A stretch of 64,000 nt of DNA from contig JBDRZY010000001.1 of the NCBI GenBank assembly GCA_039804205.1, positions 222,198 to 286,197 on the forward strand. Reading direction: 5' to 3'. Below the pieces are notes generated by a model. That model ran no database searches, was not told the DNA's origin, and worked only from the letters and a program-made list of their open reading frames with translations. Within the stretch, counting starts at the first letter, position 1; each line of letters starts with the position of its first letter. The translations under genes and the position numbers were made by a program. Positions 1 through 64,000 of this stretch are shown here, one piece after another. The stretch comes from a candidate division WOR-3 bacterium. GTDB taxonomy: Bacteria > Hydrothermota > 32-111.

Positions 1-456
1 GTAACTGAAGCTGGAGGACTTTTGAGAGGTTCGATAAAAAATTCTATAGGTATATCTTATCTACTTTTGAATGGAGTAGGTGATACTGTAAGAGTATCAC
101 TTTCAGAATCTCCTCTCTATGAAGTTGATGTGGCGAAAATGATTTTATCCTCATTACATATAAATTCAAATGTACCCGATGTTATAGCATGTCCAACATG
201 CAGTAGAACAACTTTTGATGTTATTTCTGTTCAAAAGGAAGTTGAAAAAATCCTTGAAAATGTTAACAGTAAAATAAAGGTTGCAGTGATGGGATGTGTT
301 GTCAATGGTCCCGGAGAGGCAAGGGATGCTGATCTTGGTATAACTGGTGGACATGGAACTGGAGTTCTTTTCAAAAAAGGAAAGATAGTTAAAACTGGAC
401 CTATCGAAGATATTTTACAGATCTTTTATGAAGAGTTGAAAAATTATGGAAAATAA
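1..456 (+). CDS. ispG: 4-hydroxy-3-methylbut-2-enyl diphosphate synthase IspG/GcpE, C-terminal part (5' end lies outside the window)
   Basis: The reading frame is open from position 1. The translation VTEAGG...ACPTCSRT...MGCVVNGPGEA matches the IspG C-terminal [4Fe-4S] Cys motifs. The listed TTG start at 22 is internal. Confidence 0.85.
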   Translation, partial: VTEAGGLLRGSIKNSIGISYLLLNGVGDTVRVSLSESPLYEVDVAKMILSSLHINSNVPDVIACPTCSRTTFDVISVQKEVEKILENVNSKIKVAVMGCVVNGPGEARDADLGITGGHGTGVLFKKGKIVKTGPIEDILQIFYEELKNYGK

Positions 457-1483
457 AATAAAAATAATTCAGAATCTTTTAAAGGATAAAGAGATTATCT
501 TTATCGACGATCCAGAGCAGGTTTTTGATCTTCTTGAAAAAGATCTCTCTTTCAACTACGGAGAGTACGATGCAAATCTTTTCATCGGAAAAAAAAAGGT
601 TTATCTTATAGTTGATTATCTCCTTTATCCAAAGGTAAGAAATTTTGATTCCGTGGAGGTTGTAAAAGGTGACACTATTGATTATCTGAAAAATGGCAGG
701 TTGTTTCTTAAAGAATGGTTGAACATTTTAAAGGAAAACAGTATTACAAGAGTGGGACTTGTAAACACTTCTTTTTCTCTCTATTTTAAAGATTTTGTAA
801 CATTTAAATTTGTTTCCCCTTCAAAAACTTTGGGAACTTTAAAAAGTAGAAATGAAATTTCAAAGATCAAAAAGATCGCGGAAAGGATGGAAACAATCTT
901 TGAAAAAATTGAAAAAATGTTGAAAGTTGGAATACTGGATGTTCAGCTTAGAAATGCTGTAGATCTTTTGATCTATGAAGATGGATTCAAAAGATATTTG
1001 CCAACTTATGTTGGATTTGATGTCAAAACTATATATCCAACCCTGAATGGAGATGTATTGAAAGAAAATAGAATTGTTGTTCTCGATATCGGTGTTATGA
1101 AAGGTGGAGTTGGGTTTTCTTTTTCGAGAAGTTTCCCTTTTGGGAAACTATCCAGTAATAAAGAAAAAATTTTCAATATAGCAAAAGATGGTATAGATGT
1201 TCTACTTGCAGGTCTTGCAAAAAGAGGAAGTATCAAAGAGTGTGAAATGAATTATAGGGATTATTTGAAAAGTCATAAACTTGAAAAGATGTCGATAGAA
1301 TATGGTTTTTCTTATGTTTCATGTGCTGGAACCGGTGAAATAAACACTTTTGTTACGGATAGAACTGTAAAGGATGGAGAAATTTTTAAATTGACTTCAT
1401 CAATATTTATACCGTTGAAATATGGTGTTCGATTTGAGAGTTTGTTGATAAAGAATGGGAATCGTTATGAAAAGATACTTTAA
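446..1483 (+). CDS. M24 (creatinase/prolidase-fold) peptidase-like protein with degenerate metal ligands
   Basis: 345 aa with a pita-bread-fold signature (VVLDIGVMKGG...). The positions that normally hold the second Asp, the GHG His and the HE Glu read SF, SCAGTGE and NT here. Confidence 0.5.
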   Translation: MENKIKIIQNLLKDKEIIFIDDPEQVFDLLEKDLSFNYGEYDANLFIGKKKVYLIVDYLLYPKVRNFDSVEVVKGDTIDYLKNGRLFLKEWLNILKENSITRVGLVNTSFSLYFKDFVTFKFVSPSKTLGTLKSRNEISKIKKIAERMETIFEKIEKMLKVGILDVQLRNAVDLLIYEDGFKRYLPTYVGFDVKTIYPTLNGDVLKENRIVVLDIGVMKGGVGFSFSRSFPFGKLSSNKEKIFNIAKDGIDVLLAGLAKRGSIKECEMNYRDYLKSHKLEKMSIEYGFSYVSCAGTGEINTFVTDRTVKDGEIFKLTSSIFIPLKYGVRFESLLIKNGNRYEKIL

Positions 1484-2267
1484 ATTGTTCCTTTTGTTTT
1501 TGTTAATCTTTTTATCATGTTCACGGAAAGATTACAGATCGTATATGGAAAGAGGTGATTATAAAACTGCTTTGAAAATTGCTGAGGAAAATTTTAAACT
1601 ACATCCAGATAAAATAGTACTCAAAGATATAATTTTTCTTTCTGATGAAAAATTGTATGATACCAGAAGAGCGGTTATAAACACGAAAAGGTATGAAGAT
1701 CTAAAAGGTGATTTTTCAGGTATTGAAAAGGTTGCTGGAACATTATACTATAACTATTCTTTATCATTTTACAAAAAGGGAGAGTACGATTCTTCCGAAT
1801 ACTATTTAAAAAAAGCCGAATATTTTTCGCCCGAAAATTTTAAAGTGTATCTCCTTTTGGGAAAGGTCTTTGTGAGAAAAAATGATCCTGTAAAAGCGAA
1901 GGATTTTCTTTTGAAATCTCTACAGATCGAAAGTAAAAATGTTGAAGCGTATAAATTCCTGGGTAATATAGAATTTCTTCAGGGAAAGATCGAACAGGCA
2001 AAAAGATATTATGAAGATGGGCTTAAAGTTGATTCTTTGGATTGTCAACTTTTGATGAATTATGCGGAGTTGAACATAAAATCAAAAAATGAAAAGAAAG
2101 GGTTAGAGATCCTTAAAAAGGTTATATCGATAGATTCGACGAATTTTGATGCTTACGATAGGATCGTAAAGTATTATTATAAAATTGGATTGAACGATTC
2201 GATTTTTAAGTATATGAATCTTTATAACGACATTATCAAAAGGAAAAACAAAAGCGAACAAAAATGA
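1455..2267 (+). CDS. TPR-repeat lipoprotein
   Basis: Signal peptide with a lipobox (FLSCS), followed by repeated TPR-like helices (YYLKKAEYFSP, AYKFLGNIEF, AKRYYEDGLKVD). Confidence 0.6.
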   Translation: MGIVMKRYFKLFLLFLLIFLSCSRKDYRSYMERGDYKTALKIAEENFKLHPDKIVLKDIIFLSDEKLYDTRRAVINTKRYEDLKGDFSGIEKVAGTLYYNYSLSFYKKGEYDSSEYYLKKAEYFSPENFKVYLLLGKVFVRKNDPVKAKDFLLKSLQIESKNVEAYKFLGNIEFLQGKIEQAKRYYEDGLKVDSLDCQLLMNYAELNIKSKNEKKGLEILKKVISIDSTNFDAYDRIVKYYYKIGLNDSIFKYMNLYNDIIKRKNKSEQK

Positions 2268-2277
2268 AGGAGTTTAA

Positions 2278-2826
2278 ATGATATCAAGAGATGAAGCTTT
2301 GAAACTTGTTAAAGAGAATGTTGACAACCAGAACCTTGTGAAACATATGCTTGCGTGTGAAGTTTGTATGAAAGCGCTAGCAAAGCATTTCAAAGAGGAC
2401 CAAGATGAATGGGCACTTGCAGGGCTTCTGCATGATTTGGATTATAGGGAGACATTCAGGGATCCTCAAAAACATGGTTTCCTTACAGTTGAAAAACTGA
2501 AAAACCTTGATGTTACAAAAGACATTCTTGATTCGATACTCGCTCATCCTGGTCATAAGGAAAGAGAAAAACTTATAGAAAAGGTTCTTTTTTCTGTTGA
2601 TCCCTTAACAGGGCTGATAGTTGCTGCAGCGTTGATGCATCCTGAAAAGAAGATAAATAAGATCGATACAGAGTTTGTAATCAGAAGGTTTAAGGAAAAG
2701 AGATTTGCGGCAGGTGCGAACAGGGAACAGATACAGATGATAGAAGAAACAGGTTTAAAATTGGAAGAGTTTATCAATATTTGTCTTGAAGCGATGAAAT
2801 CGATTTCGGAGGATTTAGGACTATGA
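2278..2826 (+). CDS. HD-domain phosphohydrolase
   Basis: Carries the H..LA.E motif and LLHDLDY, the HD metal-binding signature. 182 aa. An SD (AAGGAG) lies upstream. Confidence 0.65.
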   Translation: MISRDEALKLVKENVDNQNLVKHMLACEVCMKALAKHFKEDQDEWALAGLLHDLDYRETFRDPQKHGFLTVEKLKNLDVTKDILDSILAHPGHKEREKLIEKVLFSVDPLTGLIVAAALMHPEKKINKIDTEFVIRRFKEKRFAAGANREQIQMIEETGLKLEEFINICLEAMKSISEDLGL

Positions 2827-3764
2827 AAATCTTACAAACACACAGAATACCTTTTGATACGAAAAACTTTCTAAATGGATATGGAATAGATGTTGATATA
2901 TTCGAAAATGGGATCCCTTATGAGAAGTTTGAAGAGATTATAGAAGATTATGACGGGCTATTGTGTCTTTTGAGTGATAGGGTAGATAAAAATATTTTGG
3001 ATAAAGGAAAAAAGTTGAAAATAGTTGCAAACTATGCTGTTGGGTTTGATAATATAGATGTTTTGTATGCGAAGGAAAAAAATATTTTTGTTACAAACAC
3101 ACCCGATGTTTTAACTGAAGCAACAGCAGATATCGCTTTTGCTTTACTTCTTGCTGTTACAAGAAGAATAGTTGAGGGTGATAATCTGGTAAGAAAGGGT
3201 GAGTTCAAAGGATGGAAACCTGATCTTCTTTTAGGGAAAGATCTTTTTGGTAAAACTCTTGGAATCTTTGGTTACGGTAGGATTGGAAAAGCTGTGGCGA
3301 GAAGGGCTAAAGGTTTTGGTATGGAAATAATATTTACCGATGAGATTGTTCAAGAAGATGGAATAGGTAAAAAAGTAAGTTTTGATAGATTGATAGAAGA
3401 ATCTGATTTTATCTCCATCAATGCACCTTTGAACGATAGAACTCTTTATAAGTTTGACATGGATGTGTTTAAAAGGATGAAAAAGGATGTTATCATTATA
3501 AACACTGCGAGAGGGAAACTGATAAAGGAAAAGGATCTTGTATACGCTCTGAAAAATAACATAATAAAAGGTGCAGGACTCGATGTTTTTGAGAATGAAC
3601 CTATAATCGAAGAAGAACTTTTAAAAATGAACAATGTAGTTTTATTGCCACATATCGGAAGTGCAACTGAAGAGACAAGAGAGAAAATGGCAATGATCTG
3701 TGTCAGATCGATAGTTGAGGTGCTTGTTGAAAAAAGGAGACCAGAAAAATGCGTAAACTTTTAA
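2823..3764 (+). CDS. D-isomer-specific 2-hydroxyacid dehydrogenase (glyoxylate/hydroxypyruvate reductase family)
   Basis: NAD-binding GIFGYGRIGKAVARRA. The R-E-H catalytic triad positions are present (NTARG, ENEP, LPHIGSAT). Confidence 0.8.
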   Translation: MKILQTHRIPFDTKNFLNGYGIDVDIFENGIPYEKFEEIIEDYDGLLCLLSDRVDKNILDKGKKLKIVANYAVGFDNIDVLYAKEKNIFVTNTPDVLTEATADIAFALLLAVTRRIVEGDNLVRKGEFKGWKPDLLLGKDLFGKTLGIFGYGRIGKAVARRAKGFGMEIIFTDEIVQEDGIGKKVSFDRLIEESDFISINAPLNDRTLYKFDMDVFKRMKKDVIIINTARGKLIKEKDLVYALKNNIIKGAGLDVFENEPIIEEELLKMNNVVLLPHIGSATEETREKMAMICVRSIVEVLVEKRRPEKCVNF

Positions 3765-4066
3765 CTCTCCTGTTGTTAACGATCTTCTTCATAAATGTTT
3801 TTTCAGATCCCTTCTTTTCATACGATAAAATCGATCATCTGTTTACAACTTTTGCGATAACAACATCGACAACACTTTTTGTTAAAAGTTTTATTGAAAA
3901 TCGTTCCGAGGTTGAGAATATAACTTTTTCAATTAGTGTTCCCGTTCTATTTTCATTTGGAAAAGAAATTTATGATAACTTTTCTGATGGTACCGTGTCC
4001 TGCAAGGATCTTCTATACGATTTTATTGGAATAGGTCTCGGTTATTTTATAGTGAGGTTAAAATGA
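3749..4066 (+). CDS. small secreted/membrane protein, function unknown
   Basis: 105 aa with a hydrophobic N-terminus and a good SD (AAGGAGA) upstream. Conserved D/H/E/G pattern (DKIDH...GKEIYDNFSDG...IGIGLG). No family assigned with confidence. Confidence 0.45.
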   Translation: MRKLLTLLLLTIFFINVFSDPFFSYDKIDHLFTTFAITTSTTLFVKSFIENRSEVENITFSISVPVLFSFGKEIYDNFSDGTVSCKDLLYDFIGIGLGYFIVRLK

Positions 4067-4293
4067 ATCTGTTCAAAAAAGGTAAGAAAAAAGATAGTAA
4101 ACTTATAAAAATCAATCTTTCTCCAGCTGAAATGTTTTATACGAATGCACTTTCAATAGAAGCTTTAGTCAACGTCCTTGAAAGTAAAAACATTTTGAAG
4201 AAACAGGAAGTTCTCGATGAAATTAGAAGGTTGGGGAAAGAGAGAAAAGAAAAAATGGAGGAATTGAATGAAGATATCGGAAAGAATAATTAA
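4063..4293 (+). CDS. small hypothetical protein
   Basis: 76 aa. ATG overlaps the upstream stop (ATGA) and a GAGG SD is present. Charged and coiled-coil-like. No recognisable family. Confidence 0.4.
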   Translation: MNLFKKGKKKDSKLIKINLSPAEMFYTNALSIEALVNVLESKNILKKQEVLDEIRRLGKERKEKMEELNEDIGKNN

Positions 4294-5464
4294 TATGCAG
4301 GAATCACCTATAAGAAAACTTTTGTCATACTCTGATGATGCAAAAAGCAGGGGGATCAAAGTTTATCATCTGAACATTGGACAACCTGATATCCCGACAC
4401 CAACCTATATCTATGATGCTATAAAAAACTATTCTGAACATGTTTTAGCTTATGGACCTTCCCAGGGATTAAAAGTTGCGAGAGAAACTGTGGCAGAATA
4501 TCTTTCAGGAATAGGCTATGATGTTAATCCAAATGAAGTTTTCATAACAACAGGTGGATCAGAAGCAATAATATTTGCGATGATGACAGTTGCGGATCAT
4601 GGTGATGAGATCATAATCCCTGAACCATTCTATACAAACTACAACGGTTTTGCCTCAATGGCTGGATTGAAAGTTGTTCCATTGCTGACAAGAGTTGAAA
4701 CAGGTTTCCATTTGCCTGAAGAAAAAGAATTTGAAAAATTGATAACATCAAAAACGAAAGCGATTCTGATCTGTACTCCAAACAATCCAACCGGAACTAT
4801 TTTTACCAGAGAAGAAATGGAAATGATTGTAAGGATCGCAAGGAAACATAATCTTTTCATTCTTTCGGATGAGGTTTACAGAGAATTTGTTTTTGATAAC
4901 AAAAAACACACTTCGATCCTTGAAATCGATGGAACACAGGAGAATTCAATAATGCTTGATTCGATTTCAAAAAGATTTTCAGCATGCGGTGCAAGGATTG
5001 GATACCTTGTTTCAAAAAATAAAAATATAATGAATGGTGTTTTGAAATTGGGACAAGCAAGATTGTGTCCTCCAACGATAGAACAGATAGGGATGATAGA
5101 GGGTTATAAGCACATGAAAAGTTTTATGAGGGAGATGATCGAAGAATATCAGAAAAGGAGGGATGTTGTCTATGAAAATCTGATGAAAGTTGAAGGTGTT
5201 TTTACAAGAAAACCTGAAGGTGCATTTTATGTTGTTGTCAAACTTCCAGTTGATGATGCAGATAATTTTGCTAAATGGATGTTGACAGATTTTGAAGTCG
5301 ATGGAAAAACTGTTATGGTCGCTCCCGCAAATGGATTCTACGCTTCACCTGATAAGGGGAAAGATGAGATAAGAATAGCATACGTTTTAAACACCAAAGA
5401 ACTTGAAGATGCGATAAAAATTCTTTCTCTTGGAATAAAAGAGTATAACCGAAGGAAAGGATGA
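4268..5464 (+). CDS. class I/II pyridoxal-phosphate aminotransferase (aspartate aminotransferase-like)
   Basis: PLP-lysine motif SISKRFSACGARIGY. Conserved N-terminal LNIGQPD and the NPTG motif. Confidence 0.85.
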   Translation: MKISERIINMQESPIRKLLSYSDDAKSRGIKVYHLNIGQPDIPTPTYIYDAIKNYSEHVLAYGPSQGLKVARETVAEYLSGIGYDVNPNEVFITTGGSEAIIFAMMTVADHGDEIIIPEPFYTNYNGFASMAGLKVVPLLTRVETGFHLPEEKEFEKLITSKTKAILICTPNNPTGTIFTREEMEMIVRIARKHNLFILSDEVYREFVFDNKKHTSILEIDGTQENSIMLDSISKRFSACGARIGYLVSKNKNIMNGVLKLGQARLCPPTIEQIGMIEGYKHMKSFMREMIEEYQKRRDVVYENLMKVEGVFTRKPEGAFYVVVKLPVDDADNFAKWMLTDFEVDGKTVMVAPANGFYASPDKGKDEIRIAYVLNTKELEDAIKILSLGIKEYNRRKG

Positions 5465-6480
5465 TGGACAGGTTAATCTTTGAAAATAAGATAGGTTCAT
5501 ACATCATTTTGCTGTTTCTCATTTTGATCTCAACATCGATAACATTGTTTTTAATAATTTTTTTCAAAGAGAAAAAATATAAATTTTTCAAAAGATTCTT
5601 CTGGTTCACAATTTTCCTCTTGTATTCGATCTCGTTTCATATCTCTGTATCTTTCTTTACTAAGTACACTCAGGTTTTCAACATATTGGTCGATATAACA
5701 AAAATATTATATGTTTTAACTTTCACATTTCTTTTCATATCTTTTATAAATTTTTTTATCGAGAGAATTTACAGGGATGATATTCTCAGACAACACATTC
5801 ATCTTTCACTACAGATAGAATCTCTTCTGAAAAAAACTGTATTCATATTTTCATTGATAGTGGCGTCAACTTTTATTTTAAGTATTCTTGGAGTTAACGT
5901 TCTGTCTATAATCACAGGACTTGGAATAGGAAGTGCTGCGATAGCACTTGCAGCTCAGGATCTTCTATCAAACGTTATAGGTGGAATGACGATATTTTTT
6001 TCAAAGGTTTTAAATGTTGGAGACCTTGTCGAAATAAATGATGAGTTGGGTTATATCATAAATATTGGTTTAAGAACAACAAAGTTGAAAAGGTATGATA
6101 ACAAGATCGTAATTTTTCCTAACAGCCTTGTTGCTAAAAGTAAAATAATAAACCATATGGAGAACGATGTTGTAAAAATTTCCTATGTTTTGCAACTCGA
6201 GTACAGAACATCTGTTGAAACTATCAAAAAAGCCTCTGATATCGTTACAAAAATACTTAACGATGATAACAGGATTGAAGATAAGAACTCAATAAATGTT
6301 GGTTTTTATAAATTTGATCAGTATTCTGTAAATCTTTATGTTAATTTTGCAGTAAACAAATCCCAGAATATAGCGCAGATAAAAGAAGATTTTCACTATC
6401 TTGTAAAATACAATTTCGATAGGGAGAAGATAAATTTTGCTTTCCCAACACAAAGTATAGAACTGAAACATAAGGAGTGA
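5461..6480 (+). CDS. small-conductance mechanosensitive channel (MscS family)
   Basis: TM helices followed by the MscS core [23 protein letters not shown]...VGDLVEI...[14 protein letters not shown]...[10 protein letters not shown]. Confidence 0.8.
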
Positions 6481-7727
6481 TTATGGAAAAAGAAAATTTA
6501 AAAAGAATCGATCTTGAAATTTTCGAAGCAATAGAGAATGAGAAAAGAAGACAGACGGAAAAGATAGAACTTATCGCATCTGAAAATTTTGTTTCCGATG
6601 CTGTTCTTGAAGCATTGGGAAGTGTTATGACAAACAAGTATGCTGAAGGTTATCCTGGGAAAAGATATTATGGTGGATGTGAATTCGTTGATGTAGCAGA
6701 AAATTTGGCAAGGGAAAGAGCAAAACAACTTTTTAAAGCAGACCATGCAAACGTTCAACCACACTGTGGTTCACAGGCCAATATGGTCGCATACCTTGCC
6801 TTTTTGAAACCGAACGATACGTTTATGGGGTTGGATCTTTCACATGGTGGACACCTAACACATGGACATCCAATAAGTTTTTCAGGGATTCTATACAATG
6901 CGGTTCACTATGGTGTTGAGAGGAACACCGAAGTTATAGATTATGCGAAATTAAGAGAACTTGCAAAAGAGGTGAAACCAAAGATGATAATAACAGGTGC
7001 GAGTGCTTATCCAAGGTTTTTTGATTTTCCCAAATTTAGAGAAATAGCCGATGAAGTTGGGGCAAAACTTGTTGTTGATATAGCACACATCGCTGGACTT
7101 GTTGCGGCTGGTCTCCATCCATCTCCGGTACCGTACGCAGATATTGTTACTTCGACAACTCATAAGACTTTAAGGGGACCAAGGGGAGGATTGGTTTTAT
7201 GTAAAGAGGAACATGCAGCTTTGGTCGATAAAACTCTGTTTCCTGGAATACAGGGTGGACCATTGATGCATGTTATTGCTGCAAAAGCGGTAGCTTTCAA
7301 AGAAGCGTTATCACCATCTTTTGTAAAGTATCAGGAACAGGTTTTGAAGAACGCAAAACAACTCGCAGAATCTTTGAAGGAAAAAGGATACAGGCTTGTG
7401 TCAGGAGGAACGGATACACATCTTATGCTTGTCGACTTGAGAAGTAAAAATTTGACAGGAAAAGTTGCAGAAAAAGCACTCGATAAAGCGGGGATTACTG
7501 TAAATAAAAATACGATTCCATTTGATCCGGAAAAGCCTTTTGTTACAAGTGGAATCAGGTTGGGGACTCCAGCGATGACGACCAGAGGGATGAAAGAGGA
7601 TGAGATGAAAAAGATAGCATCCTACATAGATAGGGTTTTAACAAATATAGAAAATGAAGAAGAGATAAATAAAATCAGAGAGGAAGTGAAAGAGTTCACT
7701 TCACACTTTAAACTTTTTGCATGGTAA
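6477..7727 (+). CDS. glyA: serine hydroxymethyltransferase
   Basis: Full-length [26 protein letters not shown], and the PLP-Lys region [14 protein letters not shown]. Confidence 0.95.
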
Positions 7728-7739
7728 GGAGGAAAATCT

Positions 7740-8984
7740 ATGGCAGTGATAAAACCTTTTAAAGGTATAAGACCTGTTAAGGAAAAAGTAGCAGAAGTAG
7801 CGGCACCGCCGTATGATGTTGTGTCAGTTAAGGAAGCAAGAGAGTATGTTAAAGATAAAAAATATTCTTTCCTGAAGATTGAAAAATCTGAAATCGAATG
7901 TCCTGATGATTGGGATGTTCATGATGAAAGGATATTCTTAAAAGGAAAAGAGAATTTTGAAAAGTTTCTTAAAGATAAGGTTTTATTTCAGGATAAGGAT
8001 GATTATCTTTACATCTATAAACAGATAATGGGAAAACATGAGCAAACCGGAATCGTAGCTTGTGCATCTGTTGATGATTATATATCCGATGTGATCAAAA
8101 AACATGAACATACAAGAGAGGATAAAGAAATCGAAAGAGCGATGCATGTTGATATCATAGATGCAAACACCGGCCCTGTTTTTCTTACATATAGGAAAGA
8201 AAAGGAGATAGATGATATAGTTAAAAATTTTATAGAAAAAAATGATCCTGAGTACGATTTTAAAGATGAGTTGAACGTGAGGCATATACTTTTTGTTATA
8301 AAGGATAAAAAGATAATTGAAAAATTGGTTAAACTTTTTGCTAATATAGAAAACCTGTATGTTGCAGATGGACATCATAGATCTGCAGCTGCTGTAAGGG
8401 TTGCCAAGAAGAGAAGAGAGAATCTTAAAAAGTACACGGGTAAAGAGGAATTCAATTTTTTCCTTTCGGTAATTTACCCTGATGATCAATTGAAAATAAT
8501 GGATTACAACAGAGTGGTGAAGGATTTAAACGGTCTTACAAAGGAAAAATTTTTTGAACAGTTGAAAAAGAAGTTCAATATTGTCGAATTGAAAAGACCT
8601 CAAAAACCTGAAAAGATACACTCCTTCACGATGTATATAGATAAAAAATGGTATAAACTTGAGGCAAAGGAGGATATAATATTTAGAAGTGATCCGATAA
8701 AATCTCTTGATGTTTCAATTTTACAGGATAATGTTTTGAACCCACTTCTTGGTATAAAAGAACCAAGAACAGATAAAAGGATAAACTTTGTAGGTGGTAT
8801 AAGAGGTATAGAAGAACTTCAAAGGTTGGTCGACTCAAAAGAATATGAAGTTGCTTTTGCTCTTTACCCTACAAGTATGGAACAGTTGATGAGTGTTGCT
8901 GATTCTGGAAACGTAATGCCTCCCAAGTCCACATGGTTTGAACCTAAACTCAGAAGTGGACTGATAGTTCATAAACTATCATGA
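7740..8984 (+). CDS. DUF1015 family protein
   Basis: Contains the ADGHHR motif and has the ~410 aa length typical of DUF1015. Confidence 0.7.
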   Translation: MAVIKPFKGIRPVKEKVAEVAAPPYDVVSVKEAREYVKDKKYSFLKIEKSEIECPDDWDVHDERIFLKGKENFEKFLKDKVLFQDKDDYLYIYKQIMGKHEQTGIVACASVDDYISDVIKKHEHTREDKEIERAMHVDIIDANTGPVFLTYRKEKEIDDIVKNFIEKNDPEYDFKDELNVRHILFVIKDKKIIEKLVKLFANIENLYVADGHHRSAAAVRVAKKRRENLKKYTGKEEFNFFLSVIYPDDQLKIMDYNRVVKDLNGLTKEKFFEQLKKKFNIVELKRPQKPEKIHSFTMYIDKKWYKLEAKEDIIFRSDPIKSLDVSILQDNVLNPLLGIKEPRTDKRINFVGGIRGIEELQRLVDSKEYEVAFALYPTSMEQLMSVADSGNVMPPKSTWFEPKLRSGLIVHKLS

Positions 8985-9770
8985 ATTCTTGAAGATTTTA
9001 AAAATTATGAATGTGGAGATTGAAACAAGAACGATCGAAGGACCAGAAGGAAAATCGAGTTTGTATGAAAGGAATAATCCTGTAAGTGAAAAGAATACAT
9101 TCAAAAGAAAATTGAAGAGAATTATTTTATAGATGTTTGTAAAAATGGTTTTTGTTATCAAAGGGGCTATAGTCAAAAAGATTATATTGACTATAACCCC
9201 TGAAATTTTTATCATAACAACAGTCCCTAAAGTTACAAAAAGATAGAAAATGGTGTCAAAAATATTGTAATTGATACCGACAATTTTTGAATATTCCTGA
9301 TCGAGTGAGATGAAAATAAACTCCTTCATAAAAATGAAAAAAATTATAATTGTAAAAATTAGAACAAAGGAAAGTAAAATAATATCAAATGTGTTTATTG
9401 ATAGAACATTTCCAAAAAGATACCCGAGCATATAACCCGTATATCCTTTTTTAAAATTTAAAAGTATTATCCCTATGGACATTCCCAAACTCCATATTAT
9501 TGAAACTGTTGAGTCGTTTTCAATTTTAAATTTTTTTCCGATGTAAAACATGATGGATGTGAAGATTAATGTGAAAGGGATAGCAACGAGAATTGGGTTC
9601 AAGGAAAGAAAAACTCCAAGTCCAAGACCGCCAAAGGCAGCATGTGAGATTCCTCCTGAAATGTATGTGGTTTTTCTTAAAACAACGAAGGTTCCAATTA
9701 TTGATGCAAGAAGAGAGTAAAGGATAAGAGAGAATACACTCAATTGAATAAATTTATACTCGAAAATCAT
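8979..9770 (-). CDS. metal (Zn/Mn) ABC transporter permease, ABC-3 family
   Basis: Polytopic membrane protein of ZnuB/MntB type (GGISHAAFGGLGLGV). Confidence 0.8.
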   Translation of the reverse strand: MIFEYKFIQLSVFSLILYSLLASIIGTFVVLRKTTYISGGISHAAFGGLGLGVFLSLNPILVAIPFTLIFTSIMFYIGKKFKIENDSTVSIIWSLGMSIGIILLNFKKGYTGYMLGYLFGNVLSINTFDIILLSFVLIFTIIIFFIFMKEFIFISLDQEYSKIVGINYNIFDTIFYLFVTLGTVVMIKISGVIVNIIFLTIAPLITKTIFTNIYKIILFNFLLNVFFSLTGLFLSYKLDFPSGPSIVLVSISTFIIFKIFKNS

Positions 9771-10492
9771 AATTTTTTATGATCACTATGATCTATAATG
9801 TTTACATCGTATCCGTAAAGATTGTTCATTACAAAATCTCTGTTTTTGTTTATATCACCATCAAAATTTATTTTTTTGTTTAAACATATTATTCTATTTA
9901 TTCTAGTTGAGATCGCACCAAGATCATGTGTTACTAGTATAATTGACATTTTTTCTTTCAGTTCAAATAGAAGGTTATAAAACTCATTCTGTGATTTTAT
10001 ATCTATAAATGAAGTCGGTTCATCGAGTATGAGCAGTTCTGGATCGTTCACAATAGCCCTTGCAAGAAGAACTTTTTGTAACTCTCCTCCGGAAAGGTTC
10101 GATAATCTTTTCTTTAAAAGTTTTTCTATACCCACTTTCCCGATCGTTTCAATGGTTTTTTGGTGATCATATTTGGTAAAATTTCTAAAAACTCCATTGT
10201 ATCTTGCAAGAAGTATGAAATCGTAAACTGATATTGGAAAATCAAAAAGGTCTGTTTTCCTTTGAGGGAGATAACCAATGGAAATATTTTTTTTATAAAA
10301 TTCAATCGTTCCAGATGTCGGTCTATTTATACCGAGTATGAGTTTCAGGAGTGTTGTTTTCCCTCCACCGTTTGGACCTATTATTGATACGAGTTCGTTC
10401 TCCTCAATTTTAAAATTGATATTCTCTAGAATAACTATTCCATTTAAAATGTATCCTAAGTTTTTTATTTTTAAAATATGATCAGAACTCAT
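9767..10492 (-). CDS. metal ABC transporter ATP-binding protein
   Basis: Walker A GPNGGGKTT, signature LSGGELQKV, Walker B LILDEPTSFID. Confidence 0.85.
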   Translation of the reverse strand: MSSDHILKIKNLGYILNGIVILENINFKIEENELVSIIGPNGGGKTTLLKLILGINRPTSGTIEFYKKNISIGYLPQRKTDLFDFPISVYDFILLARYNGVFRNFTKYDHQKTIETIGKVGIEKLLKKRLSNLSGGELQKVLLARAIVNDPELLILDEPTSFIDIKSQNEFYNLLFELKEKMSIILVTHDLGAISTRINRIICLNKKINFDGDINKNRDFVMNNLYGYDVNIIDHSDHKKL

Positions 10493-11310
10493 AACGATTT
10501 TAAAAACATTAAGATCTTTTCAAAATTTTTTATTGGATCTTCGATTGGATCTATGTATAAAATTTTTGCTTTCAGTTCTTTTTCGAAATTTTTAGCATAG
10601 TTCTCTGAGGATCTGTTCGTATAGAAAAAGATTTTAATTTTTTCTTTTGACATTTTTTCAAAAATATTTTTCAGATCTCTTACAGAAATTTCATCCTCAT
10701 TATCGGAGATGGTTTTTATTTCTAAGTTAAACTCCTGTCCAAAGTAGTAAAAAGCGTTATGGTCTGTATAAATGGTGCTCAATTGTTTTTCCTTTATGAT
10801 TTTTTCGATAGATTCTTTTAACGAATCTATTTTGCTATTCAAGATATGAAAGTTTCTGTTCAGATTTTCTTTTTCAACAATGTTGTAAAAGAAAAGCGTA
10901 TCATAAAGAACTTTTGAAAAGATTTTTAGATTATCAAGAGAAATCCAGATGTGTGGATCGTTAACTTTTGTAAGCGATCTGGATAAGTTTATCGTTATCG
11001 AATTTTTTGCCTCTTTCAAAAATTGATTTTTATTTTTTTCTTCAAACTCAATTTTTGAACCAAGTAGAACAAAAATTTTCGATTCTGAAATTCTTTTGAA
11101 GCTGGAAGGAGAAATTTCTGAAATATGTGGATCCATATTCCTTTCGAGAACACTTACACTAACGATTGTGGAATCGAGAAGGTTTTGAAGAAAAGCACTG
11201 ATTGGAAACAGAGTTGAAACGACAACCGTTTTTTTGCTTTTTACATCGCTACACGAGAAAAGGATAAGAACTGTAAAGAATAGAATGAAAAAGATTTTGT
11301 TATTTTTCAT
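10489..11310 (-). CDS. periplasmic metal-binding lipoprotein (ZnuA/TroA-like cluster-9 SBP)
   Basis: Lipobox LFSCS. Candidate metal-ligand motifs DPHISEISPS and DPHIWIS. It is the first gene of a three-gene ABC operon. Confidence 0.65.
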   Translation of the reverse strand: MKNNKIFFILFFTVLILFSCSDVKSKKTVVVSTLFPISAFLQNLLDSTIVSVSVLERNMDPHISEISPSSFKRISESKIFVLLGSKIEFEEKNKNQFLKEAKNSITINLSRSLTKVNDPHIWISLDNLKIFSKVLYDTLFFYNIVEKENLNRNFHILNSKIDSLKESIEKIIKEKQLSTIYTDHNAFYYFGQEFNLEIKTISDNEDEISVRDLKNIFEKMSKEKIKIFFYTNRSSENYAKNFEKELKAKILYIDPIEDPIKNFEKILMFLKSL

Positions 11311-12574
11311 TTTTTAACCTGTCCTTCAATTTTTTATAATAATCTATTCTTTTTATCATCTCCCTCTCAAACCCTCTTTCAACTGGAAAGTAAAACACTT
11401 TTTCATCAACACCATCTGGAAAATAGTTCTCAAGAACAAAACTGTTTTCAAACTCTGGAGGATACTTATAACCTTTTCCTATCCCCTCGTTTCTGTCAAA
11501 CTCTGTAACTGGGTTTCTGAATCGGAGGGGAACATCTTTGTGTGATGTTTCTTTAGCATACTCCATCGAATTTGAATATGCATTATAAACTGCTACAGAT
11601 TTCGGTGATAGAGCAAGATAGATTGCGCATTGCAACAAAGCGATTTCTCCTTCAGGTGAACCCAGCTTTTCAAAAGCCTCATAAGCGTTGTTTGCCAAGA
11701 TCAAAGCGTTTGGATCAGCGGTTCCAATATCCTCAGATGCGATCCTGATCATTCTTCTTGCGATGTAAAGAGGATCCTCTCCTCCGGTTATCATTCTTGC
11801 GAAATAGTAAATCGATGCGTTAACATCACTTCCTCTTATAGATTTATGAAAAGCCGAGATCAGATTATAGTGATAATCACCCTTTTTATCATACTGGATC
11901 AACTTTTTTGAAACTATCAGTTTTTTAAACTCTTCAGCGTCACCGATCGTTTTTAGATCCTGATAAAAGTTTTGAATAATGTTTATAAGTTGCCTTGCAT
12001 CGTTGTTAGAAAAAGCTATCAAGATCTGATAAATCTTTTCATCTTTAATTTCCATGTTGAGATTTTTAAAAATATTTTCTGCTATTTTTTTTAAATCATC
12101 TTCTTCCAATCTGTTGAATTTAAAAACTGTAACTCTTGAAAGCAATGCGGGTGTCAATTCATAGGAGGGATTTTCTGTTGTTGTTCCAATTACTATTACA
12201 TTTCCATCCTCAATATACGGTAGAAGAGCATCCTGTTGTATTCTGTTCATACGATGGATCTCATCGATGACGATAACCAGAGTTGATGATTTTGATTCTT
12301 CGATTATCTTTTTTAAATTTGTAGTCGAAAAATTTATACCGTTGATGTACAGTTTTGGTAAGGAATAATTTTTTACCAGAATATTTGCAAGAGTGGTTTT
12401 CCCAGAACCCGGTGGTCCAACAAAGATCATGGAAATCAATATTCTGTCTTCAAGAAATTTTCTTATAACACCATTCTCTCCAACAAGATGTTTTTGTCCA
12501 ACAAACTGATCAAGTGTTTCTGGTCTAAATTTTTGTGCAAATGGAATATATTTAGAATCCATAGTTTCCTTCAA
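11300..12574 (-). CDS. rarA: replication-associated recombination protein A (RarA/MgsA AAA+ ATPase)
   Basis: N-terminal [16 protein letters not shown], Walker [10 protein letters not shown], Walker B DEIHR. The C-terminal MgsA domain is present. Confidence 0.85.
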
Positions 12575-13193
12575 AGAGTAGAATTGAAATCCTTTTGTGA
12601 GGAAAAGATCTTTTTGTTATAACAGTAGAATAACATATTGTGTTCTCATCCTCACAATCTATACATCTTTGAAGTTTCACACATGGAGTTGTTAGATTGA
12701 ACCTTTTACAGTTCGAAACGGCGGCAACATTTTTTGCCCTCTCGATCGCAGAATCTATATCTTTTGTGATTTTGTTCGTTGATGCTATCACAACAACCTT
12801 TTTTGGACCAAATAAAAGCGCACCCACTCTGTTCCCCCTCTTGTCTATATTTATCAATGCTCCAGTTGAAGAGATCGCATTTGTTGACATAAAGTAGATA
12901 TCTGAAAATAAAGCTGCTCTTTCAGATTCAAGTTTTTTTTCCTCATCATCACCACTTATTCTTTCAATATATCTTTTACCGTGTTGTATTATAAAATCTT
13001 TTAATCCCGTTTGAACGAGAGTGGTTGAACCTCCAAAAGAAAAACTTTCGTAAACGTTCAAAAATTCTTTTATCTTTTCTTTCATTTGTTCAAAATCTTC
13101 ATAGTAGAAAACTTCAAAATAATGTTTTTCAAGGTTTTTGATCGTTTTTTCAACTATTCTATCCAAAATAGAATCCTCCCGCAATTTGGACAT
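12552..13193 (-). CDS. LUD-domain protein (LutC/YkgG-like) with an extra C-terminal Cys cluster
   Basis: ~210 aa with LutC-like FGGSTTL and GALINID. It additionally carries CKRFNLTTPCVKLQRCIDCEDENTICYS. Confidence 0.5.
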   Translation of the reverse strand: MSKLREDSILDRIVEKTIKNLEKHYFEVFYYEDFEQMKEKIKEFLNVYESFSFGGSTTLVQTGLKDFIIQHGKRYIERISGDDEEKKLESERAALFSDIYFMSTNAISSTGALINIDKRGNRVGALLFGPKKVVVIASTNKITKDIDSAIERAKNVAAVSNCKRFNLTTPCVKLQRCIDCEDENTICYSTVITKRSFPHKRISILLFEGNYGF

Positions 13194-13510
13194 GTTATAA
13201 TTTTGTTGTTTTTATCTCCTTCAGCAACATAACTTGTAGGAAGAGCAGTGAAACATCCATAACAAACACCATCGTTGACCTGAGCTACAGCTCTCATCTT
13301 ATACCTTTTCTGTATTTTGTCATATTTGCTTAAAAGATCCGGTTCAATTTTTTTTCTGATACTTTCTCTCAACTTGTTTATTTCATTCTCTTTTGCCTGA
13401 ACTCTAAAACCTAAGGATTCCTCTTTTGTTCTTATCCTGTCATTTTTTAACTCCTCCAGTTGTGTATCAAGATCACTCAACTGGATGAGGTATTGTAACT
13501 GTATGTTCAT
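13154..13510 (-). CDS. short coiled-coil protein with C4 zinc ribbon (zf-RING_7 / COG1579-like)
   Basis: 118 aa. Coiled-coil N-terminal half and C-terminal CYGCF...(20)...CPNCGRILF. A paralog of the 24967..25689 product. Confidence 0.5.
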   Translation of the reverse strand: MNIQLQYLIQLSDLDTQLEELKNDRIRTKEESLGFRVQAKENEINKLRESIRKKIEPDLLSKYDKIQKRYKMRAVAQVNDGVCYGCFTALPTSYVAEGDKNNKIITCPNCGRILFWIE

Positions 13511-13977
13511 ATTTCATCCTCCATACTTTCTTCCATTTTTTTTATCAACTCAATAAAATCTTCATAATTATCTATTTTAAGATAATCTTTTTTCTTTATC
13601 AACTTTTTTGAAAGAGCAGCTATCTTTCCAAGAAGGATAAGATACTGATTCGAAGAATCAAGAGGAGGAGCTATGATCAAAAATATTATGTTTACATTTT
13701 TTCCATCAAGTGACTCGTACTCGATACCTTTAGGGGAAATACCAACATACAGACAGAGTTTGTCGAGAACTACCGATCTGGCGTGCGGGATTGCTATTCC
13801 GTTTCCGATACCAGTTGTTCCAAGAATTTCCCTCTGTTTTAAAGAAAGAAGTATCAGATCTTTTTTTTCTTTAGAAAGTTTCATTTTATCAACCATTTCT
13901 TCGAGCGCTTTATCTTTTGTTTTGCTTTTTAGATCAAAAATCACATTTTCTTTTTTTAAAAACTGTGATATTAACAT
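13507..13977 (-). CDS. ptsN: PTS EIIA-Ntr (PtsN-type nitrogen regulatory IIA protein)
   Basis: PTS_EIIA_2 signature GTTGIGNGIAIPHARS. 156 aa. Confidence 0.75.
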   Translation of the reverse strand: MLISQFLKKENVIFDLKSKTKDKALEEMVDKMKLSKEKKDLILLSLKQREILGTTGIGNGIAIPHARSVVLDKLCLYVGISPKGIEYESLDGKNVNIIFLIIAPPLDSSNQYLILLGKIAALSKKLIKKKDYLKIDNYEDFIELIKKMEESMEDEI

Positions 13978-13985
13978 TTTTCCTC

Positions 13986-15050
13986 CTAAATTGTTATTGG
14001 AACTGTTAAAGTTAAATAGTAATCAAATTTTCCTATATAATACCTTTCGAGTGTTGATTCAAAACATAGATCGACTCTAACAGAGTTGGAGTTGTACCCT
14101 ACCCCCAGATCTATTATTGCTGTACTGAGTGTTGGGAGTTCTTTAAATGATGTTCCGATCCTGATACTTGGTGATCCTTTTTTTAAATCGTCCCAGAAAG
14201 AGTTTGTCTTTTCTGAGATTTCAAAAAATGTGTATTCACCACCCAACGTGTAAACGAAAGGTGTTTCATTTCTTAAAAATTTGGAAACATTAAAGTTGAA
14301 CAAAAGGTTTGGGTTTGGAACAAAAGATATTCCGAGATTACCATTCATGGGAATTATCTGTTTATCGTAAGAGTCCCAATAGATATGGGTCAGAATATCT
14401 CTGAAAACAAGAGATATAAAAAGATTTGATAGGGATAGAACCAATCCTCCATCAAGACCATAACCGTTACCATAGGATATATCAGCAAAACCATCGATGA
14501 TGTTACCTGAAGAATCATAGGATAGTTTCGCTTCAGCGATTTTTCCATTTAGGTATTTCAGGTTGATTCCAAAATATATTGGAGAGGAAAATTTTTCATT
14601 AAAACCTGTGAAACTTGTTAAAGACAACCAGTACTGGTCAAGTTTCATTTCAAAATCTCTCTCTATGTTCAAGGAATCAAAAAATGAATCCCTGTAGGAG
14701 ATTTTGAAAAGGGGCATATAACTGAGTCCACCCTGATAGGTTGAAATCGTAAAAAAAGAAATATTTTTCCCGTAAACGGATTGTTCCTTTTGAATGAATT
14801 CAGCATAAGAAGAGAAATGATCCGTTTCAAAGGATAAAGATATTCCTCCGGAATTTAGACCGGAAAGTGTTGCAGGATTATAGAATGTGGAACTTATATC
14901 ACCCATAATCGATGTTCCGTTACCACCTAAACCTCTGATTCTTGCAGATGGAAAAATCGTTGGATAATCTGTTGGAATTGGGACTTTGTCTGGAAAAACG
15001 AAAACGAACGTAAAAAAGAAAAGTATCAAACAGAATGGTTTTTTACACAT
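13986..15050 (-). CDS. outer-membrane beta-barrel protein, FadL/PorP-SprF-like
   Basis: Signal peptide followed by the N-terminal motif ARIRGLGGNG...DISSTFYNPATLSGL (NPA-type motif of FadL/PorP families). Glycine- and aromatic-rich alternating beta-strand pattern. Confidence 0.45.
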   Translation of the reverse strand: MCKKPFCLILFFFTFVFVFPDKVPIPTDYPTIFPSARIRGLGGNGTSIMGDISSTFYNPATLSGLNSGGISLSFETDHFSSYAEFIQKEQSVYGKNISFFTISTYQGGLSYMPLFKISYRDSFFDSLNIERDFEMKLDQYWLSLTSFTGFNEKFSSPIYFGINLKYLNGKIAEAKLSYDSSGNIIDGFADISYGNGYGLDGGLVLSLSNLFISLVFRDILTHIYWDSYDKQIIPMNGNLGISFVPNPNLLFNFNVSKFLRNETPFVYTLGGEYTFFEISEKTNSFWDDLKKGSPSIRIGTSFKELPTLSTAIIDLGVGYNSNSVRVDLCFESTLERYYIGKFDYYLTLTVPITI

Positions 15051-15053
15051 TTT

Positions 15054-16118
15054 TTAATATTCCATCTCCTTTTCTTCACCTTTTAAAACCCTTAATGCAC
15101 CCATAACTAGAGCCAGTATTTCATCCTCTCCCGGGTATACGATCACGGGTGCAATAAATTTTGTTCTTTCAACTATTATATCTATTAAACATTTATTGTA
15201 AGCGATTCCACCTGTGACAAGTATCGCATCAACCTTTCCATAGAGAACTGTAGCCATAGCACCTATTTCTTTTGAAACCTGATACATCATGGCTGAAAGT
15301 ATAAGTTCAACTTTTTTATCTCCTTCATTCATAAGTTTTACAAGTTCTGAAATGTTATCGTTCTTGAGATAAGAATAGACTCCGCCCTGCATGGTCAACA
15401 TTTTTTTTACATCCTCATATTCCATCTTTTTTGATATGATGAGTTTTGAAAGTTGGGTGACTGGTAAGGTTCCAGTTCTTTGTGGAGAGAAAGGCCCTTC
15501 ATCGTTAGCGTTATTCACATCTATCATTCTTCCATTTTTATGGGCGGAAACAGATATACCGGTTCCAAGATGAACAACTATAAGAGAGGATTTAAAATAA
15601 TCTTTGTTGTTTTCCTTTGCCCATCTTTTTGCTATCATTTTCATATTCAAAGCGTGTGAAAGAGATTTTCTTTCAATACCTTCAAGACCTGAAATTCTTG
15701 CGATATCATCGAACTCATCGACGGAAACTGGATCAACTATGAATTTTTTCTGTTTTTGATCTACTGCCAATTTTTCTGCTATAAGACATGCAAGGTTTGA
15801 TACATGATCTGCAAGCACGTTTCCAGACAAAACATCATCGATCATTTTTTGGTTTATGGAGTAGGTTCCAGATTTCAACGGCTTGAATGGTCCACCCCTT
15901 GCTACAAAAACATCGATTTCTTCAAGTTTGATATTTTTCTGTTTCAAAAAATCTTTTACAACCTGAACTCTCATATCGAGTTGATCGATCGTTTTTTTGA
16001 ACTTCTGAATATCATCGTTGTGATGTCTCAAAGATTCAGTAAAAACTTCATTTTCATCTTCATAATAACCGATCTTTGTTGAAGTTGCTCCAGGATTTAT
16101 CGCAAGAATTTTGAACAT
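15054..16118 (-). CDS. buk: butyrate kinase (acetate/butyrate kinase family)
   Basis: N-terminal MFKILAINPGATSTKIG. ASKHG superfamily motifs (HLGTGISVSA, VTGGIAYN). 354 aa. Confidence 0.85.
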   Translation of the reverse strand: MFKILAINPGATSTKIGYYEDENEVFTESLRHHNDDIQKFKKTIDQLDMRVQVVKDFLKQKNIKLEEIDVFVARGGPFKPLKSGTYSINQKMIDDVLSGNVLADHVSNLACLIAEKLAVDQKQKKFIVDPVSVDEFDDIARISGLEGIERKSLSHALNMKMIAKRWAKENNKDYFKSSLIVVHLGTGISVSAHKNGRMIDVNNANDEGPFSPQRTGTLPVTQLSKLIISKKMEYEDVKKMLTMQGGVYSYLKNDNISELVKLMNEGDKKVELILSAMMYQVSKEIGAMATVLYGKVDAILVTGGIAYNKCLIDIIVERTKFIAPVIVYPGEDEILALVMGALRVLKGEEKEMEY

Positions 16119-16120
16119 TT

Positions 16121-17296
16121 TTACTCCTTTGTCTCTTCTCTGTTTATTTTTGATAGTTGAACAAATTTTATCGCTTTTATGATCTCATATTTGTCCACAA
16201 GGTAAGAGTTGTTCAAAACTAGCCCTGAACCCATATCGTTTGCCTTTGTGTACAATGAATAGATGTTTTCATATTTTTCCATGTTTCCTTCGATCTTAAA
16301 AATAGAGTTTACAAGTTCTATGATTTTGGGGTGTGTTACAATTTTACCATCAAAACCCATATCCCATGAAATTCTCAGTTCCTCTTTTATCTCATCATTG
16401 TTGTCTATTTTTGAAGTTGTTGTATCAAAAGCCATTATATTCGCAGCTTTTACCTTTGTTATAAATTCAAGTTTAGCAAAATAGATATGGTCTGTAATGT
16501 TATCGGAAGGAAGAGCAAGAGATGTTAAATATTCTTTAACGTTTAAGATCGCTCCAAAAACTCTGTCGGAAACTGAAGAGATCTCATACAGGTTTACCAA
16601 TCCTTTGACAGATTCAATGGAAGGGACCAGCATTATCCTGTTAAAAATTTTATATTTTTTTTCTGCTTTCTCTACCAACTCCAGGGTTTTTTTTACATCG
16701 AACTCTGTTTCACATTTGGTTAATACAAAAAAATCTGGAGAGAACTGGGTAAGATAATCTATATCATCGTTACCACCAAGATCGAGAGGATTTATTTTTA
16801 CCATCCGAAATATCGTTTCATTCAACTTTTCGTTTAAAAAATTTCCAACAAGGATTCTTGAACTATCTTTTTCGTTCAAAGGGATCCCTTTGTAGAGATC
16901 TAAAAGATATGCATCAGGTTTCAATTTAAAAGAGTCATTCAGATATTTTGGGTTGTTGACATTGATTTTGAAGATCGTTCTTATCGGTTGATATTTCAAA
17001 TCCATCTTTTCAACATAAATCTTTTTTTCAATTTCCTGTGACGCTCTTTTTATAACGGTTTCCATTCTCGCTTTGATTATAAAGTCAGGTGCACCAAAAT
17101 CTTTTATCAGGATTTTTGCGTTAACTATACCGTAGAAATTCAGGATTTGATCAACAAGATTTTTTATTTTTATGAACTGTTCTTCTCCAGAATTTGACGA
17201 AACTTCAATGTCAATACCGTTTTCAGCTGGTTCAATTTTTACGAGAACATCATAGGGGTTTTCAGAACCACAGATAGATTCTTTTCTTATCTCCAT
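16121..17296 (-). CDS. fusion of citrate lyase ACP (CitD-like, residues ~1-95) with citrate lyase beta subunit / HpcH-family citryl-CoA lyase (CitE-like)
   Basis: The N-terminus aligns closely with CitD (MEIRK..., EEQF, ENAKI, IKAR). Residues 95-391 align with CitE (PDAYLLDL, EKD, LVPSIESVKG, FDGK). The prosthetic-group Ser14 position reads Pro, and the DLED motif reads DLYK. Confidence 0.65.
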   Translation of the reverse strand: MEIRKESICGSENPYDVLVKIEPAENGIDIEVSSNSGEEQFIKIKNLVDQILNFYGIVNAKILIKDFGAPDFIIKARMETVIKRASQEIEKKIYVEKMDLKYQPIRTIFKINVNNPKYLNDSFKLKPDAYLLDLYKGIPLNEKDSSRILVGNFLNEKLNETIFRMVKINPLDLGGNDDIDYLTQFSPDFFVLTKCETEFDVKKTLELVEKAEKKYKIFNRIMLVPSIESVKGLVNLYEISSVSDRVFGAILNVKEYLTSLALPSDNITDHIYFAKLEFITKVKAANIMAFDTTTSKIDNNDEIKEELRISWDMGFDGKIVTHPKIIELVNSIFKIEGNMEKYENIYSLYTKANDMGSGLVLNNSYLVDKYEIIKAIKFVQLSKINREETKE

Positions 17297-17304
17297 CCTG
17301 CCTC

Positions 17305-18495
17305 CTAATATTTTTCAGTGAGAGCATACTCGTAAAGTTTTTTTAATAAAGCGAGTCCAGAATTTTTTGAGAAGTTTCTGAAAGCGTACTGATGACAGAA
17401 AAGGGAACACTTCTTTTTAAAATTTTTTTCAACCATTTCCAGGATACCTTTGTAAAAGTTTTCTATGTTGATCTCTTTTAAAACTTTTCCATTTTCGTTG
17501 TTAACAAAAAATTGTAATTCTCCAACATCTGAAGATAAAACCGGTGTCCCCATAGCAAAAGATTGCAATGCAACTGTTCCAAACTGTTCAAATCTTAAAG
17601 GTAAAACAACAAGATCAGCAATATGGAATACTGTTGGTCTCTCTTCATACGTTAAATCTGGAAAATACAGGAAATGTTTGTGATCGGTTTTTACAATATC
17701 CTCTACCTCTTTTCTGAAATCTCCTTTTCCTGTAAAAATGAAACATATATCCTTTCGCATTTCCAGAATTTTTTTTGCGCATCCGATCGAAATGTCAGCT
17801 CCCTTCATATAGTTTAAACTTTCGGGAAACAAAACAGTATATTTTATTTCATCACTTATTCCAAAATATTCTCTATATGTTTCAAAGTTGTCATCGATAA
17901 ATTTGAACTGATCATCATCGTATCCTTTATAGATCAATTTCAATTTTACAGCATCGAGTTTGAATTTTTCCCTCAACAGTAACTCTATCTGTTTTGATGG
18001 AGCAACTATAAATCTTGAGTACTCAACAGCTTTGTTAACATACGCTTCGTATCTGATATCTTCAGAGGATACCTGTATCTCGTTTCCAAAACTTGTTGAA
18101 ACAAGAGGTATGTCATTTTTTATCTCTCCGAGAATTTTTGTGTTTATCCACAGATATTGTGAATGTATGATATCAGGATTGAAATATTCAATTATTTTTG
18201 CTAACGCGATATTTAAATATTTTTCATAAATTTCTATTTCCTGTAAAGTCATCTGATAGAAATTTTTATCGGTGTGTGGATGTGTTGTGAAACAGGGGAA
18301 TTTAAAAGGTATCTTATTGTTTCCAAAATACAGAGTTGTTATTTTAAATTGTTCGTTGTATTTTGTTTCCTCATTGTCAAAATTCACAACCAGAACTTCA
18401 TCGCCTTGGTTTACAAGGTATGTGGCTATATCTTTTGAATATATTCCACTCTGAGAAGCGACCAAAGGAAAAGGAGTAACTATTAAAACTTTCAT
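17305..18495 (-). CDS. glycosyltransferase family 4 (GT-B, RfaB-like)
   Basis: N-terminal MKVLIVTPFP and the C-terminal retaining-GT motif FEQFGTVALQSFAMGTPVLSSDVGE. Confidence 0.7.
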   Translation of the reverse strand: MKVLIVTPFPLVASQSGIYSKDIATYLVNQGDEVLVVNFDNEETKYNEQFKITTLYFGNNKIPFKFPCFTTHPHTDKNFYQMTLQEIEIYEKYLNIALAKIIEYFNPDIIHSQYLWINTKILGEIKNDIPLVSTSFGNEIQVSSEDIRYEAYVNKAVEYSRFIVAPSKQIELLLREKFKLDAVKLKLIYKGYDDDQFKFIDDNFETYREYFGISDEIKYTVLFPESLNYMKGADISIGCAKKILEMRKDICFIFTGKGDFRKEVEDIVKTDHKHFLYFPDLTYEERPTVFHIADLVVLPLRFEQFGTVALQSFAMGTPVLSSDVGELQFFVNNENGKVLKEINIENFYKGILEMVEKNFKKKCSLFCHQYAFRNFSKNSGLALLKKLYEYALTEKY

Positions 18496-18499
18496 CTAC

Positions 18500-19588
18500 T
18501 CAATCTCCCAAAGATATCTGTAATCTTCTCGCTGTTTCAACGAGTTGCCCATAGGGGTCTACAAGTTTCTGTTTACTTATGCTCTCCTCGATTGGTCTTG
18601 AAACTATTTCTGTCCCAACCAAACTGACCATATATCCAAACTTTTTTTGTGCTATCAGATCACAAACCTCAACACCAAACCTTGAGGATAATATTCTATC
18701 ATATGCTGTTGGAGATCCACCTCTTTGGATATGACCCAAAATTGTTGTCCTGATCTCCATATCCGTTTTTTCACTTAGTAGGGAAGCGATATAGTTACTT
18801 ATTCCTCCATATCGTGGTAATGTTCCCTCGTTTTTTGCTTTTTCTATGTAGTGTTTATCTTTTCCTTTTTCGTAGGCACCCTCAGCAACAACGATTATTG
18901 AAAAGTGTGAACCTCTCGAGTTTCTCTCATTTATTTTTTCTATGATTTTATCGATACTGAAAGGTATTTCGGGAATGAGTATTATGTCAGCGCCTCCTGC
19001 TATACCGGAATTTAAAGCTATCCATCCAGCATCCCTTCCCATTACTTCAACGATCATGATCCTGTGATGTGATTCTGCTGTTGTATGCAATTTGTCTATA
19101 GCATCGGTTGCTGTGTTTACAGCTGTAAAGAAACCAAATGTATAATCGGTCTTTGCAAGATCGTTATCGATCGTTTTCGGTACTCCGACGATGTTGGCTC
19201 CCTTTTTATAGAGTTGGTATGCGATATTTAAAGTTCCATCTCCCCCTATCACGATCAATCCATCGATTCCGAATTTTAAAATATTTTTTAAAATTTCATC
19301 CGATTTATCCTCTGTTACTGTTTCCCCATTTTTTTTCGTAGGATATTTGAAAGGGTTTCCTCTGTTTGATGTGCCAAGTATTGTTCCACCTTTTGGAAGT
19401 ATACCTTTGATGGTGTTTAAATCCATTTTAAAAATTTTGTCTGGCATTATCAATCCATCAAAACCATCCATTATCCCAAACACTTCCCAGCCATAGTGCA
19501 GAATAGCAGATTTAACTGATGCTCTGATCACAGCATTTAATCCTGGACAATCACCACCACCGGTTAATATTCCAATCCTTTTGATCAT
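18500..19588 (-). CDS. pfkA: 6-phosphofructokinase
   Basis: GILTGGGDCPGLNAVIRA, GGDGT, PKTIDND and MGR motifs. 362 aa. Carries Gly at the 104-equivalent and Lys at the 124-equivalent position. Confidence 0.9.
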   Translation of the reverse strand: MIKRIGILTGGGDCPGLNAVIRASVKSAILHYGWEVFGIMDGFDGLIMPDKIFKMDLNTIKGILPKGGTILGTSNRGNPFKYPTKKNGETVTEDKSDEILKNILKFGIDGLIVIGGDGTLNIAYQLYKKGANIVGVPKTIDNDLAKTDYTFGFFTAVNTATDAIDKLHTTAESHHRIMIVEVMGRDAGWIALNSGIAGGADIILIPEIPFSIDKIIEKINERNSRGSHFSIIVVAEGAYEKGKDKHYIEKAKNEGTLPRYGGISNYIASLLSEKTDMEIRTTILGHIQRGGSPTAYDRILSSRFGVEVCDLIAQKKFGYMVSLVGTEIVSRPIEESISKQKLVDPYGQLVETARRLQISLGD

Positions 19589-19606
19589 CTTTCTCCTTTT
19601 TTAAAA

Positions 19607-19679
19607 TGGACCAGAGCGGAGTCGAACCGCCGACCTCATCCTTGCGAAGGATGCGCTCTCCCAACTGAGCCACTGGCCC
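19607..19679 (-). tRNA. tRNA-Ala (anticodon CGC)
   Basis: 73-nt cloverleaf on the reverse complement (GGGCCAGTGGCTCAGTTGGGAGAGCGCATCCTTCGCAAGGATG...CTGGTCCA). G3:U70 Ala identity pair. Anticodon loop TTCGCAA. CCA is not encoded. Confidence 0.85.
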
Positions 19680-19690
19680 ATAAAATTATT

Positions 19691-19718
19691 ATTATATTGC
19701 CATTATTTAAAAAGACAA
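19691..19718 (-). promoter_or_regulatory. sigma70-like promoter for tRNA-Ala (-35 TTGTCT, 16 nt spacer, -10 TATAAT)
   Basis: The reverse complement reads TTGTCT-16nt-TATAAT, ending 11 nt before the tRNA 5' end. Confidence 0.4.
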
Positions 19719-19723
19719 GAGAT

Positions 19724-19915
19724 TTAATTTTTCCTTCTGTCTTTTACAAGGTTTTCAAAAGATCTATCGTAAGTTTTTTCTCCATCTTTAGAAAAAAAAC
19801 AACCTGGAAATTCATTGTATTTTCTATGGTATGCGACACATTCACAACATTTTCCATGTCTGGCACACCCTGGATAAGTACATAAACATTCATTGGTGTT
19901 GTTACACTTCTGCAT
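19724..19915 (-). CDS. small Cys-rich protein (CxC...GCxRHGKCCEC...H...C; putative metal-binding)
   Basis: 63 aa with 8 Cys in a regular pattern (CNNTNECLCTYPGCARHGKCCECVAYH...PGCFF). Its 3' end overlaps the upstream gene by 14 nt. Confidence 0.45.
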   Translation of the reverse strand: MQKCNNTNECLCTYPGCARHGKCCECVAYHRKYNEFPGCFFSKDGEKTYDRSFENLVKDRRKN

Positions 19916-22900
19916 CTTTCTCCTCCAGTTTTTTTAACAGATCTTCACAACTTTTTATGAGATTCTCTTTTTTCAATTCTTTTGCTATTTTTAGTGATTC
20001 TTTCGAAAGTTTTAAAGATAATTTAAAGTTTTTCATCTCATAAAGAAGCAGGGCACGATGGTACAAGAAATGACTTAACGGATATCTTGCATTCATCTCT
20101 TTTATTATTTTTATACATTTTTTAAAATATTCATCAGCTTCCTTGTATTTCTTCTGGAGTTTAAAAAGTTGTCCAATGTTTCCAAGATCTATTGCTTCAG
20201 ACCATTTACTGCCTATCTTTCGGTCAACCTCAAGTGCCTCTTTATAATATTTGAGGGATGATTCCCAGTCCTCTTTTGATCCATAAATGTTTGCAATGTT
20301 ACCCAAAATTATTGATTCGTTTTCAAGATTGTTTATCTCTTTGTCGATCTGTAAAGCTTTAAAAAGATAATCGAGAGCTTTATCAGTTTCTCCCATTTCA
20401 TTGTAAACGGTTCCAATGTTACCTAAAGTTACACCTTCATTTCTTCTGTTACCTGTTTTTCTGTTAAGATCAAGGGAAACGAAATAATTTTTTAGTGCCT
20501 TATCGTATTCCTGCTTTTCATAATGTATGAGTCCTATTCTAAGATGGAACAGAGCCTGATCGGAAAGGTTGTTGTTCTTCTTCGCGTAATCGAGTGATCT
20601 TGTATAATACTCCATAGCTTTTTCATAGTTTCCCTGACGGTAGAGTAAAAGCCCGAGATTTGAATAAATTGAAAATCTTTTTTCTATATCCTTTTTCGCA
20701 TATTTTAATGCGATGTTGAACATTTCTTTCGATTTTGAATAATCACCTCTGTTGTAGTATACGATTCCGATCTTTTCATAAACATCTGAAATCTCTTTGT
20801 TGTCTTTTAAAGTGTTAACTATTTTTAAACTCTTTTTATATTCTGAAAGTGCTTTTTTGTAATCACCCATCGCCCAGAAAGAATTCCCGATGCCTTTCAA
20901 AACTATAGCTTTTGTTTTTGATTTAAGATTCTGTTCCCTTAAAATTTTTTTATATTCTTTTATTGAATCTTTATACTTTCCGATGTGTGATAGTATTTCA
21001 GCTTTTTTAATAGTGAACAGGATCCTTTCATCTTTTTTTATTCTATATTGAAGATACTGGTCTATAAGTTTTATGGCATTCTCATTTGAAAAAGATGATA
21101 TATCCTTTTCAATCGATTTTTTTAAATAATATATCGCTTTGTTTTTGACATTTGCCTTAGAAAAATGGTAGTAGAGAGTTTCATAGTAATTTATCAGGTT
21201 TTCTTTAAAAAGTGTTTCATAAAGTTCACCGATTTTTCGATGTAATTTTTCTACCACCTTTTTAAACTGCATTTTGTAAGTTATCTCGTATAAAAGAATA
21301 TGTCTGAAAAGTGCGGTTTTATCGGAAATGACTGTGATTATCTTATTTTTTTCAGCTTCTGAAAGGATCTTGTTTACATCCTTTTTCTCAACCAGAAATG
21401 AAAGCAAAAGTATTTCAAACTCTTTTCCAATGATGGAGGCTTTTTGAACTCCATCTCTTGTAATCGCTGAAAGCGAATCGAGTCGAGACACTATCAACCT
21501 GTCTATATTCGATGGTATTTCATAATCTGTTTCCTTTAAACTTATAACCCCATCTCTGTTAATAAGAAATCCATTGTTCACAAGGTGAACTGAAAGCTGT
21601 TCAAGGAATAACGGATTACCTTCACTTTTTTGCCATAGAGTGTTTAACAGTTCTTTTGAGATCTCGCTTTTAAAAAAGTTCTGCAGAAATGTTTTTACAT
21701 TTTCGAAGTTGAAATTCTCAAGTTTTATAAAGATCGATTCACATCCTAATTTTTTTAGCCTTTTTATGTTTTCGTTTTCTTCCCTGTAAAGAAAGACGAA
21801 TGGAACTCCTCTGAATTCATACTGATCTCTCAAAAGATAGTTTATAAAATCAACCGTCTCCTGATCAGCCCACATGAAGTCATCGAAAATCAACGCAACT
21901 TTTTTATCTTTAATATTTTTGAAGAGAATATTTTTTAGTGTAAAGAATGTTCCTTCTAATTTTTCTCTCGCTGGTAGGTTCTTTATCAGATATGTTTCAT
22001 CATGGTTGAAAAAATATAGGAGAAAGGAATACAATCGCTCATTTTCGATTTCATAGAATTTTTCATAGTCCTGTGAAAATTTTTTCAAAATCTCTTTTCT
22101 TTTGGTTTCCTTATCAAACGTGTTGATTCCGATTATGTTTGCAAAAAGATTTTTTATAGCCATCATCGGCTCTTTTATTATCGGATCTGCGGTTGTATAA
22201 AGAGGTTCATATCCGAGTTTTGAAAAGAGTTCAAAAGAGATCCTTGTTTTACCTGTTCCACTTTCACCAGAGATGTTGATGATTCCAGCGATCCTTTTCC
22301 GATCAATATTTTTTAAAAATTTTTCAAGTTTTTCGGTTACATATTTTCTTTCGATGAAAGGTGATATAAAATCAAAATTTTTTTTCGGTGTTATATTTTT
22401 AACAGTTAAAACTTTTATCTTTTTTTCTTTTCCTTTAAGGGAGATTTCTGTTTCATCAGAAAATTCAACTCTCTTTGTTTCACATGCCAGCCTTTCGGAA
22501 ACCATAACACCGAATTTATTTAGAGTTGCGATTCGTGCCGAGGTGTTAACTATATCACCAATTACAGTATACTCTTGCCAGAATGCACTTCCAATGAAAC
22601 CTGAATATGTTGTTCCATAGTCAAGGCCGATCGATACTTTTATCCCTTTTTCGTTCAATTGGTTGAATATACCTGTGGAGCAAAGGATCGCTCTCTCAAC
22701 CATATCCTCCTGTGTATAGGGAGCTCCAAAAATGAGAAGTGCCATTCCTCCCTTATCACCGAATTCTATTTTGTTCAAGTATGCATTATAATTTTTTGAA
22801 TTTTCATCGAGTATTTTTAAAAAGAGATCAAGTTTTTCATCATCAAGATCGAATGGGAAATTTATAAAGATTGGAATAACCTTTCTGAATTCTCCTTCGA

Positions 22901-23570
22901 TTTTTAGATCGGAAATGATTTCGGGAAAAAATTTTGAATTTAAACTTTTAAACGGAATGATTTCAATTTTTTCATTCAAGTTTTTGGATGGTTCAAGTTT
23001 CTGATCATCGACTATGAAATATTCGTTTTTGATTTCCCTGATAAAATTTTTATCAATTCTTTCTATAAGGTTTTTATCAACTTTAATTACCGATGATTCG
23101 TTCCCGTGTTGAATCCTTATCGCTGAGTTTATTCCACAACCTCTGAAATAATATATAGATCTTTCATTGTTAAAGATTGCCCAATCTATATTACCTGAGG
23201 ATATACCTAACCTGATATTCAGTTTCACTCCACCTTTTCTGTTGAGATTTGAAAAAATATCAAGTATCTGTTTTGAGACCTGGAGCACATCGATAAATGA
23301 TTTTTCATCTAAAAATATTGCAGTGAAAGCATCTCCAGAAAACGATGTTATGAAACCATTATTTTTATATATAATATCTGTTACATTTCCAAGAGTTCTA
23401 TTCAAAATATTTCCAAGTATCTCCGCTCCCTCTTTGTCTTTTTTCATGAGATTTTCTACCATGGGTGTGAAATTTTCAATATCACCACTTACAACATAAC
23501 CAAAAAAGTTACCTTTTGTGAGGTTTAAATTTATCTTATCTATTATAAAAGAAGGTACTAAATTCCTCAT
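19902..23570 (-). CDS. multidomain signalling protein: tandem class III nucleotidyl cyclase domains + STAND/AAA ATPase + C-terminal TPR array
   Basis: Second cyclase domain FGDKGGMALLIFGAP...IGLDYGTTYSGFIGS...YTVIGDIVNTSARI. Walker A GESGTGKT and Walker B ALIFDDFMWAD. More than 8 TPR repeats follow. The first cyclase-like domain spans residues ~20-190. Confidence 0.8.
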   Translation of the reverse strand: MRNLVPSFIIDKINLNLTKGNFFGYVVSGDIENFTPMVENLMKKDKEGAEILGNILNRTLGNVTDIIYKNNGFITSFSGDAFTAIFLDEKSFIDVLQVSKQILDIFSNLNRKGGVKLNIRLGISSGNIDWAIFNNERSIYYFRGCGINSAIRIQHGNESSVIKVDKNLIERIDKNFIREIKNEYFIVDDQKLEPSKNLNEKIEIIPFKSLNSKFFPEIISDLKIEGEFRKVIPIFINFPFDLDDEKLDLFLKILDENSKNYNAYLNKIEFGDKGGMALLIFGAPYTQEDMVERAILCSTGIFNQLNEKGIKVSIGLDYGTTYSGFIGSAFWQEYTVIGDIVNTSARIATLNKFGVMVSERLACETKRVEFSDETEISLKGKEKKIKVLTVKNITPKKNFDFISPFIERKYVTEKLEKFLKNIDRKRIAGIINISGESGTGKTRISFELFSKLGYEPLYTTADPIIKEPMMAIKNLFANIIGINTFDKETKRKEILKKFSQDYEKFYEIENERLYSFLLYFFNHDETYLIKNLPAREKLEGTFFTLKNILFKNIKDKKVALIFDDFMWADQETVDFINYLLRDQYEFRGVPFVFLYREENENIKRLKKLGCESIFIKLENFNFENVKTFLQNFFKSEISKELLNTLWQKSEGNPLFLEQLSVHLVNNGFLINRDGVISLKETDYEIPSNIDRLIVSRLDSLSAITRDGVQKASIIGKEFEILLLSFLVEKKDVNKILSEAEKNKIITVISDKTALFRHILLYEITYKMQFKKVVEKLHRKIGELYETLFKENLINYYETLYYHFSKANVKNKAIYYLKKSIEKDISSFSNENAIKLIDQYLQYRIKKDERILFTIKKAEILSHIGKYKDSIKEYKKILREQNLKSKTKAIVLKGIGNSFWAMGDYKKALSEYKKSLKIVNTLKDNKEISDVYEKIGIVYYNRGDYSKSKEMFNIALKYAKKDIEKRFSIYSNLGLLLYRQGNYEKAMEYYTRSLDYAKKNNNLSDQALFHLRIGLIHYEKQEYDKALKNYFVSLDLNRKTGNRRNEGVTLGNIGTVYNEMGETDKALDYLFKALQIDKEINNLENESIILGNIANIYGSKEDWESSLKYYKEALEVDRKIGSKWSEAIDLGNIGQLFKLQKKYKEADEYFKKCIKIIKEMNARYPLSHFLYHRALLLYEMKNFKLSLKLSKESLKIAKELKKENLIKSCEDLLKKLEEKDAEV

Positions 23571-23574
23571 AAAG

Positions 23575-23600
23575 ATAAGGGGAGTTAAAACTCCCCTTTA
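23575..23600 (-). terminator. rho-independent terminator (GGGGAGTT-loop-AACTCCCC + T-run on the minus strand)
   Basis: A perfect 8-bp GC-rich hairpin lies immediately 3' of the 23614 lipoprotein gene stop on the minus strand, followed by TTATCTTT. Confidence 0.5.
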
Positions 23601-23613
23601 AAATCTATAAAGT

Positions 23614-24654
23614 TTACCTTTTTGTTTGAGGCACTGGAGGATTTAAAATTATTGTATCTGTTGAACCATCAGGGTATGTGGCAACCATAATCGAAAGATG
23701 GTTGACATCCTCTGGATTCCAGAAATATCCTTCAAGATCTGCTGCATGTGTTCCTTTGAATTTTAACTCTCCAGTATAATCGGTCTTTGTGTAAATAGAA
23801 TCAACTTCAACAGGTTTTTCAGCATTTATCACAAGGAACCACCCCTCTTTGTTCTCCATCGTGAAATCTGTTGTTTCGTCACTGTTCATCTTTACAGTGT
23901 ATTCGTTCCAGTCATCGTTAACAAAATCCTCTATCTTTGCTCTTAAAGAATCGATGATAACTGTTGTATCACCACTCTCATGTCCTACATAATCGAGTTC
24001 AAGAGCGACTTCATTTGTTATCTCAAAGTGTGTCTGTAAATCTGTCGGTTGATACTGATCGTAATCATAACCTGAAATCGTTGTGTACTGGGCATTCATC
24101 CTCATCCACATCAACCTGCTGCTATTTGCTGAAAGTTCGACATACATTTTTGTTGGTGTCTGTTCATAGGGATCACCGGAGTAATACTGCAATGAATCGA
24201 ACAGAAATCTCATGTTGTAGGTTGTTCCAAGTGAATCTATAAATATCCATTTGAAAAGGTACCCGTTAGCAGGGTATGAGTTATCAACAAGGACAAAATC
24301 ATAGTATTCGTATCCCCATGGATCTGTCAATGTATCGTATTGGTATGTTCCATAAACAGTATCGAACAAAAGTTGAACGCTCTTCACATCTGGTCTGAAA
24401 GGATTTCTAAACGAGATTGAAGGGAACAGGAATGTACCTTTTGATGTTCCGCCTTTGTTGAAGAAGTCGTTTGCAGCAGCCATACTTAAAGTTGTATTTT
24501 CACCGTTATACTGTGAAGTTGGATCGTTAATTGAGTTTTCAAAGTCGTTTAAAAATGTTTTTGTATCATCCACACTCACCTTTTGTGGCAAAAGGAAACA
24601 GGAAGTTAAAATAAGTGAAAACATAACAGGGAAAAATAGAATCTTTTTCATCAT
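23614..24654 (-). CDS. secreted lipoprotein, function unknown (acidic, Tyr/Asp-rich)
   Basis: Signal peptide plus lipobox (LILTSCF). 346 aa with no recognisable catalytic motif. Confidence 0.55.
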   Translation of the reverse strand: MMKKILFFPVMFSLILTSCFLLPQKVSVDDTKTFLNDFENSINDPTSQYNGENTTLSMAAANDFFNKGGTSKGTFLFPSISFRNPFRPDVKSVQLLFDTVYGTYQYDTLTDPWGYEYYDFVLVDNSYPANGYLFKWIFIDSLGTTYNMRFLFDSLQYYSGDPYEQTPTKMYVELSANSSRLMWMRMNAQYTTISGYDYDQYQPTDLQTHFEITNEVALELDYVGHESGDTTVIIDSLRAKIEDFVNDDWNEYTVKMNSDETTDFTMENKEGWFLVINAEKPVEVDSIYTKTDYTGELKFKGTHAADLEGYFWNPEDVNHLSIMVATYPDGSTDTIILNPPVPQTKR

Positions 24655-24719
24655 GGTTCCTCCTTTTTTAAAATTTTACATATAAAAATTTTAAAAGTCA
24701 ACAATATTTTATAAATTAC

Positions 24720-24747
24720 TTGACTTTAACGAACAAAAAATTATAAT
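24720..24747 (+). promoter_or_regulatory. sigma70-like promoter for tRNA-Val (-35 TTGACT, 16 nt, -10 TATAAT)
   Basis: TTGACTttaacgaacaaaaaatTATAAT ends 9 nt before the tRNA 5' end. Confidence 0.5.
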
Positions 24748-24756
24748 TATTTTTTC

Positions 24757-24830
24757 GGGCGAATGGCTCAGTTGGTTAGAGCGCCGGTCTCACATACCGG
24801 AGATCACAGGTTCGACTCCTGTTTCGCCCA
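24757..24830 (+). tRNA. tRNA-Val (anticodon CAC)
   Basis: 74-nt cloverleaf GGGCGAATGGCTCAGTTGGTTAGAGCGCCGGTCTCACATACCGGAGATCACAGGTTCGACTCCTGTTTCGCCCA. Anticodon loop CTCACAT. Confidence 0.8.
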
Positions 24831-24926
24831 TATTAACGAGGTATGTATGGGAAAGAATAAAAAAAATAGAAAAGGAAAAAGTTGTGAGTAATAGAAATAC
24901 AAATGTTGAAACGATAAAATTTAAAA

Positions 24927-24954
24927 GGGAGTGTTTAAAAACACTCCCTTTTTT
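24927..24954 (+). terminator. rho-independent terminator (perfect 10-bp stem GGGAGTGTTT/AAACACTCCC + TTTTTT)
   Basis: The hairpin and T6 run sit downstream of tRNA-Val. They immediately precede the GGAGGTG SD of the next gene. Confidence 0.65.
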
Positions 24955-24966
24955 ATGGAGGTGATG

Positions 24967-25689
24967 ATGGAAGATGTATATGAAATATTTCAAAAAATAG
25001 GGCAGATAGAAGAGAGGATCGAAAACAACAGGATAAAAATGGGAGATAAACCTTTTAAGAGAAAAGAGTTAAAAGAACAACTCGATTTGATCATATCAAA
25101 GATTGAGAATCTTAAAAAGGAAAAAGAAAAACTTATTCAGGAAAACAGGGAGATAGAACAGAAGGTATTGGTTCTAAGGGATAAGATTGAAGAGGATAAA
25201 AAATATCTATCGAATGTAAAATCTAATGATGAATACATGATGATATCTGAAGGGATAAAACATAAAAAGGATATCATCTCACAGAGTGAAGATAAAATTT
25301 TAAAAAATCTTTCTGAGATTGAAAAACTTGAAAACGAGATAAAAAAACTTGAACAGGAAAATTCGACGATGGAAAAAATAAAAAAAGAGATAGAGGAGAT
25401 TAACAATATAATCAAGGATATAGAAGAGGAGAACGAAAAACTAAACGTTGAGAGGGAAAAACTGGTTTCTTCTTTACCGGAAGAATATCAGAAAAAATAT
25501 CAAAAAATATATGAAAAGAAGAAAAAGAGGGCTGTCATACTAATCAACGAACCGTACTGTCTTGGTTGTTATTCTTCAATACCAGCACAGCTTTTTGATA
25601 GGGTGAAATCTATGAAAAAAATAGAATTCTGTATCAACTGTGGAAGAATAATACTTTTCAAAAAAGATGAAAATAGTGATAAGTTTTGA
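24967..25689 (+). CDS. coiled-coil protein with C-terminal C4 zinc ribbon (COG1579 / zf-RING_7 family)
   Basis: Long Glu/Lys-rich coiled coil, then CLGCYSS...(20)...CINCGRIILF. I place the start at the ATG 5 nt after GGAGG. The listed ORF start at 24931 overlaps the terminator hairpin. Confidence 0.6.
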   Translation: MEDVYEIFQKIGQIEERIENNRIKMGDKPFKRKELKEQLDLIISKIENLKKEKEKLIQENREIEQKVLVLRDKIEEDKKYLSNVKSNDEYMMISEGIKHKKDIISQSEDKILKNLSEIEKLENEIKKLEQENSTMEKIKKEIEEINNIIKDIEEENEKLNVEREKLVSSLPEEYQKKYQKIYEKKKKRAVILINEPYCLGCYSSIPAQLFDRVKSMKKIEFCINCGRIILFKKDENSDKF

Positions 25690-26071
25690 TGGTGGTTGTA
25701 AAAATAATCCAGGACCTGCTGCTTACGCATACAGTATAAGTTTTGATGATAAAAGGATAAATGGTGGAGGATTTTTCGATAACTCAACAAACAACCGTGC
25801 TGAATGGTCCGGGTTACTTTACGCGTTAAAAGATGTTTCAGAAAGATTCTTTTTGAATGAACTGGAGATAGAAATATTTTCTGATAGTGAACTTGTAGTT
25901 AAGCAACTTCTACAGGTTTATAAAGTCAAAGATCCTGAATTAAAAAAAATATACGAAGAGGTTAAATCGATTCTTTCGAAAGTGAAATCTTTTAGAGTCG
26001 AGCATGTTCCAAGAAACGAAAACAGAGAATGTCATAAACTCGTTGAAGAGATTTTCAGAAAAAATCTTTAA
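25667..26071 (+). CDS. rnhA: ribonuclease HI
   Basis: DGGCKNNPGPAAYAY and the AEWSGLLYAL (E) motif, FSDSELVV (D), HVPRNENRECHKL (H, D). The start overlaps the upstream zinc-ribbon gene by 23 nt. Confidence 0.85.
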   Translation: MKIVISFDGGCKNNPGPAAYAYSISFDDKRINGGGFFDNSTNNRAEWSGLLYALKDVSERFFLNELEIEIFSDSELVVKQLLQVYKVKDPELKKIYEEVKSILSKVKSFRVEHVPRNENRECHKLVEEIFRKNL

Positions 26072-26460
26072 AATTCATCAAAAGAAAAAACATTTTCAAT
26101 ATGTTCTATCTGGACTCTTTTAAAAATATTGTTTGTAACTTTTATACCTATAAAGTCGAATCTAAAATTTGAATTTGAAAATTCAGGATGTTTCATCAAA
26201 AAAAATTTCGCACTCTTTAAAATTCTTTGTTTTTTAAAATCGGTTATCGACTCTTCTGGAGTTCCCTTGTTGATATTTTCTCTTGATTTTACTTCGACGA
26301 ACACCAGAGTATCATCCTTTTTACAGATGATATCTATTTCTCCGACTTTACCAAAACGGAAATTCTGTTCCAGAACCTGGAAACCTTTTCTTTTTAAATA
26401 TTTCAGAGCAAGGAGTTCTCCAGTTCTTCCCTTTGAAATATTTTTAGATTTTATCACCAA
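26068..26460 (-). CDS. yraN: YraN-family (UPF0102) endonuclease
   Basis: GRTGELLALKYLKRKGFQVLEQNFR...GEIDIICKK...LVFVEVKSR matches the YraN/UPF0102 signature. Confidence 0.8.
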   Translation of the reverse strand: MVIKSKNISKGRTGELLALKYLKRKGFQVLEQNFRFGKVGEIDIICKKDDTLVFVEVKSRENINKGTPEESITDFKKQRILKSAKFFLMKHPEFSNSNFRFDFIGIKVTNNIFKRVQIEHIENVFSFDEF

Positions 26461-27076
26461 AAACTTTTTTTATAATCTCTTTTACAGGGGTAAATGTTTT
26501 TCTATGTATTTCACAGGGACCTTTTTTTATTATGATGTCTATGTGTTTTGGTGTTGCGTAACCTTTGTTTGTTTCAAAATCGTAATCAGGATACTCCATA
26601 CCATAGAATTCCATAATTCTATCCCTATGGACTTTTGCTACTATCGATGCTGCTGCTATCGAAATCGACAAGGAATCACCTTTTATTATAGATTCCTGTT
26701 CTAACAGAAGATCCGGTATAGGATATCCATCAACCAGAACAACATCCGGAACTATATTCAATTTTGCTATAGCGCGTTTCATAGAAAGGTAGGTCGCCTG
26801 TAAAATATTGATTTTATCTATAACAACATTGTCAGTATAAGCGACTCCAACTGCAAGGGCTTTTTCCATTATTATCTGATACAACTCTTCTCTTTCTTCA
26901 GGTGAAAGTTCTTTTGAATCGTTGATACCTTCTATAAAGATATCTTCTGGAAAAATAACAGCAGCCGAAACAACAGGTCCTGCAACAGGACCTCTTCCGG
27001 CCTCATCTACGCCGGCAACAAAGTAGCGGTTTTTCCGCCACCATTTTTCCTCAAAGTTTCTTAAATTTTTTTTCAT
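26444..27076 (-). CDS. rnhB: ribonuclease HII
   Basis: [26 protein letters not shown] and VVLVDGY motifs. Confidence 0.9.
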
Positions 27077-27426
27077 TCGACTTTTGTTGCAGCTTTTCCT
27101 GTTCTTCCCCTCATATAGTTGAGTTTAGCTCTTCTCACTTCACCTTTTTTAACAACTTTTATATCGGTTACACTTGGAGAGTTTATTGGAAATATTCGTT
27201 CAACACCTATACCTTCAGAGATTTTTCTTACTGTTATTGTCTGACCAACTGAAGTGCCCCTTTTCGCTATAACTATACCTCTGAATTTCTGTGTTCTTGT
27301 TTTACCACTTTCTTCTATCTTTACTGACACATCCACTGTGTCTCCAACATTGAAGTCATATTTTTCATTTTTTTCAAAAGATTTTTCAAAATCTTTTTTT
27401 ATTCTGTCAATATTAAGTTTTGCCAT
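27073..27426 (-). CDS. rplS: 50S ribosomal protein L19
   Basis: [33 protein letters not shown]. Confidence 0.95.
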
Positions 27427-28156
27427 TCTTTTCCTCCAATTTTAATTTATTTATAATTTCTTTTTGTCTCTTTGTCAAGTCCTTATTTTTTAACAGATCC
27501 TTTCTTCTTTTATATGTGAGTTTTAAAGATTGATACTCTTCATACTCTTCGATCTTTTTATGGTTTCCTGAAAGTAAAATTTCGGGGACCTCCATACCTT
27601 CAAAAACCTTAGGCCTTGTATATTTAGGAGAATCAAGAAAACCTTTTGAAAACGAGTCATTTTCCGCAGAATCGATAGAATGTAGAACTCCTTTAACGAA
27701 CCTACTAACTGTTTCAACTATTATCAAAGCGGGAATTTCTCCACCTTGAAGTATATAATCACCAATGGATACTTCAAGGTCTACATACTTATCGATAAAT
27801 CGTTGATCTATTCCTTTATACCTTCCAGCTATTATAACAAGGTGTTCCTTTTTTGCAAGATTTTTTTCAACGATTTCCTGATTTAAAAGAACACCTGATG
27901 GAGAAGTCAAAACAACATATTTGTTGTCACCGTCGATTGAGTCGAGAGCTTTTTTGAGTGGTTCACACATGAGTATCATTCCAGAGGATAACCCGTATGG
28001 ATAATCATCAACCTTTTTGTGTTTTCCAACTCCAAAATCTCTTAGGTTTATTATATCGACGGAGATGAGGTTTTTTTCTATTGCTCTTTTCAATAAAGAT
28101 GTTTCAAAGAACGGTTTTATCAACTCTCCAAAAAGAGTTATGATACTAAAACGCAT
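27413..28156 (-). CDS. trmD: tRNA (guanine37-N1)-methyltransferase
   Basis: [13 protein letters not shown]...[14 protein letters not shown]...SPSG matches the TrmD SPOUT fold. Confidence 0.9.
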
Positions 28157-28643
28157 AAAAATCTTCTTCGTATTTTAATTTTAAAATTTTATTTTCAGGA
28201 TCTATTTCTGAAAAAAAATCTTTTTTAAAAAGAACCGTCTCCTTTTTTCCTTTTATATCGACTTCAAGAACATCTCCATTTTCAAGAAAAATTATGTTTA
28301 CAACTTTTCCTATTTCCTGACCATCTTTAGAAAAAATTTTTGAACCAACTATTTCATGTGAATGGTACTGGTTTTTTTTCAATTTCACAAGATCCTTTTC
28401 TTCAACCTCAACGTAAAGGTTCTGTAATTTTTCTGCACCTGTTCTATCGTCTATTCCTTTAAATTTGATTATAAAGTTTGATCCAATTCTTCCAGCACTC
28501 TCCACAAAAAATTTTTCGCCGTTGATATAAAAAAATTCTGGAATCTGCAACTCACGATCCTTATCATAAAAATGGATCTTCAAGTTTCCTTTTAGTCCAT
28601 GTGGTTTTAATATTTTTCCAACTTTAAACAACATATCAATCAA
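28146..28643 (-). CDS. rimM: 16S rRNA processing protein RimM
   Basis: KVGKILKPHGLKGNLKI N-terminus and a PRC-barrel C-terminus. Confidence 0.85.
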   Translation of the reverse strand: MIDMLFKVGKILKPHGLKGNLKIHFYDKDRELQIPEFFYINGEKFFVESAGRIGSNFIIKFKGIDDRTGAEKLQNLYVEVEEKDLVKLKKNQYHSHEIVGSKIFSKDGQEIGKVVNIIFLENGDVLEVDIKGKKETVLFKKDFFSEIDPENKILKLKYEEDFYAF

Positions 28644-28866
28644 TGATTTCGATGACAGATTTTCTATTATTTTTTACAGATGAAACTGATACAAGAGTGT
28701 TTATCGCTTCAAGTGTTGCTCCATCTTTTCCTATAACCTTTCCAACATCCTCTTTATCTATTTCTATTTCATAAAGTGTTGTTTTCTGACCTTCACAAAC
28801 ATGTATTTTCACTTTATCCGGCTTATCAACAAGCGATTTTACTATATACTCAAGAAGTGATCTCAT
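28636..28866 (-). CDS. KH-domain RNA-binding protein (YlqC/UPF0109)
   Basis: [12 protein letters not shown]...[15 protein letters not shown], the KH GXXG motif. 76 aa, in the position between rpsP and rimM. Confidence 0.8.
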
Positions 28867-29128
28867 CTTTTTCTACCTTTCCTTCAAGTTTATTTTCCCT
28901 GTAGAGTTTAACTATCGTTTCAACTCTTTTGGTTGGCTTTGCTCCCTTTTTTATCCATGCATCGTATTTCATAAGATCAAGTTTTGTAAGATTTTTTCCT
29001 TTTGGATCGTATGAACCGATACAATCGATAAATCTACCATCTCTTGGAAATCTTGAATCAGCAACAACGATCCTGTAACAGGAAGTTTTGTTTTTTCCAA
29101 TTCTTTTTAAATGTATGTTAACCATCAC
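28850..29128 (-). CDS. rpsP: 30S ribosomal protein S16
   Basis: [41 protein letters not shown] 7 nt upstream. Confidence 0.9.
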
Positions 29129-29163
29129 AACCTCCTATGGGTTTTGTTTTTTTAGAATTTTAT

Positions 29164-29191
29164 AGTATATAAAGAATAAACAAATTGTCAA
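29164..29191 (-). promoter_or_regulatory. sigma70-like promoter for the rpsP operon (minus strand: TTGACA, 16 nt, TATACT)
   Basis: The reverse complement of 29164-29191 reads TTGACAatttgtttattctttaTATACT, about 35 nt upstream of the rpsP start. Confidence 0.4.
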
Positions 29192-29221
29192 TATTAAATT
29201 GGTTTTACAAATTGAAAGATG

Positions 29222-29248
29222 TTGACAAATTTTTTTAGCGTATATAAT
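29222..29248 (+). promoter_or_regulatory. candidate promoter for the riboswitch-btuB transcript (TTGACA ... TATAAT, short 15-nt spacer)
   Basis: gTTGACAaatttttttagcgtaTATAAT lies directly upstream of the riboswitch P1 helix. The spacer is shorter than the 17-nt optimum. Confidence 0.35.
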
Positions 29249-29254
29249 CCTAAT

Positions 29255-29440
29255 CTGTCAGGTGCTCTTTTGAGGTAAAAGGGAAAGTGGTGAAAATCCA
29301 CTGCTGTCAAGCAACTGTAAGCGGATACGAATGCCTTATACCACCCATTTCGGGGAAGGTGGCAGGAGGTTTAAGCCGCAAGCCAGGAAACCTGCCTGAT
29401 GTTCGGAACCTGCTATGACAGGGTCCGTCCTGACAAGGAT
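29255..29440 (+). promoter_or_regulatory. cobalamin (B12) riboswitch
   Basis: Carries the conserved core GGGAAAGUGGUGAAAAUCCACUGCUG ... GCAACUGUAAGCGG (B12-box-like). The P1 helix pairs 29256-29262 (TGTCAGG) with 29429-29435 (CCTGACA), directly abutting the AAGGATGG SD of the downstream TonB-dependent receptor. Confidence 0.75.
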
Positions 29441-29446
29441 GGATAA

Positions 29447-31333
29447 ATGAAAAAATGTATTATATTCATTTTTATCTTTTTCTCCCTGGTGAAAATATTT
29501 TCATCCCATATATATGTTTATGACAAAAATAGTGGTGAAAAAATATATTATGTCACAGTTTTTTCTGACGGTAAACTTTATCAAACAAAAACTCCGTTTG
29601 AAATAGAAAAAGGAAAAGAGATAACAGTTTCTTCTTTAGGATACAAATCTTTAACATTTAAAGTTCTTGAAGAAACTTTAAGGGTATATCTTGAAATCGA
29701 ACCTTTTACCTATAAACCGCTTATAGTTGAAAAAGAAAAGATAAAAGGTGAAGTTTTAAAATTGGAGACGGGAAACAAAAATCCGGTTTCGATTATAAAA
29801 AAAATTCCCTCTATAACTTTAAGAGAGTATAATAGAAACTATGTGATTTCTGTGGATGGACTTTTAAATGAAGATAATCAGATTTGTATTGATGGTGTTC
29901 CAATCGTTAACCAGCAGTCAAGAACAGTTCCAGTAAACCTTTTACCAAAAAATCTTTTTTCATCAATTGGTTTTTATAAGAATGGTATATCACATTTTTA
30001 TGGTGAAAACATTTTTTCCTCTGGAATAAATTTTGAAATAGAGAAACTTGACAGATCGAAAGTGAATATAAATATTGATGACAAAAAGTCTTATGATCTT
30101 GATCTAACATTATCGTTCAAAGGTTTTAAATTAGGAAACGAGACTTTTGATAGAAATGATATGGTTATACCAGGAAGAGAAAAAATTTTAAACTCATATC
30201 AAAAGGGATATTTGAATTATTTTTATTTTAATAATGGTTTTTTCTCAACTTTAATGATCGATGGTAGAGTCAAAACAGGTGATCCTGGAATTTTAGGGCA
30301 TAGATTTTTTAACTCAACGATTTATGAGAAGAGTAGAATTATAAATTTTAAATTTTTAACTGCAAAAAACCTGGAAATTCTCTATTCACATAATCTATAC
30401 ACCTATGTTTACGACAATAAAGATCTGGTAATCTATGACACTTCAAAAACATGTTCTGATAATATAATTCTGAATTATAACGATCTGCAAAACCGTTTTG
30501 GAATCTTTTTTCAAAAAAACTGGATAGTATCAACTAAAGTTTTATTTTTGAATGAATTTTTTTATGGGATCTTTTCAAATTTTGATGTAAAATCTTTTGA
30601 AATTTCAAATTCTTTTTCAATCTCATCCACATTGAAAAATGATAAGTTTAAGAACGATTTTGTGTACACTTTCTCAATTTTAAAAGTTTTCAATTTTGAT
30701 GAATATCTTGTAACACACTCCATCAAAATCTCAACCAGAAGACCAACTTTCAATGAACTTTACTGGACAGGAGATATTTTTACTAGTGGGAACGAAAAAC
30801 TTGTAAACGAAAAACTTTATTCATATTATCTTGCTTTTTCAAAAGAAAATAAGAAATTTTTTGGTGGATTCAATTTTTACAAAGACCTTATAAGATGGAT
30901 CAACATAAATGGTGTTTATACTCCCGAAAATATTTTAAAAACTTATAACCCTTACATAGGTCTTCAATACAACAAGAATATATTGAATTTTAACAACTCT
31001 CTTGTATTCACCATATCACCGATGTATCTAGATAGGTTCAGGATGCTTTTATACACATCTTTTGTAAACCTGAACTATTCTTTAAGTTACGAGTTTAAAA
31101 ATTTAATTTTTTATCTTTATTTTGAGTATCGATCGAAGAGATTTTTAAACAATGAAAACACGAAATACTTACCACCATATTTCTGTTTGGATGAAGTGAG
31201 TTTGGATTATAGATTGAAGAGTTTGTCTATTACACTTTCGATCGATAATCCGTTCGATTTGAAAATTGAAAGTGTGAGAGGTTATATAAAAGAAGGAAGA
31301 AAATTCTCTTTAAACCTAAAAATGGAGGTATGA
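29447..31333 (+). CDS. TonB-dependent outer-membrane receptor (SusC/BtuB-like; N-terminal CarboxypepD_reg-like domain + plug + short barrel)
   Basis: Signal peptide. CarboxypepD_reg-like segment (KEITVSSLGYKSLTFKV). Plug motif ISVDGLL...ICIDGVPIVN...NIFSSGINFEIEK. Tyr/Asn-rich beta-barrel. Under B12 riboswitch control. Confidence 0.7.
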   Translation: MKKCIIFIFIFFSLVKIFSSHIYVYDKNSGEKIYYVTVFSDGKLYQTKTPFEIEKGKEITVSSLGYKSLTFKVLEETLRVYLEIEPFTYKPLIVEKEKIKGEVLKLETGNKNPVSIIKKIPSITLREYNRNYVISVDGLLNEDNQICIDGVPIVNQQSRTVPVNLLPKNLFSSIGFYKNGISHFYGENIFSSGINFEIEKLDRSKVNINIDDKKSYDLDLTLSFKGFKLGNETFDRNDMVIPGREKILNSYQKGYLNYFYFNNGFFSTLMIDGRVKTGDPGILGHRFFNSTIYEKSRIINFKFLTAKNLEILYSHNLYTYVYDNKDLVIYDTSKTCSDNIILNYNDLQNRFGIFFQKNWIVSTKVLFLNEFFYGIFSNFDVKSFEISNSFSISSTLKNDKFKNDFVYTFSILKVFNFDEYLVTHSIKISTRRPTFNELYWTGDIFTSGNEKLVNEKLYSYYLAFSKENKKFFGGFNFYKDLIRWININGVYTPENILKTYNPYIGLQYNKNILNFNNSLVFTISPMYLDRFRMLLYTSFVNLNYSLSYEFKNLIFYLYFEYRSKRFLNNENTKYLPPYFCLDEVSLDYRLKSLSITLSIDNPFDLKIESVRGYIKEGRKFSLNLKMEV

Positions 31334-32286
31334 TGAAAAAATTTTTTGTTATTCTGTCCGTTTCATTGATTCTGCTGTTAAACATTTCCTGTACTCTTTT
31401 TAAAACTGAGAAGATGGAAAGTTCAATCTACATTCTTGATTGGGAAAAGGAAGCGGTTTACACTATAGATTCTCTATTCCAGATTGGAACAACTCCTCTT
31501 TTGATAACAGGTTCAGCACCTACAGATGTATATGTTGACGATGGAAATATTTACATTACAAATTCAGGTTTTGGAGGGATACCAACGATCGAAAAGTTTG
31601 ATCTCTCTGGAAATAAAATTGCGCAGATAGAGAGGGGAGAATTGAGTTCTCCTGCATATATTGAAGGTAATCAGGATTATATTTTTGTTACAGATTGGCT
31701 TTCGAATTCTATTTTAAAGATAGAAAAGAAAAATTTTTCAATAGTAGATTCATTGTCAGTTACAGCACCACAGGAGGTTGTTTACAGGGATGGATTTTTA
31801 TATGTAGGATCAAACAATACATCTTTAAATGGACATATATATAAAATATCTGAAGATTTTAAAAATCTTGAAACAGATCTTGCAAAAGGTTCAAATCCAT
31901 CCTATCTTGATCTTGATGAAAACAATCAAATCTATGTTTCTCTTGTTGGTAACTATAACGACATAAAGGGTAAAATAAAGAAGGTAAAAGATGGTGTTGA
32001 TGTTGATTCTTTAGGATTCGATAATTTTCTTGGAAAAGTTAAGGTTGTTGAAGATAAAATTTTTATAACAGATATCTACAATAAATTGTATATACTCGAT
32101 TCAGATTTGAATCTCATAAAAACTATTGAAATTCCATCACCTTCAGATATTGAATATTTTAAAGGAAAAGTGGTTGTTTCAACAAATGTTGGAAAATTAT
32201 ATCTTATAGATTTTTCAGAACTTACATTGGTTGATTCTTTGAGTTATGAAATACCCCTAAAGGTTGCTGAAATGTTTGTAAAATAA
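31330..32286 (+). CDS. surface lipoprotein with YVTN-type beta-propeller repeats (candidate B12-capture accessory, BtuG-like by context)
   Basis: Lipobox LLNISC. Repeated ~40-aa blades (DVYVDDGNIYITNSG, QDYIFVTDWLSNSI, DGFLYVGSNN, NQIYVSLVGN, DKIFITDIYN, KGKVVVSTNVGKLYLID). Translationally coupled (ATGA) to the TBDT. Confidence 0.55.
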   Translation: MMKKFFVILSVSLILLLNISCTLFKTEKMESSIYILDWEKEAVYTIDSLFQIGTTPLLITGSAPTDVYVDDGNIYITNSGFGGIPTIEKFDLSGNKIAQIERGELSSPAYIEGNQDYIFVTDWLSNSILKIEKKNFSIVDSLSVTAPQEVVYRDGFLYVGSNNTSLNGHIYKISEDFKNLETDLAKGSNPSYLDLDENNQIYVSLVGNYNDIKGKIKKVKDGVDVDSLGFDNFLGKVKVVEDKIFITDIYNKLYILDSDLNLIKTIEIPSPSDIEYFKGKVVVSTNVGKLYLIDFSELTLVDSLSYEIPLKVAEMFVK

Positions 32287-32337
32287 TTAAAACCTTAAGT
32301 TCTGTTATTTTTCAACATATTGTATTTTACAAAATGT

Positions 32338-32391
32338 GACCCCACTATATTTTGTGGGGTCTATTGACATTTTTGAAGTGAGTGATAATAT
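32338..32391 (+). promoter_or_regulatory. 8-bp perfect inverted repeat (GACCCCAC-N8-GTGGGGTC) abutting a TTGACA-16nt-TAATAT promoter upstream of nrdD
   Basis: IR at 32338-32361. -35 at 32364-32369 and -10 at 32386-32391. GGAGG SD at 32406-32410. Confidence 0.4.
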
Positions 32392-32403
32392 TTTTTGAAA
32401 AAA

Positions 32404-34527
32404 ATGGAGGAATGGGTGACCAAGGTTGAATACATAAGAAAAAGAGATGGTAGGCTGGAAAAGTTTGACGAGAACAAGATAACCGAAGCGATTTTTAAGG
32501 CGGTAAAAGCTGTTGGTGGAACAGATATTGAGCCAGCAAAAAAGATAACGAATCAGATAGTTGCTGTTCTTGAAGTTCTGTATAAAGATGGAAGGATCCC
32601 AACAGTAGAAAACGTGCAGGATCTTGTTGAAAAGATGCTTATCGAAGCAGGACATGCAAAAACAGCAAAAGCGTATATACTTTACAGAGAGCAACATAAC
32701 CAGATAAGAAAGAGTAAAGAGTTGATAAAAGATAGTATCGATTTGATGGATGAGTATATTGAAAAGATCGACTGGAGAGTTAACGAGAATTCAAATATGT
32801 CATATTCTTTACAGGGGCTTAACAACCATATCTCTTCAACAATTTCAGCTTTATACTGGCTTGAAAAAATTTATCCCAAAGAGGTTGCAAATGCACACAG
32901 AGAGGGAGATCTCCATATACATGACCTTGGCATGCTTTCCGTTTACTGTTGTGGATGGGATCTTGAACTACTACTGCTTAAAGGGTTAGGAGGTGTTTCA
33001 GGGAAAATAGAATCAAAACCAGCAAAACATTTCAGAACCGCCCTTGGACAGATAGTTAACTTTTTCTATACATTACAGGGAGAGGCAGCTGGAGCACAGG
33101 CATTTTCGAATTTTGATACCTATCTTGCTCCATTCATAAGGTATGATGAACTCACATATGAAGAGGTTAAACAGGCGATGCAGGAGTTTGTTTTCAATGT
33201 TAACGTTCCGACGAGAGTTGGATTTCAGACTCCTTTCACAAATGTAACCATGGATCTTGTGTGTCCAGACACTCTAAAAGATGAGAGAGTGATCATCGGT
33301 GGAAAAAGGATGAATGAAACTTACAAGGAATTTCAACAAGAGATGGACATGTTTAACAAAGCGTTTGCTGAAGTTATGATGGAAGGAGACGCAAAGGGGA
33401 GAATTTTTACATTCCCAATTCCAACATACAACATCACAAAAAATTTTGATTGGGACAATCCCAATCTCGAAAAAATATGGGAAATGACAGCAAAATATGG
33501 TATACCATATTTCAGTAATTTTATAAATTCTGATATGGATCCTTCAGATGCAAGGAGTATGTGTTGTAGATTGAGATTGGATAACAGAGAGTTGAAAAGA
33601 AGGAGTGAAAAGATCCAGTTGAATCTACTTTCGAACAGAGATTCTATCCAGGAACATAAACAGGAAAAACATCCAAAAAGAAGTGGTGGACTTTTTGGTG
33701 CAAATCCGATGACTGGTTCTGTTGGGGTCGTAACGATAAACATCCCAAGGATAGCTTACAATAGCAAAAGTAAATCTGACTTTTTCTCAAAACTTGAAAA
33801 GATGATGGAAATAGCAAAAGAATCTCTTGAAATAAAAAGAAAAGTTCTTGAAAAGTTCACAGAGGATAATCTTTATCCATATTCTAAAGTTTACCTTGAG
33901 GAAGTAAAAAAAGCGAATGGTAAATACTGGGCGAACCATTTTTCTACTATAGGACTTGTTGGAATGAACGAGGCGTGTTTAATGCTTGTAGGAGAAAATA
34001 TTGGTCAAAGTAAAGGAAAGGAGTTTGCATTAGAAACTTTAAAATTTATGAGGGAAAAACTTGAAAATTTCACAGATGAAACTGGAAACCTGTATAACCT
34101 TGAAGCATCCCCAGCTGAGGGAACATCATACAGACTTGCAAAAGAGGACAGAAAACGTTTCCCAGATATCATAACAGCAGGAAAAGATGTTCCATATTAT
34201 ACGAACTCCACACAACTTCCAGTTGGTTTTACAGACGATCTTTTTGAAGCGTTAAAATTGCAGGATGAACTTCAATGTCAGTATACTGGAGGGACAGTTT
34301 TGCATGGTTTTATAGGTGAAAGAATATATTCTTCAAACGCTTGTAAAAAACTTGTGAAAAAAATAGCAGAGAATTTCCATCTGCCATATTTTACGATTAC
34401 CCCTACATTTTCAATATGTCCTGTTCATGGATATATCCCGGGAGAACATAACTATTGTCCTTATGATCATACAACTGAAGAACTTGAAAAATTCGGTGTT
34501 GAAATATATGTTGAAAAAGGAGAGTAA
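32404..34527 (+). CDS. nrdD: anaerobic ribonucleoside-triphosphate reductase (class III RNR) large polypeptide: ATP-cone + catalytic barrel + C-terminal metal-binding segment, ending at an in-frame TAA before the glycyl-radical segment
   Basis: N-terminal ATP-cone (VTKVEYIRKRDGRLEKFDENKI). Conserved NrdD core (GGVSGKIESKPAKHF, MCCRLRLD, NLEASPAEGTSYRLA). C-terminal CPVHG...CPYDH site. True start is likely GTG 32416 or ATG 32404, after a GGAGG SD. The track start is TTG 32395. Confidence 0.85.
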   Translation: MEEWVTKVEYIRKRDGRLEKFDENKITEAIFKAVKAVGGTDIEPAKKITNQIVAVLEVLYKDGRIPTVENVQDLVEKMLIEAGHAKTAKAYILYREQHNQIRKSKELIKDSIDLMDEYIEKIDWRVNENSNMSYSLQGLNNHISSTISALYWLEKIYPKEVANAHREGDLHIHDLGMLSVYCCGWDLELLLLKGLGGVSGKIESKPAKHFRTALGQIVNFFYTLQGEAAGAQAFSNFDTYLAPFIRYDELTYEEVKQAMQEFVFNVNVPTRVGFQTPFTNVTMDLVCPDTLKDERVIIGGKRMNETYKEFQQEMDMFNKAFAEVMMEGDAKGRIFTFPIPTYNITKNFDWDNPNLEKIWEMTAKYGIPYFSNFINSDMDPSDARSMCCRLRLDNRELKRRSEKIQLNLLSNRDSIQEHKQEKHPKRSGGLFGANPMTGSVGVVTINIPRIAYNSKSKSDFFSKLEKMMEIAKESLEIKRKVLEKFTEDNLYPYSKVYLEEVKKANGKYWANHFSTIGLVGMNEACLMLVGENIGQSKGKEFALETLKFMREKLENFTDETGNLYNLEASPAEGTSYRLAKEDRKRFPDIITAGKDVPYYTNSTQLPVGFTDDLFEALKLQDELQCQYTGGTVLHGFIGERIYSSNACKKLVKKIAENFHLPYFTITPTFSICPVHGYIPGEHNYCPYDHTTEELEKFGVEIYVEKGE

Positions 34528-34695
34528 ATGGAAGAGGTAAAAGTTGTGTTAAAAGGTGAAGAAAAAGATGTTAAAAAAGTGAAAGTGATTCCAACAGAGA
34601 TTTACAGCAGAATAGTTGGTTATTTTAGACCTGTTAACAACTGGAACGAAGGCAAAAGGGAAGAGTTTAAGGAAAGAAGAGAGTTCAAACTTTAA
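34528..34695 (+). CDS. 55-codon mini-ORF encoding the NrdD glycyl-radical segment (RIVGYFRPVNNWNEGKREEF), in the same frame as nrdD directly after its TAA stop
   Basis: ATG follows the TAA immediately (TAAATG). Translation MEEVKVVLKGEEKDVKKVKVIPTEIYSRIVGYFRPVNNWNEGKREEFKERREFKL contains the canonical NrdD C-terminal glycyl radical motif. Confidence 0.6.
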   Translation: MEEVKVVLKGEEKDVKKVKVIPTEIYSRIVGYFRPVNNWNEGKREEFKERREFKL

Positions 34696-34708
34696 TAATT
34701 CCTTTTAA

Positions 34709-35410
34709 ATGGTCACTGTAAAAGGTTTTCAAGGGATAACAACACTCGATTTCCCTGAGAAAGTTTCATCCACAATTTTTCTGGCTGGATGTAACTTCAG
34801 GTGTCCATTCTGTCATAATCCTGAACTTGTAAAAGATTTTGATATCATACAAACGATAGATGAAAATAAACTGTTTTCCCTTCTTGGTGAAAGAAAAAAT
34901 TTTATTGAAGGTGTCTGCATTACAGGTGGTGAACCCTTAATGAGTGAAGATGTTGTTGATTTCATAAAAAAGTTGAAAGAAAGATTTGAACTTCCGATAA
35001 AGGTTGATACAAATGGGTACACCCCGAAAATTCTTGAGAAAATTTTAACAGCAAACCTTGTTGATTATGTTGCTATGGATATAAAAACATCTCCTTCAAA
35101 ATATATAATTGCTTCTGGAATAAACCTTGACTTTGATAGGATAAAAAATTCTGTTGAAATCTTATTGAATTCAAAAATCGATTATGAATTCAGAACTACA
35201 ATGGTTCCTCAACTCGTTACACTCGAAGATATAAGGGAGATCGGAGTTTTGATAACAGGTGCAAAAAAATATGTGATCCAACAGTATAGAAACATTAAAA
35301 CTTTAAACGAAGAATTTAAAACGGTTAAACCTTATAAACCAGAAGAGTTAAAAAAAGCAAGGGATATAATGACACAGTTTGTTAACGATGTTTCAATAGT
35401 TGGAATTTAA
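34709..35410 (+). CDS. nrdG: anaerobic ribonucleotide reductase activating protein (radical SAM)
   Basis: CNFRCPFCHN radical-SAM cluster motif near the N-terminus. 233 aa, immediately downstream of nrdD. Confidence 0.85.
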   Translation: MVTVKGFQGITTLDFPEKVSSTIFLAGCNFRCPFCHNPELVKDFDIIQTIDENKLFSLLGERKNFIEGVCITGGEPLMSEDVVDFIKKLKERFELPIKVDTNGYTPKILEKILTANLVDYVAMDIKTSPSKYIIASGINLDFDRIKNSVEILLNSKIDYEFRTTMVPQLVTLEDIREIGVLITGAKKYVIQQYRNIKTLNEEFKTVKPYKPEELKKARDIMTQFVNDVSIVGI

Positions 35411-36447
35411 CTTCGGTTTTTTATAATATTATAAAGATATTCCTTTTTTAACATAATTCTAAAAAGTTTTTCATCAAGATCCTTTTTTTGGATCTCTCCA
35501 TTCGAAATCCAGAAAGAAAGAGAATCTACCATATATTCAAAAAGTGTATCGTTCATCAGAATAAACATATCAACCCCACTTTTAAAAGATTCTTTTAAAA
35601 CTAAAAATGGATTTTTGTTTGATTTTGATGCTATATCATCGGCAATTATAACAATATCTTTATTCTTATCTCTAACGAGTTTTACGATTTTCTGTGATCT
35701 TATAGCGGGAAAAGTGTCAAGAAAAGGGTAAACTATGTTTGAAAGCATCACAAATGAAACCCTATCAAAAAAATGGTAAAACAGATTTATATTTTTCTCG
35801 AATAGTTCTTTATCGCCTTTAAATTTTGGTATAACAACATCCGAATTGTCGAAAGTTTCACCATAACCAGGAAAATGTTTTATACAGTTTAATATTTTCA
35901 TACTTTTATGAAGAGAGATGTATAGTTCAACAAAATCCTTTATGGAATCAACATTTGATACAATAGTTCTGTCGGTTCTTCTCATCATCGAATTTTGTTG
36001 ATATGATAGATCAAGAACAGGTGAGAGGTTTAAATTTATACCCAATCTTTTTTGGTTTAAAACCATATTTTTTAAAATTTTTTCTTTTCTTTCATAATCA
36101 TGAAAGATCGAATTCAAAGATGGAGTTTTTTCAATGAATGATAATCTGTCAACCTTTCCACCTTCCTGATCGATACAGATAAAAGGAGGGACTTTAAAGT
36201 TTTTTGTTAAAGAATCAACGGGAATTTTTTTATAGTATATCCTTTTTAAAAAGTTTCTTGATGGAATGATTCCACCAGGTGTATTTTCTGTGAAGTTAAG
36301 ATCGTTTCTATAAACTATGAAAAGCTGGGAAACCTTTTGCTGTAATGTCAGTGTATCATAATAAAGCACAAGATCACTTTTTTTAATAATGTAACCGGAT
36401 AGATTTTCACACAAAAGTAAAAGGATTGTTAAAATGATTATATGCAT
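35407..36447 (-). CDS. nagZ: glycoside hydrolase family 3 beta-N-acetylhexosaminidase (NagZ-like)
   Basis: PFICIDQEGGKVDRL and KHFPGYGE motifs of the GH3 N-terminal domain. Signal peptide present. Confidence 0.7.
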   Translation of the reverse strand: MHIIILTILLLLCENLSGYIIKKSDLVLYYDTLTLQQKVSQLFIVYRNDLNFTENTPGGIIPSRNFLKRIYYKKIPVDSLTKNFKVPPFICIDQEGGKVDRLSFIEKTPSLNSIFHDYERKEKILKNMVLNQKRLGINLNLSPVLDLSYQQNSMMRRTDRTIVSNVDSIKDFVELYISLHKSMKILNCIKHFPGYGETFDNSDVVIPKFKGDKELFEKNINLFYHFFDRVSFVMLSNIVYPFLDTFPAIRSQKIVKLVRDKNKDIVIIADDIASKSNKNPFLVLKESFKSGVDMFILMNDTLFEYMVDSLSFWISNGEIQKKDLDEKLFRIMLKKEYLYNIIKNRS

Positions 36448-36484
36448 AAAAGAAATTATAAAAATCGTTCAAGATAAAGTCAAA

Positions 36485-39400
36485 CTATTTTTTTATCATT
36501 AATATCTTTTTATTTTCGCTAAAATAGATATCAAAATTTTTTACATCATGTTTAAAAACTTTTCTCCCTGTTCTGTCAAAATAGATTTTTTTATCTTCAT
36601 TTTTGAATTTTTCTTTTGTTTTTACTTCTTTAGTTTGATTGTATGGATTGTATTTTAAAAATAGAGGATATTCAGAAAATCCTGTTGATAAAACTATTTT
36701 TGAGAAAAATGGCGGAGAATCTCTTTTGATAAAAATTTTTGCTATTTTTTTAGAGTAGGAATCTATAACACTTCCATTTTCAAATTTAATGGAATCTATA
36801 AAACTACTTAAAGAAATATAAAAGATTAACTGAGGGTTATCAACATTTGAATATATTTCAAAACTTTTATTTATTGAAATATCGATCGTTTCTTTGAAAG
36901 ATATCCCTTCATGAAAATCGAAAAGAAAAAGAGTGTAATAGTAGTATAGAATGTTTTGATCATGATATTTTAGATTTTTTAAAAGTGGAGATTGAGCGAT
37001 TCTGTTGTCTTTAAAAGAACCTAAAATTTTATTTTCAAAAGAAAGAACTGGATGATCGGTTATATAATAATCCATATAGTTTGTAGTGGTATCGTAAATA
37101 AGATCGATGCCTAAAGGTAAAATTGACAGGTTACTTCCTTTGTAAAGGTAATTTCCATCATACGACTCTTTTATGTTGAAAAATTCTTTAATCCTCTTAC
37201 CCTCTTTATCATATCCAAAAACATCGCCTCCTTCAACGATCATGGGAATATTTTTTGAGATCAGTTTTTCTATAAATTTTGATTCATCTGATGTTATATG
37301 GTATATTTTAGGATATACCCCATAGGAGAAAAAGTATGCTGAATAAAAAATAGATGAATCGATTCTGTTTGAAATGTTTAAAAAAATCTTCATCGAATCT
37401 TTCAAAAATGTTAAAAAGTTTGAATTTTGATAGGTGTTTACAGGATCAAAGAAGAATAGGGAAAATTTTTTGGTTGTTAAAATTATAAAATCAACAGTAT
37501 CTTTTATAAAACCGTTGGAGTATTCAATCTTTATATTGTTTGTATCATTAAAAAATGTGAAATGGTTCCATAGAATAACCTTTTCAAAAGGAGTTTTTAA
37601 CCAGAAAGTATCTTTTAAAACCTTATAACCGTTATGTAAGAATTTTATTTGAATACTTTCTGAAGGAAAATCGTTTAATTTTGATATCAGAATTCCAATT
37701 TGGTATTCTTGATTTTCATAAAAAATTATGGTCTCGTTTGATATTATGGAATCAACTATGATCCTGAATCTGTTTACAGGAAAGGTTAAGTAAAAAGTCA
37801 GCGAATCAACCTTTATATTTAAATCTAAACTTTTTGATCCTTTTATAGTCCTGACCGTTGTTGTATAATATTCTCCATCAAAAACTACACTATCCAATAT
37901 TTCACAACAGGTTGAGTTGATGTTTATATCGTGTTCATCGTTTTTGTTTAGTTTAAAAAAAATCTGTACGGGTTCTCCCTCCTCTATCCTATGATTGTTA
38001 TTTGATAGATTATCTGAAAAATAGAATGTATCTATAAAAATAGAATCCCCATCAAGATAGAATGAATCAAGAAACAGGATACCATTTTTATATGATGAAA
38101 TATAATAAAAAGATTTGGGTTTTAGATTAAAAAACCTGTAAAAGATTTTTGAGGGTTCAGAAAAATTAAAAGTATCAAGAATTTTTTCTTTTGAGAATAT
38201 ATTTATTTTGCATGGTTCTATAATATTTATCTCTAATAAGGAATCTGAAATATCAACTGAATTTGGTAAAGAGTAAGGTTTTATCGTAAAAGATTTTTTC
38301 ATACACAAAACCGGAACCCCAAAAACATTGTAAGAAAGTATCTGGGAAATGGAGTAATCGTTTATACCAGCATAATTCAAAAACGAAAAGACCAATTTTG
38401 TGTACAGATCAGAAAAGATCGATTCACTTTGAGTTTTTTCCAGTTTAAAACAGTTATCGTTAAAAAAATCGAAAAATTTATTCATCATGTAGTTGTTGAA
38501 CTGATAAAAAGTTTCAGATGAGGATGAAAAGGTTAAGATTGCATTGCACCTTGAACCAAAAAGTGATTCAGTAAAAGATCTTTCATAATTCGAATTTGCT
38601 TTATCAAAGTTACCAATAAGACATGAGAAGAAAAGAAAAAATCCGCTCTTTGGAAATTCCAGAGAGTTTATTTCATTTAAGGAAAAATCTGGAAGAACCG
38701 TTGAAATCGTGTTTCCATGTCCTCTGTATATAAAGATGAAATTGTTTATCTCCTGATGCAGAATGTTCAATTCAAAGATCCAGTTGTATTGAGGAAACAT
38801 CAAAGAGTCAGGTAATTTTTCATATGTGTAAGTGTATTTGGGAAAAAGGGAATTTGTTTCCCCATATATTTTCCCTTTTAATATTTTATTGATTAAATAG
38901 GGATATGTAAAATAGAGATAATCTTCGGTTGAGTCCTGATTATAATCATAGAAAGGGGAAGAAAAGATAAAATCAACAGTTGAATTATCAAAAAGAAAAT
39001 TCTTCAATTTTTCAACATAAATGTTCAATTGCTCCTGATTGGAAACAGGTATCCTTGAAATTGGTACAAAAATAGTATCGGTTAATGGATATGAAAGTAA
39101 AAGGTCTGACGAAAAATATTTTAAAGTGTAAGGGTTTAAACAGTACCTGTAAGGATTGATTCTGTTTTCATCACCGATAAGAATTATACAGCAGAGTTTT
39201 TCTGTGTTTTTAATTGAATCGATAAGTTGTTTTACAGAATTAAAAGATGTATCTTGATTTACAATATTTATGTATTGGTATCCCAAAGAGAGTAAAATAA
39301 AATTTAATCTTTCAGGAGATATATCTTTCTGATGAACTACAAGAACATTTTTTTCATAGTCGAAAATTAACTTTTTTGAAAAAGGAACGAATGGAACTTC

Positions 39401-39490
39401 AAAATCGTTTTGATTTTGTTCAATTCTCAACTCATAAGATAATAATGGAACAAAAAAGAGTAAAATGATAAAGTTTACAACCTTTTTCAT
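36485..39490 (-). CDS. large secreted peptidase C25 (gingipain-family)-like protein with a possible T9SS-type C-terminal domain
   Basis: Signal peptide. C25-like N-terminal region (CIILIGDENRINPYRY...DTIFVPISRIPV). Candidate catalytic His (IYRGHGNT) and Cys (FFSCLIGNFD). 1001 aa. C-terminal beta-rich tail (KKIYFDRTGRKVF...IYFSENKKILMIKK). Confidence 0.55.
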   Translation of the reverse strand: MKKVVNFIILLFFVPLLSYELRIEQNQNDFEVPFVPFSKKLIFDYEKNVLVVHQKDISPERLNFILLSLGYQYINIVNQDTSFNSVKQLIDSIKNTEKLCCIILIGDENRINPYRYCLNPYTLKYFSSDLLLSYPLTDTIFVPISRIPVSNQEQLNIYVEKLKNFLFDNSTVDFIFSSPFYDYNQDSTEDYLYFTYPYLINKILKGKIYGETNSLFPKYTYTYEKLPDSLMFPQYNWIFELNILHQEINNFIFIYRGHGNTISTVLPDFSLNEINSLEFPKSGFFLFFSCLIGNFDKANSNYERSFTESLFGSRCNAILTFSSSSETFYQFNNYMMNKFFDFFNDNCFKLEKTQSESIFSDLYTKLVFSFLNYAGINDYSISQILSYNVFGVPVLCMKKSFTIKPYSLPNSVDISDSLLEINIIEPCKINIFSKEKILDTFNFSEPSKIFYRFFNLKPKSFYYISSYKNGILFLDSFYLDGDSIFIDTFYFSDNLSNNNHRIEEGEPVQIFFKLNKNDEHDININSTCCEILDSVVFDGEYYTTTVRTIKGSKSLDLNIKVDSLTFYLTFPVNRFRIIVDSIISNETIIFYENQEYQIGILISKLNDFPSESIQIKFLHNGYKVLKDTFWLKTPFEKVILWNHFTFFNDTNNIKIEYSNGFIKDTVDFIILTTKKFSLFFFDPVNTYQNSNFLTFLKDSMKIFLNISNRIDSSIFYSAYFFSYGVYPKIYHITSDESKFIEKLISKNIPMIVEGGDVFGYDKEGKRIKEFFNIKESYDGNYLYKGSNLSILPLGIDLIYDTTTNYMDYYITDHPVLSFENKILGSFKDNRIAQSPLLKNLKYHDQNILYYYYTLFLFDFHEGISFKETIDISINKSFEIYSNVDNPQLIFYISLSSFIDSIKFENGSVIDSYSKKIAKIFIKRDSPPFFSKIVLSTGFSEYPLFLKYNPYNQTKEVKTKEKFKNEDKKIYFDRTGRKVFKHDVKNFDIYFSENKKILMIKK

Positions 39491-39560
39491 ATTTCCTCCT
39501 TTTGTAAAATTTTATATAATTTTTTACAAAAAGTCAAGAGGTTTTTTTAAAAAATTTTTC

Positions 39561-39589
39561 TTGACTCTGAACCATTTTGGGTTTAATAT
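39561..39589 (+). promoter_or_regulatory. sigma70-like promoter (TTGACT, 17 nt, TAATAT) for the 39613 gene
   Basis: TTGACTctgaaccattttgggttTAATAT, followed by a GGAGG SD 8 nt before the ATG. It lies in the divergent intergenic region shared with the C25-like gene. Confidence 0.45.
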
Positions 39590-39612
39590 AAAAGGGAACA
39601 GGAGGGTTTTTT

Positions 39613-41388
39613 ATGAAAAAATCCATTATTTTTTTGTTAAGTTTTTTGGTCATTTTTGTGATGCTATTCCCTCAAAATTTCAGTAATGTGAGAATATTTT
39701 TATGGGATAACGATAATGGACTTACCTTTAAAGATCCTGATAATTCAGATAAATATATAGGATATGAAGAAAATCTAAGACAATCTTTTGAATTTCTTGG
39801 GTTTTCAAAAGATTCCCATAATCTTGACATAAACAATACTTTACCCCCAATAAATGAACTATTGCAGTATGGTGCAGTTTTTATAACATGTGGACCTCGA
39901 CCCGCTTTAACCACTATAATTTCCCAGAGTGATATAGATAAACTGAAAGAATACCTTGATAGTGGTGGTTGTTTATACCTTGAAGGTAACAATATTGCAG
40001 ATTATCTTGATAGAACAGATAAAAATTTTTTGAATTCCTATTTTAACAATTACTTACTTTACAGTGGTGGAGCAAACTATTCCTATGTTGAAACAGTTTA
40101 TACAGATACAACATCAAACTTTTGTAGATATTATGAATTTGTGTATCCTGCTGGGACTGCACCTGATTACTCTATAGATCAACTTGGAAACTTTTATGGA
40201 CTTGGAGAACCTTACTATTATCCATTCCTTGTTTTCAATGCCAAAGGGAAACTTTATAGATCAACAGCAACAGCGTATACTCCACCTGAATCAAAAGCAC
40301 CATACTATTTCCCTGGAAAGACAGTGATGCAAACAACAGATTTTGGTGCCTACGCTTTTCCTTATAAACAGGGTAAAGATATACCAGATTCGATGAAAAA
40401 TATTCTGATAAGAACAAGTTATCTAAGAGATATTTTGAGATTCTTCTCAATCGGAAGAACTCTTGTGATACAGGATGATGGACAGGTAGCAAAAGCAACC
40501 TATGATCTTTTAAAAGCACTTGATAACAATGGAATAGAATACTTTTATATAAACTTAAAACCTACGGGGACCTACCCAACCTATACTTTTCTTTCGAAAT
40601 TTACAACAGTTATTCTTTATACAGGTGAATATGGTGAACCTTTTGTTTTACCTAACGATACATTCAATCTTCAGAGATATCTGACTTACGGAGGCAACAT
40701 TTTGGTATCGGGCGAAAATCTTGCCCAATCGTATGGAATACCTGGACAGAACTTACAAACTGATGAATTTCCATTTTTAGCATACTTCTTATGGATCGAT
40801 TACAGATCAAGTATATACGATGATATTTTCTTTACAGCAGATAAAACAAGTTTTTATTCTTTAAATCCATATACATCTTTAATACAACAGGTTGAAGCAA
40901 CTTCTTCAAAAGTTGATTATGTGATGCCTTTCCCAAGAGACACTTTTGTTAAGGTAAACTATTTTCTTGGTAAATCAAAGGCACCTGTATATGTTGGTGT
41001 TAACAATGTTGCGAAAACACATAAATCAGTTTTTTTTGGTTTCCCGCTTGAATACATTGATGGTAAAAATCTTGATCAGTTGATAAAAGAGACGTTTTCA
41101 AACTTTTTTGATTATGATCTTAGTTTTAATCTAACAAGAACAAATGAGACAACTCAAAAAGAGATTATCACCAAAGATAAAGAAGAAAAAGGTAAGATCT
41201 ATTTTTCTGGAAATAAGATCATTCTTGAAAATATTAACTCTGCAAAACTTGTTGATTGTTACGGAAAGATTTTGAAAACTCTTTACCATGGAGAAAATGA
41301 TTTAAAAGAAGTACACAGAAATGGATTATTCTTTGTAATTTTCAAGGAGAACAACACTTTTAAAAGCATAAAACTTTTAAAGTTTTAA
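39613..41388 (+). CDS. secreted protein with T9SS-type C-terminal sorting domain (Por_Secre_tail-like)
   Basis: Signal peptide. The last ~70 aa (KIYFSGNKIILENINSAKLVDCYGKILKTLYHGEND...GLFFVIFKENNTFKSIKLLKF) fit the T9SS CTD pattern. The N-terminal 500 aa are of unknown function. Confidence 0.5.
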   Translation: MKKSIIFLLSFLVIFVMLFPQNFSNVRIFLWDNDNGLTFKDPDNSDKYIGYEENLRQSFEFLGFSKDSHNLDINNTLPPINELLQYGAVFITCGPRPALTTIISQSDIDKLKEYLDSGGCLYLEGNNIADYLDRTDKNFLNSYFNNYLLYSGGANYSYVETVYTDTTSNFCRYYEFVYPAGTAPDYSIDQLGNFYGLGEPYYYPFLVFNAKGKLYRSTATAYTPPESKAPYYFPGKTVMQTTDFGAYAFPYKQGKDIPDSMKNILIRTSYLRDILRFFSIGRTLVIQDDGQVAKATYDLLKALDNNGIEYFYINLKPTGTYPTYTFLSKFTTVILYTGEYGEPFVLPNDTFNLQRYLTYGGNILVSGENLAQSYGIPGQNLQTDEFPFLAYFLWIDYRSSIYDDIFFTADKTSFYSLNPYTSLIQQVEATSSKVDYVMPFPRDTFVKVNYFLGKSKAPVYVGVNNVAKTHKSVFFGFPLEYIDGKNLDQLIKETFSNFFDYDLSFNLTRTNETTQKEIITKDKEEKGKIYFSGNKIILENINSAKLVDCYGKILKTLYHGENDLKEVHRNGLFFVIFKENNTFKSIKLLKF

Positions 41389-41429
41389 ATTGTTGAATTT
41401 TTTTTGTTTTAACATATAATCTTTTCCAT

Positions 41430-43001
41430 ATGGGTAAAATAATTGTTATCGGTGGTGGAGGTCCTGCAGGGCTTACCGCTGCATATCTTTTTTCAAAAAA
41501 CAAAAACTATCAGGTGATACTTTTTGAAAAATCAAATATTCTTGGTGGAATCGCAAAAACATACAACTATAATGGAAACAGAATAGATCTTGGTGGACAT
41601 AGATTCTTTTCAAAATCTTCATGGGTAATGGATTTCTGGACCTCAATTTTCCCAATACAGACCGAAAGATCGAAAGATCAAATAATATTAAATCAAACCA
41701 TTGATCTGAAAAAAGGTGAAAAGGTTGTTGATCCGGAAAAAGAGGACAATCTTTTTCTCGTTAGAAACAGATTATCAAGAATATTTTATGGTAGAAAATT
41801 TTACACCTATCCTGTAAGTTTATCTTTTGAGACATTAAAAAATCTTGGAATTTCAAAAAGTTTTAAAATAGGTCTGGACTATTTGAAAGTCAAATTTAAA
41901 CCGATAAAAGAAGAAAAGAATCTTGAAGATTTCTTTATTAACAGGTTTGGTTTTGAACTCTACGATACATTTTTCAAGGATTATACTGAAAAGGTGTGGG
42001 GAGTTTCATGTAAAGACATTGAAGCGAGCTGGGGAAGGCAAAGAGTAAAAGGACTTGATATAGGAAAAGCGATAGTTCATGCGATAACAAAAAATTTTAA
42101 AAGTAAAAATATTGATCAAAAGGAAGTTGAAACGAGTTTGATCGAAAAATTTCTGTATCCAAAATATGGACCCGGGCAATTCTGGGAGGAACTTGGTAAT
42201 CTTGTTGAAAAAAATGGTGGAAGAATAGAGAAAAATAAAAAGATTGTTGGAGTTGTTTTAAAGGATAACAGAGTAACATCTATCAAAATTGAAGATAAAA
42301 ATAAAAAAATTGAGAAAATAGATTGCGATTATTTCATATCAACACTTCCGATAAAAGATCTGTTTGAAGGAATCGAAGGTGACAGTATACCTGATGATGT
42401 AAAAAATGTTGCGTTGAATTTACAGTACAGGGATTTTTTCACTGTTGGTGTTTTATTAAAAAAATTGTTACTTGAGAACAAAACGAAAATAAAAACAGTA
42501 AACAATATCATTCCCGATAACTGGATCTACATTCAGGAAAAGGATGTTAAGGTTGGAAGAGCTCAAATCTTTAACAACTGGTCCCCATATCTTGTAAAGG
42601 ATTTAAGTTCTGTATGGATGGGACTCGAATATTTTGCAAACACATCTGACTGGATCTGGAACCTTGATGATGATCTTTTAAAGAATTTTTCCTATGAGGA
42701 GATGGAAAAAATAGGATTCTTTAAAAAGGAAGATGTTCTAGATAGTATAATTTTAAGAGAAGAAAAAGCATATCCTGCATATTTTGGTGTCTACAAAAAT
42801 TTTGATATTGTGAAAAATTATTCTGATAAGATTGAAAATCTTTTCTTAATTGGAAGAAATGGAATGCACAGATACAACAATATGGATCATTCGATGCTTA
42901 GTGCCAAAGAATGTTATGAAATAATCACAGGGAACAAAAAGAGCAAAGAAACGATCTGGAATGTGAACGCAGAGGAATCCTATCATGAAACAAAAAGTTA
43001 A
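41430..43001 (+). CDS. FAD/NAD(P)-binding oxidoreductase (amine-oxidase / UDP-galactopyranose-mutase superfamily)
   Basis: N-terminal dinucleotide-binding motif KIIVIGGGGPAGLTAAY...EKSNILGG. 523 aa. Confidence 0.6.
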   Translation: MGKIIVIGGGGPAGLTAAYLFSKNKNYQVILFEKSNILGGIAKTYNYNGNRIDLGGHRFFSKSSWVMDFWTSIFPIQTERSKDQIILNQTIDLKKGEKVVDPEKEDNLFLVRNRLSRIFYGRKFYTYPVSLSFETLKNLGISKSFKIGLDYLKVKFKPIKEEKNLEDFFINRFGFELYDTFFKDYTEKVWGVSCKDIEASWGRQRVKGLDIGKAIVHAITKNFKSKNIDQKEVETSLIEKFLYPKYGPGQFWEELGNLVEKNGGRIEKNKKIVGVVLKDNRVTSIKIEDKNKKIEKIDCDYFISTLPIKDLFEGIEGDSIPDDVKNVALNLQYRDFFTVGVLLKKLLLENKTKIKTVNNIIPDNWIYIQEKDVKVGRAQIFNNWSPYLVKDLSSVWMGLEYFANTSDWIWNLDDDLLKNFSYEEMEKIGFFKKEDVLDSIILREEKAYPAYFGVYKNFDIVKNYSDKIENLFLIGRNGMHRYNNMDHSMLSAKECYEIITGNKKSKETIWNVNAEESYHETKS

Positions 43002-44511
43002 AGATTTTATTTTAAAAAACTATTTTTGGTTAACACTCTTTATTTTTTCATTAACTTTCTTTTTCCTTTTCCCTTTTTTCAGGTATCAGATCAACCCTGA
43101 TGGGATTTCACTTATAAATATCACTAAAAAATATTTAACGGGAAATTTCAAACTTGCTGTGAACGGCTATTGGTCTCCCTTGATCTCTTTTTTACTTGTT
43201 CCCTTTCTGGTCGTTTTTAAAGAAGGTATAATTTCATTTAAAATTTTATCATACTTTATTGGTTTATTTTCAATATACTCGTTTGATAGATTTTTAAAAA
43301 ATAGCGGTGTGAAATCAAACTACAGAAAAATTTTTTTAATGATCATTTTACCAGTTGTTACAACACATTTTACACTTATAACCATTACATCAGATTTTAT
43401 CACTACAACTTTTTTTCTGTTTTTATTATCATTTTTAGTTGATGAGAATATTTTCAAACAAAAATATTCTTTTATTTTGGTTGGATTCATAGGTTTTTTA
43501 ACATATCTTGCAAAGACATACGGTTTTTTCTTTTTCCTTGGTCTTTTGATGATTTTATTCTTGTTTAACCTAATAAAAAAGGATTTTAAAAATGTAAAAT
43601 ATTTTTTTCTGTCAGGAATAGTTTTTATCTTTTTATCATCAATCTGGATAATTGCTATTTCTGCAAAATATGGTTATCCGACTCTTGGAACAACAGGAAA
43701 ATTCAACTATACAGTTTTAACAGTTGATACTTTAAAACTGAAAGAGATTTACACACATCCACTCCCACCACCAGATTCGTTTTCAACATCTTTCTGGGAT
43801 GATCCTTCATATGTTAAACATCCTGAAATTAATATAAAAATGATAGTTGGAAATTTGAACTATTATTTAAAAATAGTTTCTGAGAGAACATTAAGAACAT
43901 TTAAACTTTTACTCTCATTTTCTTTATTTTTACCTTTATTTTTTATTCTTTCTATCTTTTTGTTTATTAAAAAGAAGAACAGAAAAAATCTCTTATTGAT
44001 TTTTTCAGCCTCAATTCTATCTTTCATTGGATATCTACCTGTAGAAATTGAAAGAAGATATATCTTTATTAATTTTTATTTAATTGCTTCTTTGTTTTTA
44101 ATCATTTTAGAAAATTTTGAAATCAAAAATTATTTAAAGATTCTATCTTTTGTTTTGATTTCATTATCATTTTTGATAATGCCTATGAAAGAGTTGAAAT
44201 CTGATCTTAACTCTGGAAAAGATGTTTACAACCTTTATTTAAAACTGAAGGATCTGAACATTTCAGGCAATATTGCATCCAATTCAAACAGAAAGAACAC
44301 AACCTATATTTCCTATTATCTGAATTTAAAATATTTTGGAACGTTTTATTATTCAGATGATGAAAAGAAATTTTTCGAAGATTTAAACACATATAAAATT
44401 TCATACTATTTTTATTATGGTGATAAAATGTCATTTCTTGATTCAACACATATTATTTATAGGACATCTTTTCAAGATGAGAGTTTAAAAATTTACAGGA
44501 TCGATGAATAA
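42985..44511 (+). CDS. polytopic membrane protein, GT-C-like (ArnT/PMT-type) glycosyltransferase candidate
   Basis: About 12 predicted TM helices. First periplasmic loop INPDGISL...NGYWSPL. Overlaps the upstream FAD oxidoreductase gene by 17 nt. Confidence 0.45.
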   Translation: MKQKVKDFILKNYFWLTLFIFSLTFFFLFPFFRYQINPDGISLINITKKYLTGNFKLAVNGYWSPLISFLLVPFLVVFKEGIISFKILSYFIGLFSIYSFDRFLKNSGVKSNYRKIFLMIILPVVTTHFTLITITSDFITTTFFLFLLSFLVDENIFKQKYSFILVGFIGFLTYLAKTYGFFFFLGLLMILFLFNLIKKDFKNVKYFFLSGIVFIFLSSIWIIAISAKYGYPTLGTTGKFNYTVLTVDTLKLKEIYTHPLPPPDSFSTSFWDDPSYVKHPEINIKMIVGNLNYYLKIVSERTLRTFKLLLSFSLFLPLFFILSIFLFIKKKNRKNLLLIFSASILSFIGYLPVEIERRYIFINFYLIASLFLIILENFEIKNYLKILSFVLISLSFLIMPMKELKSDLNSGKDVYNLYLKLKDLNISGNIASNSNRKNTTYISYYLNLKYFGTFYYSDDEKKFFEDLNTYKISYYFYYGDKMSFLDSTHIIYRTSFQDESLKIYRIDE

Positions 44512-45364
44512 AAATTTAATAGAAGTTTTCAAAATCGAAAATCTTTTTTTAAGATCAAAATATATTCTAAAAGGATATTTTTCAGGTATCCATAAAACTC
44601 CATATAAGGGATTTTCGTCCGAATTTTCCGAATACAGGGAATATATTCAGGGAGATGATTTTAAAAGGATTGACTGGAAAGTTTTTTTAAGGAGTGAAAA
44701 ACTGTTTGTAAGAGAAAACGAAGGTGAGTCGGATACCGATATTCAAGTTTTTCTTGATTCCTCAAAATCTATGCAATTTTCAAACAAATTTGAATATGGA
44801 AAAACCTTACTCTTTATTTTTGCGTTAATTTCAAAAAAACAAAACGATTCTTTTGGTTATTCACTTTATAACAACAGAATAAGAGTTTTTCATAAACCAT
44901 CAAAAAAGCAAAACCTGATTTTTCAAATCCACAGAGAACTTGAACAGATAAAACCTGAAGGGAACACTGAAGGTGCAAAAGTTTTGCAGGATATCCTTTC
45001 AAAAGTAAAAAGATCAACTTTTGTGATTTTTATAACAGATTTTGGAGAGAATCTTGAAAATATTATGAAAACGATATCCATTTACAAAATTTTCAAAAAC
45101 GATTCAATAGTTTTTCATCTTCAAAGTAAAGAAGAATTTGAAAGAAAAAATTTTGAAAACACATATTTAAAAGATATGGAAACAGGTAAAACCGTTTTTC
45201 TTGATTCATCTTATGATAGGTTGAAAATTTTAAATCAGAGAAATGAAAGGATAAAAAAGATATGCTATGAAAATGGAATAGATTATAACCGGATCATGAT
45301 CGAGGAAGGATTTGAAAAACCACTTTCAAAATTCTTTTTAAGGAGAAAAAGTGTTTTTCTATAG
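44504..45364 (+). CDS. DUF58 family protein (MoxR/Bat-operon-associated vWA-like)
   Basis: DUF58 core FKRIDWKVFLRSEKLFVRENEGESDTDIQVFLDSSKSM. Confidence 0.65.
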   Translation: MNKNLIEVFKIENLFLRSKYILKGYFSGIHKTPYKGFSSEFSEYREYIQGDDFKRIDWKVFLRSEKLFVRENEGESDTDIQVFLDSSKSMQFSNKFEYGKTLLFIFALISKKQNDSFGYSLYNNRIRVFHKPSKKQNLIFQIHRELEQIKPEGNTEGAKVLQDILSKVKRSTFVIFITDFGENLENIMKTISIYKIFKNDSIVFHLQSKEEFERKNFENTYLKDMETGKTVFLDSSYDRLKILNQRNERIKKICYENGIDYNRIMIEEGFEKPLSKFFLRRKSVFL

Positions 45365-46703
45365 GGAGTATCTTTTTATTCTTTTTTTTCTTTTACCTCC
45401 ATTTCTCTTGTTATTAATATTTTCAAAGAAATTCAAAAAAGTAAAAAATTATCCTTATGTTGATGTTTTTAATGAGGAAGAAAAAAGTGTTATAAAAAAG
45501 GATTTTAAAGTTTTCATTTATATTTTCAAAATAATTCTCTTTTTGCTTTCATTTTCATGTTTTATACTTTTTTTATCAAAACCATACATAAAATCACAAA
45601 AAATTGAATTTCTTTTTATATATATAGACAATACACCATTTTTAAACCTTAAGAGTGAAAAGGTTGATAGTATAATAGAAAAATATAAAAGTGAAAACGA
45701 CTTTGAAAATATTTTGATATTTGATAATGATGGAAAACAAGATTATCCGTTGAATAAAGAAAAGATTTTTTCTGGAAAACTTTTGGAAAAGGAAAAAGTG
45801 ATCAGAAATTTTGTTAAAATAGTGCATAGCATAAATTCTCCGTCAATAAAAAAAATTTTGATCTCAGATAGAGTTTATGAAAAGTTCAGAGAGGATTTTG
45901 ATTTTATAAAAATTGATAATGATTTTGATGTTCTGATAATTGATATTTCGCCGGTGATCAAAATTTTTTCAAAAGATGAAAAGATCGCTTCCCTGATGAT
46001 AAACGATAAACAAGAAAAGGTTTTACTTAAAAAAGGGATCAATTTTTTCGATGTTAGATTTGATTCTTTAACTTTTTTAAAAGTTTTTAATGATTCAATA
46101 AAATTTTCAAAAACAATATTATTAAAAAATAAAAAGGTAAACATCCTGATGAATGAAAAGAGCATCAACATAGCACTTAGAACACTTGGATATGAAATAG
46201 GAAAAAGTGATATATTTATTTCTGATAAAGATGATATAAAAAAAGGTATTGTTTTTTTTAAGGAATACAGTTTCAATACAACACCAGGAAAAAAAGAAAT
46301 AATTTTTAAGGATAAAAATCTAAAAGAAATTGTAAAAAATGGATTTGACAATCTTTACTATAACAGAATTTCGAATATCCCAAAAGAACCTTTAATCGTT
46401 GATGAAGATGGGAATAAACTTGTTTCATTTTCAGATGAAAAATTTTATGTTTCTTTACCACTTGATACAAATTTTTCAAATTTTATTTTGTCTTCTGGAT
46501 TTTTACCTCTGTTGAACTATATGCTCGATTTTTTCTCAAAGAAAAGTGTTGATTTTGATAGAAAAATTTTTGATTACAGAGAAGAAGTTTTAAAAACAGG
46601 ACTATCGTTTTCAGGCGAAGAACCAACTTTAAAGTTAAAAGATATGAGTAAAATCTTCTTTATTCTTTTTTTGATAACAACCTTTTTATTTTTGTTGATC
46701 TAA
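45351..46703 (+). CDS. membrane-anchored protein with BatA_N (aerotolerance regulator N-terminal)-like domain
   Basis: N-terminus MFFYREYLFILFFLLPPFLLLLIFSKKFKK...YPYV fits the BatA_N pattern. 450 aa with a C-terminal TM. No vWA motif seen. Confidence 0.45.
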   Translation: MFFYREYLFILFFLLPPFLLLLIFSKKFKKVKNYPYVDVFNEEEKSVIKKDFKVFIYIFKIILFLLSFSCFILFLSKPYIKSQKIEFLFIYIDNTPFLNLKSEKVDSIIEKYKSENDFENILIFDNDGKQDYPLNKEKIFSGKLLEKEKVIRNFVKIVHSINSPSIKKILISDRVYEKFREDFDFIKIDNDFDVLIIDISPVIKIFSKDEKIASLMINDKQEKVLLKKGINFFDVRFDSLTFLKVFNDSIKFSKTILLKNKKVNILMNEKSINIALRTLGYEIGKSDIFISDKDDIKKGIVFFKEYSFNTTPGKKEIIFKDKNLKEIVKNGFDNLYYNRISNIPKEPLIVDEDGNKLVSFSDEKFYVSLPLDTNFSNFILSSGFLPLLNYMLDFFSKKSVDFDRKIFDYREEVLKTGLSFSGEEPTLKLKDMSKIFFILFLITTFLFLLI

Positions 46704-47038
46704 AATACTGCTTTTTTTAAACAACCAGCTCTCAAAAATCAAACACTATCTATAGGATCAGTACGAAAGATATTTGTCATTCTTGTTTTAATTCTATTTT
46801 TTGTCTATAAATGATAATGACTTTTAAGTACTTACATTTTATCTGAAAAGTGAATTTTAGAGGATAGTGCTATAGAAAAGATATAAGAAAATGAAATCAA
46901 GAATAAAGAAGGTGAGATGAGATAAAATAAAATTTAAAAAATTTATTAAGAGATTATATGGTTTTTAGTATTATCCATTAATTTTTTATATTGACAAATT
47001 TTAATTTTATTTTATTATTTTTATAAAAGGAGTAATTT

Positions 47039-48622
47039 ATGAAGAGGGGATTATCAGTATTAATACTTATTATCTTTGTCTCACTTTATCCATTTGCGAA
47101 CTCTAATGGACTTTTAGATATTCCAACAGCAGAGATTCAAAAAAATGGTGAATTCTCTTTTGGAATAGATTTCTCTTTATCATCTGCTTTAACCAACGAT
47201 GATGTTCCTTTCACCTACAATCTATTTTTCTCTTATGGTCTTCTTGATATGTTTGACGTGACTTTGAATATGCTCACATATAAAGATTATACGATTGACT
47301 TTCAATACAACTTTTTAAAACCTAAAGGAAATCTTCCATCACTTTCAGCAGGTATAAGAAATATAACCTATAGAAAATACATCGATGAAGGGGGAGGAGG
47401 AGATACAAGTGCGATCGGTCTTTCAGATCATAACTATAGTTTAAGATCACAGGATTGGTTCTCTCTATACATTGTTGCAACAAAAGATTTTAAAAATTTT
47501 GGTAAATATACCCTGGGTCTTGGTAGAGGGGAATTCGTCGGTTATGGAAGAGGAAAATATCTTTCAACATCGATCCTATTTGATGAACAGGCACTTGAGA
47601 ATGGTGCAAACGAGTTTATGTTCAGTTTCTTTGGTGGTGCAGAGATTCCAATCGTGTATGGGTTGAGTTTTCTTGGAGATGTAACTGGAAGGGATGTTAA
47701 TCTCGGTTTGAAATATAATCTAAAAGATTTGAATGTTGTTTTTGGGTTAACCCATGCTGAACTTTTCACATCAGGTGATCCCACACTTAAACCAAGAATT
47801 GAAATAGGAGCAAATTATACGATCAATTTTGGTGGACCGAAAAAAGAGAGTATGGGAACTTTAATAGTAAATGTTGTTGATGCTTCGAATGATAAACTTT
47901 TGGATGCAACTTTGACTTTTGAGGAAACTAACCTCCAGCCAATAAGTTTGACAGGTGGATATAAAAAATTACAGATAAAACCAGGGAAATATACCTTAAA
48001 AATTGAATCCAATGGGTACAAATGGCAAAAAAGAATATTCACAGTTTCCTCTGGAGTTACTACAGAACTCAATGTGAAATTGAATAAAAAGGATGATACA
48101 GAAAAGATAAACCATGATAAAGCGATACAACTTGCAAAAGATGCAAAAACCCTCTTGAACAAAGGAGATATTGTTGGTGCTCTGTCAAAACTGAACGAAG
48201 CGATAAAACTTGCACCTGACGATCCCACTGTTCTTGCTTACATGCAGGAAGCAAACACAAAAAAACAACAGATGATCAAAACATACAGAGAGAATGCACT
48301 TTCCTATGAAGGAAAAGGCTGGATCAAATCAGCGATTTCCGAGTGGAACAATCTGTTACTTCTTGATCCAAAAAACAGTGAGGCACTCCAGCATATAGAT
48401 GAACTGAAAAAACAACAACAGAAAGAAGAGCAGAAAACTGCTGAAAAACCAAAAGAAACAAAACCAACAGTTGATCCAAACAAACTTTACGAGGAAGGTT
48501 ATGCAGCATACCTTGCAGGTGACTACAAGACCGCTGTTGCAAAATTTGAAGCTGTTTTGAAAATAGATCCAAAACATGAAAAAGCACAGAAGTATTTAGA
48601 TAAAGCAAAGAAGAGATTGTAA
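47039..48622 (+). CDS. secreted/outer-membrane protein with a CarboxypepD_reg-like beta-sandwich and C-terminal TPR helices
   Basis: Signal peptide. Beta-rich N-terminal 270 aa. TLIVNVVDASNDKLLDATLTF...KPGKYTLKIESNGY (CarbopepD_reg-like). C-terminal TPR-like pairs (YEEGYAAYLAGDYKTAVAKFEAVLKIDP). Confidence 0.5.
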   Translation: MKRGLSVLILIIFVSLYPFANSNGLLDIPTAEIQKNGEFSFGIDFSLSSALTNDDVPFTYNLFFSYGLLDMFDVTLNMLTYKDYTIDFQYNFLKPKGNLPSLSAGIRNITYRKYIDEGGGGDTSAIGLSDHNYSLRSQDWFSLYIVATKDFKNFGKYTLGLGRGEFVGYGRGKYLSTSILFDEQALENGANEFMFSFFGGAEIPIVYGLSFLGDVTGRDVNLGLKYNLKDLNVVFGLTHAELFTSGDPTLKPRIEIGANYTINFGGPKKESMGTLIVNVVDASNDKLLDATLTFEETNLQPISLTGGYKKLQIKPGKYTLKIESNGYKWQKRIFTVSSGVTTELNVKLNKKDDTEKINHDKAIQLAKDAKTLLNKGDIVGALSKLNEAIKLAPDDPTVLAYMQEANTKKQQMIKTYRENALSYEGKGWIKSAISEWNNLLLLDPKNSEALQHIDELKKQQQKEEQKTAEKPKETKPTVDPNKLYEEGYAAYLAGDYKTAVAKFEAVLKIDPKHEKAQKYLDKAKKRL

Positions 48623-48631
48623 AATTTTTAA

Positions 48632-48655
48632 AGGGGGATAGATTCCCCCTTTTTT
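48632..48655 (+). terminator. rho-independent terminator (AGGGGGA-tagat-TCCCCCT + TTTTT)
   Basis: Perfect 7-bp G/C stem plus a T5 run, 9 nt after the upstream stop. The ATG at 48656 follows the T-run directly. Confidence 0.6.
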
Positions 48656-49579
48656 ATGAAATTCAATGAAATTTTAACTCACCTGAACAATATTCCGAAA
48701 TCAAAAGATTTTGATATATATCTTATAGGTGGAGTTGTTCGAGATAAAATTCTTGGGTTTGATGATTTTTCAGATATAGATATTGCCGTTGAGGGAGATA
48801 TAGATAAATTTGTTTCCTATTTTAAAATATATTTTGGAAAAGAGATAACCAAAGAAACGAAATCAAAATTGAAAACATACAAATTTGTTCTTGGTGATTC
48901 ATCTTTTGATATAATATTCACAAGAAAGGAATACTATCCTGAAAATGGAATGCTTCCTGAACTTTCGAGGGGAACTATAATGGATGATATTAAAAGGAGA
49001 GATTTCACGATCAACAGTATTGCCTATTCTTTAAAAGAACATAATTTTTTAGATCCGTTGAATGGTATAAAAGATATTGAAAATAAAACTATAAGAGAAA
49101 ATAGAGAAAATCTTTTTGTAGAGGATCCAACAAGGATCTTTAGACTTTTTAAATACGGGGAAAGATTTGATTTTAACTATGATGAGGGGACTTTGAAAGA
49201 TTTAAAAAAATCTTTAAACGAACATGACCTTTTTAAAAATGTTTCAAAAAGCAGAATTTCAAGAGAATGGATTCTGATTCTAAAAGAAAAAGAGAAGAAA
49301 AAAATTATAGGGGATCTTTACAACGAAAACATATTTTCTGTTCTGTTCAAAAAAGAGATAAAGATAAACCTTGAATATAAAAATGAACAGGATGAATACA
49401 TCTATACACTTGGACTTTTTTATGAAAATGATCTTCAGACATTGATTGAAGTTCTCGATACTTTGCTTAATGGGATAAAAGATAAAGAAAAAGATGAGAT
49501 TGCAAATATGAAATTGGGAAAGTTGTTGAATGAGAGAATAAGGAAAAAATATGCTCCGATTTTAGAAATATATGGATAA
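48656..49579 (+). CDS. tRNA nucleotidyltransferase / poly(A) polymerase family (Pol-beta head domain) protein
   Basis: IYLIGGVVRDKILGFDDFSDIDIAV (GG.VRD...DxD) and RDFTINSIA motifs. 307 aa, with no HD domain. Confidence 0.6.
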   Translation: MKFNEILTHLNNIPKSKDFDIYLIGGVVRDKILGFDDFSDIDIAVEGDIDKFVSYFKIYFGKEITKETKSKLKTYKFVLGDSSFDIIFTRKEYYPENGMLPELSRGTIMDDIKRRDFTINSIAYSLKEHNFLDPLNGIKDIENKTIRENRENLFVEDPTRIFRLFKYGERFDFNYDEGTLKDLKKSLNEHDLFKNVSKSRISREWILILKEKEKKKIIGDLYNENIFSVLFKKEIKINLEYKNEQDEYIYTLGLFYENDLQTLIEVLDTLLNGIKDKEKDEIANMKLGKLLNERIRKKYAPILEIYG

Positions 49580-50404
49580 AATATCCATAAGAAAAGAGAT
49601 ATAAAAATGTAAAAAAAATGCTGGAAAGATGGAGTTTAATTTAAGAGAAAAGAATCCAAGAATAAAACCTCCAAAAAAAGAAGACAGAGTTTCAAGCCCC
49701 GGTTTTCCAAAATGTAAAAAGGTGAAAATAAGAGATTGTAAAATTATAGCGACAAAATCATCTTTAAAAACATCTTTAAAAGATTTTAACATTATTCCTC
49801 TGAAATAGAATTCCCAGAAGAAAAAAAAGTATAAAAATGCAAATTCGTATCTTATAAAATCATATTTTGAATTTTTCATTATTTTAAAAAGAGGATAAAC
49901 AGATTTAAACTGAGGATTTCTTGAGACGATAAAAATGATGGGAGTAATTATCATTATTGAAACAATTATTAAAATGAAAGAATTTCTTTTATCTTTGAAA
50001 CTTATGTTGAAATTTTTTAAACTGAATTTTCTGTTCAGATAGAAATATAAAATGAAAAAGAAAAAATATATGATAAGCATTCCGTTGATAAACTCATTTT
50101 TCCCGATATCTCTTTTTACTCCTTTGAGATTTACAATATAGAATGATAAAATTATTGAAGATATCAAAACAAAAATATAGAGTATTTTTAAAAACAATTT
50201 TTCTTCATTCAAACCGATATTAAAAAAGATTGGCACAAGAAAAAGTGAAAGTAAAGAAAAGTATAACCACATAGATAATGGGTATAAAAATTCACTGTTG
50301 TATAAAAGAAAAACAGACCAGAGTGTATAAAAAGTTATCGTGAAAAAATCTTTTCTGAGAGTATATATCTTTATCTCTTTTAAATATGAAAAAAAAGTTT
50401 TCAT
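49562..50404 (-). CDS. CPBP family intramembrane glutamic endopeptidase (CAAX protease-like)
   Basis: Polytopic membrane protein with EFAFLYFFFFWEFYFRG (EExxxR-type) and FTFLHF (FxxxH) motifs. Confidence 0.65.
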   Translation of the reverse strand: MKTFFSYLKEIKIYTLRKDFFTITFYTLWSVFLLYNSEFLYPLSMWLYFSLLSLFLVPIFFNIGLNEEKLFLKILYIFVLISSIILSFYIVNLKGVKRDIGKNEFINGMLIIYFFFFILYFYLNRKFSLKNFNISFKDKRNSFILIIVSIMIITPIIFIVSRNPQFKSVYPLFKIMKNSKYDFIRYEFAFLYFFFFWEFYFRGIMLKSFKDVFKDDFVAIILQSLIFTFLHFGKPGLETLSSFFGGFILGFFSLKLNSIFPAFFLHFYISFLMDILSIYF

Positions 50405-51465
50405 CTCTTATCCTTTTTATAATTTGTAAAATTGATTTTTTCGGGAAGTTCAAAGTATGAATATTTTGAAGATGGATTCCATAAGATGAATCCGTCAACA
50501 TCAGAATCGATTGCCGCCTTTATCTGATTGTTAACATAATCGTTTCCCATGAGTGAAGATTTCCATGTAAAATCTTGGAGATAGAGTATGGTTTTAGTAT
50601 TAAATTTTTCTATCCTTTTTTTTGATTTTATACCACTTTGATATATTATCTGGTAAGTTCTTTCCTCTTTTCCCAATTTTCTATAAAGTGAATCTGAAAA
50701 ATGTGACGGATAGACCATTGGATAGATAGCATCAGCATAAATAGCCATGCCATCTAAATACTGGTTAACAAGATTTAAAGAATCAAACCAAACTGTATAT
50801 CCGTAAACATCGCACGATATATCTACTCCGTAAGGTTTAAGTTCGTTGTATGCTTTGTTCAAAAAATTTATGATGGTTTCAAAACCGTTTAAACTGTTTC
50901 TTTCAGGAAAAACCAATGTACCCTTTATTCCATCTGTTGGAAATCTAATATAATCAAACTGGATCTCAGAAAAGCCAATTTTGGCACATTCTTTTGCTAC
51001 ATCTATTATATAGTTCTGGACAAAAGTTGAATAAGGAGATACCCAGATCGCTTTAGAAAGATCGTAATATATTGAGCCATCAGTATATTTGACAGCATAT
51101 TTGTAATTTTCATATTTCCCCAGGATATTATCTTTAAAACAAACTATTCTTGCTATAGGTTTAATTCCAAGTTTTTTGAGTGTATCAATCTTTTCTTGAA
51201 GGAGGTTTATTTTTTGGTATGAATTGATCATAGAATATGTTGGATCAAGATTTACGGCAACATCACCGTAATCGTATTTCATATCTATAACAACAGCGTT
51301 GAAGTTATTTACTTTCAATTTTTCTAAAAGTGCATAAAATCTTTTTGATGAAGCTACATATCTTGAAATGTATACTCCTTGAACCTTCTCGCCGAATATC
51401 AAAAAAGGTAAGTAAAAAATTATAAAAGTTAAAAAAAATCTATTTTTCTTGTGTAATGATGTCAT
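50401..51465 (-). CDS. putative glycoside-hydrolase-like TIM-barrel protein (DUF4015/GHL family)
   Basis: Signal peptide. VQGVYISRYVASSKRFYALLEKLKVNNFNAVVIDMKYDYGDV and FDYIRFP match the pattern of the GHL/DUF4015 family. Confidence 0.45.
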   Translation of the reverse strand: MTSLHKKNRFFLTFIIFYLPFLIFGEKVQGVYISRYVASSKRFYALLEKLKVNNFNAVVIDMKYDYGDVAVNLDPTYSMINSYQKINLLQEKIDTLKKLGIKPIARIVCFKDNILGKYENYKYAVKYTDGSIYYDLSKAIWVSPYSTFVQNYIIDVAKECAKIGFSEIQFDYIRFPTDGIKGTLVFPERNSLNGFETIINFLNKAYNELKPYGVDISCDVYGYTVWFDSLNLVNQYLDGMAIYADAIYPMVYPSHFSDSLYRKLGKEERTYQIIYQSGIKSKKRIEKFNTKTILYLQDFTWKSSLMGNDYVNNQIKAAIDSDVDGFILWNPSSKYSYFELPEKINFTNYKKDKR

Positions 51466-53020
51466 ATTTCACTTTTAACAGAGAGGATCTTGTGGTTACA
51501 AAAAGGTATTTATCGAATGAAACTATATTGTAAAAACTGTTAGAGGGTAGAGGGTATCTTTTTTTATTAAAGATTTCCCACTTTTTTTGTTTTTCAGAAA
51601 AAACTCCAAAACCATCAGTTGCAGCTGCAAATATAAAAGTTCCTTTTCTTGCAAGATCATAAAATTCTCCAAAAAGGTTATTTGGATATGAAACATATTT
51701 TTCTTTTCCTCTTTTTATATGAATATAAGCGTTATCGAGTAAAATTTCTGTTGAATCGTCTTTATAGAACTGATAAACAAAAAATATTGGAAAATCAAAT
51801 TGAACAGGATAATAAGAAGAATCGTTTAAATTTGTTTTATAAAGTTTATTCTGTGAAACGAAATATAATGTATCTTTATAAATTTCAAGATCGATTACAG
51901 ACTGGATATTATCAAATTTCTGGTAAAACTTTTTTTCCTGTACATCAACAAATCCTATTCCTCTGTCATTGGATACTATAAAAAGACCATCTTTTATAGG
52001 TTTTGCTCTGAAAAAAATTGTTGTTAAAGAATTTGGAATATTGAAAAATCTCTCTTTTGAAATATCATAATAAAAAATTCCACCGAGTTGAGTTAAAAAG
52101 AGCACATATTTTTTTGATGATGTTATGACATTTATTTGGTTGTCTGGTATTTCAGGGATGTTTGATAAATTGTAATAGGTAAAAATTCTTTTGTTTATAT
52201 CGTATTTTGTAATGTTGATGCAATTCAACCCTGCTACCCAGAGATTATTTAAAGAATCGAGTGAAATTGATCTGATATCCAGAGAACCTGTTCCATATAG
52301 AAAATGTTTTCTTTTTAAACTCATTTTGTCAATCTTCAAAAAACCTATCCCATCCGTTCCTACATAATAATTGTGGGGATCCTCATAGACGGTTGTGAAA
52401 TTGTATTCTTTGTTTCCATAAAAGATACTATAAGGCAACAGTTGTGGGTAATCTTTTACATCTTTGTTGATTTTTCTCCAGTTGATTTTTTTGTCGTTTC
52501 TACTTAAAACCCAGTTTTCAGTTTTCAATCCATATTTTGATGATGAATACACAAGAGTATCGATCTTTACAAAGAGTGACTCTTCTGTGACACCGATAAG
52601 TGAAACCGATTTTCCCGAAAAATCCAAAATTTTGCAATATTCGATTGTATCGTTAAAGATATCGTAATGGTATAAAAAATCCCTGCCTGTAAAATATAGA
52701 TTGTTGTTATGTATGGGATCTGAAAAAAGGTTTTTAAATGGAATGTCATACATCCATTTTCTAAAAGAGAGTAAAGTTGTTACCTCATCGGTGAATCTAT
52801 CAAGTTTTAAAATACCTGAAGATGTTCCAATGTATATATTTTCTATATCACCTGTAATATCCAGGACATTTAAAAAATATGAAAGATTTTCATAATCAGG
52901 AGTTGTTGTTATGTTCTGGTTACAAAAAGAGGAATTGAAGAATCCAAAAATCATTAAAAGAAAAAATATTTTATAAAAATATTTCATTTTGGACCTCACC
53001 AATATTTTGTGCGATCTCAC
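51440..53020 (-). CDS. secreted beta-propeller protein with two-component-regulator-propeller (Reg_prop)-like repeats, no kinase domain
   Basis: Signal peptide. Repeats such as SLNNLWVAGLNCINITKYD and NIYIGTSSGILKLDRF. 526 aa. Confidence 0.4.
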   Translation of the reverse strand: MRSHKILVRSKMKYFYKIFFLLMIFGFFNSSFCNQNITTTPDYENLSYFLNVLDITGDIENIYIGTSSGILKLDRFTDEVTTLLSFRKWMYDIPFKNLFSDPIHNNNLYFTGRDFLYHYDIFNDTIEYCKILDFSGKSVSLIGVTEESLFVKIDTLVYSSSKYGLKTENWVLSRNDKKINWRKINKDVKDYPQLLPYSIFYGNKEYNFTTVYEDPHNYYVGTDGIGFLKIDKMSLKRKHFLYGTGSLDIRSISLDSLNNLWVAGLNCINITKYDINKRIFTYYNLSNIPEIPDNQINVITSSKKYVLFLTQLGGIFYYDISKERFFNIPNSLTTIFFRAKPIKDGLFIVSNDRGIGFVDVQEKKFYQKFDNIQSVIDLEIYKDTLYFVSQNKLYKTNLNDSSYYPVQFDFPIFFVYQFYKDDSTEILLDNAYIHIKRGKEKYVSYPNNLFGEFYDLARKGTFIFAAATDGFGVFSEKQKKWEIFNKKRYPLPSNSFYNIVSFDKYLFVTTRSSLLKVKYDIITQEK

Positions 53021-54446
53021 TTATCAGAGGATTTTTAGATTTTGATATTTCCCCTGATCTAAAATGTGTATAAACCCCTAAAACTGACGATGTTAGAAGG
53101 TCGTATCCAAAAGAAACATAAGCCCCAATCATCCCAGCAAGAAGATCTCCCGAACCTGCTGTTGCGAGTTTCAAATTTGAATTGGGAAGGACAAAGGTGT
53201 TCTCCCCATCGGTTACAACAGTTGGTGGCGATTTAAGTACCGTCACAGTCGAATATTTTTTTGAAAATTCTTCTGCTAATGTTATTTTTTCTTTGATGTT
53301 GGAAAATCTCTTTTTTGTTAGCCTGAAAAACTCCTCAGGATGGGGGGTTATAATTTTATTTTTTAAAATTCTTTTTTTATTTTTCTCATCGAGTTGTGCA
53401 ATAATGTTTATACCATCAGCATCGATTATAACTTTTTTATGATCCAGTTTTTTGATCATCTCAATAAAAGTTTCTTTTGAATTCTGATCGTTTCCAAATC
53501 CACAACCGATAACTATGTTCTCACTCTTTAAAATTCCATCATCAAAGTTATCAATGTAAACCGCCTCTTTTAAAAATTTGATTTTTTCGTTTCCCAATTG
53601 TTTGATATAAACTATTCCTGCACCGGTTTTCATTGCCCCAAGTGCAGCGATCTGTATTGAGCCTTCCATTCCTTTGTTTCCACCAATAAGAAAGAGATTG
53701 CCCTTCTGTCTTTTATGGAAATATTTTTCTTTTTTTATGTTGAAATGTTTTACAAGTCCAACAATTATATCTTTTTCTATTATCGTTTGAAAATCATAAT
53801 CGAAAACTATCTGGTATGGTATCGATATATCGGCAACAAAAATATCACCTGTGAATTTTTTTGAATCAACCCATAACATTCCTGTTTTTACAAAACCGAA
53901 AGTGATCGTTGCGGTGGCTTTTACTGTATCCCTATCGAACATTCCAGTGTTTGAATCAAGTCCGGAAGGTATATCGAGTGAAAATATTCTTTTATTTGAT
54001 CGATTTATTATTTTCACATATTTTCTAAAAAAAGGTGTGAATTCTCCATGAAAACCTGTTCCAAACAAAGCATCTACAATTAGATCGGATGATTTCAAAA
54101 TGTTAGAGAATTTATTTTCGGAAGGGTTAAAAAGGATGTTGCGACTTAATTTCATCAGAATTTTAAGGTTCGTTTGACTTTCATCGGATAATTTTTTGGT
54201 GTCTCCCAAAACTATTGTTGAAACATCATAATTTTTGTTTAAAAGATGTCTTGCGAGTGCAAAACCATCACCACCATTGTTTCCAGTTGAACAAACTATT
54301 ACCGGTCTTTCAAATTTAAAATTCGAAAGCAAAGTATTACAGGAAGCGATAGCTGCATTTTCCATCAAAATTTCTGGTTTTATCAAGTATTTCTCAAAGC
54401 AAACAGTGTCTATTTTTTTTGAAGTTTCTCCATAGATTGAAAACAT
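52971..54446 (-). CDS. nnr: bifunctional NAD(P)H-hydrate epimerase / ADP-dependent NAD(P)H-hydrate dehydratase
   Basis: YjeF_N motif VIVCSTGNNGGDGFALARHL. C-terminal carbohydrate-kinase motif LKLATAGSGDLLAGMIGA. Confidence 0.85.
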   Translation of the reverse strand: MFSIYGETSKKIDTVCFEKYLIKPEILMENAAIASCNTLLSNFKFERPVIVCSTGNNGGDGFALARHLLNKNYDVSTIVLGDTKKLSDESQTNLKILMKLSRNILFNPSENKFSNILKSSDLIVDALFGTGFHGEFTPFFRKYVKIINRSNKRIFSLDIPSGLDSNTGMFDRDTVKATATITFGFVKTGMLWVDSKKFTGDIFVADISIPYQIVFDYDFQTIIEKDIIVGLVKHFNIKKEKYFHKRQKGNLFLIGGNKGMEGSIQIAALGAMKTGAGIVYIKQLGNEKIKFLKEAVYIDNFDDGILKSENIVIGCGFGNDQNSKETFIEMIKKLDHKKVIIDADGINIIAQLDEKNKKRILKNKIITPHPEEFFRLTKKRFSNIKEKITLAEEFSKKYSTVTVLKSPPTVVTDGENTFVLPNSNLKLATAGSGDLLAGMIGAYVSFGYDLLTSSVLGVYTHFRSGEISKSKNPLISEIAQNIGEVQNEIFL

Positions 54447-54552
54447 AAAGAAATATTATAGATAAAAATTATCAAAGTCAATATGAACAGATGATCTACA
54501 AAGGTTTTTATCCTTCTTTATTTTTTTTATATATCTGATATAATCAAAAATT

Positions 54553-55890
54553 ATGAAAAAATTATTTTCACTTTTTTCTATGATCTGGTTGATGATGTTT
54601 TTCTCATGTGCAAATTTTAATGCATATTTCAATATATTTTATAACGCAGAAAAATATTATAAACTTGGCATCAAACCTCTTGAAGATGACAAACCTGTTG
54701 ATAGAACCTACCTCGATAAATCGATAGAAAAATCTTCGAAAATATTGCAACTCCACCAGAATTCAAAATATGTCGATGATGCTTTGATTCTGATAGGCAA
54801 ATCCTACATGTATAAAGGTGATTATTCAAAAGCGATAAAAAAATTTACAGAACTGATAGATTATTTTCCAGATTCGAAGTATTTTGAAGAAGCGTTATTC
54901 TACCTTGGCAAGACATATCTGATGCAACAGGATACAAATATCTCTTTAACAATATTCGGTCAGGTCGTTTCAAAGAATGGGAAATTCCAAAATGAAGCGG
55001 TAAAAGAGATAGTAAACGTTTATATGGAAAAAAAAGATTTTAACAGTGCTGATAGCTTGATAGAAAATATATTATATAAAGCAAAGAATAATCCTGTAAA
55101 TCTTTTTTTAAGGGGAAAGATTAAATATCTAAAAAAAGAGTATGATACAGCGTTAAAAAATTTTCTAAAAATAAATGTAAAATCGCTACCGAAAGATTTT
55201 ATTTTTGATTATTATAGGTACCTTATAGGTTGTTATGTTGAACTGGGGGATTTAAAAAATGCAGAAAAATATACCAGCCGTGCGATAGATATTTTTCAAA
55301 ACCATAATAAAAGGAATGTTTTCTATTACCTTAAAGTTCAGATATTTGAAAAAAAGAAAGAGTATGAAAAATCGATCAAATTGATCGATGAGATTTTGTC
55401 TGGAAGGGATAGATACCTTATGGATTCCCTTTTGTTTAAAAAGGGATATATCTATGAAAAATATTTTAACGATTTAAAAAATGCTGAGAAATCTTACAGG
55501 ATGTTAACTGAGAGTCAACAGAACTCGCCTCTCTTTTATCAGGCAGAGGCAAAATCGAAATCGTTACAACTTTTACTCTCTTTGCAGAATCAGGATTTAG
55601 AGTTGAGTGAGGAGGAAAAGATAAAGAACAGATTCCTTCTTTCTGAAATCGAATATTTTTTCCTTGGAAAAACTGAAGATGCAATAAAAGGATACAAAAA
55701 TATAGTTGACTCTTTCCCTCTCTCTTACTATTCTCCGAAAAGTTTATTCGCATTATCCTATATATACCTGAAAGAGTATAAGGATACTTTACAATCGATA
55801 GATTTTCTTGAAAGAGTAGTGAACGATTATCCTTCAACCGAGTTTTATCTTAGTGCTTTAAAAAGAATAAAGGAACTTAAAAATGATTGA
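54553..55890 (+). CDS. TPR-repeat lipoprotein
   Basis: Lipobox MFFSCANF, followed by multiple TPR-like repeats. Overlaps pyrK by 8 nt. Confidence 0.55.
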   Translation: MKKLFSLFSMIWLMMFFSCANFNAYFNIFYNAEKYYKLGIKPLEDDKPVDRTYLDKSIEKSSKILQLHQNSKYVDDALILIGKSYMYKGDYSKAIKKFTELIDYFPDSKYFEEALFYLGKTYLMQQDTNISLTIFGQVVSKNGKFQNEAVKEIVNVYMEKKDFNSADSLIENILYKAKNNPVNLFLRGKIKYLKKEYDTALKNFLKINVKSLPKDFIFDYYRYLIGCYVELGDLKNAEKYTSRAIDIFQNHNKRNVFYYLKVQIFEKKKEYEKSIKLIDEILSGRDRYLMDSLLFKKGYIYEKYFNDLKNAEKSYRMLTESQQNSPLFYQAEAKSKSLQLLLSLQNQDLELSEEEKIKNRFLLSEIEYFFLGKTEDAIKGYKNIVDSFPLSYYSPKSLFALSYIYLKEYKDTLQSIDFLERVVNDYPSTEFYLSALKRIKELKND

Positions 55891-56602
55891 AAAAGTTTTA
55901 AACAAAATTTTTTTAACAGAAAATGTATTTGTTCTGGAAATTTCTAAAAGTTTTAAAGAGAATATTTTGCCGGGACAATTTGGTTCTATAAAAACCGATC
56001 TTAAGGATAAAATTTTAAGAAGACCTTTTACGATAGTAAATGATGGTAACAGATCTTTAACTTTTCTTATAAAAATTGTTGGTGATTCAACCGAGAATAT
56101 AAGTCAACTGAAAAAAGGTGATCATGTAGATATACTCTATCCACTTGGAAAAGGTTTTGAAAAGGATATTGATTACAGAAAAACTCTTTTTGTTGGAGGG
56201 GGAATAGGGCTGGCTGCTATAATACCTTTTTTAAAAGGGAAAAAGTGTTACAATCTCATTTTTGGAGACAGAGAAGGTGAATACAAAAATGTTTTGAAGT
56301 ATTTTTCTTTAAAAGGTTTATACTGTTCGGAAAAAAATGGTAAAATAAAAGGTTATCCAACAGATTTTTTGAATCGTTATGATTTTGATACGGTTATTGG
56401 CTGTGGCCCGAAAGAGATGCTGAAATCGATAAAAAAATATTGTGTAAAAAACGAAAAAAGATTTTACGCTATCTATGAGGAAATAATGGGGTGTGGTATT
56501 GGTCTATGCAATGGTTGTGCTGTTAAGATGGAAGATGGTGATTTTGTAAAACTTTGTACAGAGGGTCCAATTCTCGATGGGAACAGGATAATTTATGGTT
56601 GA
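55883..56602 (+). CDS. pyrK: dihydroorotate dehydrogenase electron-transfer subunit
   Basis: FAD/NAD-binding domain and the C-terminal [2Fe-2S] motif CGIGLCNGCAV. Confidence 0.85.
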   Translation: MIEKVLNKIFLTENVFVLEISKSFKENILPGQFGSIKTDLKDKILRRPFTIVNDGNRSLTFLIKIVGDSTENISQLKKGDHVDILYPLGKGFEKDIDYRKTLFVGGGIGLAAIIPFLKGKKCYNLIFGDREGEYKNVLKYFSLKGLYCSEKNGKIKGYPTDFLNRYDFDTVIGCGPKEMLKSIKKYCVKNEKRFYAIYEEIMGCGIGLCNGCAVKMEDGDFVKLCTEGPILDGNRIIYG

Positions 56603-57512
56603 TTTGAGTGTTAAAATTGGAAAAACAGTTTTAAAAACTCCCGTAATCGGTGCGAGTGGTTGTTCTGGCTGGGGAGTTGAACTTTCGAAATATAACGATT
56701 TCAAGAAGATCGGTGGATTTGTTACAAAATCGATAACATTGAAAAAAAAGGTGGGGAATGAAACTCCAAGGATCAAAGAGGTTTATGGTGGAATACTGAA
56801 TTCTATCGGACTTGAAAATAATGGAGTTGATTATTTTATAGAAAATATTCTTCCTAAGATAAAAAACTTCAAATGTGTAAAATTTTTAAACCTTGCACCT
56901 TTTTCAAGAGATGATCTTGTGAATATGATAGAATACCTTGATAGACATCAAGGTTTTGACGGATATGAGATAAACATTTCGTGTCCGAACATCACAAACA
57001 AAAAGATAAATTTTAATTCCAACTTTGCTGATTCTAAAAAACTTTTGAAAAATATCAGAGGTTTAACTGAAAAAACATTGCTTTTAAAGTTATCACCTTC
57101 ATATAGTGAATCATTCGAAATCGCAAAGTTTGCAGAAAGCGAAGGTTTTGATGGAATAAGTTTTACGAACACTTATATTGGAACATCTGTTGATATAGAA
57201 AAAAGAGAGTTTGTTTTTAAAAATGTTCAGGCAGGTTTTTCTGGACCGGCGATCAAACCTCTATCCCTGTTCAATGTTTACAAAATGGTTAAATCTGTTA
57301 AAATTCCTGTTATAGGAATAGGTGGAATTACAACTCTGGATGATTTGCTTGAATTTTTGATCGTTGGTGCAACAGCCGTTCAGGTGGGAAGTGGAGTTTT
57401 GATAAAACCTGATATCCTTGAAGAACTTTCTATCGGCCTTGAAAGATATATGAAATCAAAACGTATAAAAAGTGTTAAAGAGATTATAGGTAGTATCAAG
57501 GAGAGATTATGA
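56595..57512 (+). CDS. pyrD: dihydroorotate dehydrogenase catalytic subunit (class 1B)
   Basis: VIGASGCSGWG, NTYIGTSVD and GIGGITTLDD motifs. Confidence 0.9.
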   Translation: MVDLSVKIGKTVLKTPVIGASGCSGWGVELSKYNDFKKIGGFVTKSITLKKKVGNETPRIKEVYGGILNSIGLENNGVDYFIENILPKIKNFKCVKFLNLAPFSRDDLVNMIEYLDRHQGFDGYEINISCPNITNKKINFNSNFADSKKLLKNIRGLTEKTLLLKLSPSYSESFEIAKFAESEGFDGISFTNTYIGTSVDIEKREFVFKNVQAGFSGPAIKPLSLFNVYKMVKSVKIPVIGIGGITTLDDLLEFLIVGATAVQVGSGVLIKPDILEELSIGLERYMKSKRIKSVKEIIGSIKERL

Positions 57513-58240
57513 ATCCTAAAGATCGACTTATAATAGCACTCGATTTTGATTCTTTAAAAAAAGCGGAAAAACTTGTAGACGCTCTTGAAGATGATGTTAC
57601 AACATATAAAGTTGGTCTTCAACTTTTTACTAAAGAGGGATACAGATCTTTGAACATGTTGAAAAAGAGGAACAAAAAAGTTTTTCTTGATCTAAAATTT
57701 CATGATATACCAAATACAGTAGTTGGTGCTGTTTCATCTGTTCTTGAGCATGGAGTTGATATGTTAACGATACATGCGATGGGTGGTTTTGATATGATGG
57801 AGAGTGTTGCAAAGCTGATATGGCAAAGGAGAGAGAAGAGAAATCATGCACCTAAAATTTTTGCTGTTACACTTTTGACATCTCTTGACAGTGCTTTTTT
57901 ACAGGATATTATAGGGGCAACTAATAGGAGTGTCGAGGAAGAAGTTTTGATACTCGCTCAGGCAGCAAGATCTGCTGGAATAGATGGAGTTGTTGCTTCT
58001 CCTCTTGAAGTTAAAATGTTAAGGAAAAAATGTGGAAATGAACTTTTGATTTTGACCCCTGGAATCAGACCAGAAGGTTCTGAAAAAAATGATCAACAGA
58101 GGAGTGCAACACCTTATGATGCGATAAAGGATGGTGCAGATTACATAGTGGTTGGAAGACCTGTTACAGCATCCGATGACCCCAAAAGGGTTGTTAAAAA
58201 TATTATACGGGAGATAAAAGATGGACTTAAAAACACTTGA
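57509..58240 (+). CDS. pyrF: orotidine-5'-phosphate decarboxylase
   Basis: LIIALDFDS...FLDLKFHDIPNTV...VVGRPVT. Confidence 0.9.
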   Translation: MNPKDRLIIALDFDSLKKAEKLVDALEDDVTTYKVGLQLFTKEGYRSLNMLKKRNKKVFLDLKFHDIPNTVVGAVSSVLEHGVDMLTIHAMGGFDMMESVAKLIWQRREKRNHAPKIFAVTLLTSLDSAFLQDIIGATNRSVEEEVLILAQAARSAGIDGVVASPLEVKMLRKKCGNELLILTPGIRPEGSEKNDQQRSATPYDAIKDGADYIVVGRPVTASDDPKRVVKNIIREIKDGLKNT

Positions 58241-58775
58241 AAAGGAAAAGGTTGTATTAAAAGGGCATTTTCTTTTAACAAGCGGGCTTCATTCTGATAC
58301 GTATTTTGAAAAGTTCAGAATTCTTGAAAATCCCAGGTTGTTATCTGAACTTGTTTCAACTGTTGTAAAAAAACTCAAAGGTAAAAATTTTGATTATGTT
58401 TTAGGTCCTGTTGTTGGAGGGATAGTTGTTTCATATGAGTTTGCAAGACAGTTGAAGTGTAAAGCAGCATATCTTGAAAAAAGGGATGACAAACTTGGAC
58501 TCTTTAGAGAAACTCCAATAACTCCAAACGATCGAATTCTTCTCGTTGATGATGTTTTGACAACCGGAAAGTCGATAAACCAGATGATAGATGCTGTTAA
58601 AAGTTTTAAAGGCAACATTCTTTCGATAGCAGTTCTTATAGATAGAAGTGATAATCTAAATTTTGAATATCCATTGTTTTATGGAATGAAGGTTGAAGCA
58701 AAAACCTATGTTCCAGAAAATTGTCCTTTGTGTGAAAAGAAAGAAATTTTAATAAGACCAGGAGGAAAAAGATAA
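58221..58775 (+). CDS. pyrE: orotate phosphoribosyltransferase
   Basis: PRPP-binding motif ILLVDDVLTTGKS. Confidence 0.9.
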   Translation: MDLKTLEKEKVVLKGHFLLTSGLHSDTYFEKFRILENPRLLSELVSTVVKKLKGKNFDYVLGPVVGGIVVSYEFARQLKCKAAYLEKRDDKLGLFRETPITPNDRILLVDDVLTTGKSINQMIDAVKSFKGNILSIAVLIDRSDNLNFEYPLFYGMKVEAKTYVPENCPLCEKKEILIRPGGKR

Positions 58776-58784
58776 GGAGGATAT

Positions 58785-59534
58785 ATGTCAGGACATAATA
58801 AGTGGAGTACGATAAAAAGGAAAAAAGCAGTAGAGGATAACAAAAGAGGTCAGATCTTTACAAAACTTATAAAAGAGATAACACTTGCTGCAAGAGAAGG
58901 TGGTGGTGATCCTGAATTGAACGCAAGGTTAAGGGCTGCGATTGCTGCTGCTAAAAAAGCGAATATGCCGGCAGATAATATAGATAGAGCGATAAAAAAA
59001 GGAACAGGAGAATTGCCTGGAACAACATACGAAGAGGTTGTATATGGGGGTTATGGACCAGGCGGAGCAGCTATACTGATTGATGTTGTAACGGACAACA
59101 AGAATAGAACAACTGGAGAACTCAGACACATATTTACGAGATTTGGAAAAGAGTTGGGGGATGTCAGTTCAGTGTCATGGATGTTTGAAAAGAAGGGACT
59201 CATTGAAATCGATGGCAACAAATACAAATTCGATGATATAATGGAAATAGCGATCGATGCTGGTGGAGAGGATGTGGTAACAACGGGTGATGTAATACAG
59301 GTTTATACTGCACCTGAGGATCTTTACAGAGTTAAAAAAGTTTTTGATGATAAAAAGATAGAAACTACAAATGTAACACTCACAAAAAAAGCACAATCAA
59401 CAGTTCAACTCAACGAAAACGATGCATCGGTTATGCTAAAACTTATAGATGCACTTGAGGATCATGATGATGTTCAAAATGTTTACTCGAATTTTGATAT
59501 ATCCGATGAACTCATGGAGAAATTGAGCAAGTGA
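58785..59534 (+). CDS. yebC: YebC/PmpR family DNA-binding transcriptional regulator
   Basis: MSGHNKWSTIKRKKAVEDNKRGQIFTKL N-terminus. 249 aa. Confidence 0.9.
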   Translation: MSGHNKWSTIKRKKAVEDNKRGQIFTKLIKEITLAAREGGGDPELNARLRAAIAAAKKANMPADNIDRAIKKGTGELPGTTYEEVVYGGYGPGGAAILIDVVTDNKNRTTGELRHIFTRFGKELGDVSSVSWMFEKKGLIEIDGNKYKFDDIMEIAIDAGGEDVVTTGDVIQVYTAPEDLYRVKKVFDDKKIETTNVTLTKKAQSTVQLNENDASVMLKLIDALEDHDDVQNVYSNFDISDELMEKLSK

Positions 59535-60004
59535 AAGTGATAGGTTTTGATCCAAGTTTAAAACAGACAGGTTATGCGATAGTAAACGATAGTTTAAAAA
59601 TCATCACAGCGGGAATAATTAAAACGGATTCTGAAGAAAAATTCGAAAACAGGTTATACGAGATATTTTATGAATCGGATTCTATACTTCAAAAGTTTAA
59701 ACCTGAATTTGCTGTTTTTGAAGAATCTTTTTATCATAAGAATGTCAAAACAACTTCAATACTTTCCATGGTTCGTTCAGCATTGATCGTCTCCTGCGTG
59801 AAAAATGGAACAAAGATTAAATTCTTTTCTCCAAATCTGATAAAAAAATCGGTCACGGGAAGGGGACATTCAACAAAAGAACAGGTCCAATTTATGGTGA
59901 AAACTATTTTTAAAATAGAAAAGAATTTACCTTACGATGTTTCTGATGCACTTGCTGTCACTTATACTTTTTTGAATAGAAAAGATTATGAACTGGTACA
60001 TTAA
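59531..60004 (+). CDS. ruvC: crossover junction endodeoxyribonuclease RuvC
   Basis: VIGFDPSLKQTGYAIV. Catalytic D/E positions conserved. Confidence 0.9.
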   Translation: MKVIGFDPSLKQTGYAIVNDSLKIITAGIIKTDSEEKFENRLYEIFYESDSILQKFKPEFAVFEESFYHKNVKTTSILSMVRSALIVSCVKNGTKIKFFSPNLIKKSVTGRGHSTKEQVQFMVKTIFKIEKNLPYDVSDALAVTYTFLNRKDYELVH

Positions 60005-60548
60005 AGGCGTTTTGACTGAAAAAATACTTCCATTCATCATCGTTGAGAATAATGGTATTGGATACAAGTTGAGAGTCTCTTTTACAACATTTTCATCTCT
60101 TCCCGATCCTGGTAAAGAGGTTAAAATTTTTACATATCTTTCATTGAAAAATGAGGAGTTTGAAATTTTTGGGTTTTCATCATCAAAAGAGAGGGATATG
60201 TTTTTAAAGTTGATCGAGATTCCAAAAATCGGTCCCAAAACAGCGTTGTCAATATTCAATACACTTTCTGTTGAAGAGTTTGAAAATGCGGTGAACAACT
60301 CTGATCCTAAAATACTTGCAAGAGCAAAAAATGTGAGCAAGAAACTTGCAGAATCGATCATCCTTGAACTTTCAGGGAAAGTTTCAGTGGAGAAAAAGGG
60401 AATAGCAAAAGATGCTTACGATGCACTCAAATCACTTGGATTCTCCGATAAGGATATCTCTCCAATTTTGAATGATGTTTTAAAAAATGTTGGTGATTCT
60501 GAGAATGTTGAAGAAATAATCAAAGAGGTTCTAAAGAGGTTAGGATGA
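59988..60548 (+). CDS. ruvA: Holliday junction DNA helicase RuvA
   Basis: OB-fold N-terminus (GIGYKLRVS). HhH motifs ([12 protein letters not shown]). C-terminal domain III. Confidence 0.85.
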
Positions 60549-61558
60549 ACAAAGAGATAATATCTTCAGATCGGTTGAATGAAGATAATGAGATAGAGGA
60601 AAGTTTAAGACCAAAATTCCTTGATTCGTTTATCGGACAGGAGAAATTAAAGGAGAATCTTAAAATTTCTATAGAATCAGCAAGGATAAGAAATGACGTT
60701 TTGGATCATATACTTTTTTTTGGTCCTCCCGGACTTGGTAAAACAACGTTGTCCTATATCATAGCAAATGAACTCGGTGTAAAAATATATTCAACCAGTG
60801 GTCCAATACTTGAAAGGCCAGGAGATCTTGCGGGTATTTTAACAAAACTTGAAAAGGGAGATGTTCTGTTTATAGATGAGATTCACCGTGTGAACAGGAT
60901 AGTTGAAGAGTATCTCTATCCCGCAATGGAAGATTTTGTTCTTGATATAATGCTTGATTCTGGACCTTCGGCAAGGAGCATAAAAATAAAGATAAAGCCC
61001 TTTACCCTTATAGGTGCAACAACAAGGAGTGGACTTTTAACATCTCCTTTAAGATCAAGATTTGGAATGAGCCATAGGCTTGATTTTTACTCTGATGATG
61101 ATCTAAAAAATATTTTGAAAAGATCAGCAAAGATACTGGGAATAGATTCAAACGAGGAAGGTCTAACAGAGATAGCGAAAAGGTCGAGAGGAACTCCAAG
61201 AATTGCAAACAGGCTTTTAAAAAGGGTCAGAGATTTTGCCATAGTCAAAAGTAAAGGGTTCATCGATAAAGAAACAGTTGTGAGTGCTATGAAAATGTTT
61301 GATGTTGATGAACTCGGTCTGGATGAACTGAGTGTTACAATATTGAAAACGATAATTGAAAAATACAATGGCGGTCCTGTTGGTATATCAACCCTTGCAA
61401 TATCCGTTGGTGAAACCGCAGAAACTCTTGAAGAGGTCTATGAACCATTTTTGATTATGAAAGGACTGTTGAAAAGAACCCAAAGGGGAAGAGTTGCAAC
61501 AAAGTTAGCTTTTGAACATCTTGGATTCAAATATGAAGGAGGGCTATTTGATATATAA
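60545..61558 (+). CDS. ruvB: Holliday junction DNA helicase RuvB
   Basis: [33 protein letters not shown], and the winged-helix C-terminus. Confidence 0.95.
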
Positions 61559-61760
61559 AGTCCTTTTTTTGTTATCCTTCTTCTTTCTGATAACAGGTAT
61601 TATTTTCTTTATACTTGAAAAGATTAATTTTAAAAATCCTTTTGATTTCAAAATAGAAAGGGAAAACTTTAAATTTTATTTTCCACTTGGAACATCGATA
61701 ATAGTTTCAGTAATTCTAACCATAATCTTAAACATCATTTTAAGAATCTTCAAAAAATGA
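61533..61760 (+). CDS. small hydrophobic (2-TM) protein, uncertain
   Basis: The ORF overlaps the ruvB 3' end. Two clear TM segments. No SD. Could be a real membrane peptide or a chance ORF. Confidence 0.3.
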
Positions 61761-62779
61761 GTTTTAATATCTCAGATTATGACTTTCATTTACCAAAAGA
61801 ACTTATCGCTTTTCATCCCACAGAAAAGGGAAAAAGTAGATTACTCGTTGTTGACAGGAATAGAAAAAACTTTTTTGAAAAAAATTTTTCAGATATAAGT
61901 GATATAATCCCACAGAACTCGATTCTTGTAAGAAACATAACAAAGGTTGCAAAAGCGAGAATATTTGGTAAAAAGGAAACAGGTGGTAAAGTTGAAATCC
62001 TTATAACCGACCCTTTTTCTGAGGGAAAGATTTTCAAAGCACTTATAAAAACAAGAAAAAAGTTGAAAGAACAGGAAAGAATATTTTTAGATGATAACAA
62101 TTTTATTGAAATAATATCAAAGGATAAGGAAGAATATAAAATTAAAATTCCGTTTGAAAATAAAGAGTTATTTTTTGAAAAATATGGACATGTTCCATTA
62201 CCTCCCTATATAAAACGTAAAGATCAAGAAGATGATGTTTTTAACTATCAAACATGTTATGCAAAAATGATCGGTTCATCAGCTGCTCCAACAGCAGGTT
62301 TGCATTTTACAGATGAAATTTTGAATTCGTTAAAAAACAGAGGAATTGAAATAGTTGATCTTATATTGCACATAGGACTTGGGACCTTTCAACCTGTTAA
62401 AGTTGAAGATATAAGAAAACATAGAATGCATAGTGAATATATTGAAATAAACGAAGAATCTGTGAACAGGTTGAATGATTCGAAGAAAAAGAACAGAAAA
62501 ATAGTTGCTGTTGGAACGACGAGTTTAAGGACGCTTGAAACGAGTTTTGATGGAGAAAAATTTTTACCCAAAAAAGGTTTTACAGATATTTTTATATACC
62601 CTCCCTATGAAATAAAATCGACAGATATACTCATAACAAACTTTCATCTTCCAAAATCCACTCTGCTTATGCTTGTCTCAGCTTTTGCAGGAAGAGAACT
62701 TATTCTTGAAGCGTACAGGTTTGCTATAGAAAAAAAATTTAGATTTTTCTCTTATGGTGATGCGATGGTGATATTATGA
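61757..62779 (+). CDS. queA: S-adenosylmethionine:tRNA ribosyltransferase-isomerase
   Basis: FDFHLPKELIA, PTAGLHFT and VGTTSLRTLE. Confidence 0.9.
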   Translation: MSFNISDYDFHLPKELIAFHPTEKGKSRLLVVDRNRKNFFEKNFSDISDIIPQNSILVRNITKVAKARIFGKKETGGKVEILITDPFSEGKIFKALIKTRKKLKEQERIFLDDNNFIEIISKDKEEYKIKIPFENKELFFEKYGHVPLPPYIKRKDQEDDVFNYQTCYAKMIGSSAAPTAGLHFTDEILNSLKNRGIEIVDLILHIGLGTFQPVKVEDIRKHRMHSEYIEINEESVNRLNDSKKKNRKIVAVGTTSLRTLETSFDGEKFLPKKGFTDIFIYPPYEIKSTDILITNFHLPKSTLLMLVSAFAGRELILEAYRFAIEKKFRFFSYGDAMVIL

Positions 62780-63843
62780 ATGATCTGTTCAAGGTAGTAA
62801 AAAAGAATGGTAAAAAAAGGCTGGGACTTTTAAAAACATCACATGGAACAGTTGAAACACCAAATTTGATGTTTGTTGCAACTCAGGCGAGTGTTAAGGC
62901 GATGTCAGCAAAAGATCTTCTCGACTGGGGAGTTCAGTTTTTGATCACAAACACATACCATCTTTATCTCAGACCAGGTCTTGAAATAATAAAAGAAGCG
63001 GGAGGGATACATAAATTTATGGGATGGGAAAGAACATTGTTTTCAGATTCTGGTGGGTTTCAAATATTTTCACTTTCAAAGTTGAGAAAATTTAAGGACA
63101 ATGGGGTTGTCTTTCAATCACATATTGACGGTTCATATCATGAATTTACACCTGAAAACAATGTTGATATGCAAAGGATTCTTGGAACAGATGTTATGAT
63201 GGTTCTCGATGAATGTATGGAGTTTCCGGTGACTTATGAGTATGCAAAACATTCAGTTAAAAGAACACTTGATTGGGCAAAGAGAGCAAGAGAACAGTTT
63301 TTAAAAACTACTCCTCTTTATGGGTATAAACAGTATCAGTTCGGAATAATACAGGGGTCTATTTTTGAAAACCTTAGAGAGTATTGTTCAGAAAAACTTC
63401 AAGAAATTGCTTTTGATGGTTATGCTATGGGAGGTGTTGCAATAGGTGAATCAAAGGAATATATAAGAAAAGTTATCGATATGGGAGATTCAATAATGCC
63501 AGAAGATAAACCGAGGTATCTTATGGGTGTTGGAGAAGAGGATGATATCGTTTATGCTGTTGAAAATGGTTTTGACATTTTTGATTGTGTTGTGCCAACA
63601 AGAAATGCAAGAAACGGTGCTCTTTTTACAGAAAAAGGTAAAATTTTGATAAAGAACGCAAAATATAAACATGATTTTTCTCCTGTTGAGGATGGATGTG
63701 GTTGCCATCTTTGCAAAAACTATTCAAGGGCTTATTTACACCATCTGTTCAAAGCTGAAGAAATGCTTGCAGGTATTTTAGCAACAGAACATAATATAAA
63801 CTATTACATGAGATTGATGAAAAGGATAAGGGATTCGATTTAA
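62776..63843 (+). CDS. tgt: tRNA-guanine(34) transglycosylase
   Basis: TPNLMFV, DSGGFQ, LMGVG. Zn site CxCxxC...H (CGCHLC...H). Confidence 0.9.
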   Translation: MNDLFKVVKKNGKKRLGLLKTSHGTVETPNLMFVATQASVKAMSAKDLLDWGVQFLITNTYHLYLRPGLEIIKEAGGIHKFMGWERTLFSDSGGFQIFSLSKLRKFKDNGVVFQSHIDGSYHEFTPENNVDMQRILGTDVMMVLDECMEFPVTYEYAKHSVKRTLDWAKRAREQFLKTTPLYGYKQYQFGIIQGSIFENLREYCSEKLQEIAFDGYAMGGVAIGESKEYIRKVIDMGDSIMPEDKPRYLMGVGEEDDIVYAVENGFDIFDCVVPTRNARNGALFTEKGKILIKNAKYKHDFSPVEDGCGCHLCKNYSRAYLHHLFKAEEMLAGILATEHNINYYMRLMKRIRDSI

Positions 63844-63889
63844 AATTTGATCATAAATTCTAGAAAATTTATTATCTTTGAAAAAGGTT

Positions 63890-64000
63890 CTATTGTCTCT
63901 TTATTCTTTCTCTTTTGTATCTATATCTTCCGTAAACAGAAGGAATATGGTATAAGGGCAAACCAGATATTGTTTTTTCACTTTTTTTGTCGATTCCAAA
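63890..64000 (-). CDS. 3' end of an unidentified minus-strand CDS (continues beyond the window)
   Basis: Open frame on the minus strand ending ...LPLYHIPSVYGRYRYKRERIKRQ* with its stop at 63890-63892. Too short to classify. Confidence 0.2.
   Translation of the reverse strand, partial: FGIDKKSEKTISGLPLYHIPSVYGRYRYKRERIKRQ

Follow-up and report, generated by a model that had tools for sequence, protein, structure and literature searches.

The window, that is, the whole stretch of 64,000 nucleotides analysed from a candidate division WOR-3 bacterium, carries on its reverse strand an open reading frame of 391 aa (positions 16121..17296, stop codon at 16121-16123) in which a CitD-like domain and a CitE-like domain are joined in one polypeptide. 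An AGGAGG Shine-Dalgarno sequence lies 5 nt ahead of its ATG. The gene is part of a co-directional block. On its upstream side are a gene for a GT4 glycosyltransferase (396 aa, 17305..18495, reverse strand; PF00534 and PF13439) and one for 6-phosphofructokinase (PFK, 362 aa, 18500..19588, reverse strand; PF00365, E=2e-111, and TIGR02483 above cutoff), and on its downstream side is buk, encoding butyrate kinase (354 aa, 15054..16118, reverse strand; NF002834, 467 bits, and TIGR02707, 449 bits, above cutoff). The GT4 stop codon is 8 nt from the start of the fusion gene, and the stop codon of the latter is separated from the start of buk by a spacer of 2 nt (16119..16120, reverse strand).

The N-terminal domain (aa 1-90, 17027..17296, reverse strand) was recognised as CitD/MdcC-like by PF06857, TIGR01608 and its modelled secondary structure. 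The PF06857 (ACP) match spans residues 5-85 and positions 2-83 of the 83 in the model (E=6e-14, 52.5 bits against a cutoff of 25.1), while the NCBIfam citD profile (TIGR01608) scores 57.9 bits over residues 1-90, a little short of its cutoff (63.5), and PRK13253 reaches 63.2 against a cutoff of 65; the domain is a CitD homologue, yet one that lies under the equivalog thresholds. It is followed by an interdomain linker (aa 86-104, 16985..17041, reverse strand) that has no regular secondary structure and low pLDDT values (~51 at residues 91-100), by a CitE-like TIM barrel (aa 105-330, 16307..16984, reverse strand; PF03328 and Foldseek) and by a C-terminal lid domain (aa 331-391, 16124..16306, reverse strand). 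The PF03328 (HpcH_HpaI) match covers residues 111-323 (E=4e-25, 88.8 bits against a cutoff of 25), and the NCBIfam citE profile (TIGR01588) matches residues 105-385 with 148.3 bits (E=2.4e-43) without reaching its cutoff of 443.4. The AlphaFold2 model of the protein (pLDDT 87.1, pTM 0.85) places strands at residues 7-9, 17-22, 28-34 and 59-66 and helices at 38-55 and 71-85 of the CitD-like domain, and shows a barrel of eight beta/alpha units with a helix/beta-hairpin/helix lid that holds Asp368. Top Foldseek matches of the model were CitE-like lyases throughout, namely malyl-CoA lyases, CLYBL and Mtb CitE (E from 1e-20 to 1e-14). The fusion of CitD and CitE proposed for this gene in the earlier note was thereby confirmed, with PF06857 and PF03328 and both the citD and citE profiles matching within the one ORF.

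When the 64-kb window was searched with the E. coli CitC, CitD, CitE, CitF, CitX and CitG proteins (tblastn, E<=1), the fusion gene was the sole match, and Pfam scans of the ~45 ORFs of the window found none of the CitF, CitX, CitG and CitC families (PF04223, PF03802, PF01874 and PF08218). The lack of adjacent alpha subunit, ligase and holo-ACP synthase genes, remarked earlier for the immediate neighbourhood, thus extends across the window. Comparison with related genomes, for which 21 kb each was covered, revealed a block of at least 13 genes around the fusion that is common to nine WOR-3 loci, in the order TPR-cyclase, PFK, GT4, fusion, (citF), buk, OMP, EIIA, Zn-ribbon, LUD and MgsA, with buk and GT4 syntenic across all related loci. 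In the sister lineages L008, L009, L014 and L016 a citF gene of ~1.55 kb (PF04223; 5e-148 to PDB 2hj0) lies in the slot between the fusion gene and buk, and in citF-containing relatives citF overlaps the start of buk. In the window and in L001-L005 the slot is empty, and the 2-nt spacer stands at the window junction. The citF gene has been cleanly deleted between the fusion gene and buk in the window lineage, and the window gene is by its position orthologous to the citF-linked fusions of WOR-3, not an extra paralogue. Intact orthologues of the window fusion were found in L001-L005 and in P0001-P0004, and the WOR-3 group that includes the window gene is referred to here as clade A. A literature search combining WOR-3 and citrate lyase found no papers.

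CitD-CitE fusions are a large family that has been noted previously, for example in Ignavibacterium album, and citF normally follows directly. In I. album the fusion IALB_1147 is beside the CitF gene IALB_1146 (PMC3362086), and fusions are annotated in many MAGs of Ignavibacteria, Bacteroidota, Acidobacteriota and WOR-3. The window gene nests inside this family in neighbour-joining distance trees; it is 25-28% identical to typical fusions and 37-38% identical to the citF-linked WOR-3 members that share its synteny. Citrate cleavage has been proposed for the citDE-citF modules found in Ignavibacteria and other phyla.

In classical CitD the prosthetic group is carried by Ser14. Two anchor residues on either side of this position, G10 (present in 168 of the 179 other fusions) and D16 (present in all 179), also occur in E. 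coli CitD with no gap between them, so the assignment of position 14 to a proline in the window protein (codon 17255..17257, reverse strand) is unambiguous, as the earlier note had read it. The further suggestion that loss of this serine is a sign of repurposing did not survive comparison with the family, in which the loop motif is G-x-x-[VI]-[RK]-S-D-C and position 14 is R in 142 and K in 29 of 179 fusions (171 in all, citF-adjacent members included), with S in three and T in one. Since nearly the whole family is without Ser14, its absence is not special to the window gene. Clade A departs from the family in having lost both Arg/Lys14 and Cys17, position 14 being P, N or S and position 17 being V, I or L, and no position of the loop (residues 7-16) has a Ser or Thr common to all clade A sequences. 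The family-conserved positions of the CitD-like domain are otherwise kept in the window protein (9/9). Ser14-retaining fusions were also examined for citX or citG nearby: P0027 is on a contig of 2.8 kb, and a 465-aa neighbour of P0013, considered as a candidate CitXG, was rejected as it is an aconitase.

The catalytic and metal-binding set of the CitE-like enzymes, numbered in MCLR as D42, E44, D45, R76, E141, D168 and D299, corresponds to D133, Y135, K136, K167, E228, E255 and D368 in the window protein, with three residues identical, two conservatively and two radically changed. The D-L-E-D motif (MCLR D42, E44, D45) is replaced by D133-L-Y135-K136 (16889..16900, reverse strand), although E is found in 183 and D in 182 of 185 other fusions at the two altered positions, while the Mg-ligand Glu (MCLR E141) is kept as Glu228 (16613..16615, reverse strand); both the change of DLED to DLYK and the retention of the SIES glutamate had been pointed out before and were borne out. 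Beyond these, several changes were found that the earlier note did not list. The catalytic Arg (R76 of MCLR and E. coli CitE), kept within a VRIN motif in 182/185 other fusions, is Lys167 in a VKIN motif (16796..16798, reverse strand), and the G-A-E-D segment of the GAEDY motif is replaced by N252-V-K254-E255 (16532..16543, reverse strand), such that Glu255, after Lys254, takes the place of the Mg-ligand Asp (MCLR D168). Many other conserved residues are changed as well: among the 98 positions at which 85% or more of the 185 other fusions agree, clade A has changed 38 and kept 35. The lid Asp (MCLR D299) is retained as Asp368 (codon 16193-16195, reverse strand) and is invariant in clade A. Indeed, Y135, K136 (Arg in L003), K167, E228 and D368 are fixed in clade A down to 59% identity, D133 is invariant and residue 255 is a carboxylate throughout. 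In characterised enzymes, E44 and D45 hold two Mg-bound waters and, with the Mg ligands, are absolutely conserved in CitE-like enzymes and malate synthases, and the equivalent of MCLR R76 is a catalytic Arg with a described role (PMC3832036). In Mtb Rv2498c the GAED-type loop positions the substrate carboxylate, and the loop Gly contacts the 3-substituent (PMC6689899).

The fusion branch in the window lineage is 3.03 times the mean of the other two lineages, while the corresponding values for eight neighbouring genes are 0.33-1.08, and the long stem of the window lineage also shows in the fusion trees. Within clade A, dN/dS of the fusion is 0.031, 0.036 and 0.083, comparable with the values for buk (0.033-0.068) and GT4 (0.031-0.082), and constraint is tightest in the barrel (0.017-0.048); dS is saturated in deeper comparisons. 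The fusion thus passed through a burst of substitution in which metal-site residues were replaced, and the resulting sequence was then frozen in clade A by purifying selection that matches in strength that on buk, PFK and GT4.

In nine of nine fusions whose catalytic set is canonical or nearly so (L008, L009, L011-L014 and L016-L018), citF lies directly downstream. The Mg-ligand Asp is replaced in all five citF-less fusion lineages (clade A, L006/7, P0041, P0044 and P0141) as against none of nine citF-linked fusions, an association with a Fisher p of 5e-4 that is inflated, since P0041, P0044 and P0141 were chosen for their odd motifs. The loss of citF in L006/7 was independent, this pair being nested among citF-containing lineages with 100% bootstrap, and its fusion has the same dN/dS as the neighbouring genes. 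The orphan fusions P0044 and P0141 are truncated and have no lid. Substitutions differ between the orphan lineages, a pattern more consistent with the old chemistry having been lost than with one particular new chemistry having been gained.

On this evidence the window gene is probably an orphaned and remodelled gamma-beta citrate-lyase fusion that was repurposed after the loss of citF. In the WOR-3 ancestors the fusion stood directly upstream of citF, in the widespread two-gene citDE-citF module, with a carrier domain that was already without the prosthetic-group serine. After citF had been removed from the slot ahead of buk in the window lineage, a burst of substitutions in the CitE barrel changed the DLED residues to Y135 and K136, the catalytic Arg to K167 and the Asp to E255 beside the new K254, along with several Arg, Lys and Glu residues lining the pocket, and the remodelled sequence was then kept by purifying selection at the level of the neighbouring housekeeping genes. 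It follows from the sequence that the window protein should be unable to act as a citrate lyase, because the alpha subunit is not adjacent and both the thiol carrier and the canonical metal site are absent. If the fusion was repurposed in this manner, it may well have lost Mg-dependent C-C cleavage and become a ligand-binding, regulatory or structural pseudoenzyme, a proposal that falls somewhat short of probable; the TIM barrel and lid would still close on a ligand resembling an acyl-CoA or a hydroxy acid. Within the same frame, an enzyme that is greatly altered and relies on lysine is a less likely outcome. The proposal of the earlier note that this is a repurposed, possibly non-catalytic module is supported by the orthology evident from synteny, the loss of citF, the threefold burst confined to the fusion, the replacement of the metal site and the purifying selection that followed.

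A neofunctionalised protein that is still catalytic is the alternative that survives best, and it is held here as a tentative possibility. In such a protein, metal-independent, lysine-assisted chemistry would take place in a pocket made of Y135, K136, K167, K254, E228, E255 and D368, the candidate reactions being of the lyase, thioesterase or aldolase type on a free acyl-CoA or on a keto or hydroxy acid less anionic than citryl-CoA. Rapid change that gives way to stasis is classically the mark of a newly gained function, and the strict conservation of D133, K167, E228, D368 and a carboxylate at 255, together with a barrel that has the lowest dN/dS of the protein, is what a working site would be expected to show. 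Around the former metal site the protein acquired some five positive charges (E to Y, D to K and E to K), while the conserved R105, R108, R151, R264 and K365 were lost elsewhere and G252 became Asn, changes that suggest a different, less charged substrate. However, no precedent was found in the CitE-like/malate synthase superfamily for an enzyme that works without metal, and all members are stated at review level to need Mg2+ or Mn2+ (PMC3832036). The four other citF-less lineages lost metal-site residues non-convergently, two of them losing the lid as well, which resembles loss of catalysis, and no neighbouring gene changes alongside the remodelling. More specifically, K136, K167, K254 and Y135 might stand in for the Mg2+-water cluster in a working enzyme with a new, less anionic substrate, although this appears unlikely. 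Two observations are counter-points to the non-catalytic reading: the invariant D133, K167, E228 and D368, the carboxylate at 255 and the constrained barrel also fit a working altered site, and Glu228 and Glu255 could have kept the ability to bind metal.

It is improbable that the fusion acts in a shared pathway with GT4, buk and PFK, in which it would supply a hydroxy-acid acceptor for a BshA/MshA-like glycosyltransferase or a substrate for an acyl kinase. The genes all run in one direction and lie 2-8 nt apart, the best NCBIfam match of GT4 is BshA, a malate glycosyltransferase (59 bits, far under the cutoff of 273.7), and the overlap of citF with the start of buk in the citF-containing relatives points the same way. 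On the other side, the order GT4, fusion, (citF), buk is kept with or without citF and for canonical and altered active sites alike, and fusions of other phyla adjoin aconitase, PrpD and Iso_dh genes instead. Adjacency says little on function in these compact genomes, because the block runs on through unrelated housekeeping genes (outer-membrane protein, PTS EIIA, MgsA and ZnuABC). The tight placement between buk and GT4 that the earlier note described therefore stands as to the gaps themselves but does not show that a new functional partnership has formed, the synteny being inherited and common to the citF-containing relatives. A function read from GT4, buk and PFK was accordingly rejected as evidence, as the gene order is the same with and without citF.

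Somewhat less probable still, and very unlikely, is that the window gene is a diverged copy serving as a working beta-gamma subunit paired with a CitF, and perhaps with CitC, CitX and CitG, encoded elsewhere in the genome. The region covered is 64 kb of that genome, and CitF homologues are very common in metagenomes, the L008 CitF as query giving 7996 protein matches at E<=1e-60. Against this, its position makes the gene an orthologue of the citF-linked copy and no additional paralogue, and a close WOR-3-type CitF, that of L016, which is a close match of the L008 CitF, sits in the syntenic slot. The window protein has lost E44 and D45 and has R76 and D168 changed, the latter Asp being kept in 9/9 citF-linked fusions, and the carrier loop of clade A conserves no Ser or Thr in residues 7-16. 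A decaying relic without a function of its own, heading to a pseudogene after the departure of its citF partner, is strongly disfavoured: the catalytic motifs are changed and the orphans P0044 and P0141 are truncated, but the ORF is intact over its full length in six genomes and in another four protein clusters at 59-97% identity, its dN/dS (0.03-0.08) is the same as for buk, PFK and GT4, the strong AGGAGG ribosome-binding site is kept and the AlphaFold2 model is confident (pLDDT 87).

If the preferred reading, an orphaned fusion repurposed after citF loss, is true, the family offers a dated and replicated natural experiment on the fate of a complex subunit after loss of its partner, in which the fusion outlived citF and lost the Mg-ligand Asp in five independent lineages, and in the WOR-3 clade was rebuilt and then strongly selected, as is thought to happen on the route to pseudoenzymes or new enzymes. 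The current annotations, 'citrate lyase ACP', 'citrate lyase subunit beta' and 'aldolase/citrate lyase family protein', would then mislead for clade A, as such names imply citrate fermentation or reverse-TCA citrate cleavage in WOR-3 reconstructions. Were a lysine-based working enzyme true instead, the clade A protein would be the first catalyst of the CitE-like/malate synthase fold to work without metal, and a switch from metal to lysine chemistry would have occurred inside one TIM-barrel family. The novelty of the window gene lies in the loss of citF and the remodelling of the active site, the absence of Ser14 itself being family-wide. The near-universal absence of Ser14 in the fused carriers also raises the question of how citDE-citF would work without the prosthetic group in Ignavibacteria and other phyla. 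Fusions lacking Ser14 (Arg/Lys14, no citC, citX or citG nearby) may, with CitF, form a prosthetic-group-free citrate lyase acting on free CoA thioesters, and the hosts of such an enzyme may include Ignavibacteria, Acidobacteriota, WOR-3 and others.

Among known systems, the I. album-type fusion is the nearest, sharing with the window protein PF06857 and PF03328 in one polypeptide (~390-410 aa), descent and the absence of Ser14. The window gene differs from this family in having no citF and in changes that include E135Y, D136K, R167K and D255E. Classical citrate lyase, as in E. coli and Klebsiella pneumoniae, has homologous gamma and beta parts with the same fold, and the window fusion shares 26% identity with E. 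coli CitE over 295 residues; in the window, in contrast, the subunits are fused and CitF, CitC, CitX and CitG are absent within 64 kb, and the protein offers no anchor for 2'-(5''-phosphoribosyl)-3'-dephospho-CoA because it is without Ser14. A solved structure of CitD was sought by a PDB sequence search with E. coli CitD, which gave only chance matches (E>=0.1), and the CitD-like fold was compared with the published description of MdcC, the acyl carrier of malonate decarboxylase, whose prosthetic group is attached to Ser25 and whose docking partner is the transferase MdcA (PMC5534430). Both belong to PF06857 and share a beta-sheet with two helices, predicted for the window protein, and a carrier position at the tip of a beta-hairpin loop; in the window protein, unlike MdcC, the carrier residue is Pro and the transferase gene is absent. 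The best PDB matches of the window fusion are CLYBL, Rv2498c and the malyl-CoA lyases of Rhodobacter, Chloroflexus and Methylobacterium (5vxc by sequence, E=2.7e-11; Foldseek E=7e-20 to 1e-14, TM 0.7-0.86 to target). Like these stand-alone CitE-like enzymes, it has no alpha or gamma subunit genes alongside and keeps the equivalents of D42, E141 and the lid Asp. They, however, keep E44, D45, R76 and D168 and need Mg2+ or Mn2+ (PMC3832036; PMC6689899), whereas the window protein has Y, K, K and E at these four positions and bears an extra N-terminal CitD-like domain.

An intact ORF of the reverse strand (16121-17296) was called as a 391 aa CitD-CitE-like fusion, with an AGGAGG ribosome-binding site 5 bases ahead of the ATG. 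Pfam analysis assigned aa 5-85 to the acyl-carrier family of citrate lyase and malonate decarboxylase (PF06857, E=6e-14) and aa 111-323 to the HpcH/HpaI-citrate lyase barrel (PF03328, E=4e-25), while the NCBIfam models citD (aa 1-90, score 57.9) and citE (aa 105-385, score 148) were matched below their equivalog cutoffs of 63.5 and 443, respectively. The fold is predicted to be intact, as the AlphaFold2 model was confident (pLDDT 87.1, pTM 0.85) and its top PDB matches were malyl-CoA lyases, CLYBL, citramalyl-CoA lyase and Mtb CitE. An earlier note on this DNA had reported Pro at the position of CitD Ser14, an altered DLED motif and a retained metal-binding Glu in SIES, and all three readings were borne out. 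Position 14 was assigned as Pro because the alignment has no gaps between the conserved G10 and D16, which are found in 168 and 179 of 179 other fusions, respectively, and also in E. coli CitD, where residue 14 is Ser; the DLED motif is D133-L-Y135-K136, and the Glu is E228.

The same note had taken the missing serine as a sign of repurposing, which did not withstand comparison with related proteins. The full-length fusions recovered by an exhaustive profile search form dozens of clusters at 50% identity and come from Ignavibacteria, Bacteroidota, Acidobacteriota, WOR-3 and other sources, and in a second search PF06857 and PF03328 occurred together in 120 of the 120 best-scoring proteins among the matches listed. 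The architecture is already known and not new, the CitE-CitD fusion IALB_1147 of Ignavibacterium album adjoining CitF, IALB_1146 (PMC3362086). Residue 14 in 179 fusions outside clade A (the window protein, related loci L001-L005 and protein clusters P0001-P0004) is Arg (142), Lys (29), Ser (3) or Thr (1), the usual loop motif being G-x-x-[VI]-R-S-D-C. Cys17, conserved in 146 of 185 fusions outside clade A (P0007-P0274), adjoins the former prosthetic-group attachment site. The gene for the alpha subunit, citF, directly follows the fusion in all nine readable neighbourhoods (L008, L009, L011, L012, L013, L014, L016, L017 and L018), and no citC, citX or citG was found beside these nine pairs in flanks of up to 8-10 kb (two contigs being just 2.8 and 6.5 kb). 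Lack of the serine thus characterizes the fusion family as a whole, citF-linked members included, and as such is no evidence for repurposing of the window gene. The occurrence of serine-less fusions beside citF, with no citC, citX or citG nearby, suggests a widespread citrate-lyase-type module that would not depend on the classical prosthetic group. In other phyla, the citDE-citF pair (L011 1861-4709, L012 8001-10871, L013 8001-10776, L018 2323-5054) and the citF-less fusion of L019 are flanked by aconitase large/small subunit pairs, an HD-domain protein, PrpD/MmgE and isocitrate/isopropylmalate dehydrogenase-family genes; these neighbours hint at citrate or a related tricarboxylate, e.g. methylcitrate or homocitrate, as a possible substrate there.

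The nearest genomes are MAGs of candidate division WOR-3 (97% and 95% identity), and one related MAG carries the label TA06. Clade A members are 59-97% identical and share DLYK except in L003 (DLYR); a second WOR-3 protein set, 37-39% identical to the window fusion, has canonical CitE motifs. L003 (DYMB01000001.1) is recorded under the name 'Acetofilamentum sp.', Acetofilamentum being a genus of Bacteroidales, yet its locus follows the gene order of the WOR-3 MAGs throughout, with proteins 48-89% identical; this label is probably wrong.

Nine WOR-3 loci share a single gene order: lipoprotein, TPR/AAA/cyclase (~1220 aa), PFK, GT4, fusion and buk, followed by outer-membrane protein, PTS EIIA, zinc ribbon, LUD-domain protein (not in L006), MgsA and ZnuABC. 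In L008, L009, L014 and L016 a CitF of 512-515 aa, which matches PDB 2hj0 (E=5e-148), lies exactly between fusion and buk. The slot is without a gene in the window and in L001-L005, and L006 and L007 likewise lack citF. The fusion is tightly packed, starting 8 nt after the GT4 gene and ending 2 nt before buk, and no citF, citC, citX or citG was detected in the 64-kb window (tblastn with E. coli proteins; Pfam scans of ~45 ORFs). Neighbour-joining of five flanking proteins (1407 columns, 200 bootstraps; all trees were distance-based) nests L006 and L007 within the citF-containing lineages L014 and L016, apart from clade A, with 100% support at every split; citF was therefore lost at least twice. 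By its place in the shared order, the window gene is a positional orthologue of citF-linked fusions, not a stray paralogue. Adjacency to GT4 and buk gives no reading of fusion function, because this order predates the change and is common to lineages that keep citF. In L008, as in citF-containing relatives, the stop codon of citF and the start codon of buk overlap (10712-10715, ATGA-type), and in the window the buk Shine-Dalgarno sequence (GGAG) lies inside the final codons of the fusion (16116-16130); translational coupling to buk thus appears to have been re-created after the deletion.

The buk product scores above the NCBIfam butyrate kinase cutoffs, and the top NCBIfam match of the GT4 glycosyltransferase (17305-18495, reverse strand) is BshA, N-acetylglucosaminyl-L-malate synthase, at 59 bits with a cutoff of 273.7. 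A 1222-aa protein (19902-23570, reverse strand) with an adenylate/guanylate cyclase domain, an AAA_16 ATPase and a long TPR array occupies the same position in every related WOR-3 locus. A Cys-rich 63-aa ORF (19724-19915, reverse strand) lies between the genes for the cyclase and PFK; the equivalent slot holds a 57-aa PF20095 (DUF6485) ORF in L016 and, in sister lineages, an additional 152-aa ORF and a methyltransferase, both missing from clade A. Eight window ORFs of 318-628 aa had no Pfam match at E<=1e-5 (29447-31333, 31330-32286, 39613-41388, 42985-44511, 45351-46703, 51440-53020, 13986-15050 and 23614-24654). That at 13986-15050, which follows buk and encodes 354 aa, had none even at E<=1; its L016 counterpart has a weak TraF_2 match, and the product is probably an outer-membrane protein.

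An audit of 98 positions conserved at >=85% in 185 other fusions showed that clade A has kept 35, partly kept 25 and replaced 38. The CitD-like domain retains each of its nine conserved positions (G10, D16, S34, D66, G68, A69, A76, R77, E79); replacements cluster in the barrel, in and near the catalytic and metal-binding motifs. Residue roles were mapped onto the malyl-CoA lyase mechanism (PMC3832036, MCLR numbering) and Mtb Rv2498c (PMC6689899). The partner of the catalytic Arg (D42, window D133), one Mg ligand (E141, window E228) and the lid Asp (D299, window D368) are kept. Replaced are E44 and D45 (Y135 and K136), which hold two Mg-bound waters and are described as 'absolutely conserved' in the superfamily and malate synthases (PMC3832036), the catalytic Arg R76 (K167) and the Mg ligand D168 (E255, after K254 where Glu is usual). 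Asn252 occupies the place of the Rv2498c Gly that touches the 3-substituent of the substrate (PMC6689899), and the family-conserved R105, R108, R151, E163, R264, E270 and K365 are replaced, mainly by uncharged residues. Across clade A, Y135, K167, E228 and D368 are invariant, K136 becomes Arg in L003 alone and 255 is always a carboxylate.

Similar changes occur in other fusions without citF. Three fusions from unrelated contexts (L019 5001-6260, L020 5001-6050, L021 1002-2045) have degenerate metal sites, and two of them are truncated ahead of the lid (349 and 347 aa). None of the three, P0041 (L019; DLKN, E228Q, D255E), P0044 (DLEK, D255N, no lid) and P0141 (DLAD, D255E, no lid), adjoins citF; P0041 (419 aa) adjoins aconitase, PEP-mutase and Iso_dh genes on the opposite strand. 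The second citF-less WOR-3 lineage (L006 8845-10032, L007 10001-11188) has D255N, with Lys at 254 in L006, as in clade A, and D368N in the lid of L007. The Mg-ligand Asp is thus replaced in 5/5 citF-less lineages versus 0/9 citF-linked fusions (Fisher p=5e-4, inflated since P0041, P0044 and P0141 were picked by odd motif). Fusion dN/dS between L006 and L007 is 0.110 versus 0.08-0.11 for neighbours, so selection can maintain a citF-less fusion even where the canonical metal ligand is gone. The replacements vary between orphan lineages, a pattern that resembles loss of the original chemistry more than convergence on a single new one.

When three lineages were compared (window, L006, L008), the fusion's branch to the window had 3.03 times the average length of the other two, against 0.33-1.08 for eight neighbouring genes, and a long clade A stem was also seen in the trees. 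Within clade A, dN/dS is 0.031 (window-L001), 0.036 (window-L002) and 0.083 (L004-L005), dS being saturated past the closest pairs; for the same pairs, buk gave 0.033-0.068 and GT4 0.031-0.082. Values were 0.017-0.048 for the barrel alone and 0.05-0.11 for the CitD-like domain. After an early burst of change, the fusion is therefore as constrained as its housekeeping neighbours and under strong purifying selection.

Derived from citrate lyase, the window protein is a beta-gamma fusion whose alpha partner has gone from the locus, and it has neither a carrier-arm serine nor a canonical Mg site. From the sequence evidence we infer that it cannot be a citrate lyase and no longer performs Mg-dependent C-C cleavage. 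It is tentatively regarded as a barrel-plus-lid protein that may still bind an acyl-CoA-like or hydroxy-acid ligand in a binding, regulatory or structural role. The main rival, an altered enzyme in which Lys and Tyr would stand in for the metal cluster, is favoured by the invariance of D133, K167, E228 and D368 and by the barrel's very low dN/dS, and is considered somewhat less probable. That the fusion partners a citF encoded elsewhere is improbable, and plain decay is hardly credible, a decaying relic being ruled out by intact full-length copies in six genomes and constraint equal to that of housekeeping neighbours.

No paper was found in the literature linking WOR-3 with citrate lyase or dealing with orphaned or remodelled fusions. 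The window fusion is a replicated case of subunit orphaning, and genes of this type should not be named citrate lyase; what is particular to it is the loss of citF from an otherwise frozen locus, not the missing serine. It is most closely related to CitDE fusions of the I. album type, with which it shares descent and architecture, but it lacks their downstream citF, basic residue 14 and canonical catalytic set. With the stand-alone CitE-like lyases (CLYBL, Rv2498c, malyl-CoA lyases) it has in common the fold and the absence of partner genes, whereas it lacks their defining catalytic residues.

Follow-up and report, generated by a model that had tools for sequence, protein, structure and literature searches.

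The closest described systems are the BtuB–BtuG pairs of Bacteroides thetaiotaomicron (BtuB1G1, BtuB2G2 and BtuB3G3; PDB 8BLW, 8BMX and 8P97/8P98), in which BtuG, a propeller lipoprotein of the family PF16819/DUF5074, forms an extracellular lid on the vitamin B12 transporter BtuB. The literature assigns BtuG, and lipoprotein-lidded TonB transporters in general, to the Bacteroidetes alone and explains them as an adaptation to gut competition (PMC6143338, PMC10404256, bioRxiv 10.1101/2023.03.17.533168). In the SusC/SusD systems, a TonB-dependent transporter (TBDT) is likewise encoded together with a lipoprotein lid, and SusC proteins exceed BtuB-type TBDTs in size by about 50% (PMC10404256).

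The locus analysed here lies within a 64-kb stretch, hereafter the window, of a candidate division WOR-3 (Caldifarciminota) MAG. As in Bacteroides BtuB–BtuG loci, a cobalamin riboswitch is followed by a TBDT gene of BtuB size, with a lipoprotein gene of the ~300–350 aa class immediately after it. The hosts of such loci differ, being WOR-3, TA06 and Hydrothermota rather than Bacteroidota, and the operon in the window consists of two genes only, without btuFCD, btuH or btuJ. The two genes probably encode a BtuBG-like pair for B12 uptake that occurs outside the Bacteroidota and uses a distinct propeller family. This suggests that lidded B12 capture, hitherto reported from Bacteroides-type bacteria only, exists in divergent form in other phyla.

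Promoter, leader and gene organisation

All elements of the unit that the initial annotation had placed between positions 29222 and 32286 were found there. Position 29222 is the first base of the −35 box of a sigma-70-like promoter on the + strand (29222–29248), which was read in the sequence as TTGACA (29222–29227), a 15-nt spacer and a TATAAT −10 box (29243–29248). The promoter is absent from the pattern-scan output because the scan demands a spacer of 16–18 nt. In 8 related leaders, otherwise divergent, a TTGAC[A/T] box and a TATAAT-like box stand at corresponding positions, 15–16 nt apart. A cobalamin riboswitch, proposed earlier for this leader, was detected by cmscan on the + strand at 29243–29413 (RF00174, 95 bits, E = 2.2e-22; gathering score 31.5), with a match spanning model positions 1–189 of 189, and relatives carry homologous aptamers of 59–117 bits at the corresponding location. 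The Rfam envelope overlaps the −10 box with its first ~10 nt, and the RNA therefore probably begins near 29255.

Between the aptamer and the first gene, RNAfold predicts a hairpin of 9 bp on the + strand (29423–29444; arms GUCCGUCCU and AGGAUGGAU, GACA loop) whose 3' arm contains the Shine–Dalgarno (SD) sequence AGGA (29436–29439). The hairpin has a folding energy of −19 kcal/mol (z = −3.8), and 0 of 200 shuffled sequences were equally stable. Across 8 relatives, 96.9% of the cells are paired and two pairs show compensatory changes (C-G to U-A and U-A to C-G), while sliding the register drops the pairing to 27–58%. No U-tract follows the hairpin at 29423–29444, which indicates that control is translational. 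The modelled expression platform is thus a predicted hairpin able to gate TBDT translation through its SD, comparable to the translational OFF switch of the Escherichia coli btuB leader. The P1 helix had been thought to abut the SD; instead, its 3' strand ends near 29400, and a 30-nt platform with a hairpin of its own lies between the two.

The TBDT gene named in the initial annotation is a 628-aa ORF at 29447–31333 (+ strand). It is followed by the lipoprotein ORF at 31330–32286 (+ strand), which encodes 318 aa from ATG 31330 or 317 aa from ATG 31333, the start used by NCBI. The sequence of the junction (GGAGGTATGATGAAA) contains, at 31324–31335 on the + strand (GGAGGTATGATG), an SD of GGAGG followed by the TBDT stop and the two candidate lipoprotein ATGs, with the stop TGA (31331–31333) overlapping ATG 31330 and abutting ATG 31333. 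This ATGATG stop/start overlap agrees with the translational coupling proposed for the two genes, and 20 related loci also have overlapping or near-abutting TBDT and propeller genes. A GC-rich hairpin found by terminator and promoter scans and in the sequence (GACCCCAC...GTGGGGTC; 32338–32361, no strand assigned) probably marks where the two-gene unit ends on its 3' side; its T-tract on the + strand is poor, and transcription would presumably terminate there. It is directly followed by the promoter of nrdD on the + strand (TTGACA at 32364, 16 nt, TGnTAATAT at 32391). The genes next after the pair are nrdD and nrdG, as annotated before, and Pfam scans of 40 other ORFs in the 64-kb window detected no btuFCD, cob or cbi genes, in line with the earlier remark that further cobalamin genes are lacking.

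The transporter and its propeller lipoprotein

According to Pfam and an AF2 model, the TBDT (+ strand) consists of a signal peptide (aa ~1–19), a small, weakly supported β N-terminal domain (aa ~24–80), a plug (aa 101–188) and a barrel with some 22 strands (aa ~204–628). The Pfam Plug score of 23.7 bits is 0.2 under the cutoff of 23.9; Plug matches were found in 8 of 9 family members, and the partner TBDTs of divergent related loci pass both the Plug and the barrel cutoffs. The model has a pLDDT of 60.6, with barrel blocks at 70–86. In a Foldseek search, ranks 1–16 were all BtuB from E. coli (ranks 1–10) or B. thetaiotaomicron, at the TM scores of 0.42–0.53 given by this pLDDT-60 model, and all 50 matches listed were TBDTs. 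The barrel is similar in length to that of E. coli BtuB. The sequence similarity to this protein is marginal: profile searches of the PDB gave only weak matches (E ~0.01) covering the C-terminal 35–45 residues (profile positions 581–623), and TIGR01779, whose cutoff is 600 bits, scored 14. Unlike the TBDT of the window, E. coli BtuB has neither a lipoprotein partner nor an extra N-terminal domain. We regard the transporter as BtuB-like on the basis of this moderate-confidence model.

The initial annotation had described the receptor as SusC-type, with a CarboxypepD_reg-like N-terminal domain typical of Bacteroidota; of this, the SusC type and the link to Bacteroidota were not supported. A SusC/RagA-type TBDT is argued against by the length of 628 aa compared to ~1000 aa, by the lack of a SusC/RagA match (TIGR04056) in an NCBIfam scan at E ≤ 1, by the absence of SusC from the best 50 Foldseek matches, and by a partner that is a propeller and not an all-helical SusD. 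The pair shares with SusC/SusD the concept of a TBDT with a co-encoded lipoprotein lid, a role that the propeller here would play by inference, and possibly the N-terminal domain. The match of that domain to PF13715 is statistically weak (E = 0.071, 13.6 bits, cutoff 32.2) and recurs at E ≤ 0.1 in 3 of 9 family members; hhalign aligned it colinearly with the L005 and L007 N-terminal domains at a probability of only 4%, and the model shows short β-strands of low confidence at aa 36–80. The host, being a WOR-3 MAG, does not belong to the Bacteroidota.

The product of the second gene (31330–32286, + strand) is a putative corrinoid-binding partner of the TBDT. Its AF2 model (pLDDT 85, pTM 0.83) shows seven blades by strand count, consistent with the YVTN-like β-propeller read earlier from the sequence. 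The lipobox cysteine, Cys21 (31390–31392), is invariant in 16 homologues and aligns with Cys32 of BtuG2. The mature protein has ~297 aa, compared to ~335 in BtuG, and lacks the long blade-5 loops; its net charge of −17 (family mean, −21) makes it as acidic as BtuG, which also has a strongly acidic surface. In Foldseek searches, BtuG1, BtuG2 and BtuG3 appeared at ranks 2, 4–6, 8, 10 and on (8PTF, 8BMY, 8PTD, 8BMZ, 8OKV, 3DSM and 8BAI; TM 0.72–0.75), while most other propellers, including YncE, Tako8 and BamB, gave TM scores of 0.64–0.67. The top match in both fold and profile searches was the archaeal S-layer YVTN propeller 1L0Q (TM 0.74, E = 2e-20), which fits as well as BtuG, so the fold match to BtuG is not discriminating. 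The profile match to 1L0Q is made up of three repeat-level stretches rather than one colinear alignment; the family profile matched BtuG1 in the PDB in a single colinear stretch (E = 1e-13). The window propeller has its GxxP...YV.N blade signature and its seven blades in common with 1L0Q and with the YncE family of E. coli; those proteins, unlike it, do not pair as lipoproteins with a TBDT under riboswitch control. NCBI names the relatives of the propeller 'YncE family protein'.

When the family was aligned by hhalign with 10 authentic BtuGs, the probability was 99.8% (E = 1.6e-27) over 291 colinear columns from the lipobox cysteine on. By hhalign, other YVTN lipoproteins (3e-63) and T9SS-tailed propellers (1e-52) are closer to the family than BtuG. 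The BtuG family model PF16819, on which authentic BtuGs score 57–76 bits, did not match the window lipoprotein at E ≤ 1, nor P0018, P0019, P0169 and P0171 at E ≤ 0.01. Pfam and NCBIfam scans of the lipoprotein returned weak matches to SGL/lactonase-like and ScyE-like propellers and no significant catalytic-family signature.

The comparison with BtuG covered the B12-contacting and family-invariant positions N54-E55-G56, Q93, N107, S131, R133, W149, W194/S195, Q219 and Y239. Only 7 of the 24 invariant or near-invariant BtuG residues are kept in the window lipoprotein; the 17 changed ones include the B12-contacting Glu55 and Gly56 of the NEG motif and Arg133, which are replaced in the propeller family by Trp, by Glu and by Ala or Trp, respectively. 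Among the B12-contact or invariant positions, similarity is confined to S131, W149, Q219 and Y239, which map to S107, W123, N189 and Y209 and are chemically conserved, while N107 maps to an invariant NSGFGG loop. The B12-contact positions of BtuG2 fall on the more conserved columns of the family (permutation P = 0.003); some of these 'conserved contact' positions (S/N-P, blade starts) are part of the repeat signature common to YVTN propellers in general. The residues invariant in the family (G61, P64, N78-S79-G80, G83, P108, N189-P190, G207 and G214) are all located in D-A or B-C loops, and therefore on one face, the same as the B12-binding face of BtuG2. The invariant NSGFGGxP loop is the family's own mark. 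By fold, profile alignment and genomic context, BtuG serves well as a structural and architectural analogue, as originally proposed; an outright BtuG assignment is qualified by the missing PF16819 match, the changed invariants and the closer relationship to other YVTN propellers.

Conservation of the riboswitch–transporter–propeller linkage

The strongest functional evidence for the pair is its comparative linkage. Propellers of this family lie beside a short TBDT in ~20 loci from WOR-3, TA06, Hydrothermota and unclassified MAGs. RF00174 is directly upstream of the pair in all eight loci found through protein homologues (8/8), and it is present in 14/14 genome loci that retain upstream sequence. 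The linked loci have unrelated flanking genes, propeller identities down to ~25% and, in one case (L005), a reversed gene order. At L007, a PF16819 relative sits in a complete riboswitch–btuB–propeller–btuF–btuD–btuC operon. Among the nearest relatives outside the family, the T9SS-tailed propellers, a riboswitch is present in only 2 of 7 loci, indicating that the linkage is specific to the family of the window propeller. Cobalamin riboswitches do precede T9SS-anchored and PKD-spaced propellers at L028 and L035, directly so for the T9SS-tailed relative at L028. The initial annotation had rightly cautioned that its BtuG assignment rested on context and fold only; the evidence from context has proved much stronger.

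Proposed function and competing explanations

We consider it fairly likely that B12 represses the two genes and that together they form an outer-membrane unit for corrinoid uptake, in which the propeller is a BtuG-like lid. Transcription would start at the sigma-70-like promoter, and the leader would fold as a cobalamin riboswitch. With cobalamin bound, the 9-bp hairpin would hold the SD of the first gene and block translation; when B12 is scarce, the compact BtuB-like TBDT would be made and, through the overlapping stop and start, the lipid-anchored seven-bladed YVTN-type propeller as well. The propeller most likely binds corrinoids through its conserved, acidic 'top' face and would hand them to the TBDT, serving as an extracellular lid as BtuG does on BtuB in Bacteroides. 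Corrinoid binding, surface exposure and a complex with the TBDT are all expected of it in this scheme, and the inner-membrane step would presumably be supplied by components that are not encoded nearby. More tentatively, and with slightly less than even confidence, we extend the proposal to the whole NSGFGGxP family, distinct from BtuG/DUF5074, whose members would cap a minimal BtuB and capture corrinoids for it in WOR-3, TA06, Hydrothermota and uncultured lineages related to them. Reports that lidded TBDTs are essentially Bacteroidota-specific count against a lid (PMC10404256; bioRxiv 10.1101/2023.03.17.533168).

A riboswitch-linked BtuB–propeller pair occurs in uncultured WOR-3, TA06 and Hydrothermota, with a propeller family that existing BtuG models miss. 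If the lid is real, lipoprotein-capped TonB transporters, and the lipoprotein surface export they need, would not be exclusive to the Bacteroidota, which raises the question of how other diderms expose such a lipoprotein. Lid-assisted corrinoid scavenging would then be phylogenetically and ecologically broader than thought, and B12 capture would be an old, recurrent function of the wider YVTN propeller superfamily, its T9SS-anchored and PKD-spaced versions included. An NSGFGGxP lipoprotein, a short TBDT and RF00174 would together provide a sequence signature for predicting B12 auxotrophy and uptake from the genomes of candidate phyla. The pair, in which the propeller is shorter and both BtuH/J/K and an adjacent BtuFCD are lacking, would offer structural work a minimal two-gene model for the features that a B12 lid requires.

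In the same uptake unit, the lipoprotein could instead face the periplasm, anchored in the outer membrane's inner leaflet, and take over the corrinoid from the TBDT in a BtuF-like role as shuttle or retention factor; we think this unlikely. The residues after the lipid-anchor cysteine, C-T-L-F-K, are unlike the acidic Bacteroidota-type export signal, and no periplasmic binding protein or ABC transporter adjoins the pair in WOR-3-type loci. E. coli YncE, of the same superfamily, also matches the model (TM 0.64); YncE is a periplasmic propeller encoded beside the TBDT gene yncD. The best colinear structure and profile matches are nevertheless to the surface lid BtuG and not to YncE, and close relatives with T9SS sorting tails, including the one behind the riboswitch at L028, are surface-attached. 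[quoted passage not shown] It is less probable still that the propeller is a B12-regulated accessory that binds no corrinoid, such as a structural or assembly partner of the TBDT, or an enzyme or binder with another substrate, and that the likeness to BtuG is one of scaffold only. The loss of most BtuG-specific invariants, the equally good fit of a generic S-layer propeller, the nearness of the family to propellers mostly without riboswitch linkage, and the weak lactonase-like and ScyE-like matches would all be explained; against it stand the linkage to riboswitch and TBDT, complete over the ~20 loci even at the lowest identities and in the reversed-order locus, the clustering of the family-invariant residues on the B12-binding face, and the lack of a catalytic signature.

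The riboswitch unit might also run on through nrdD–nrdG, with the shut-down of class III ribonucleotide reductase by B12 as its main role and the pair as co-regulated passengers. In other bacteria, B12 riboswitches are known to precede B12-independent ribonucleotide reductase genes, as Vitreschak and Rodionov reportedly described in 2003, and the hairpin at the end of the pair lacks a good T-tract on the + strand. A gene of ~706–714 aa follows the pair in the window, L001, L009–L012, L015 and L016; it is nrdD in the window and L001, and the propellers of L015 and L016 are only 31–32% identical. We hold this extension to be very improbable, as nrdD has a near-consensus extended −10 promoter directly upstream (TTGACA-16-TGnTAATAT), the riboswitch would gate translation of the first gene through its SD and not transcription, and unrelated genes follow the pair in at least 12 other loci.

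Organization and predicted control of the gene pair

The TonB-dependent transporter (TBDT) ORF (628 aa, 29447–31333, + strand) and the lipoprotein ORF (318 aa, 31330–32286, + strand) lie behind a full-length cobalamin riboswitch aptamer (29243–29413, + strand; RF00174, 95 bits against a gathering score of 31.5, E = 2.2e-22), with an expression platform of 30 nt separating the aptamer from the first ORF. A sigma-70-like promoter consists of a −35 box, TTGACA (29222–29227, + strand), and, after a 15-nt spacer, TATAAT at 29243–29248. Both boxes occupy the same position in eight related leaders, with a spacer of 15–16 nt, while the surrounding sequence has diverged. At the junction of the two genes (GGAGGTATGATGAAA), the TBDT stop codon TGA (31331–31333) overlaps a candidate lipoprotein start at 31330 and abuts another at 31333, the start used by NCBI; a Shine-Dalgarno (SD) sequence, GGAGG, is located just 5′ of these starts. 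The 628-aa start of the TBDT is preferred because its ATG is preceded by an SD and because the start giving 614 aa in the public copy of this protein (P0009) would remove the signal peptide. The TBDT start called in the related locus L001 (4091) lies inside the riboswitch platform, 5′ of the conserved SD hairpin, which together with the P0009 record indicates that gene starts are inconsistently annotated across the family. A GC-rich hairpin (32338–32361) is found 3′ of the lipoprotein gene and is directly followed by a near-consensus extended −10 promoter (TTGACA-16-TGnTAATAT, 32364–32391) preceding nrdD and nrdG, so the riboswitch unit most probably comprises the TBDT and lipoprotein genes only.

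The initial annotation had the P1 helix abutting the SD of the TBDT gene. However, P1 extends on its 3′ side only to about 29400, and it is a separate hairpin, GUCCGUCCU-GACA-AGGAUGGAU (29423–29444, + strand), that encloses the SD AGGA (29436–29439), with the TBDT start codon 2 nt past its end. This hairpin has a folding energy of −19 kcal/mol, a stability that no shuffle out of 200 reached (z = −3.8). No U-tract is present in the sequence 3′ of it, which makes it an SD sequestor rather than a terminator. Once eight related leaders had been aligned, 96.9% of the cells in the hairpin helix were paired, a value that falls to 27–58% when the register is slid, and compensatory changes at both bases were seen in two pairs (C-G to U-A in L016 and U-A to C-G in L015). 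As read from this small sample of sequences, the pattern fits a translational OFF switch like that of E. coli btuB. The segments UGUCAGG (29256–62), UGACAGG (29416–22) and CCUGACA (29429–35) are mutually complementary, and a search of the leader for an alternative (anti-sequestor) helix resolved none. The minimum free energy fold of the whole leader was not significantly more stable than its shuffles (z = −1.9), which restricts the evidence to the covariance model and the local hairpin. A kissing loop of the L5–L13 type, between the GACA loop of the SD hairpin and UGUC in the aptamer, was rejected because the corresponding loops of L001, L015 and L016 are unrelated.

A BtuB-like transporter and a remote homologue of BtuG

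The window TBDT is very divergent in sequence, with a Pfam Plug score of 23.7 bits against a cutoff of 23.9 (Plug is matched by eight of the nine TBDT family members) and a weak CarbopepD_reg_2 match (E = 0.07). Among NCBIfam models, it gave a 14-bit match to the B12 receptor model and none to SusC/RagA. A single-sequence search of the PDB was uninformative, yielding no match, and a nine-sequence profile reached E. coli BtuB at only E ~0.01. The AF2 model is of moderate quality (pLDDT 60.6; barrel 70–86, plug poor) and has roughly 22 barrel strands. When this model was searched with Foldseek, the 16 best matches were all BtuB, with E. coli BtuB at ranks 1–10, 12 and 13 and the Bacteroides thetaiotaomicron proteins BtuB1, BtuB2 and BtuB3 at ranks 11 and 14–16; other small TBDTs followed, and SusC was absent among the best 50 matches. 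SusC is ~50% larger than BtuB-type transporters (PMC10404256). The length of 628 aa, together with the NCBIfam and Foldseek results, led us to reject the SusC-type assignment made initially, and the structural model supports a BtuB-like transporter. Partner TBDTs in more divergent loci are 530–580 aa long and score above the Pfam Plug and barrel cutoffs, which marks the ~90 additional residues at the N terminus of the window TBDT as a sub-branch addition. A ‘GYk’ motif in this N-domain is colinear with the well-supported CarboxypepD_reg-like domains of the L005 and L007 TBDTs, at an hhalign probability of only 4%.

The lipoprotein carries a signal peptide, and its lipobox cysteine, Cys21, does not vary among 16 homologues. 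Its AF2 model, built from eight sequences, is confident (pLDDT 85, pTM 0.83) and consists of seven four-stranded blades, the last of which is made from the N- and C-terminal strands. In a comparison of the model with the PDB, the archaeal S-layer YVTN propeller 1L0Q ranked first (TM 0.74), structures of BtuG1, BtuG2 and BtuG3 took ranks 2, 4, 5, 6, 8, 10, 12, 13 and 15 onward (TM 0.72–0.75), and most other propellers, including Tako8, Fbw7, BamB and YncE, gave TM values of 0.5–0.67. These matches place the protein in the YVTN/BtuG group, within which BtuG is not separable from generic YVTN propellers by fold. A single-sequence search of the PDB was uninformative: its sole matches were designer propellers, aligned through a single repeated blade.

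An exhaustive profile search defined a core family of eight representatives at E < 1e-30, all of 315–324 aa, surrounded by a halo of related propellers. Authentic BtuG sequences, taken from Table S2 of Wexler et al. (PMC6143338), belong to Pfam PF16819/DUF5074 (57–76 bits), whereas the window lipoprotein and its close family have no PF16819 match in Pfam. When a 16-sequence family alignment was compared with ten BtuGs by hhalign, the two aligned with 99.8% probability (E = 1.6e-27) over 291 colinear columns from the lipobox cysteine on, and the family profile matched BtuG1 in the PDB as a single stretch (E = 1e-13). In hhalign comparisons, the family was closest to other ~340-aa lipoprotein propellers (E = 3e-63), followed by T9SS-tailed propellers (1e-52), non-gut DUF5074 proteins (1e-35) and then Bacteroides BtuG. 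Only 7 of the 24 invariant or near-invariant positions of BtuG are retained in the family, and the B12-contacting N54-E55-G56 motif and Arg133 of BtuG are lost. The BtuG-like assignment thus stands as remote homology with the same architecture but not as membership of PF16819, and we regard the lipoprotein, on sequence comparison, as a remote BtuG homologue of the same propeller superfamily rather than a strict BtuG.

Published BtuG2 contact residues (bioRxiv 10.1101/2024.02.16.580637; PMC10404256) were mapped onto the family alignment, and the columns at these contacts were more conserved than average in the family (permutation P = 0.003). BtuG2 Asn107 aligns with the invariant NSGFGG loop of the family, and similar residues occur at S131/S107, W149/W123, Q219/N189 and Y239/Y209 (BtuG2/window lipoprotein). 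Part of this signal is the generic YVTN signature of S/N-P at blade starts, so the contact-site conservation was downgraded from proof of a B12 pocket to supportive evidence. The strand topology of the model places every residue that is invariant in the family in a D-A or B-C loop, on the ‘top’ face, which is the B12-binding one in BtuG2. The mature lipoprotein is, like BtuG, a strongly acidic protein, with a net charge of −17 against a family mean of −21.

Linkage of riboswitch, transporter and propeller in related loci

Comparative genomics provided the strongest evidence for a B12-linked pair. The propeller gene adjoins a TBDT gene in all eight diverse homologue loci; the TBDT precedes the propeller in six of them, in unrelated neighbourhoods, and the order is reversed in L005. 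In each of the eight, an RF00174 match directly precedes the pair (Rfam; 61.6–105 bits in seven, weak and partial in the Spirochaetia locus L008). L007 carries a PF16819 relative within a complete TBDT-propeller-btuF-btuD-btuC operon, and in L008 tonB follows the propeller. A second scan, with one genome per species, returned 17 loci; in 14 the riboswitch lies ~2 kb upstream of the propeller gene, with TBDT genes in between, and in the other three the contig ends earlier. The linkage thus persists in ~20 loci, down to ~25% propeller identity. T9SS-tailed relatives served as a specificity control: a metagenome scan gave mostly sorting-tail-only matches, with 9 of 80 loci usable, and a riboswitch was found in only two of the seven loci with adequate upstream sequence. 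This indicates that the linkage is a property of the family and not of YVTN propellers generally.

Several of these loci have further features. L007 (3592–9713, a JGI metagenome contig), arranged as RF00174, a 708-aa TBDT, a DUF5074 propeller, btuF, btuD and btuC, joins the BtuG Pfam family and a canonical ABC importer in one transcription unit. In L008 (3580–8905, a Spirochaetia MAG), the partial riboswitch (33.6 bits) is accompanied by genes for a TBDT of 683 aa and a propeller of 374 aa and by tonB, with exbB and exbD encoded in the other orientation; Spirochaetota may therefore also possess the propeller partner. In L035 (1998–5436), a riboswitch (92.2 bits) is followed by a 636-aa TBDT and a 446-aa lipoprotein with a PKD-like spacer before the propeller, which is another architectural variant of the B12-linked propeller partner; ORFs that are queD- and queC-like by sequence lie 3′ of this pair. 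In L028, a cobalamin riboswitch (92.8 bits, 4177–4353) is directly 5′ of a 435-aa YVTN propeller (4429–5736) that combines a signal peptide with a C-terminal sorting tail of the T9SS type, with no TBDT between them and the contig ending just after the gene; this may be a B12-regulated surface propeller that is T9SS-anchored instead of lipid-anchored. In the WOR-3 MAG locus L003 (also L025), a SAM riboswitch (7451–7558, 79.8 bits) lies 5′ of an HcyBio-family cluster, 2 kb downstream of the B12 pair.

Proposed function, alternatives and host

The best-supported account, which we consider probable, is a B12-repressed pair with a corrinoid-capturing propeller; in this account the propeller is predicted to bind corrinoid, to form a complex with the TBDT and to be exposed at the surface, and an inner-membrane step is presumed. 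B12-bound riboswitch would permit the SD hairpin to form and block TBDT translation, and through the overlapping stop and start codons translation of the lipoprotein would be blocked with it, so that both proteins would be produced under B12 limitation. Corrinoid putatively captured on the conserved acidic face of the propeller would then be handed to the BtuB-like barrel, through which TonB would drive its import, in the way that BtuG passes corrinoid to BtuB in the pedal-bin model (PMC10404256).

The lipoprotein might instead be a periplasm-facing shuttle, in keeping with the lack of a visible export signal in the lipoprotein, the lack of a BtuF gene near the pair and the reported near-confinement of lidded TBDTs to Bacteroidota; we consider this unlikely, and an accessory protein that does not bind corrinoid somewhat more so. 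That B12 regulation reads through into nrdDG is suggested by a gene of ~706–714 aa 3′ of the pair in the window (32395–35410), L001, L009–L012, L015 and L016. This gene is nrdD in the window and L001, and one of nrdD size still follows the pair in L015 and L016, yet their propellers are only 31–32% identical. Nevertheless, the strong promoter of nrdD itself (32364–32391) and a riboswitch acting at translation make read-through very improbable.

No btuFCD, cob genes or obvious B12-dependent enzymes were found in the 64-kb window. The ABC system at 8979–11310 (− strand) was rejected as BtuFCD, being a ZnuABC-type metal importer (ZnuA, ABC_tran and ABC-3 domains) whose permease has a weak FecCD match besides ABC-3. 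The queuosine-pathway genes queA and tgt lie at the 3′ end of the window (61757–63843). The last step of this pathway can use B12-dependent QueG, so the pathway is a possible B12 consumer in the host; no queG was seen in the window.

BtuG homologues have been described as exclusive to Bacteroidetes (PMC6143338), and in a 2026 review BtuG is still placed within gut Bacteroidota (PMC13616437); our literature search found no paper combining WOR-3 with cobalamin. The operon logic and fold are those known from BtuB-BtuG, and the riboswitch and TBDT are themselves ordinary; new are the different propeller family, the different phyla and the stripped-down two-gene form. The pair challenges the stated exclusivity and offers a clean, testable minimal system. 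This is counterbalanced by the frequent grouping of WOR-3 near FCB lineages and by the extent to which we infer the key functional claims.

A candidate division WOR-3 MAG (NCBI phylum now Caldifarciminota) encodes a protein with 100% identity to the lipoprotein, and the related loci were found in MAGs of WOR-3, TA06 and Hydrothermota and in unclassified ones. The Bacteroidota framing of the initial annotation is therefore wrong for this host, although it remains a useful source of the BtuG analogy. Near the locus, a 1001-aa Peptidase_C25 (gingipain-family) protein (36485–39490, − strand) and a TPR protein with an internal CarbopepD_reg-like segment (47039–48622, + strand) are reminiscent of FCB-group cell-surface biology.

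Follow-up and report, generated by a model that had tools for sequence, protein, structure and literature searches.

Canonical class III (anaerobic) ribonucleotide reductases (RNRs), as represented by phage T4, E. coli, T. maritima, P. copri and S. thermophilus, pair a single-chain catalytic protein, NrdD, whose C-terminus is the glycyl-radical domain, with the activase NrdG, and the solved class III RNR structures are all of single chains. The radical domain of P. copri NrdD is mobile, and its disorder does not prevent radical formation (PMC11226230). How an activase gains access to a buried glycine, and how the enzyme copes with irreversible cleavage by oxygen, are long-standing questions for glycyl-radical enzymes, both of which have so far been answered only for pyruvate formate-lyase (PFL) and its spare part GrcA. 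GrcA (YfiD) is an autonomous glycyl-radical spare part of PFL (PMC8683613), and according to a review of June 2026 spare-part proteins are known for formate-lyases only (PMC13450708). A split RNR has been described in class II, where Pseudomonas aeruginosa encodes NrdJa and NrdJb (PMC9669993).

Here we analysed a 64-kb stretch of DNA (hereafter the window) in which a class III nrdD is divided immediately ahead of its glycyl-radical domain. The genes nrdD-large, nrdD-small and nrdG lie in this order on the + strand (Table 1). A TAA at 34525-34527 closes nrdD-large after the C-terminal residues ...CPVHGYIPGEHNYCPYDHTTEELEKFGVEIYVEKGE, and the ATG at 34528, as read directly from the sequence, follows at once, in frame, and starts a 55-codon ORF, MEEVKVVLKGEEKDVKKVKVIPTEIYSRIVGYFRPVNNWNEGKREEFKERREFKL, that carries the glycyl-radical motif RIVGYF. 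A preliminary description had claimed that an in-frame TAA splits nrdD and leaves a 55-codon glycyl-radical ORF before nrdG, and this claim held on the evidence of both the sequence and the profiles. The start of nrdD-large is ambiguous among TTG 32395 (710 aa), ATG 32404 and GTG 32416 (703 aa), of which the GTG is the more likely start, since it has GGAGG upstream and agrees with the 703-aa NCBI call. We conclude that the locus is very likely an operon for an obligate two-chain class III RNR, a reading in which expression of the peptide, formation of the radical and docking of the chains are inferred; the small chain is taken as an obligate subunit because the large chain has no radical domain of its own.

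Table 1. Features of the split nrdD locus, in window coordinates.
Feature	Position	Strand	Basis or remark
Promoter-like site TTGACA, 16 nt, TG-n-TAATAT	32364..32392	+	Upstream of nrdD-large; consensus scan
nrdD-large: class III RNR catalytic chain, ATP-cone and barrel, without glycyl-radical domain	32395..34527	+	Profiles, fold
Finger-loop motif SMCCRL with presumed thiyl-radical cysteine (Met-x-Cys pattern)	33556..33573	+	Catalytic role by homology
Metal-site remnant CPVHG...CPYDH (Cys, His, Cys, His)	34417..34470	+	Wholly on the large chain; metal binding putative
Acidic C-terminal extension TTEELEKFGVEIYVEKGE of nrdD-large	34471..34524	+	Not in T. maritima NrdD
Shine-Dalgarno (SD) AGGAG	34518..34522	+	5 nt before the small-ORF ATG, inside the last codons of the large ORF
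nrdD-large stop TAA	34525..34527	+	Abuts the next start codon directly; read from sequence
nrdD-small: 55-aa glycyl-radical subunit	34528..34695	+	Basic N-terminal arm and motif EIYSRIVGYFRPVNNWNEGKREEFKERR
GGT codon of Gly31, predicted radical glycine	34618..34620	+	Read from sequence; G of the RxxGY motif
nrdG: radical-SAM activase	34709..35410	+	TIGR02495 NrdG2, 205 bits (cut-off 131.15)

The large chain scored 1066.6 bits against NF006126 (cut-off 548) and 541.6 bits against TIGR02487 (cut-off 326.35), and its matches to class II RNR models were weak and confined to the N-terminal ATP-cone. An AF2 model of nrdD-large matched the NrdD structures of P. copri, S. thermophilus, T. maritima and T4 with E = 1e-30 to 1e-21, and predicts, at pLDDT values mostly of 85-97 in the barrel, the ten-stranded barrel fold of RNRs and glycyl-radical enzymes together with a finger-loop cysteine, whose radical role is inferred. 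Every conserved barrel motif is kept, and the Met and both Cys residues of SMCCRL are invariant in a 62-sequence alignment (A5). The RxxGY motif, by contrast, is absent from nrdD-large, which stops before it, and sits in the next ORF.

The product of that ORF aligns with the final 30-45 positions of four NrdD profiles (E = 1e-10 to 3e-4) and with residues 614-643 of T. maritima NrdD. Gly31, which is invariant in alignments A2 and A11, was assigned as the putative radical glycine through homology to the T. maritima enzyme, and formation of a radical on it is inferred. Only NrdD models match nrdD-small, with no match to the model of the PFL C-terminus (Gly_radical, PF01228), and the precomputed Pfam match of all small homologues is PF13597. 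When modelled alone by AF2 with 60 homologues, the small chain was extended with one short helix and no compact fold (mean pLDDT 66.7), and a Foldseek search of this lone model against the PDB returned nothing meaningful.

By profiles and fold, the system belongs to the same family as canonical single-chain NrdD with NrdG, with which it shares the ATP-cone, the barrel, the finger-loop cysteine, the RxxGY motif with its tail and an adjacent radical-SAM activase. It differs from canonical NrdD in having the radical domain on a 55-aa polypeptide of its own, and in that ~40 extra residues, contributed by the acidic extension and the basic arm, flank the break; relative to T. maritima NrdD (4COI), the extra ~40 residues fall at the site of the extension. 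The metal site also differs, reading Cys-His-Cys-His (CPVH...CPYDH) where canonical NrdD has CPxH...CPxC or Cys4; fused relatives have CPxH...CPxC, whereas all split type-A relatives have CPxxH.

Alignment of nrdD from syntenic relatives (TA06 32_111, GCA_020721805.1 and others), a comparison capable of revealing a sense codon at the junction, showed a conserved stop followed at once by ATG at the same place. The stop is TAA in the window and in relatives L004 and L005 and TAG in L001-L003; throughout this set the two ORFs share a frame with no spacer, and in L013, a more distant WOR-3 relative, they lie 1 nt apart in different frames. The sequence at the SD, GAAAAAGGAGA, is invariant in 6/6 aligned relatives. 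With dS above 1, dN/dS was 0.02-0.05 for nrdD-large, and for nrdD-small it was 0.11 at a dS of 1.15; both ORFs thus evolve under purifying selection, at near-saturated synonymous divergence, and the gene structure of the split nrdD and its conservation are likewise shown. An intact second nrdD beside a decaying locus, which the preliminary description had named as grounds for refutation, was not found in the 64-kb window.

The split arrangement is not peculiar to this genome but defines a large conserved family. All 120 of the best nrdD-large homologues (63-100% identity; WOR-3, TA06, Spirochaetota and Desulfuromonas) end before any RxxGY motif. Spacers of 102 and 73 nt separate the large and small genes in the complete genome of Desulfuromonas sp. 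AOP6 and on a 3.2-Mb Spirochaetota contig, respectively, and in both cases the small gene starts at an ATG of its own behind its own SD, with nrdG next in line. Approximately 38 of 80 retrieved reference-genome loci were split, with TAA, TAG and TGA all used as stops, all relative frames represented and junctions ranging from short overlaps to ~230-nt spacers; these loci include cultured Thermodesulfatator, Thermodesulfobacterium and Desulfuromonas. Because an alignment of split small ORFs served as the reference for ranking loci by similarity, the split fraction among the 80 is biased upward. In most of the other split loci the small gene has a strong SD motif in front of it, and RefSeq annotates small ORFs in the cultured Thermodesulfatator indicus and T. 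autotrophicus and in Desulfuromonas AOP6. An exhaustive HMMER search for the small chain gave 2944 hits, and the best 150 cluster representatives were all 42-172 aa long; an earlier word-based protein search that gave short proteins only is not counted as evidence, since the tool favours hits of query length. Across phyla the large, small and nrdG genes remain one unit, nrdG keeping the same position in syntenic and distant split loci. This comparative evidence supports the earlier proposal of a glycyl-radical element produced as a small protein of its own, the expression of which remains an inference.

The putative mechanism begins with translation of nrdD-small by termination-reinitiation coupling, on the succession of the AGGAG in the last large-ORF codons, the TAA and the ATG. 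The promoter-like site upstream of nrdD-large has 10/12 consensus matches and an extended -10 TG, and is a pattern match only. NrdG, with S-adenosylmethionine, would then abstract hydrogen from Gly31 of the small chain, whose glycine loop would come to sit in the large-chain barrel beside the SMCCRL cysteine, where it would generate the thiyl radical that starts nucleotide reduction. The two chains are probably joined through their strand-like segments, the acidic extension of the large chain pairing with the basic arm of the small chain. Complementary charges were present in 35 of 39 split pairs, the large-chain extension being net acidic, and large-plus-small concatenations from 20 loci align well (alignment A6). 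In an AF2 model of the chains joined at the stop, built on an alignment of 61 split large chains, residues 702-762 had pLDDT < 50. As AF2 did not place the small chain, which has no compact fold alone, docking and strand pairing remain untested ideas.

Like GrcA, nrdD-small encodes a small free-standing glycyl-radical loop protein whose presumed activator is the cognate activase and which complements a barrel without a functional radical domain. GrcA, however, serves as a back-up for an intact PFL with a domain of its own and comes into play only once oxygen cleavage has occurred, whereas the barrel here never has the domain; moreover, the homology of the small chain is to the C-terminus of NrdD (PF13597) and that of GrcA to the C-terminus of PFL. 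The parallel with GrcA/YfiD drawn in the preliminary description therefore held in part, as to the small free-standing radical loop but not as to the back-up of an intact enzyme. The likeness to NrdJa/NrdJb lies in an RNR catalytic polypeptide spread across two consecutive genes with a C-terminal functional module on the second chain. That system is of a different RNR class, uses B12 and has no glycyl radical, whereas profile and fold place the large ORF here in class III. The NrdJb module consists of a zinc finger and a cysteine-pair tail on a sizeable folded protein, as opposed to a radical loop of 50-60 aa, and delivers reducing equivalents rather than the initiating radical.

One rival reading holds that the stop is read through or recoded, such that the real product is a fused NrdD of ~765 aa with the small ORF as its C-terminus. 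In its favour, the ORFs of the window and L001-L005 are in frame without a spacer, so that read-through would yield a contiguous NrdD with a ~45-residue linker, and an extension of the same type occurs in an unsplit form (fragment P0274). Against it, TAA is the commonest ordinary stop among 47 long ORFs of the window (TAA 25/47, TGA 17/47, TAG 5/47), and recoding of TAA is therefore no concern; neither Sec nor Pyl is compatible with the interchange of TAA and TAG among relatives; the relatives share a perfect AGGAG-N5-ATG at the junction; and an Rfam scan of 32200-35500 gave nothing near any gathering score, hence no known RNA element at the junction. Given that L013 and most split loci have different frames, overlaps or spacers of up to ~230 nt, read-through is not the mechanism of the family. 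We consider this rival very unlikely, although a minor fusion product cannot be excluded because the ORFs of the window and its closest relatives are in frame without a spacer.

A second rival, which we likewise judge to have very little chance of being correct, is that the small ORF is only a spare part in the style of GrcA/YfiD, while the working enzyme, a full-length NrdD, comes from another locus and the large ORF is a truncated paralogue of other or no function. Spare-part-like extra radical-domain ORFs do exist beside full-length nrdD in Patescibacteria loci, and as orphan copies elsewhere, and only 64 kb of the genome is visible. These ORFs, however, are ~95 aa long with a zinc ribbon of their own, unlike the 55-aa chain described here. 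The window, moreover, holds no second nrdD, and the large chain combines a full set of conserved barrel motifs with strong constraint and stays together with the small gene and nrdG across phyla. A second intact RNR elsewhere in the genome cannot be excluded, because only 64 kb can be seen. The remaining rival, also named in the preliminary description, attributes the stop to a sequencing or assembly error or to a nonsense mutation in an nrdD that is decaying into a pseudogene. A lone in-frame stop in a protein that is normally continuous, with homologous parts on either side, does look like a nonsense mutation, but this rival is all but excluded by the recurrence of the stop, as TAA or TAG, always with ATG next and an invariant SD, in independent assemblies of relatives with near-saturated dS, by strong purifying selection on both parts, and by the same split across phyla, in complete genomes of cultured organisms, where the spacers are 70-100 nt, and in ~38 reference-genome loci.

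Beyond the obligate two-chain RNR, we put forward a bolder reading, namely that this is the first natural glycyl-radical enzyme with its radical cofactor in the form of a dissociable protein subunit. In this reading NrdG would charge the 6.5-kDa chain away from the enzyme, and the charged chain would be delivered to the barrel and replaced once damaged. An essential enzyme would thus rely on a protein radical cofactor that is renewable and possibly sub-stoichiometric or shared; several independent splits would have occurred, with docking by acidic/basic strand pairs, by coiled-coil helices or by a zinc site shared between chains. We offer these propositions jointly and tentatively, as a possibility that the balance of the evidence does not quite favour.

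The preliminary description knew of no such arrangement for an RNR, and we likewise found no description of a split, truncated or separately encoded NrdD in the literature searched. Annotation pipelines give both chains the same name or label the small chain hypothetical; therefore, surveys that require a C-terminal glycine motif may score carriers of the split as being without a functional class III RNR. For the questions of activase access and of oxygen cleavage alike, a natural two-chain RNR would be a clean system in which the radical domain can be made, activated, labelled, exchanged and titrated apart from the barrel. Two pay-offs of the obligate two-chain enzyme are plausible, although a selective advantage is inferred in each case: an oxygen-cleaved radical domain could be replaced without discarding the 80-kDa barrel, and the activase could freely reach the glycine. 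With the split nrdD, the concept of a replaceable radical module would extend to an enzyme that is required for DNA synthesis in many strict anaerobes.

The preliminary description had placed an in-frame TAA between the NrdD body and a 55-codon ORF ahead of nrdG, and our reading of the sequence upheld this exactly: the ATG of the small ORF is the codon directly after the TAA, in the frame of the large ORF, and all three genes are co-oriented. NCBIfam models identified the large ORF as a class III ribonucleotide reductase (RNR) catalytic chain (NF006126, 1066.6 bits, cut-off 548; TIGR02487, 541.6 bits) and the third ORF as the activase NrdG, and the small ORF matched four NrdD profiles solely at the last 30-45 positions (E = 1e-10 to 3e-4). 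Residues 24-53 of the small ORF align with residues 614-643 of the solved T. maritima NrdD, its glycyl-radical loop; compared with that enzyme the window has ~40 additional residues between metal site and loop, and the break falls inside them. The G+C content of the window is 31.6%, and of its 47 long ORFs 25 end in TAA, the ordinary stop used most often there. Immediately upstream of a promoter-like -35 element of nrdD lies a palindrome, CCCCACTATATTTTGTGGGG (32341-32360), which is similar to an NrdR box; a scan also scored it, on the minus strand, as a hairpin of terminator-like form.

Features of the nrdD locus in the window, and examples of type C junctions in relatives
Feature	Position	Strand	Sequence or match
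Large ORF (nrdD-large)	32395..34527	+	C-terminus TPTFSICPVHGYIPGEHNYCPYDHTTEELEKFGVEIYVEKGE, then TAA
Stop codon of large ORF, TAA	34525-34527	+	read from sequence
Small ORF (nrdD-small), 55 codons	ATG 34528 to 34695	+	product MEEVKVVLKGEEKDVKKVKVIPTEIYSRIVGYFRPVNNWNEGKREEFKERREFKL
Third ORF (nrdG)	34709 to 35410	+	TIGR02495 match, 205 bits
Type C examples	L006 3470-3530; L011 4960-5130; L067; L078		small-chain cysteine ligand in MKCGQKTEVYSR

Independent assemblies, namely candidate division TA06 bacterium 32_111 (GCA_001507835.1), GCA_020721805.1 and several Logan assemblies, supplied syntenic contigs in which the neighbours are as in the window and the small-ORF ATG directly abuts the large-ORF stop. 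Alignment of related nrdD genes at the TAA, a check that the preliminary description had proposed, gave no sense codon in five aligned contigs: the window and two contigs have TAA as the stop, the remaining three have TAG, and both the small-ORF ATG and the GAAAAAGGAGA immediately upstream of it, with AGGAG five bases before the ATG, are invariant. The signal coupling the two ORFs is conserved. Both chains are under purifying selection: with synonymous sites near saturation (dS 1.1-1.7), dN/dS is 0.11 in the small ORF and 0.02-0.05 in the large. In a more distant WOR-3 relative (L013) the frames of the two ORFs differ and a single base lies between them.

The split arrangement constitutes a large family, spread well past the genome of the window. 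All 120 of the best large-chain homologues (63-100% identity) end ahead of any RxxGY motif, nearly all have CPVHGY...CP(Y/H)xH in common, and some are labelled as WOR-3, TA06, Spirochaetota, a Firmicutes MAG or Desulfuromonas sp. AOP6. The complete genome of AOP6 (L011) carries, in order, the large gene, a 102-nt spacer, AGGAGG, an ATG opening a 48-codon radical-domain gene, and nrdG; an extended inverted repeat, GTGAGGCGTGAGG...CCTCACGCCTCACCCCTCACGCC, lies within the spacer (4990-5091). In a 3.2-Mb Spirochaetota contig the two genes are separated by 73 nt. A one-genome-per-species scan with the small-ORF alignment as query returned 589 relatives, and script classification of the best 80 loci gave about 38 split and about 33 fused; this choice of query inflates the split fraction. 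Among the split loci the stops TAA, TAG and TGA and all three relative frames occur, the spacing varies between short overlaps and about 230 nt, and a strong Shine-Dalgarno sequence and ATG are nearly always present. Carriers include the cultured Thermodesulfobacterium thermophilum DSM 1276 and Thermodesulfatator autotrophicus, and MAGs of Caldimicrobium, Leptospirales, Aquificales, Fermentibacteria, Chloroflexota, Lentisphaerae and a Methanosarcinales archaeon. Small ORFs are present in RefSeq (e.g. WP_155877071.1, WP_157627886.1 and WP_013906755.1, the last from the complete genome of Thermodesulfatator indicus DSM 15286) under the automatic names 'anaerobic ribonucleoside-triphosphate reductase' or 'hypothetical protein'. 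HMMER, run exhaustively over 1.84 billion cluster representatives, gave 2944 matches, the best 150 all of 42-172 aa; a word-based protein search that returned short proteins only was discounted because the tool prefers matches of the query's length.

Fused relatives read TPTFSICPxHGY..GEHxxCPxC, 4-6 residues, then EVYSRxVGY, and there are at least three split configurations. The window is of type A, with CPxxH as the second metal motif, after which the large chain continues (S/T)xEELxx(F/Y)G(V/I)E..., and with a Lys-rich arm on the small chain. The large-chain extension is net acidic (mean -3.1) and the small-chain arm net basic (mean +2.1), each in 35 of 39 distinct pairs, with alternating patterns such as VEIYVE and KVKVKV. 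In one fragment, P0274, a single frame runs through the type A extension and the radical loop, and this could be an unsplit intermediate. In type B (Hippea L062; Spirochaetes L048, L060, L091) CPxC is intact on the large chain, which closes with a long helix, and a helix opens the small chain (e.g. RIEELEKAKKEIKG); helices on both chains suggest a coiled coil, possibly a docking device, an inference from sequence alone. In type C (Desulfuromonadales, L006, L067) the second CPxC is itself interrupted by the break and the last cysteine is on the small chain (MxKC(G/D)xKTEVYSR), implying a metal site that the two chains might share. A C-terminal thioredoxin-like domain with CPxC occurs on the small chains of L016, L040, L048, L060 and L091 and on the fused NrdDs of L058, L083 and L092, and may represent a built-in reductant joined to the radical module.

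Neighbour joining of the barrels gave a rough tree, lacking support values, in which the window falls in a large, mostly split clade and a fused Dehalococcoidia/Moorella group is nested inside that clade. Type B, L006 and L016 are placed among fused lineages, indicating that fission or re-fusion may have occurred several times.

The window's enzyme belongs to the same family as canonical single-chain NrdD/NrdG, but the radical domain that canonical NrdD carries on the same chain is absent from its large chain. The small chain shares the principle of a free radical module with GrcA/YfiD of pyruvate formate-lyase (PFL), whereas GrcA backs up an intact enzyme and its homology is to PFL rather than NrdD (PMC8683613). 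Split class II NrdJa/NrdJb is another of the closest known systems (PMC9669993). No split class III enzyme was described in the full-text, mostly open-access literature that we searched, and an earlier description is not excluded. Separately, five Patescibacteria loci (L047, L050, L068, L069, L090; about 3300-3600 in each) have an extra 92-96-aa ORF 1-17 nt after a full-length fused nrdD; this ORF has a zinc ribbon of its own (CHDCG...CNEC) and a radical loop that is almost the same as the C-terminus of NrdD; one is named a DUF1610 Zn-ribbon protein by JGI. Judged by sequence only, these are likely true GrcA-like spare parts for a ribonucleotide reductase. At L007 (3501-3794), L008 (2972-3265) and L082 there are orphan ORFs of 97-112 aa that encode a zinc ribbon plus an NrdD-type radical loop and adjoin no nrdD; that of L007 adjoins genes for rubrerythrin and desulfoferrodoxin, which are oxidative-stress genes.

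Two rival explanations are unlikely. Read-through of the stop to a fused product is possible given the coincident frames in the window's own clade, where it may be a minor event, but the different frames and long spacers of other split loci rule it out as the family's mechanism. A small ORF that is purely a spare part for a full-length nrdD elsewhere is improbable because the large-small-nrdG unit is conserved, although whole genomes are needed for confirmation; an intact second nrdD, which the preliminary description would have counted against a functional locus, was looked for within the window only, and none was found. The inactivating nonsense mutation and base-call error offered there as alternatives failed and are all but excluded, since stop and ATG are kept in independent assemblies despite near-saturated synonymous sites and dN/dS is low in both ORFs.

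We retain a two-chain enzyme as the preferred reading. The barrel motifs, SMCCRL included, are conserved in the large chain, and in a structure model of the joined chains the barrel matches solved NrdDs; the small-chain region is of low confidence and its placement uninformative, and the small chain modelled alone is extended. A Lys/Glu-rich insertion of ~27 residues, SEKIQLNLLSNRDSIQEHKQEKHPKR, directly follows the large-chain finger loop (about 33600-33680; residues 412-434 of the model, also low in confidence), and is common to L001, L004, L018 and L027 and absent from most homologues. By analogy with the established chemistry of class III RNRs and of glycyl-radical enzymes, NrdG and SAM would generate a radical at Gly31 in the small chain, whose loop would next enter the large-chain barrel alongside the finger-loop cysteine, where the thiyl radical formed would start reduction; activity is inferred. 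In cryo-EM of P. copri NrdD the radical domain is mobile and can be fully disordered, with the radical still acquired (PMC11226230), so a domain that detaches is plausible on mechanistic grounds. The advantage of the split may be that the radical domain is cheaply replaced once oxygen has cleaved it, or that the activase can reach it more easily.
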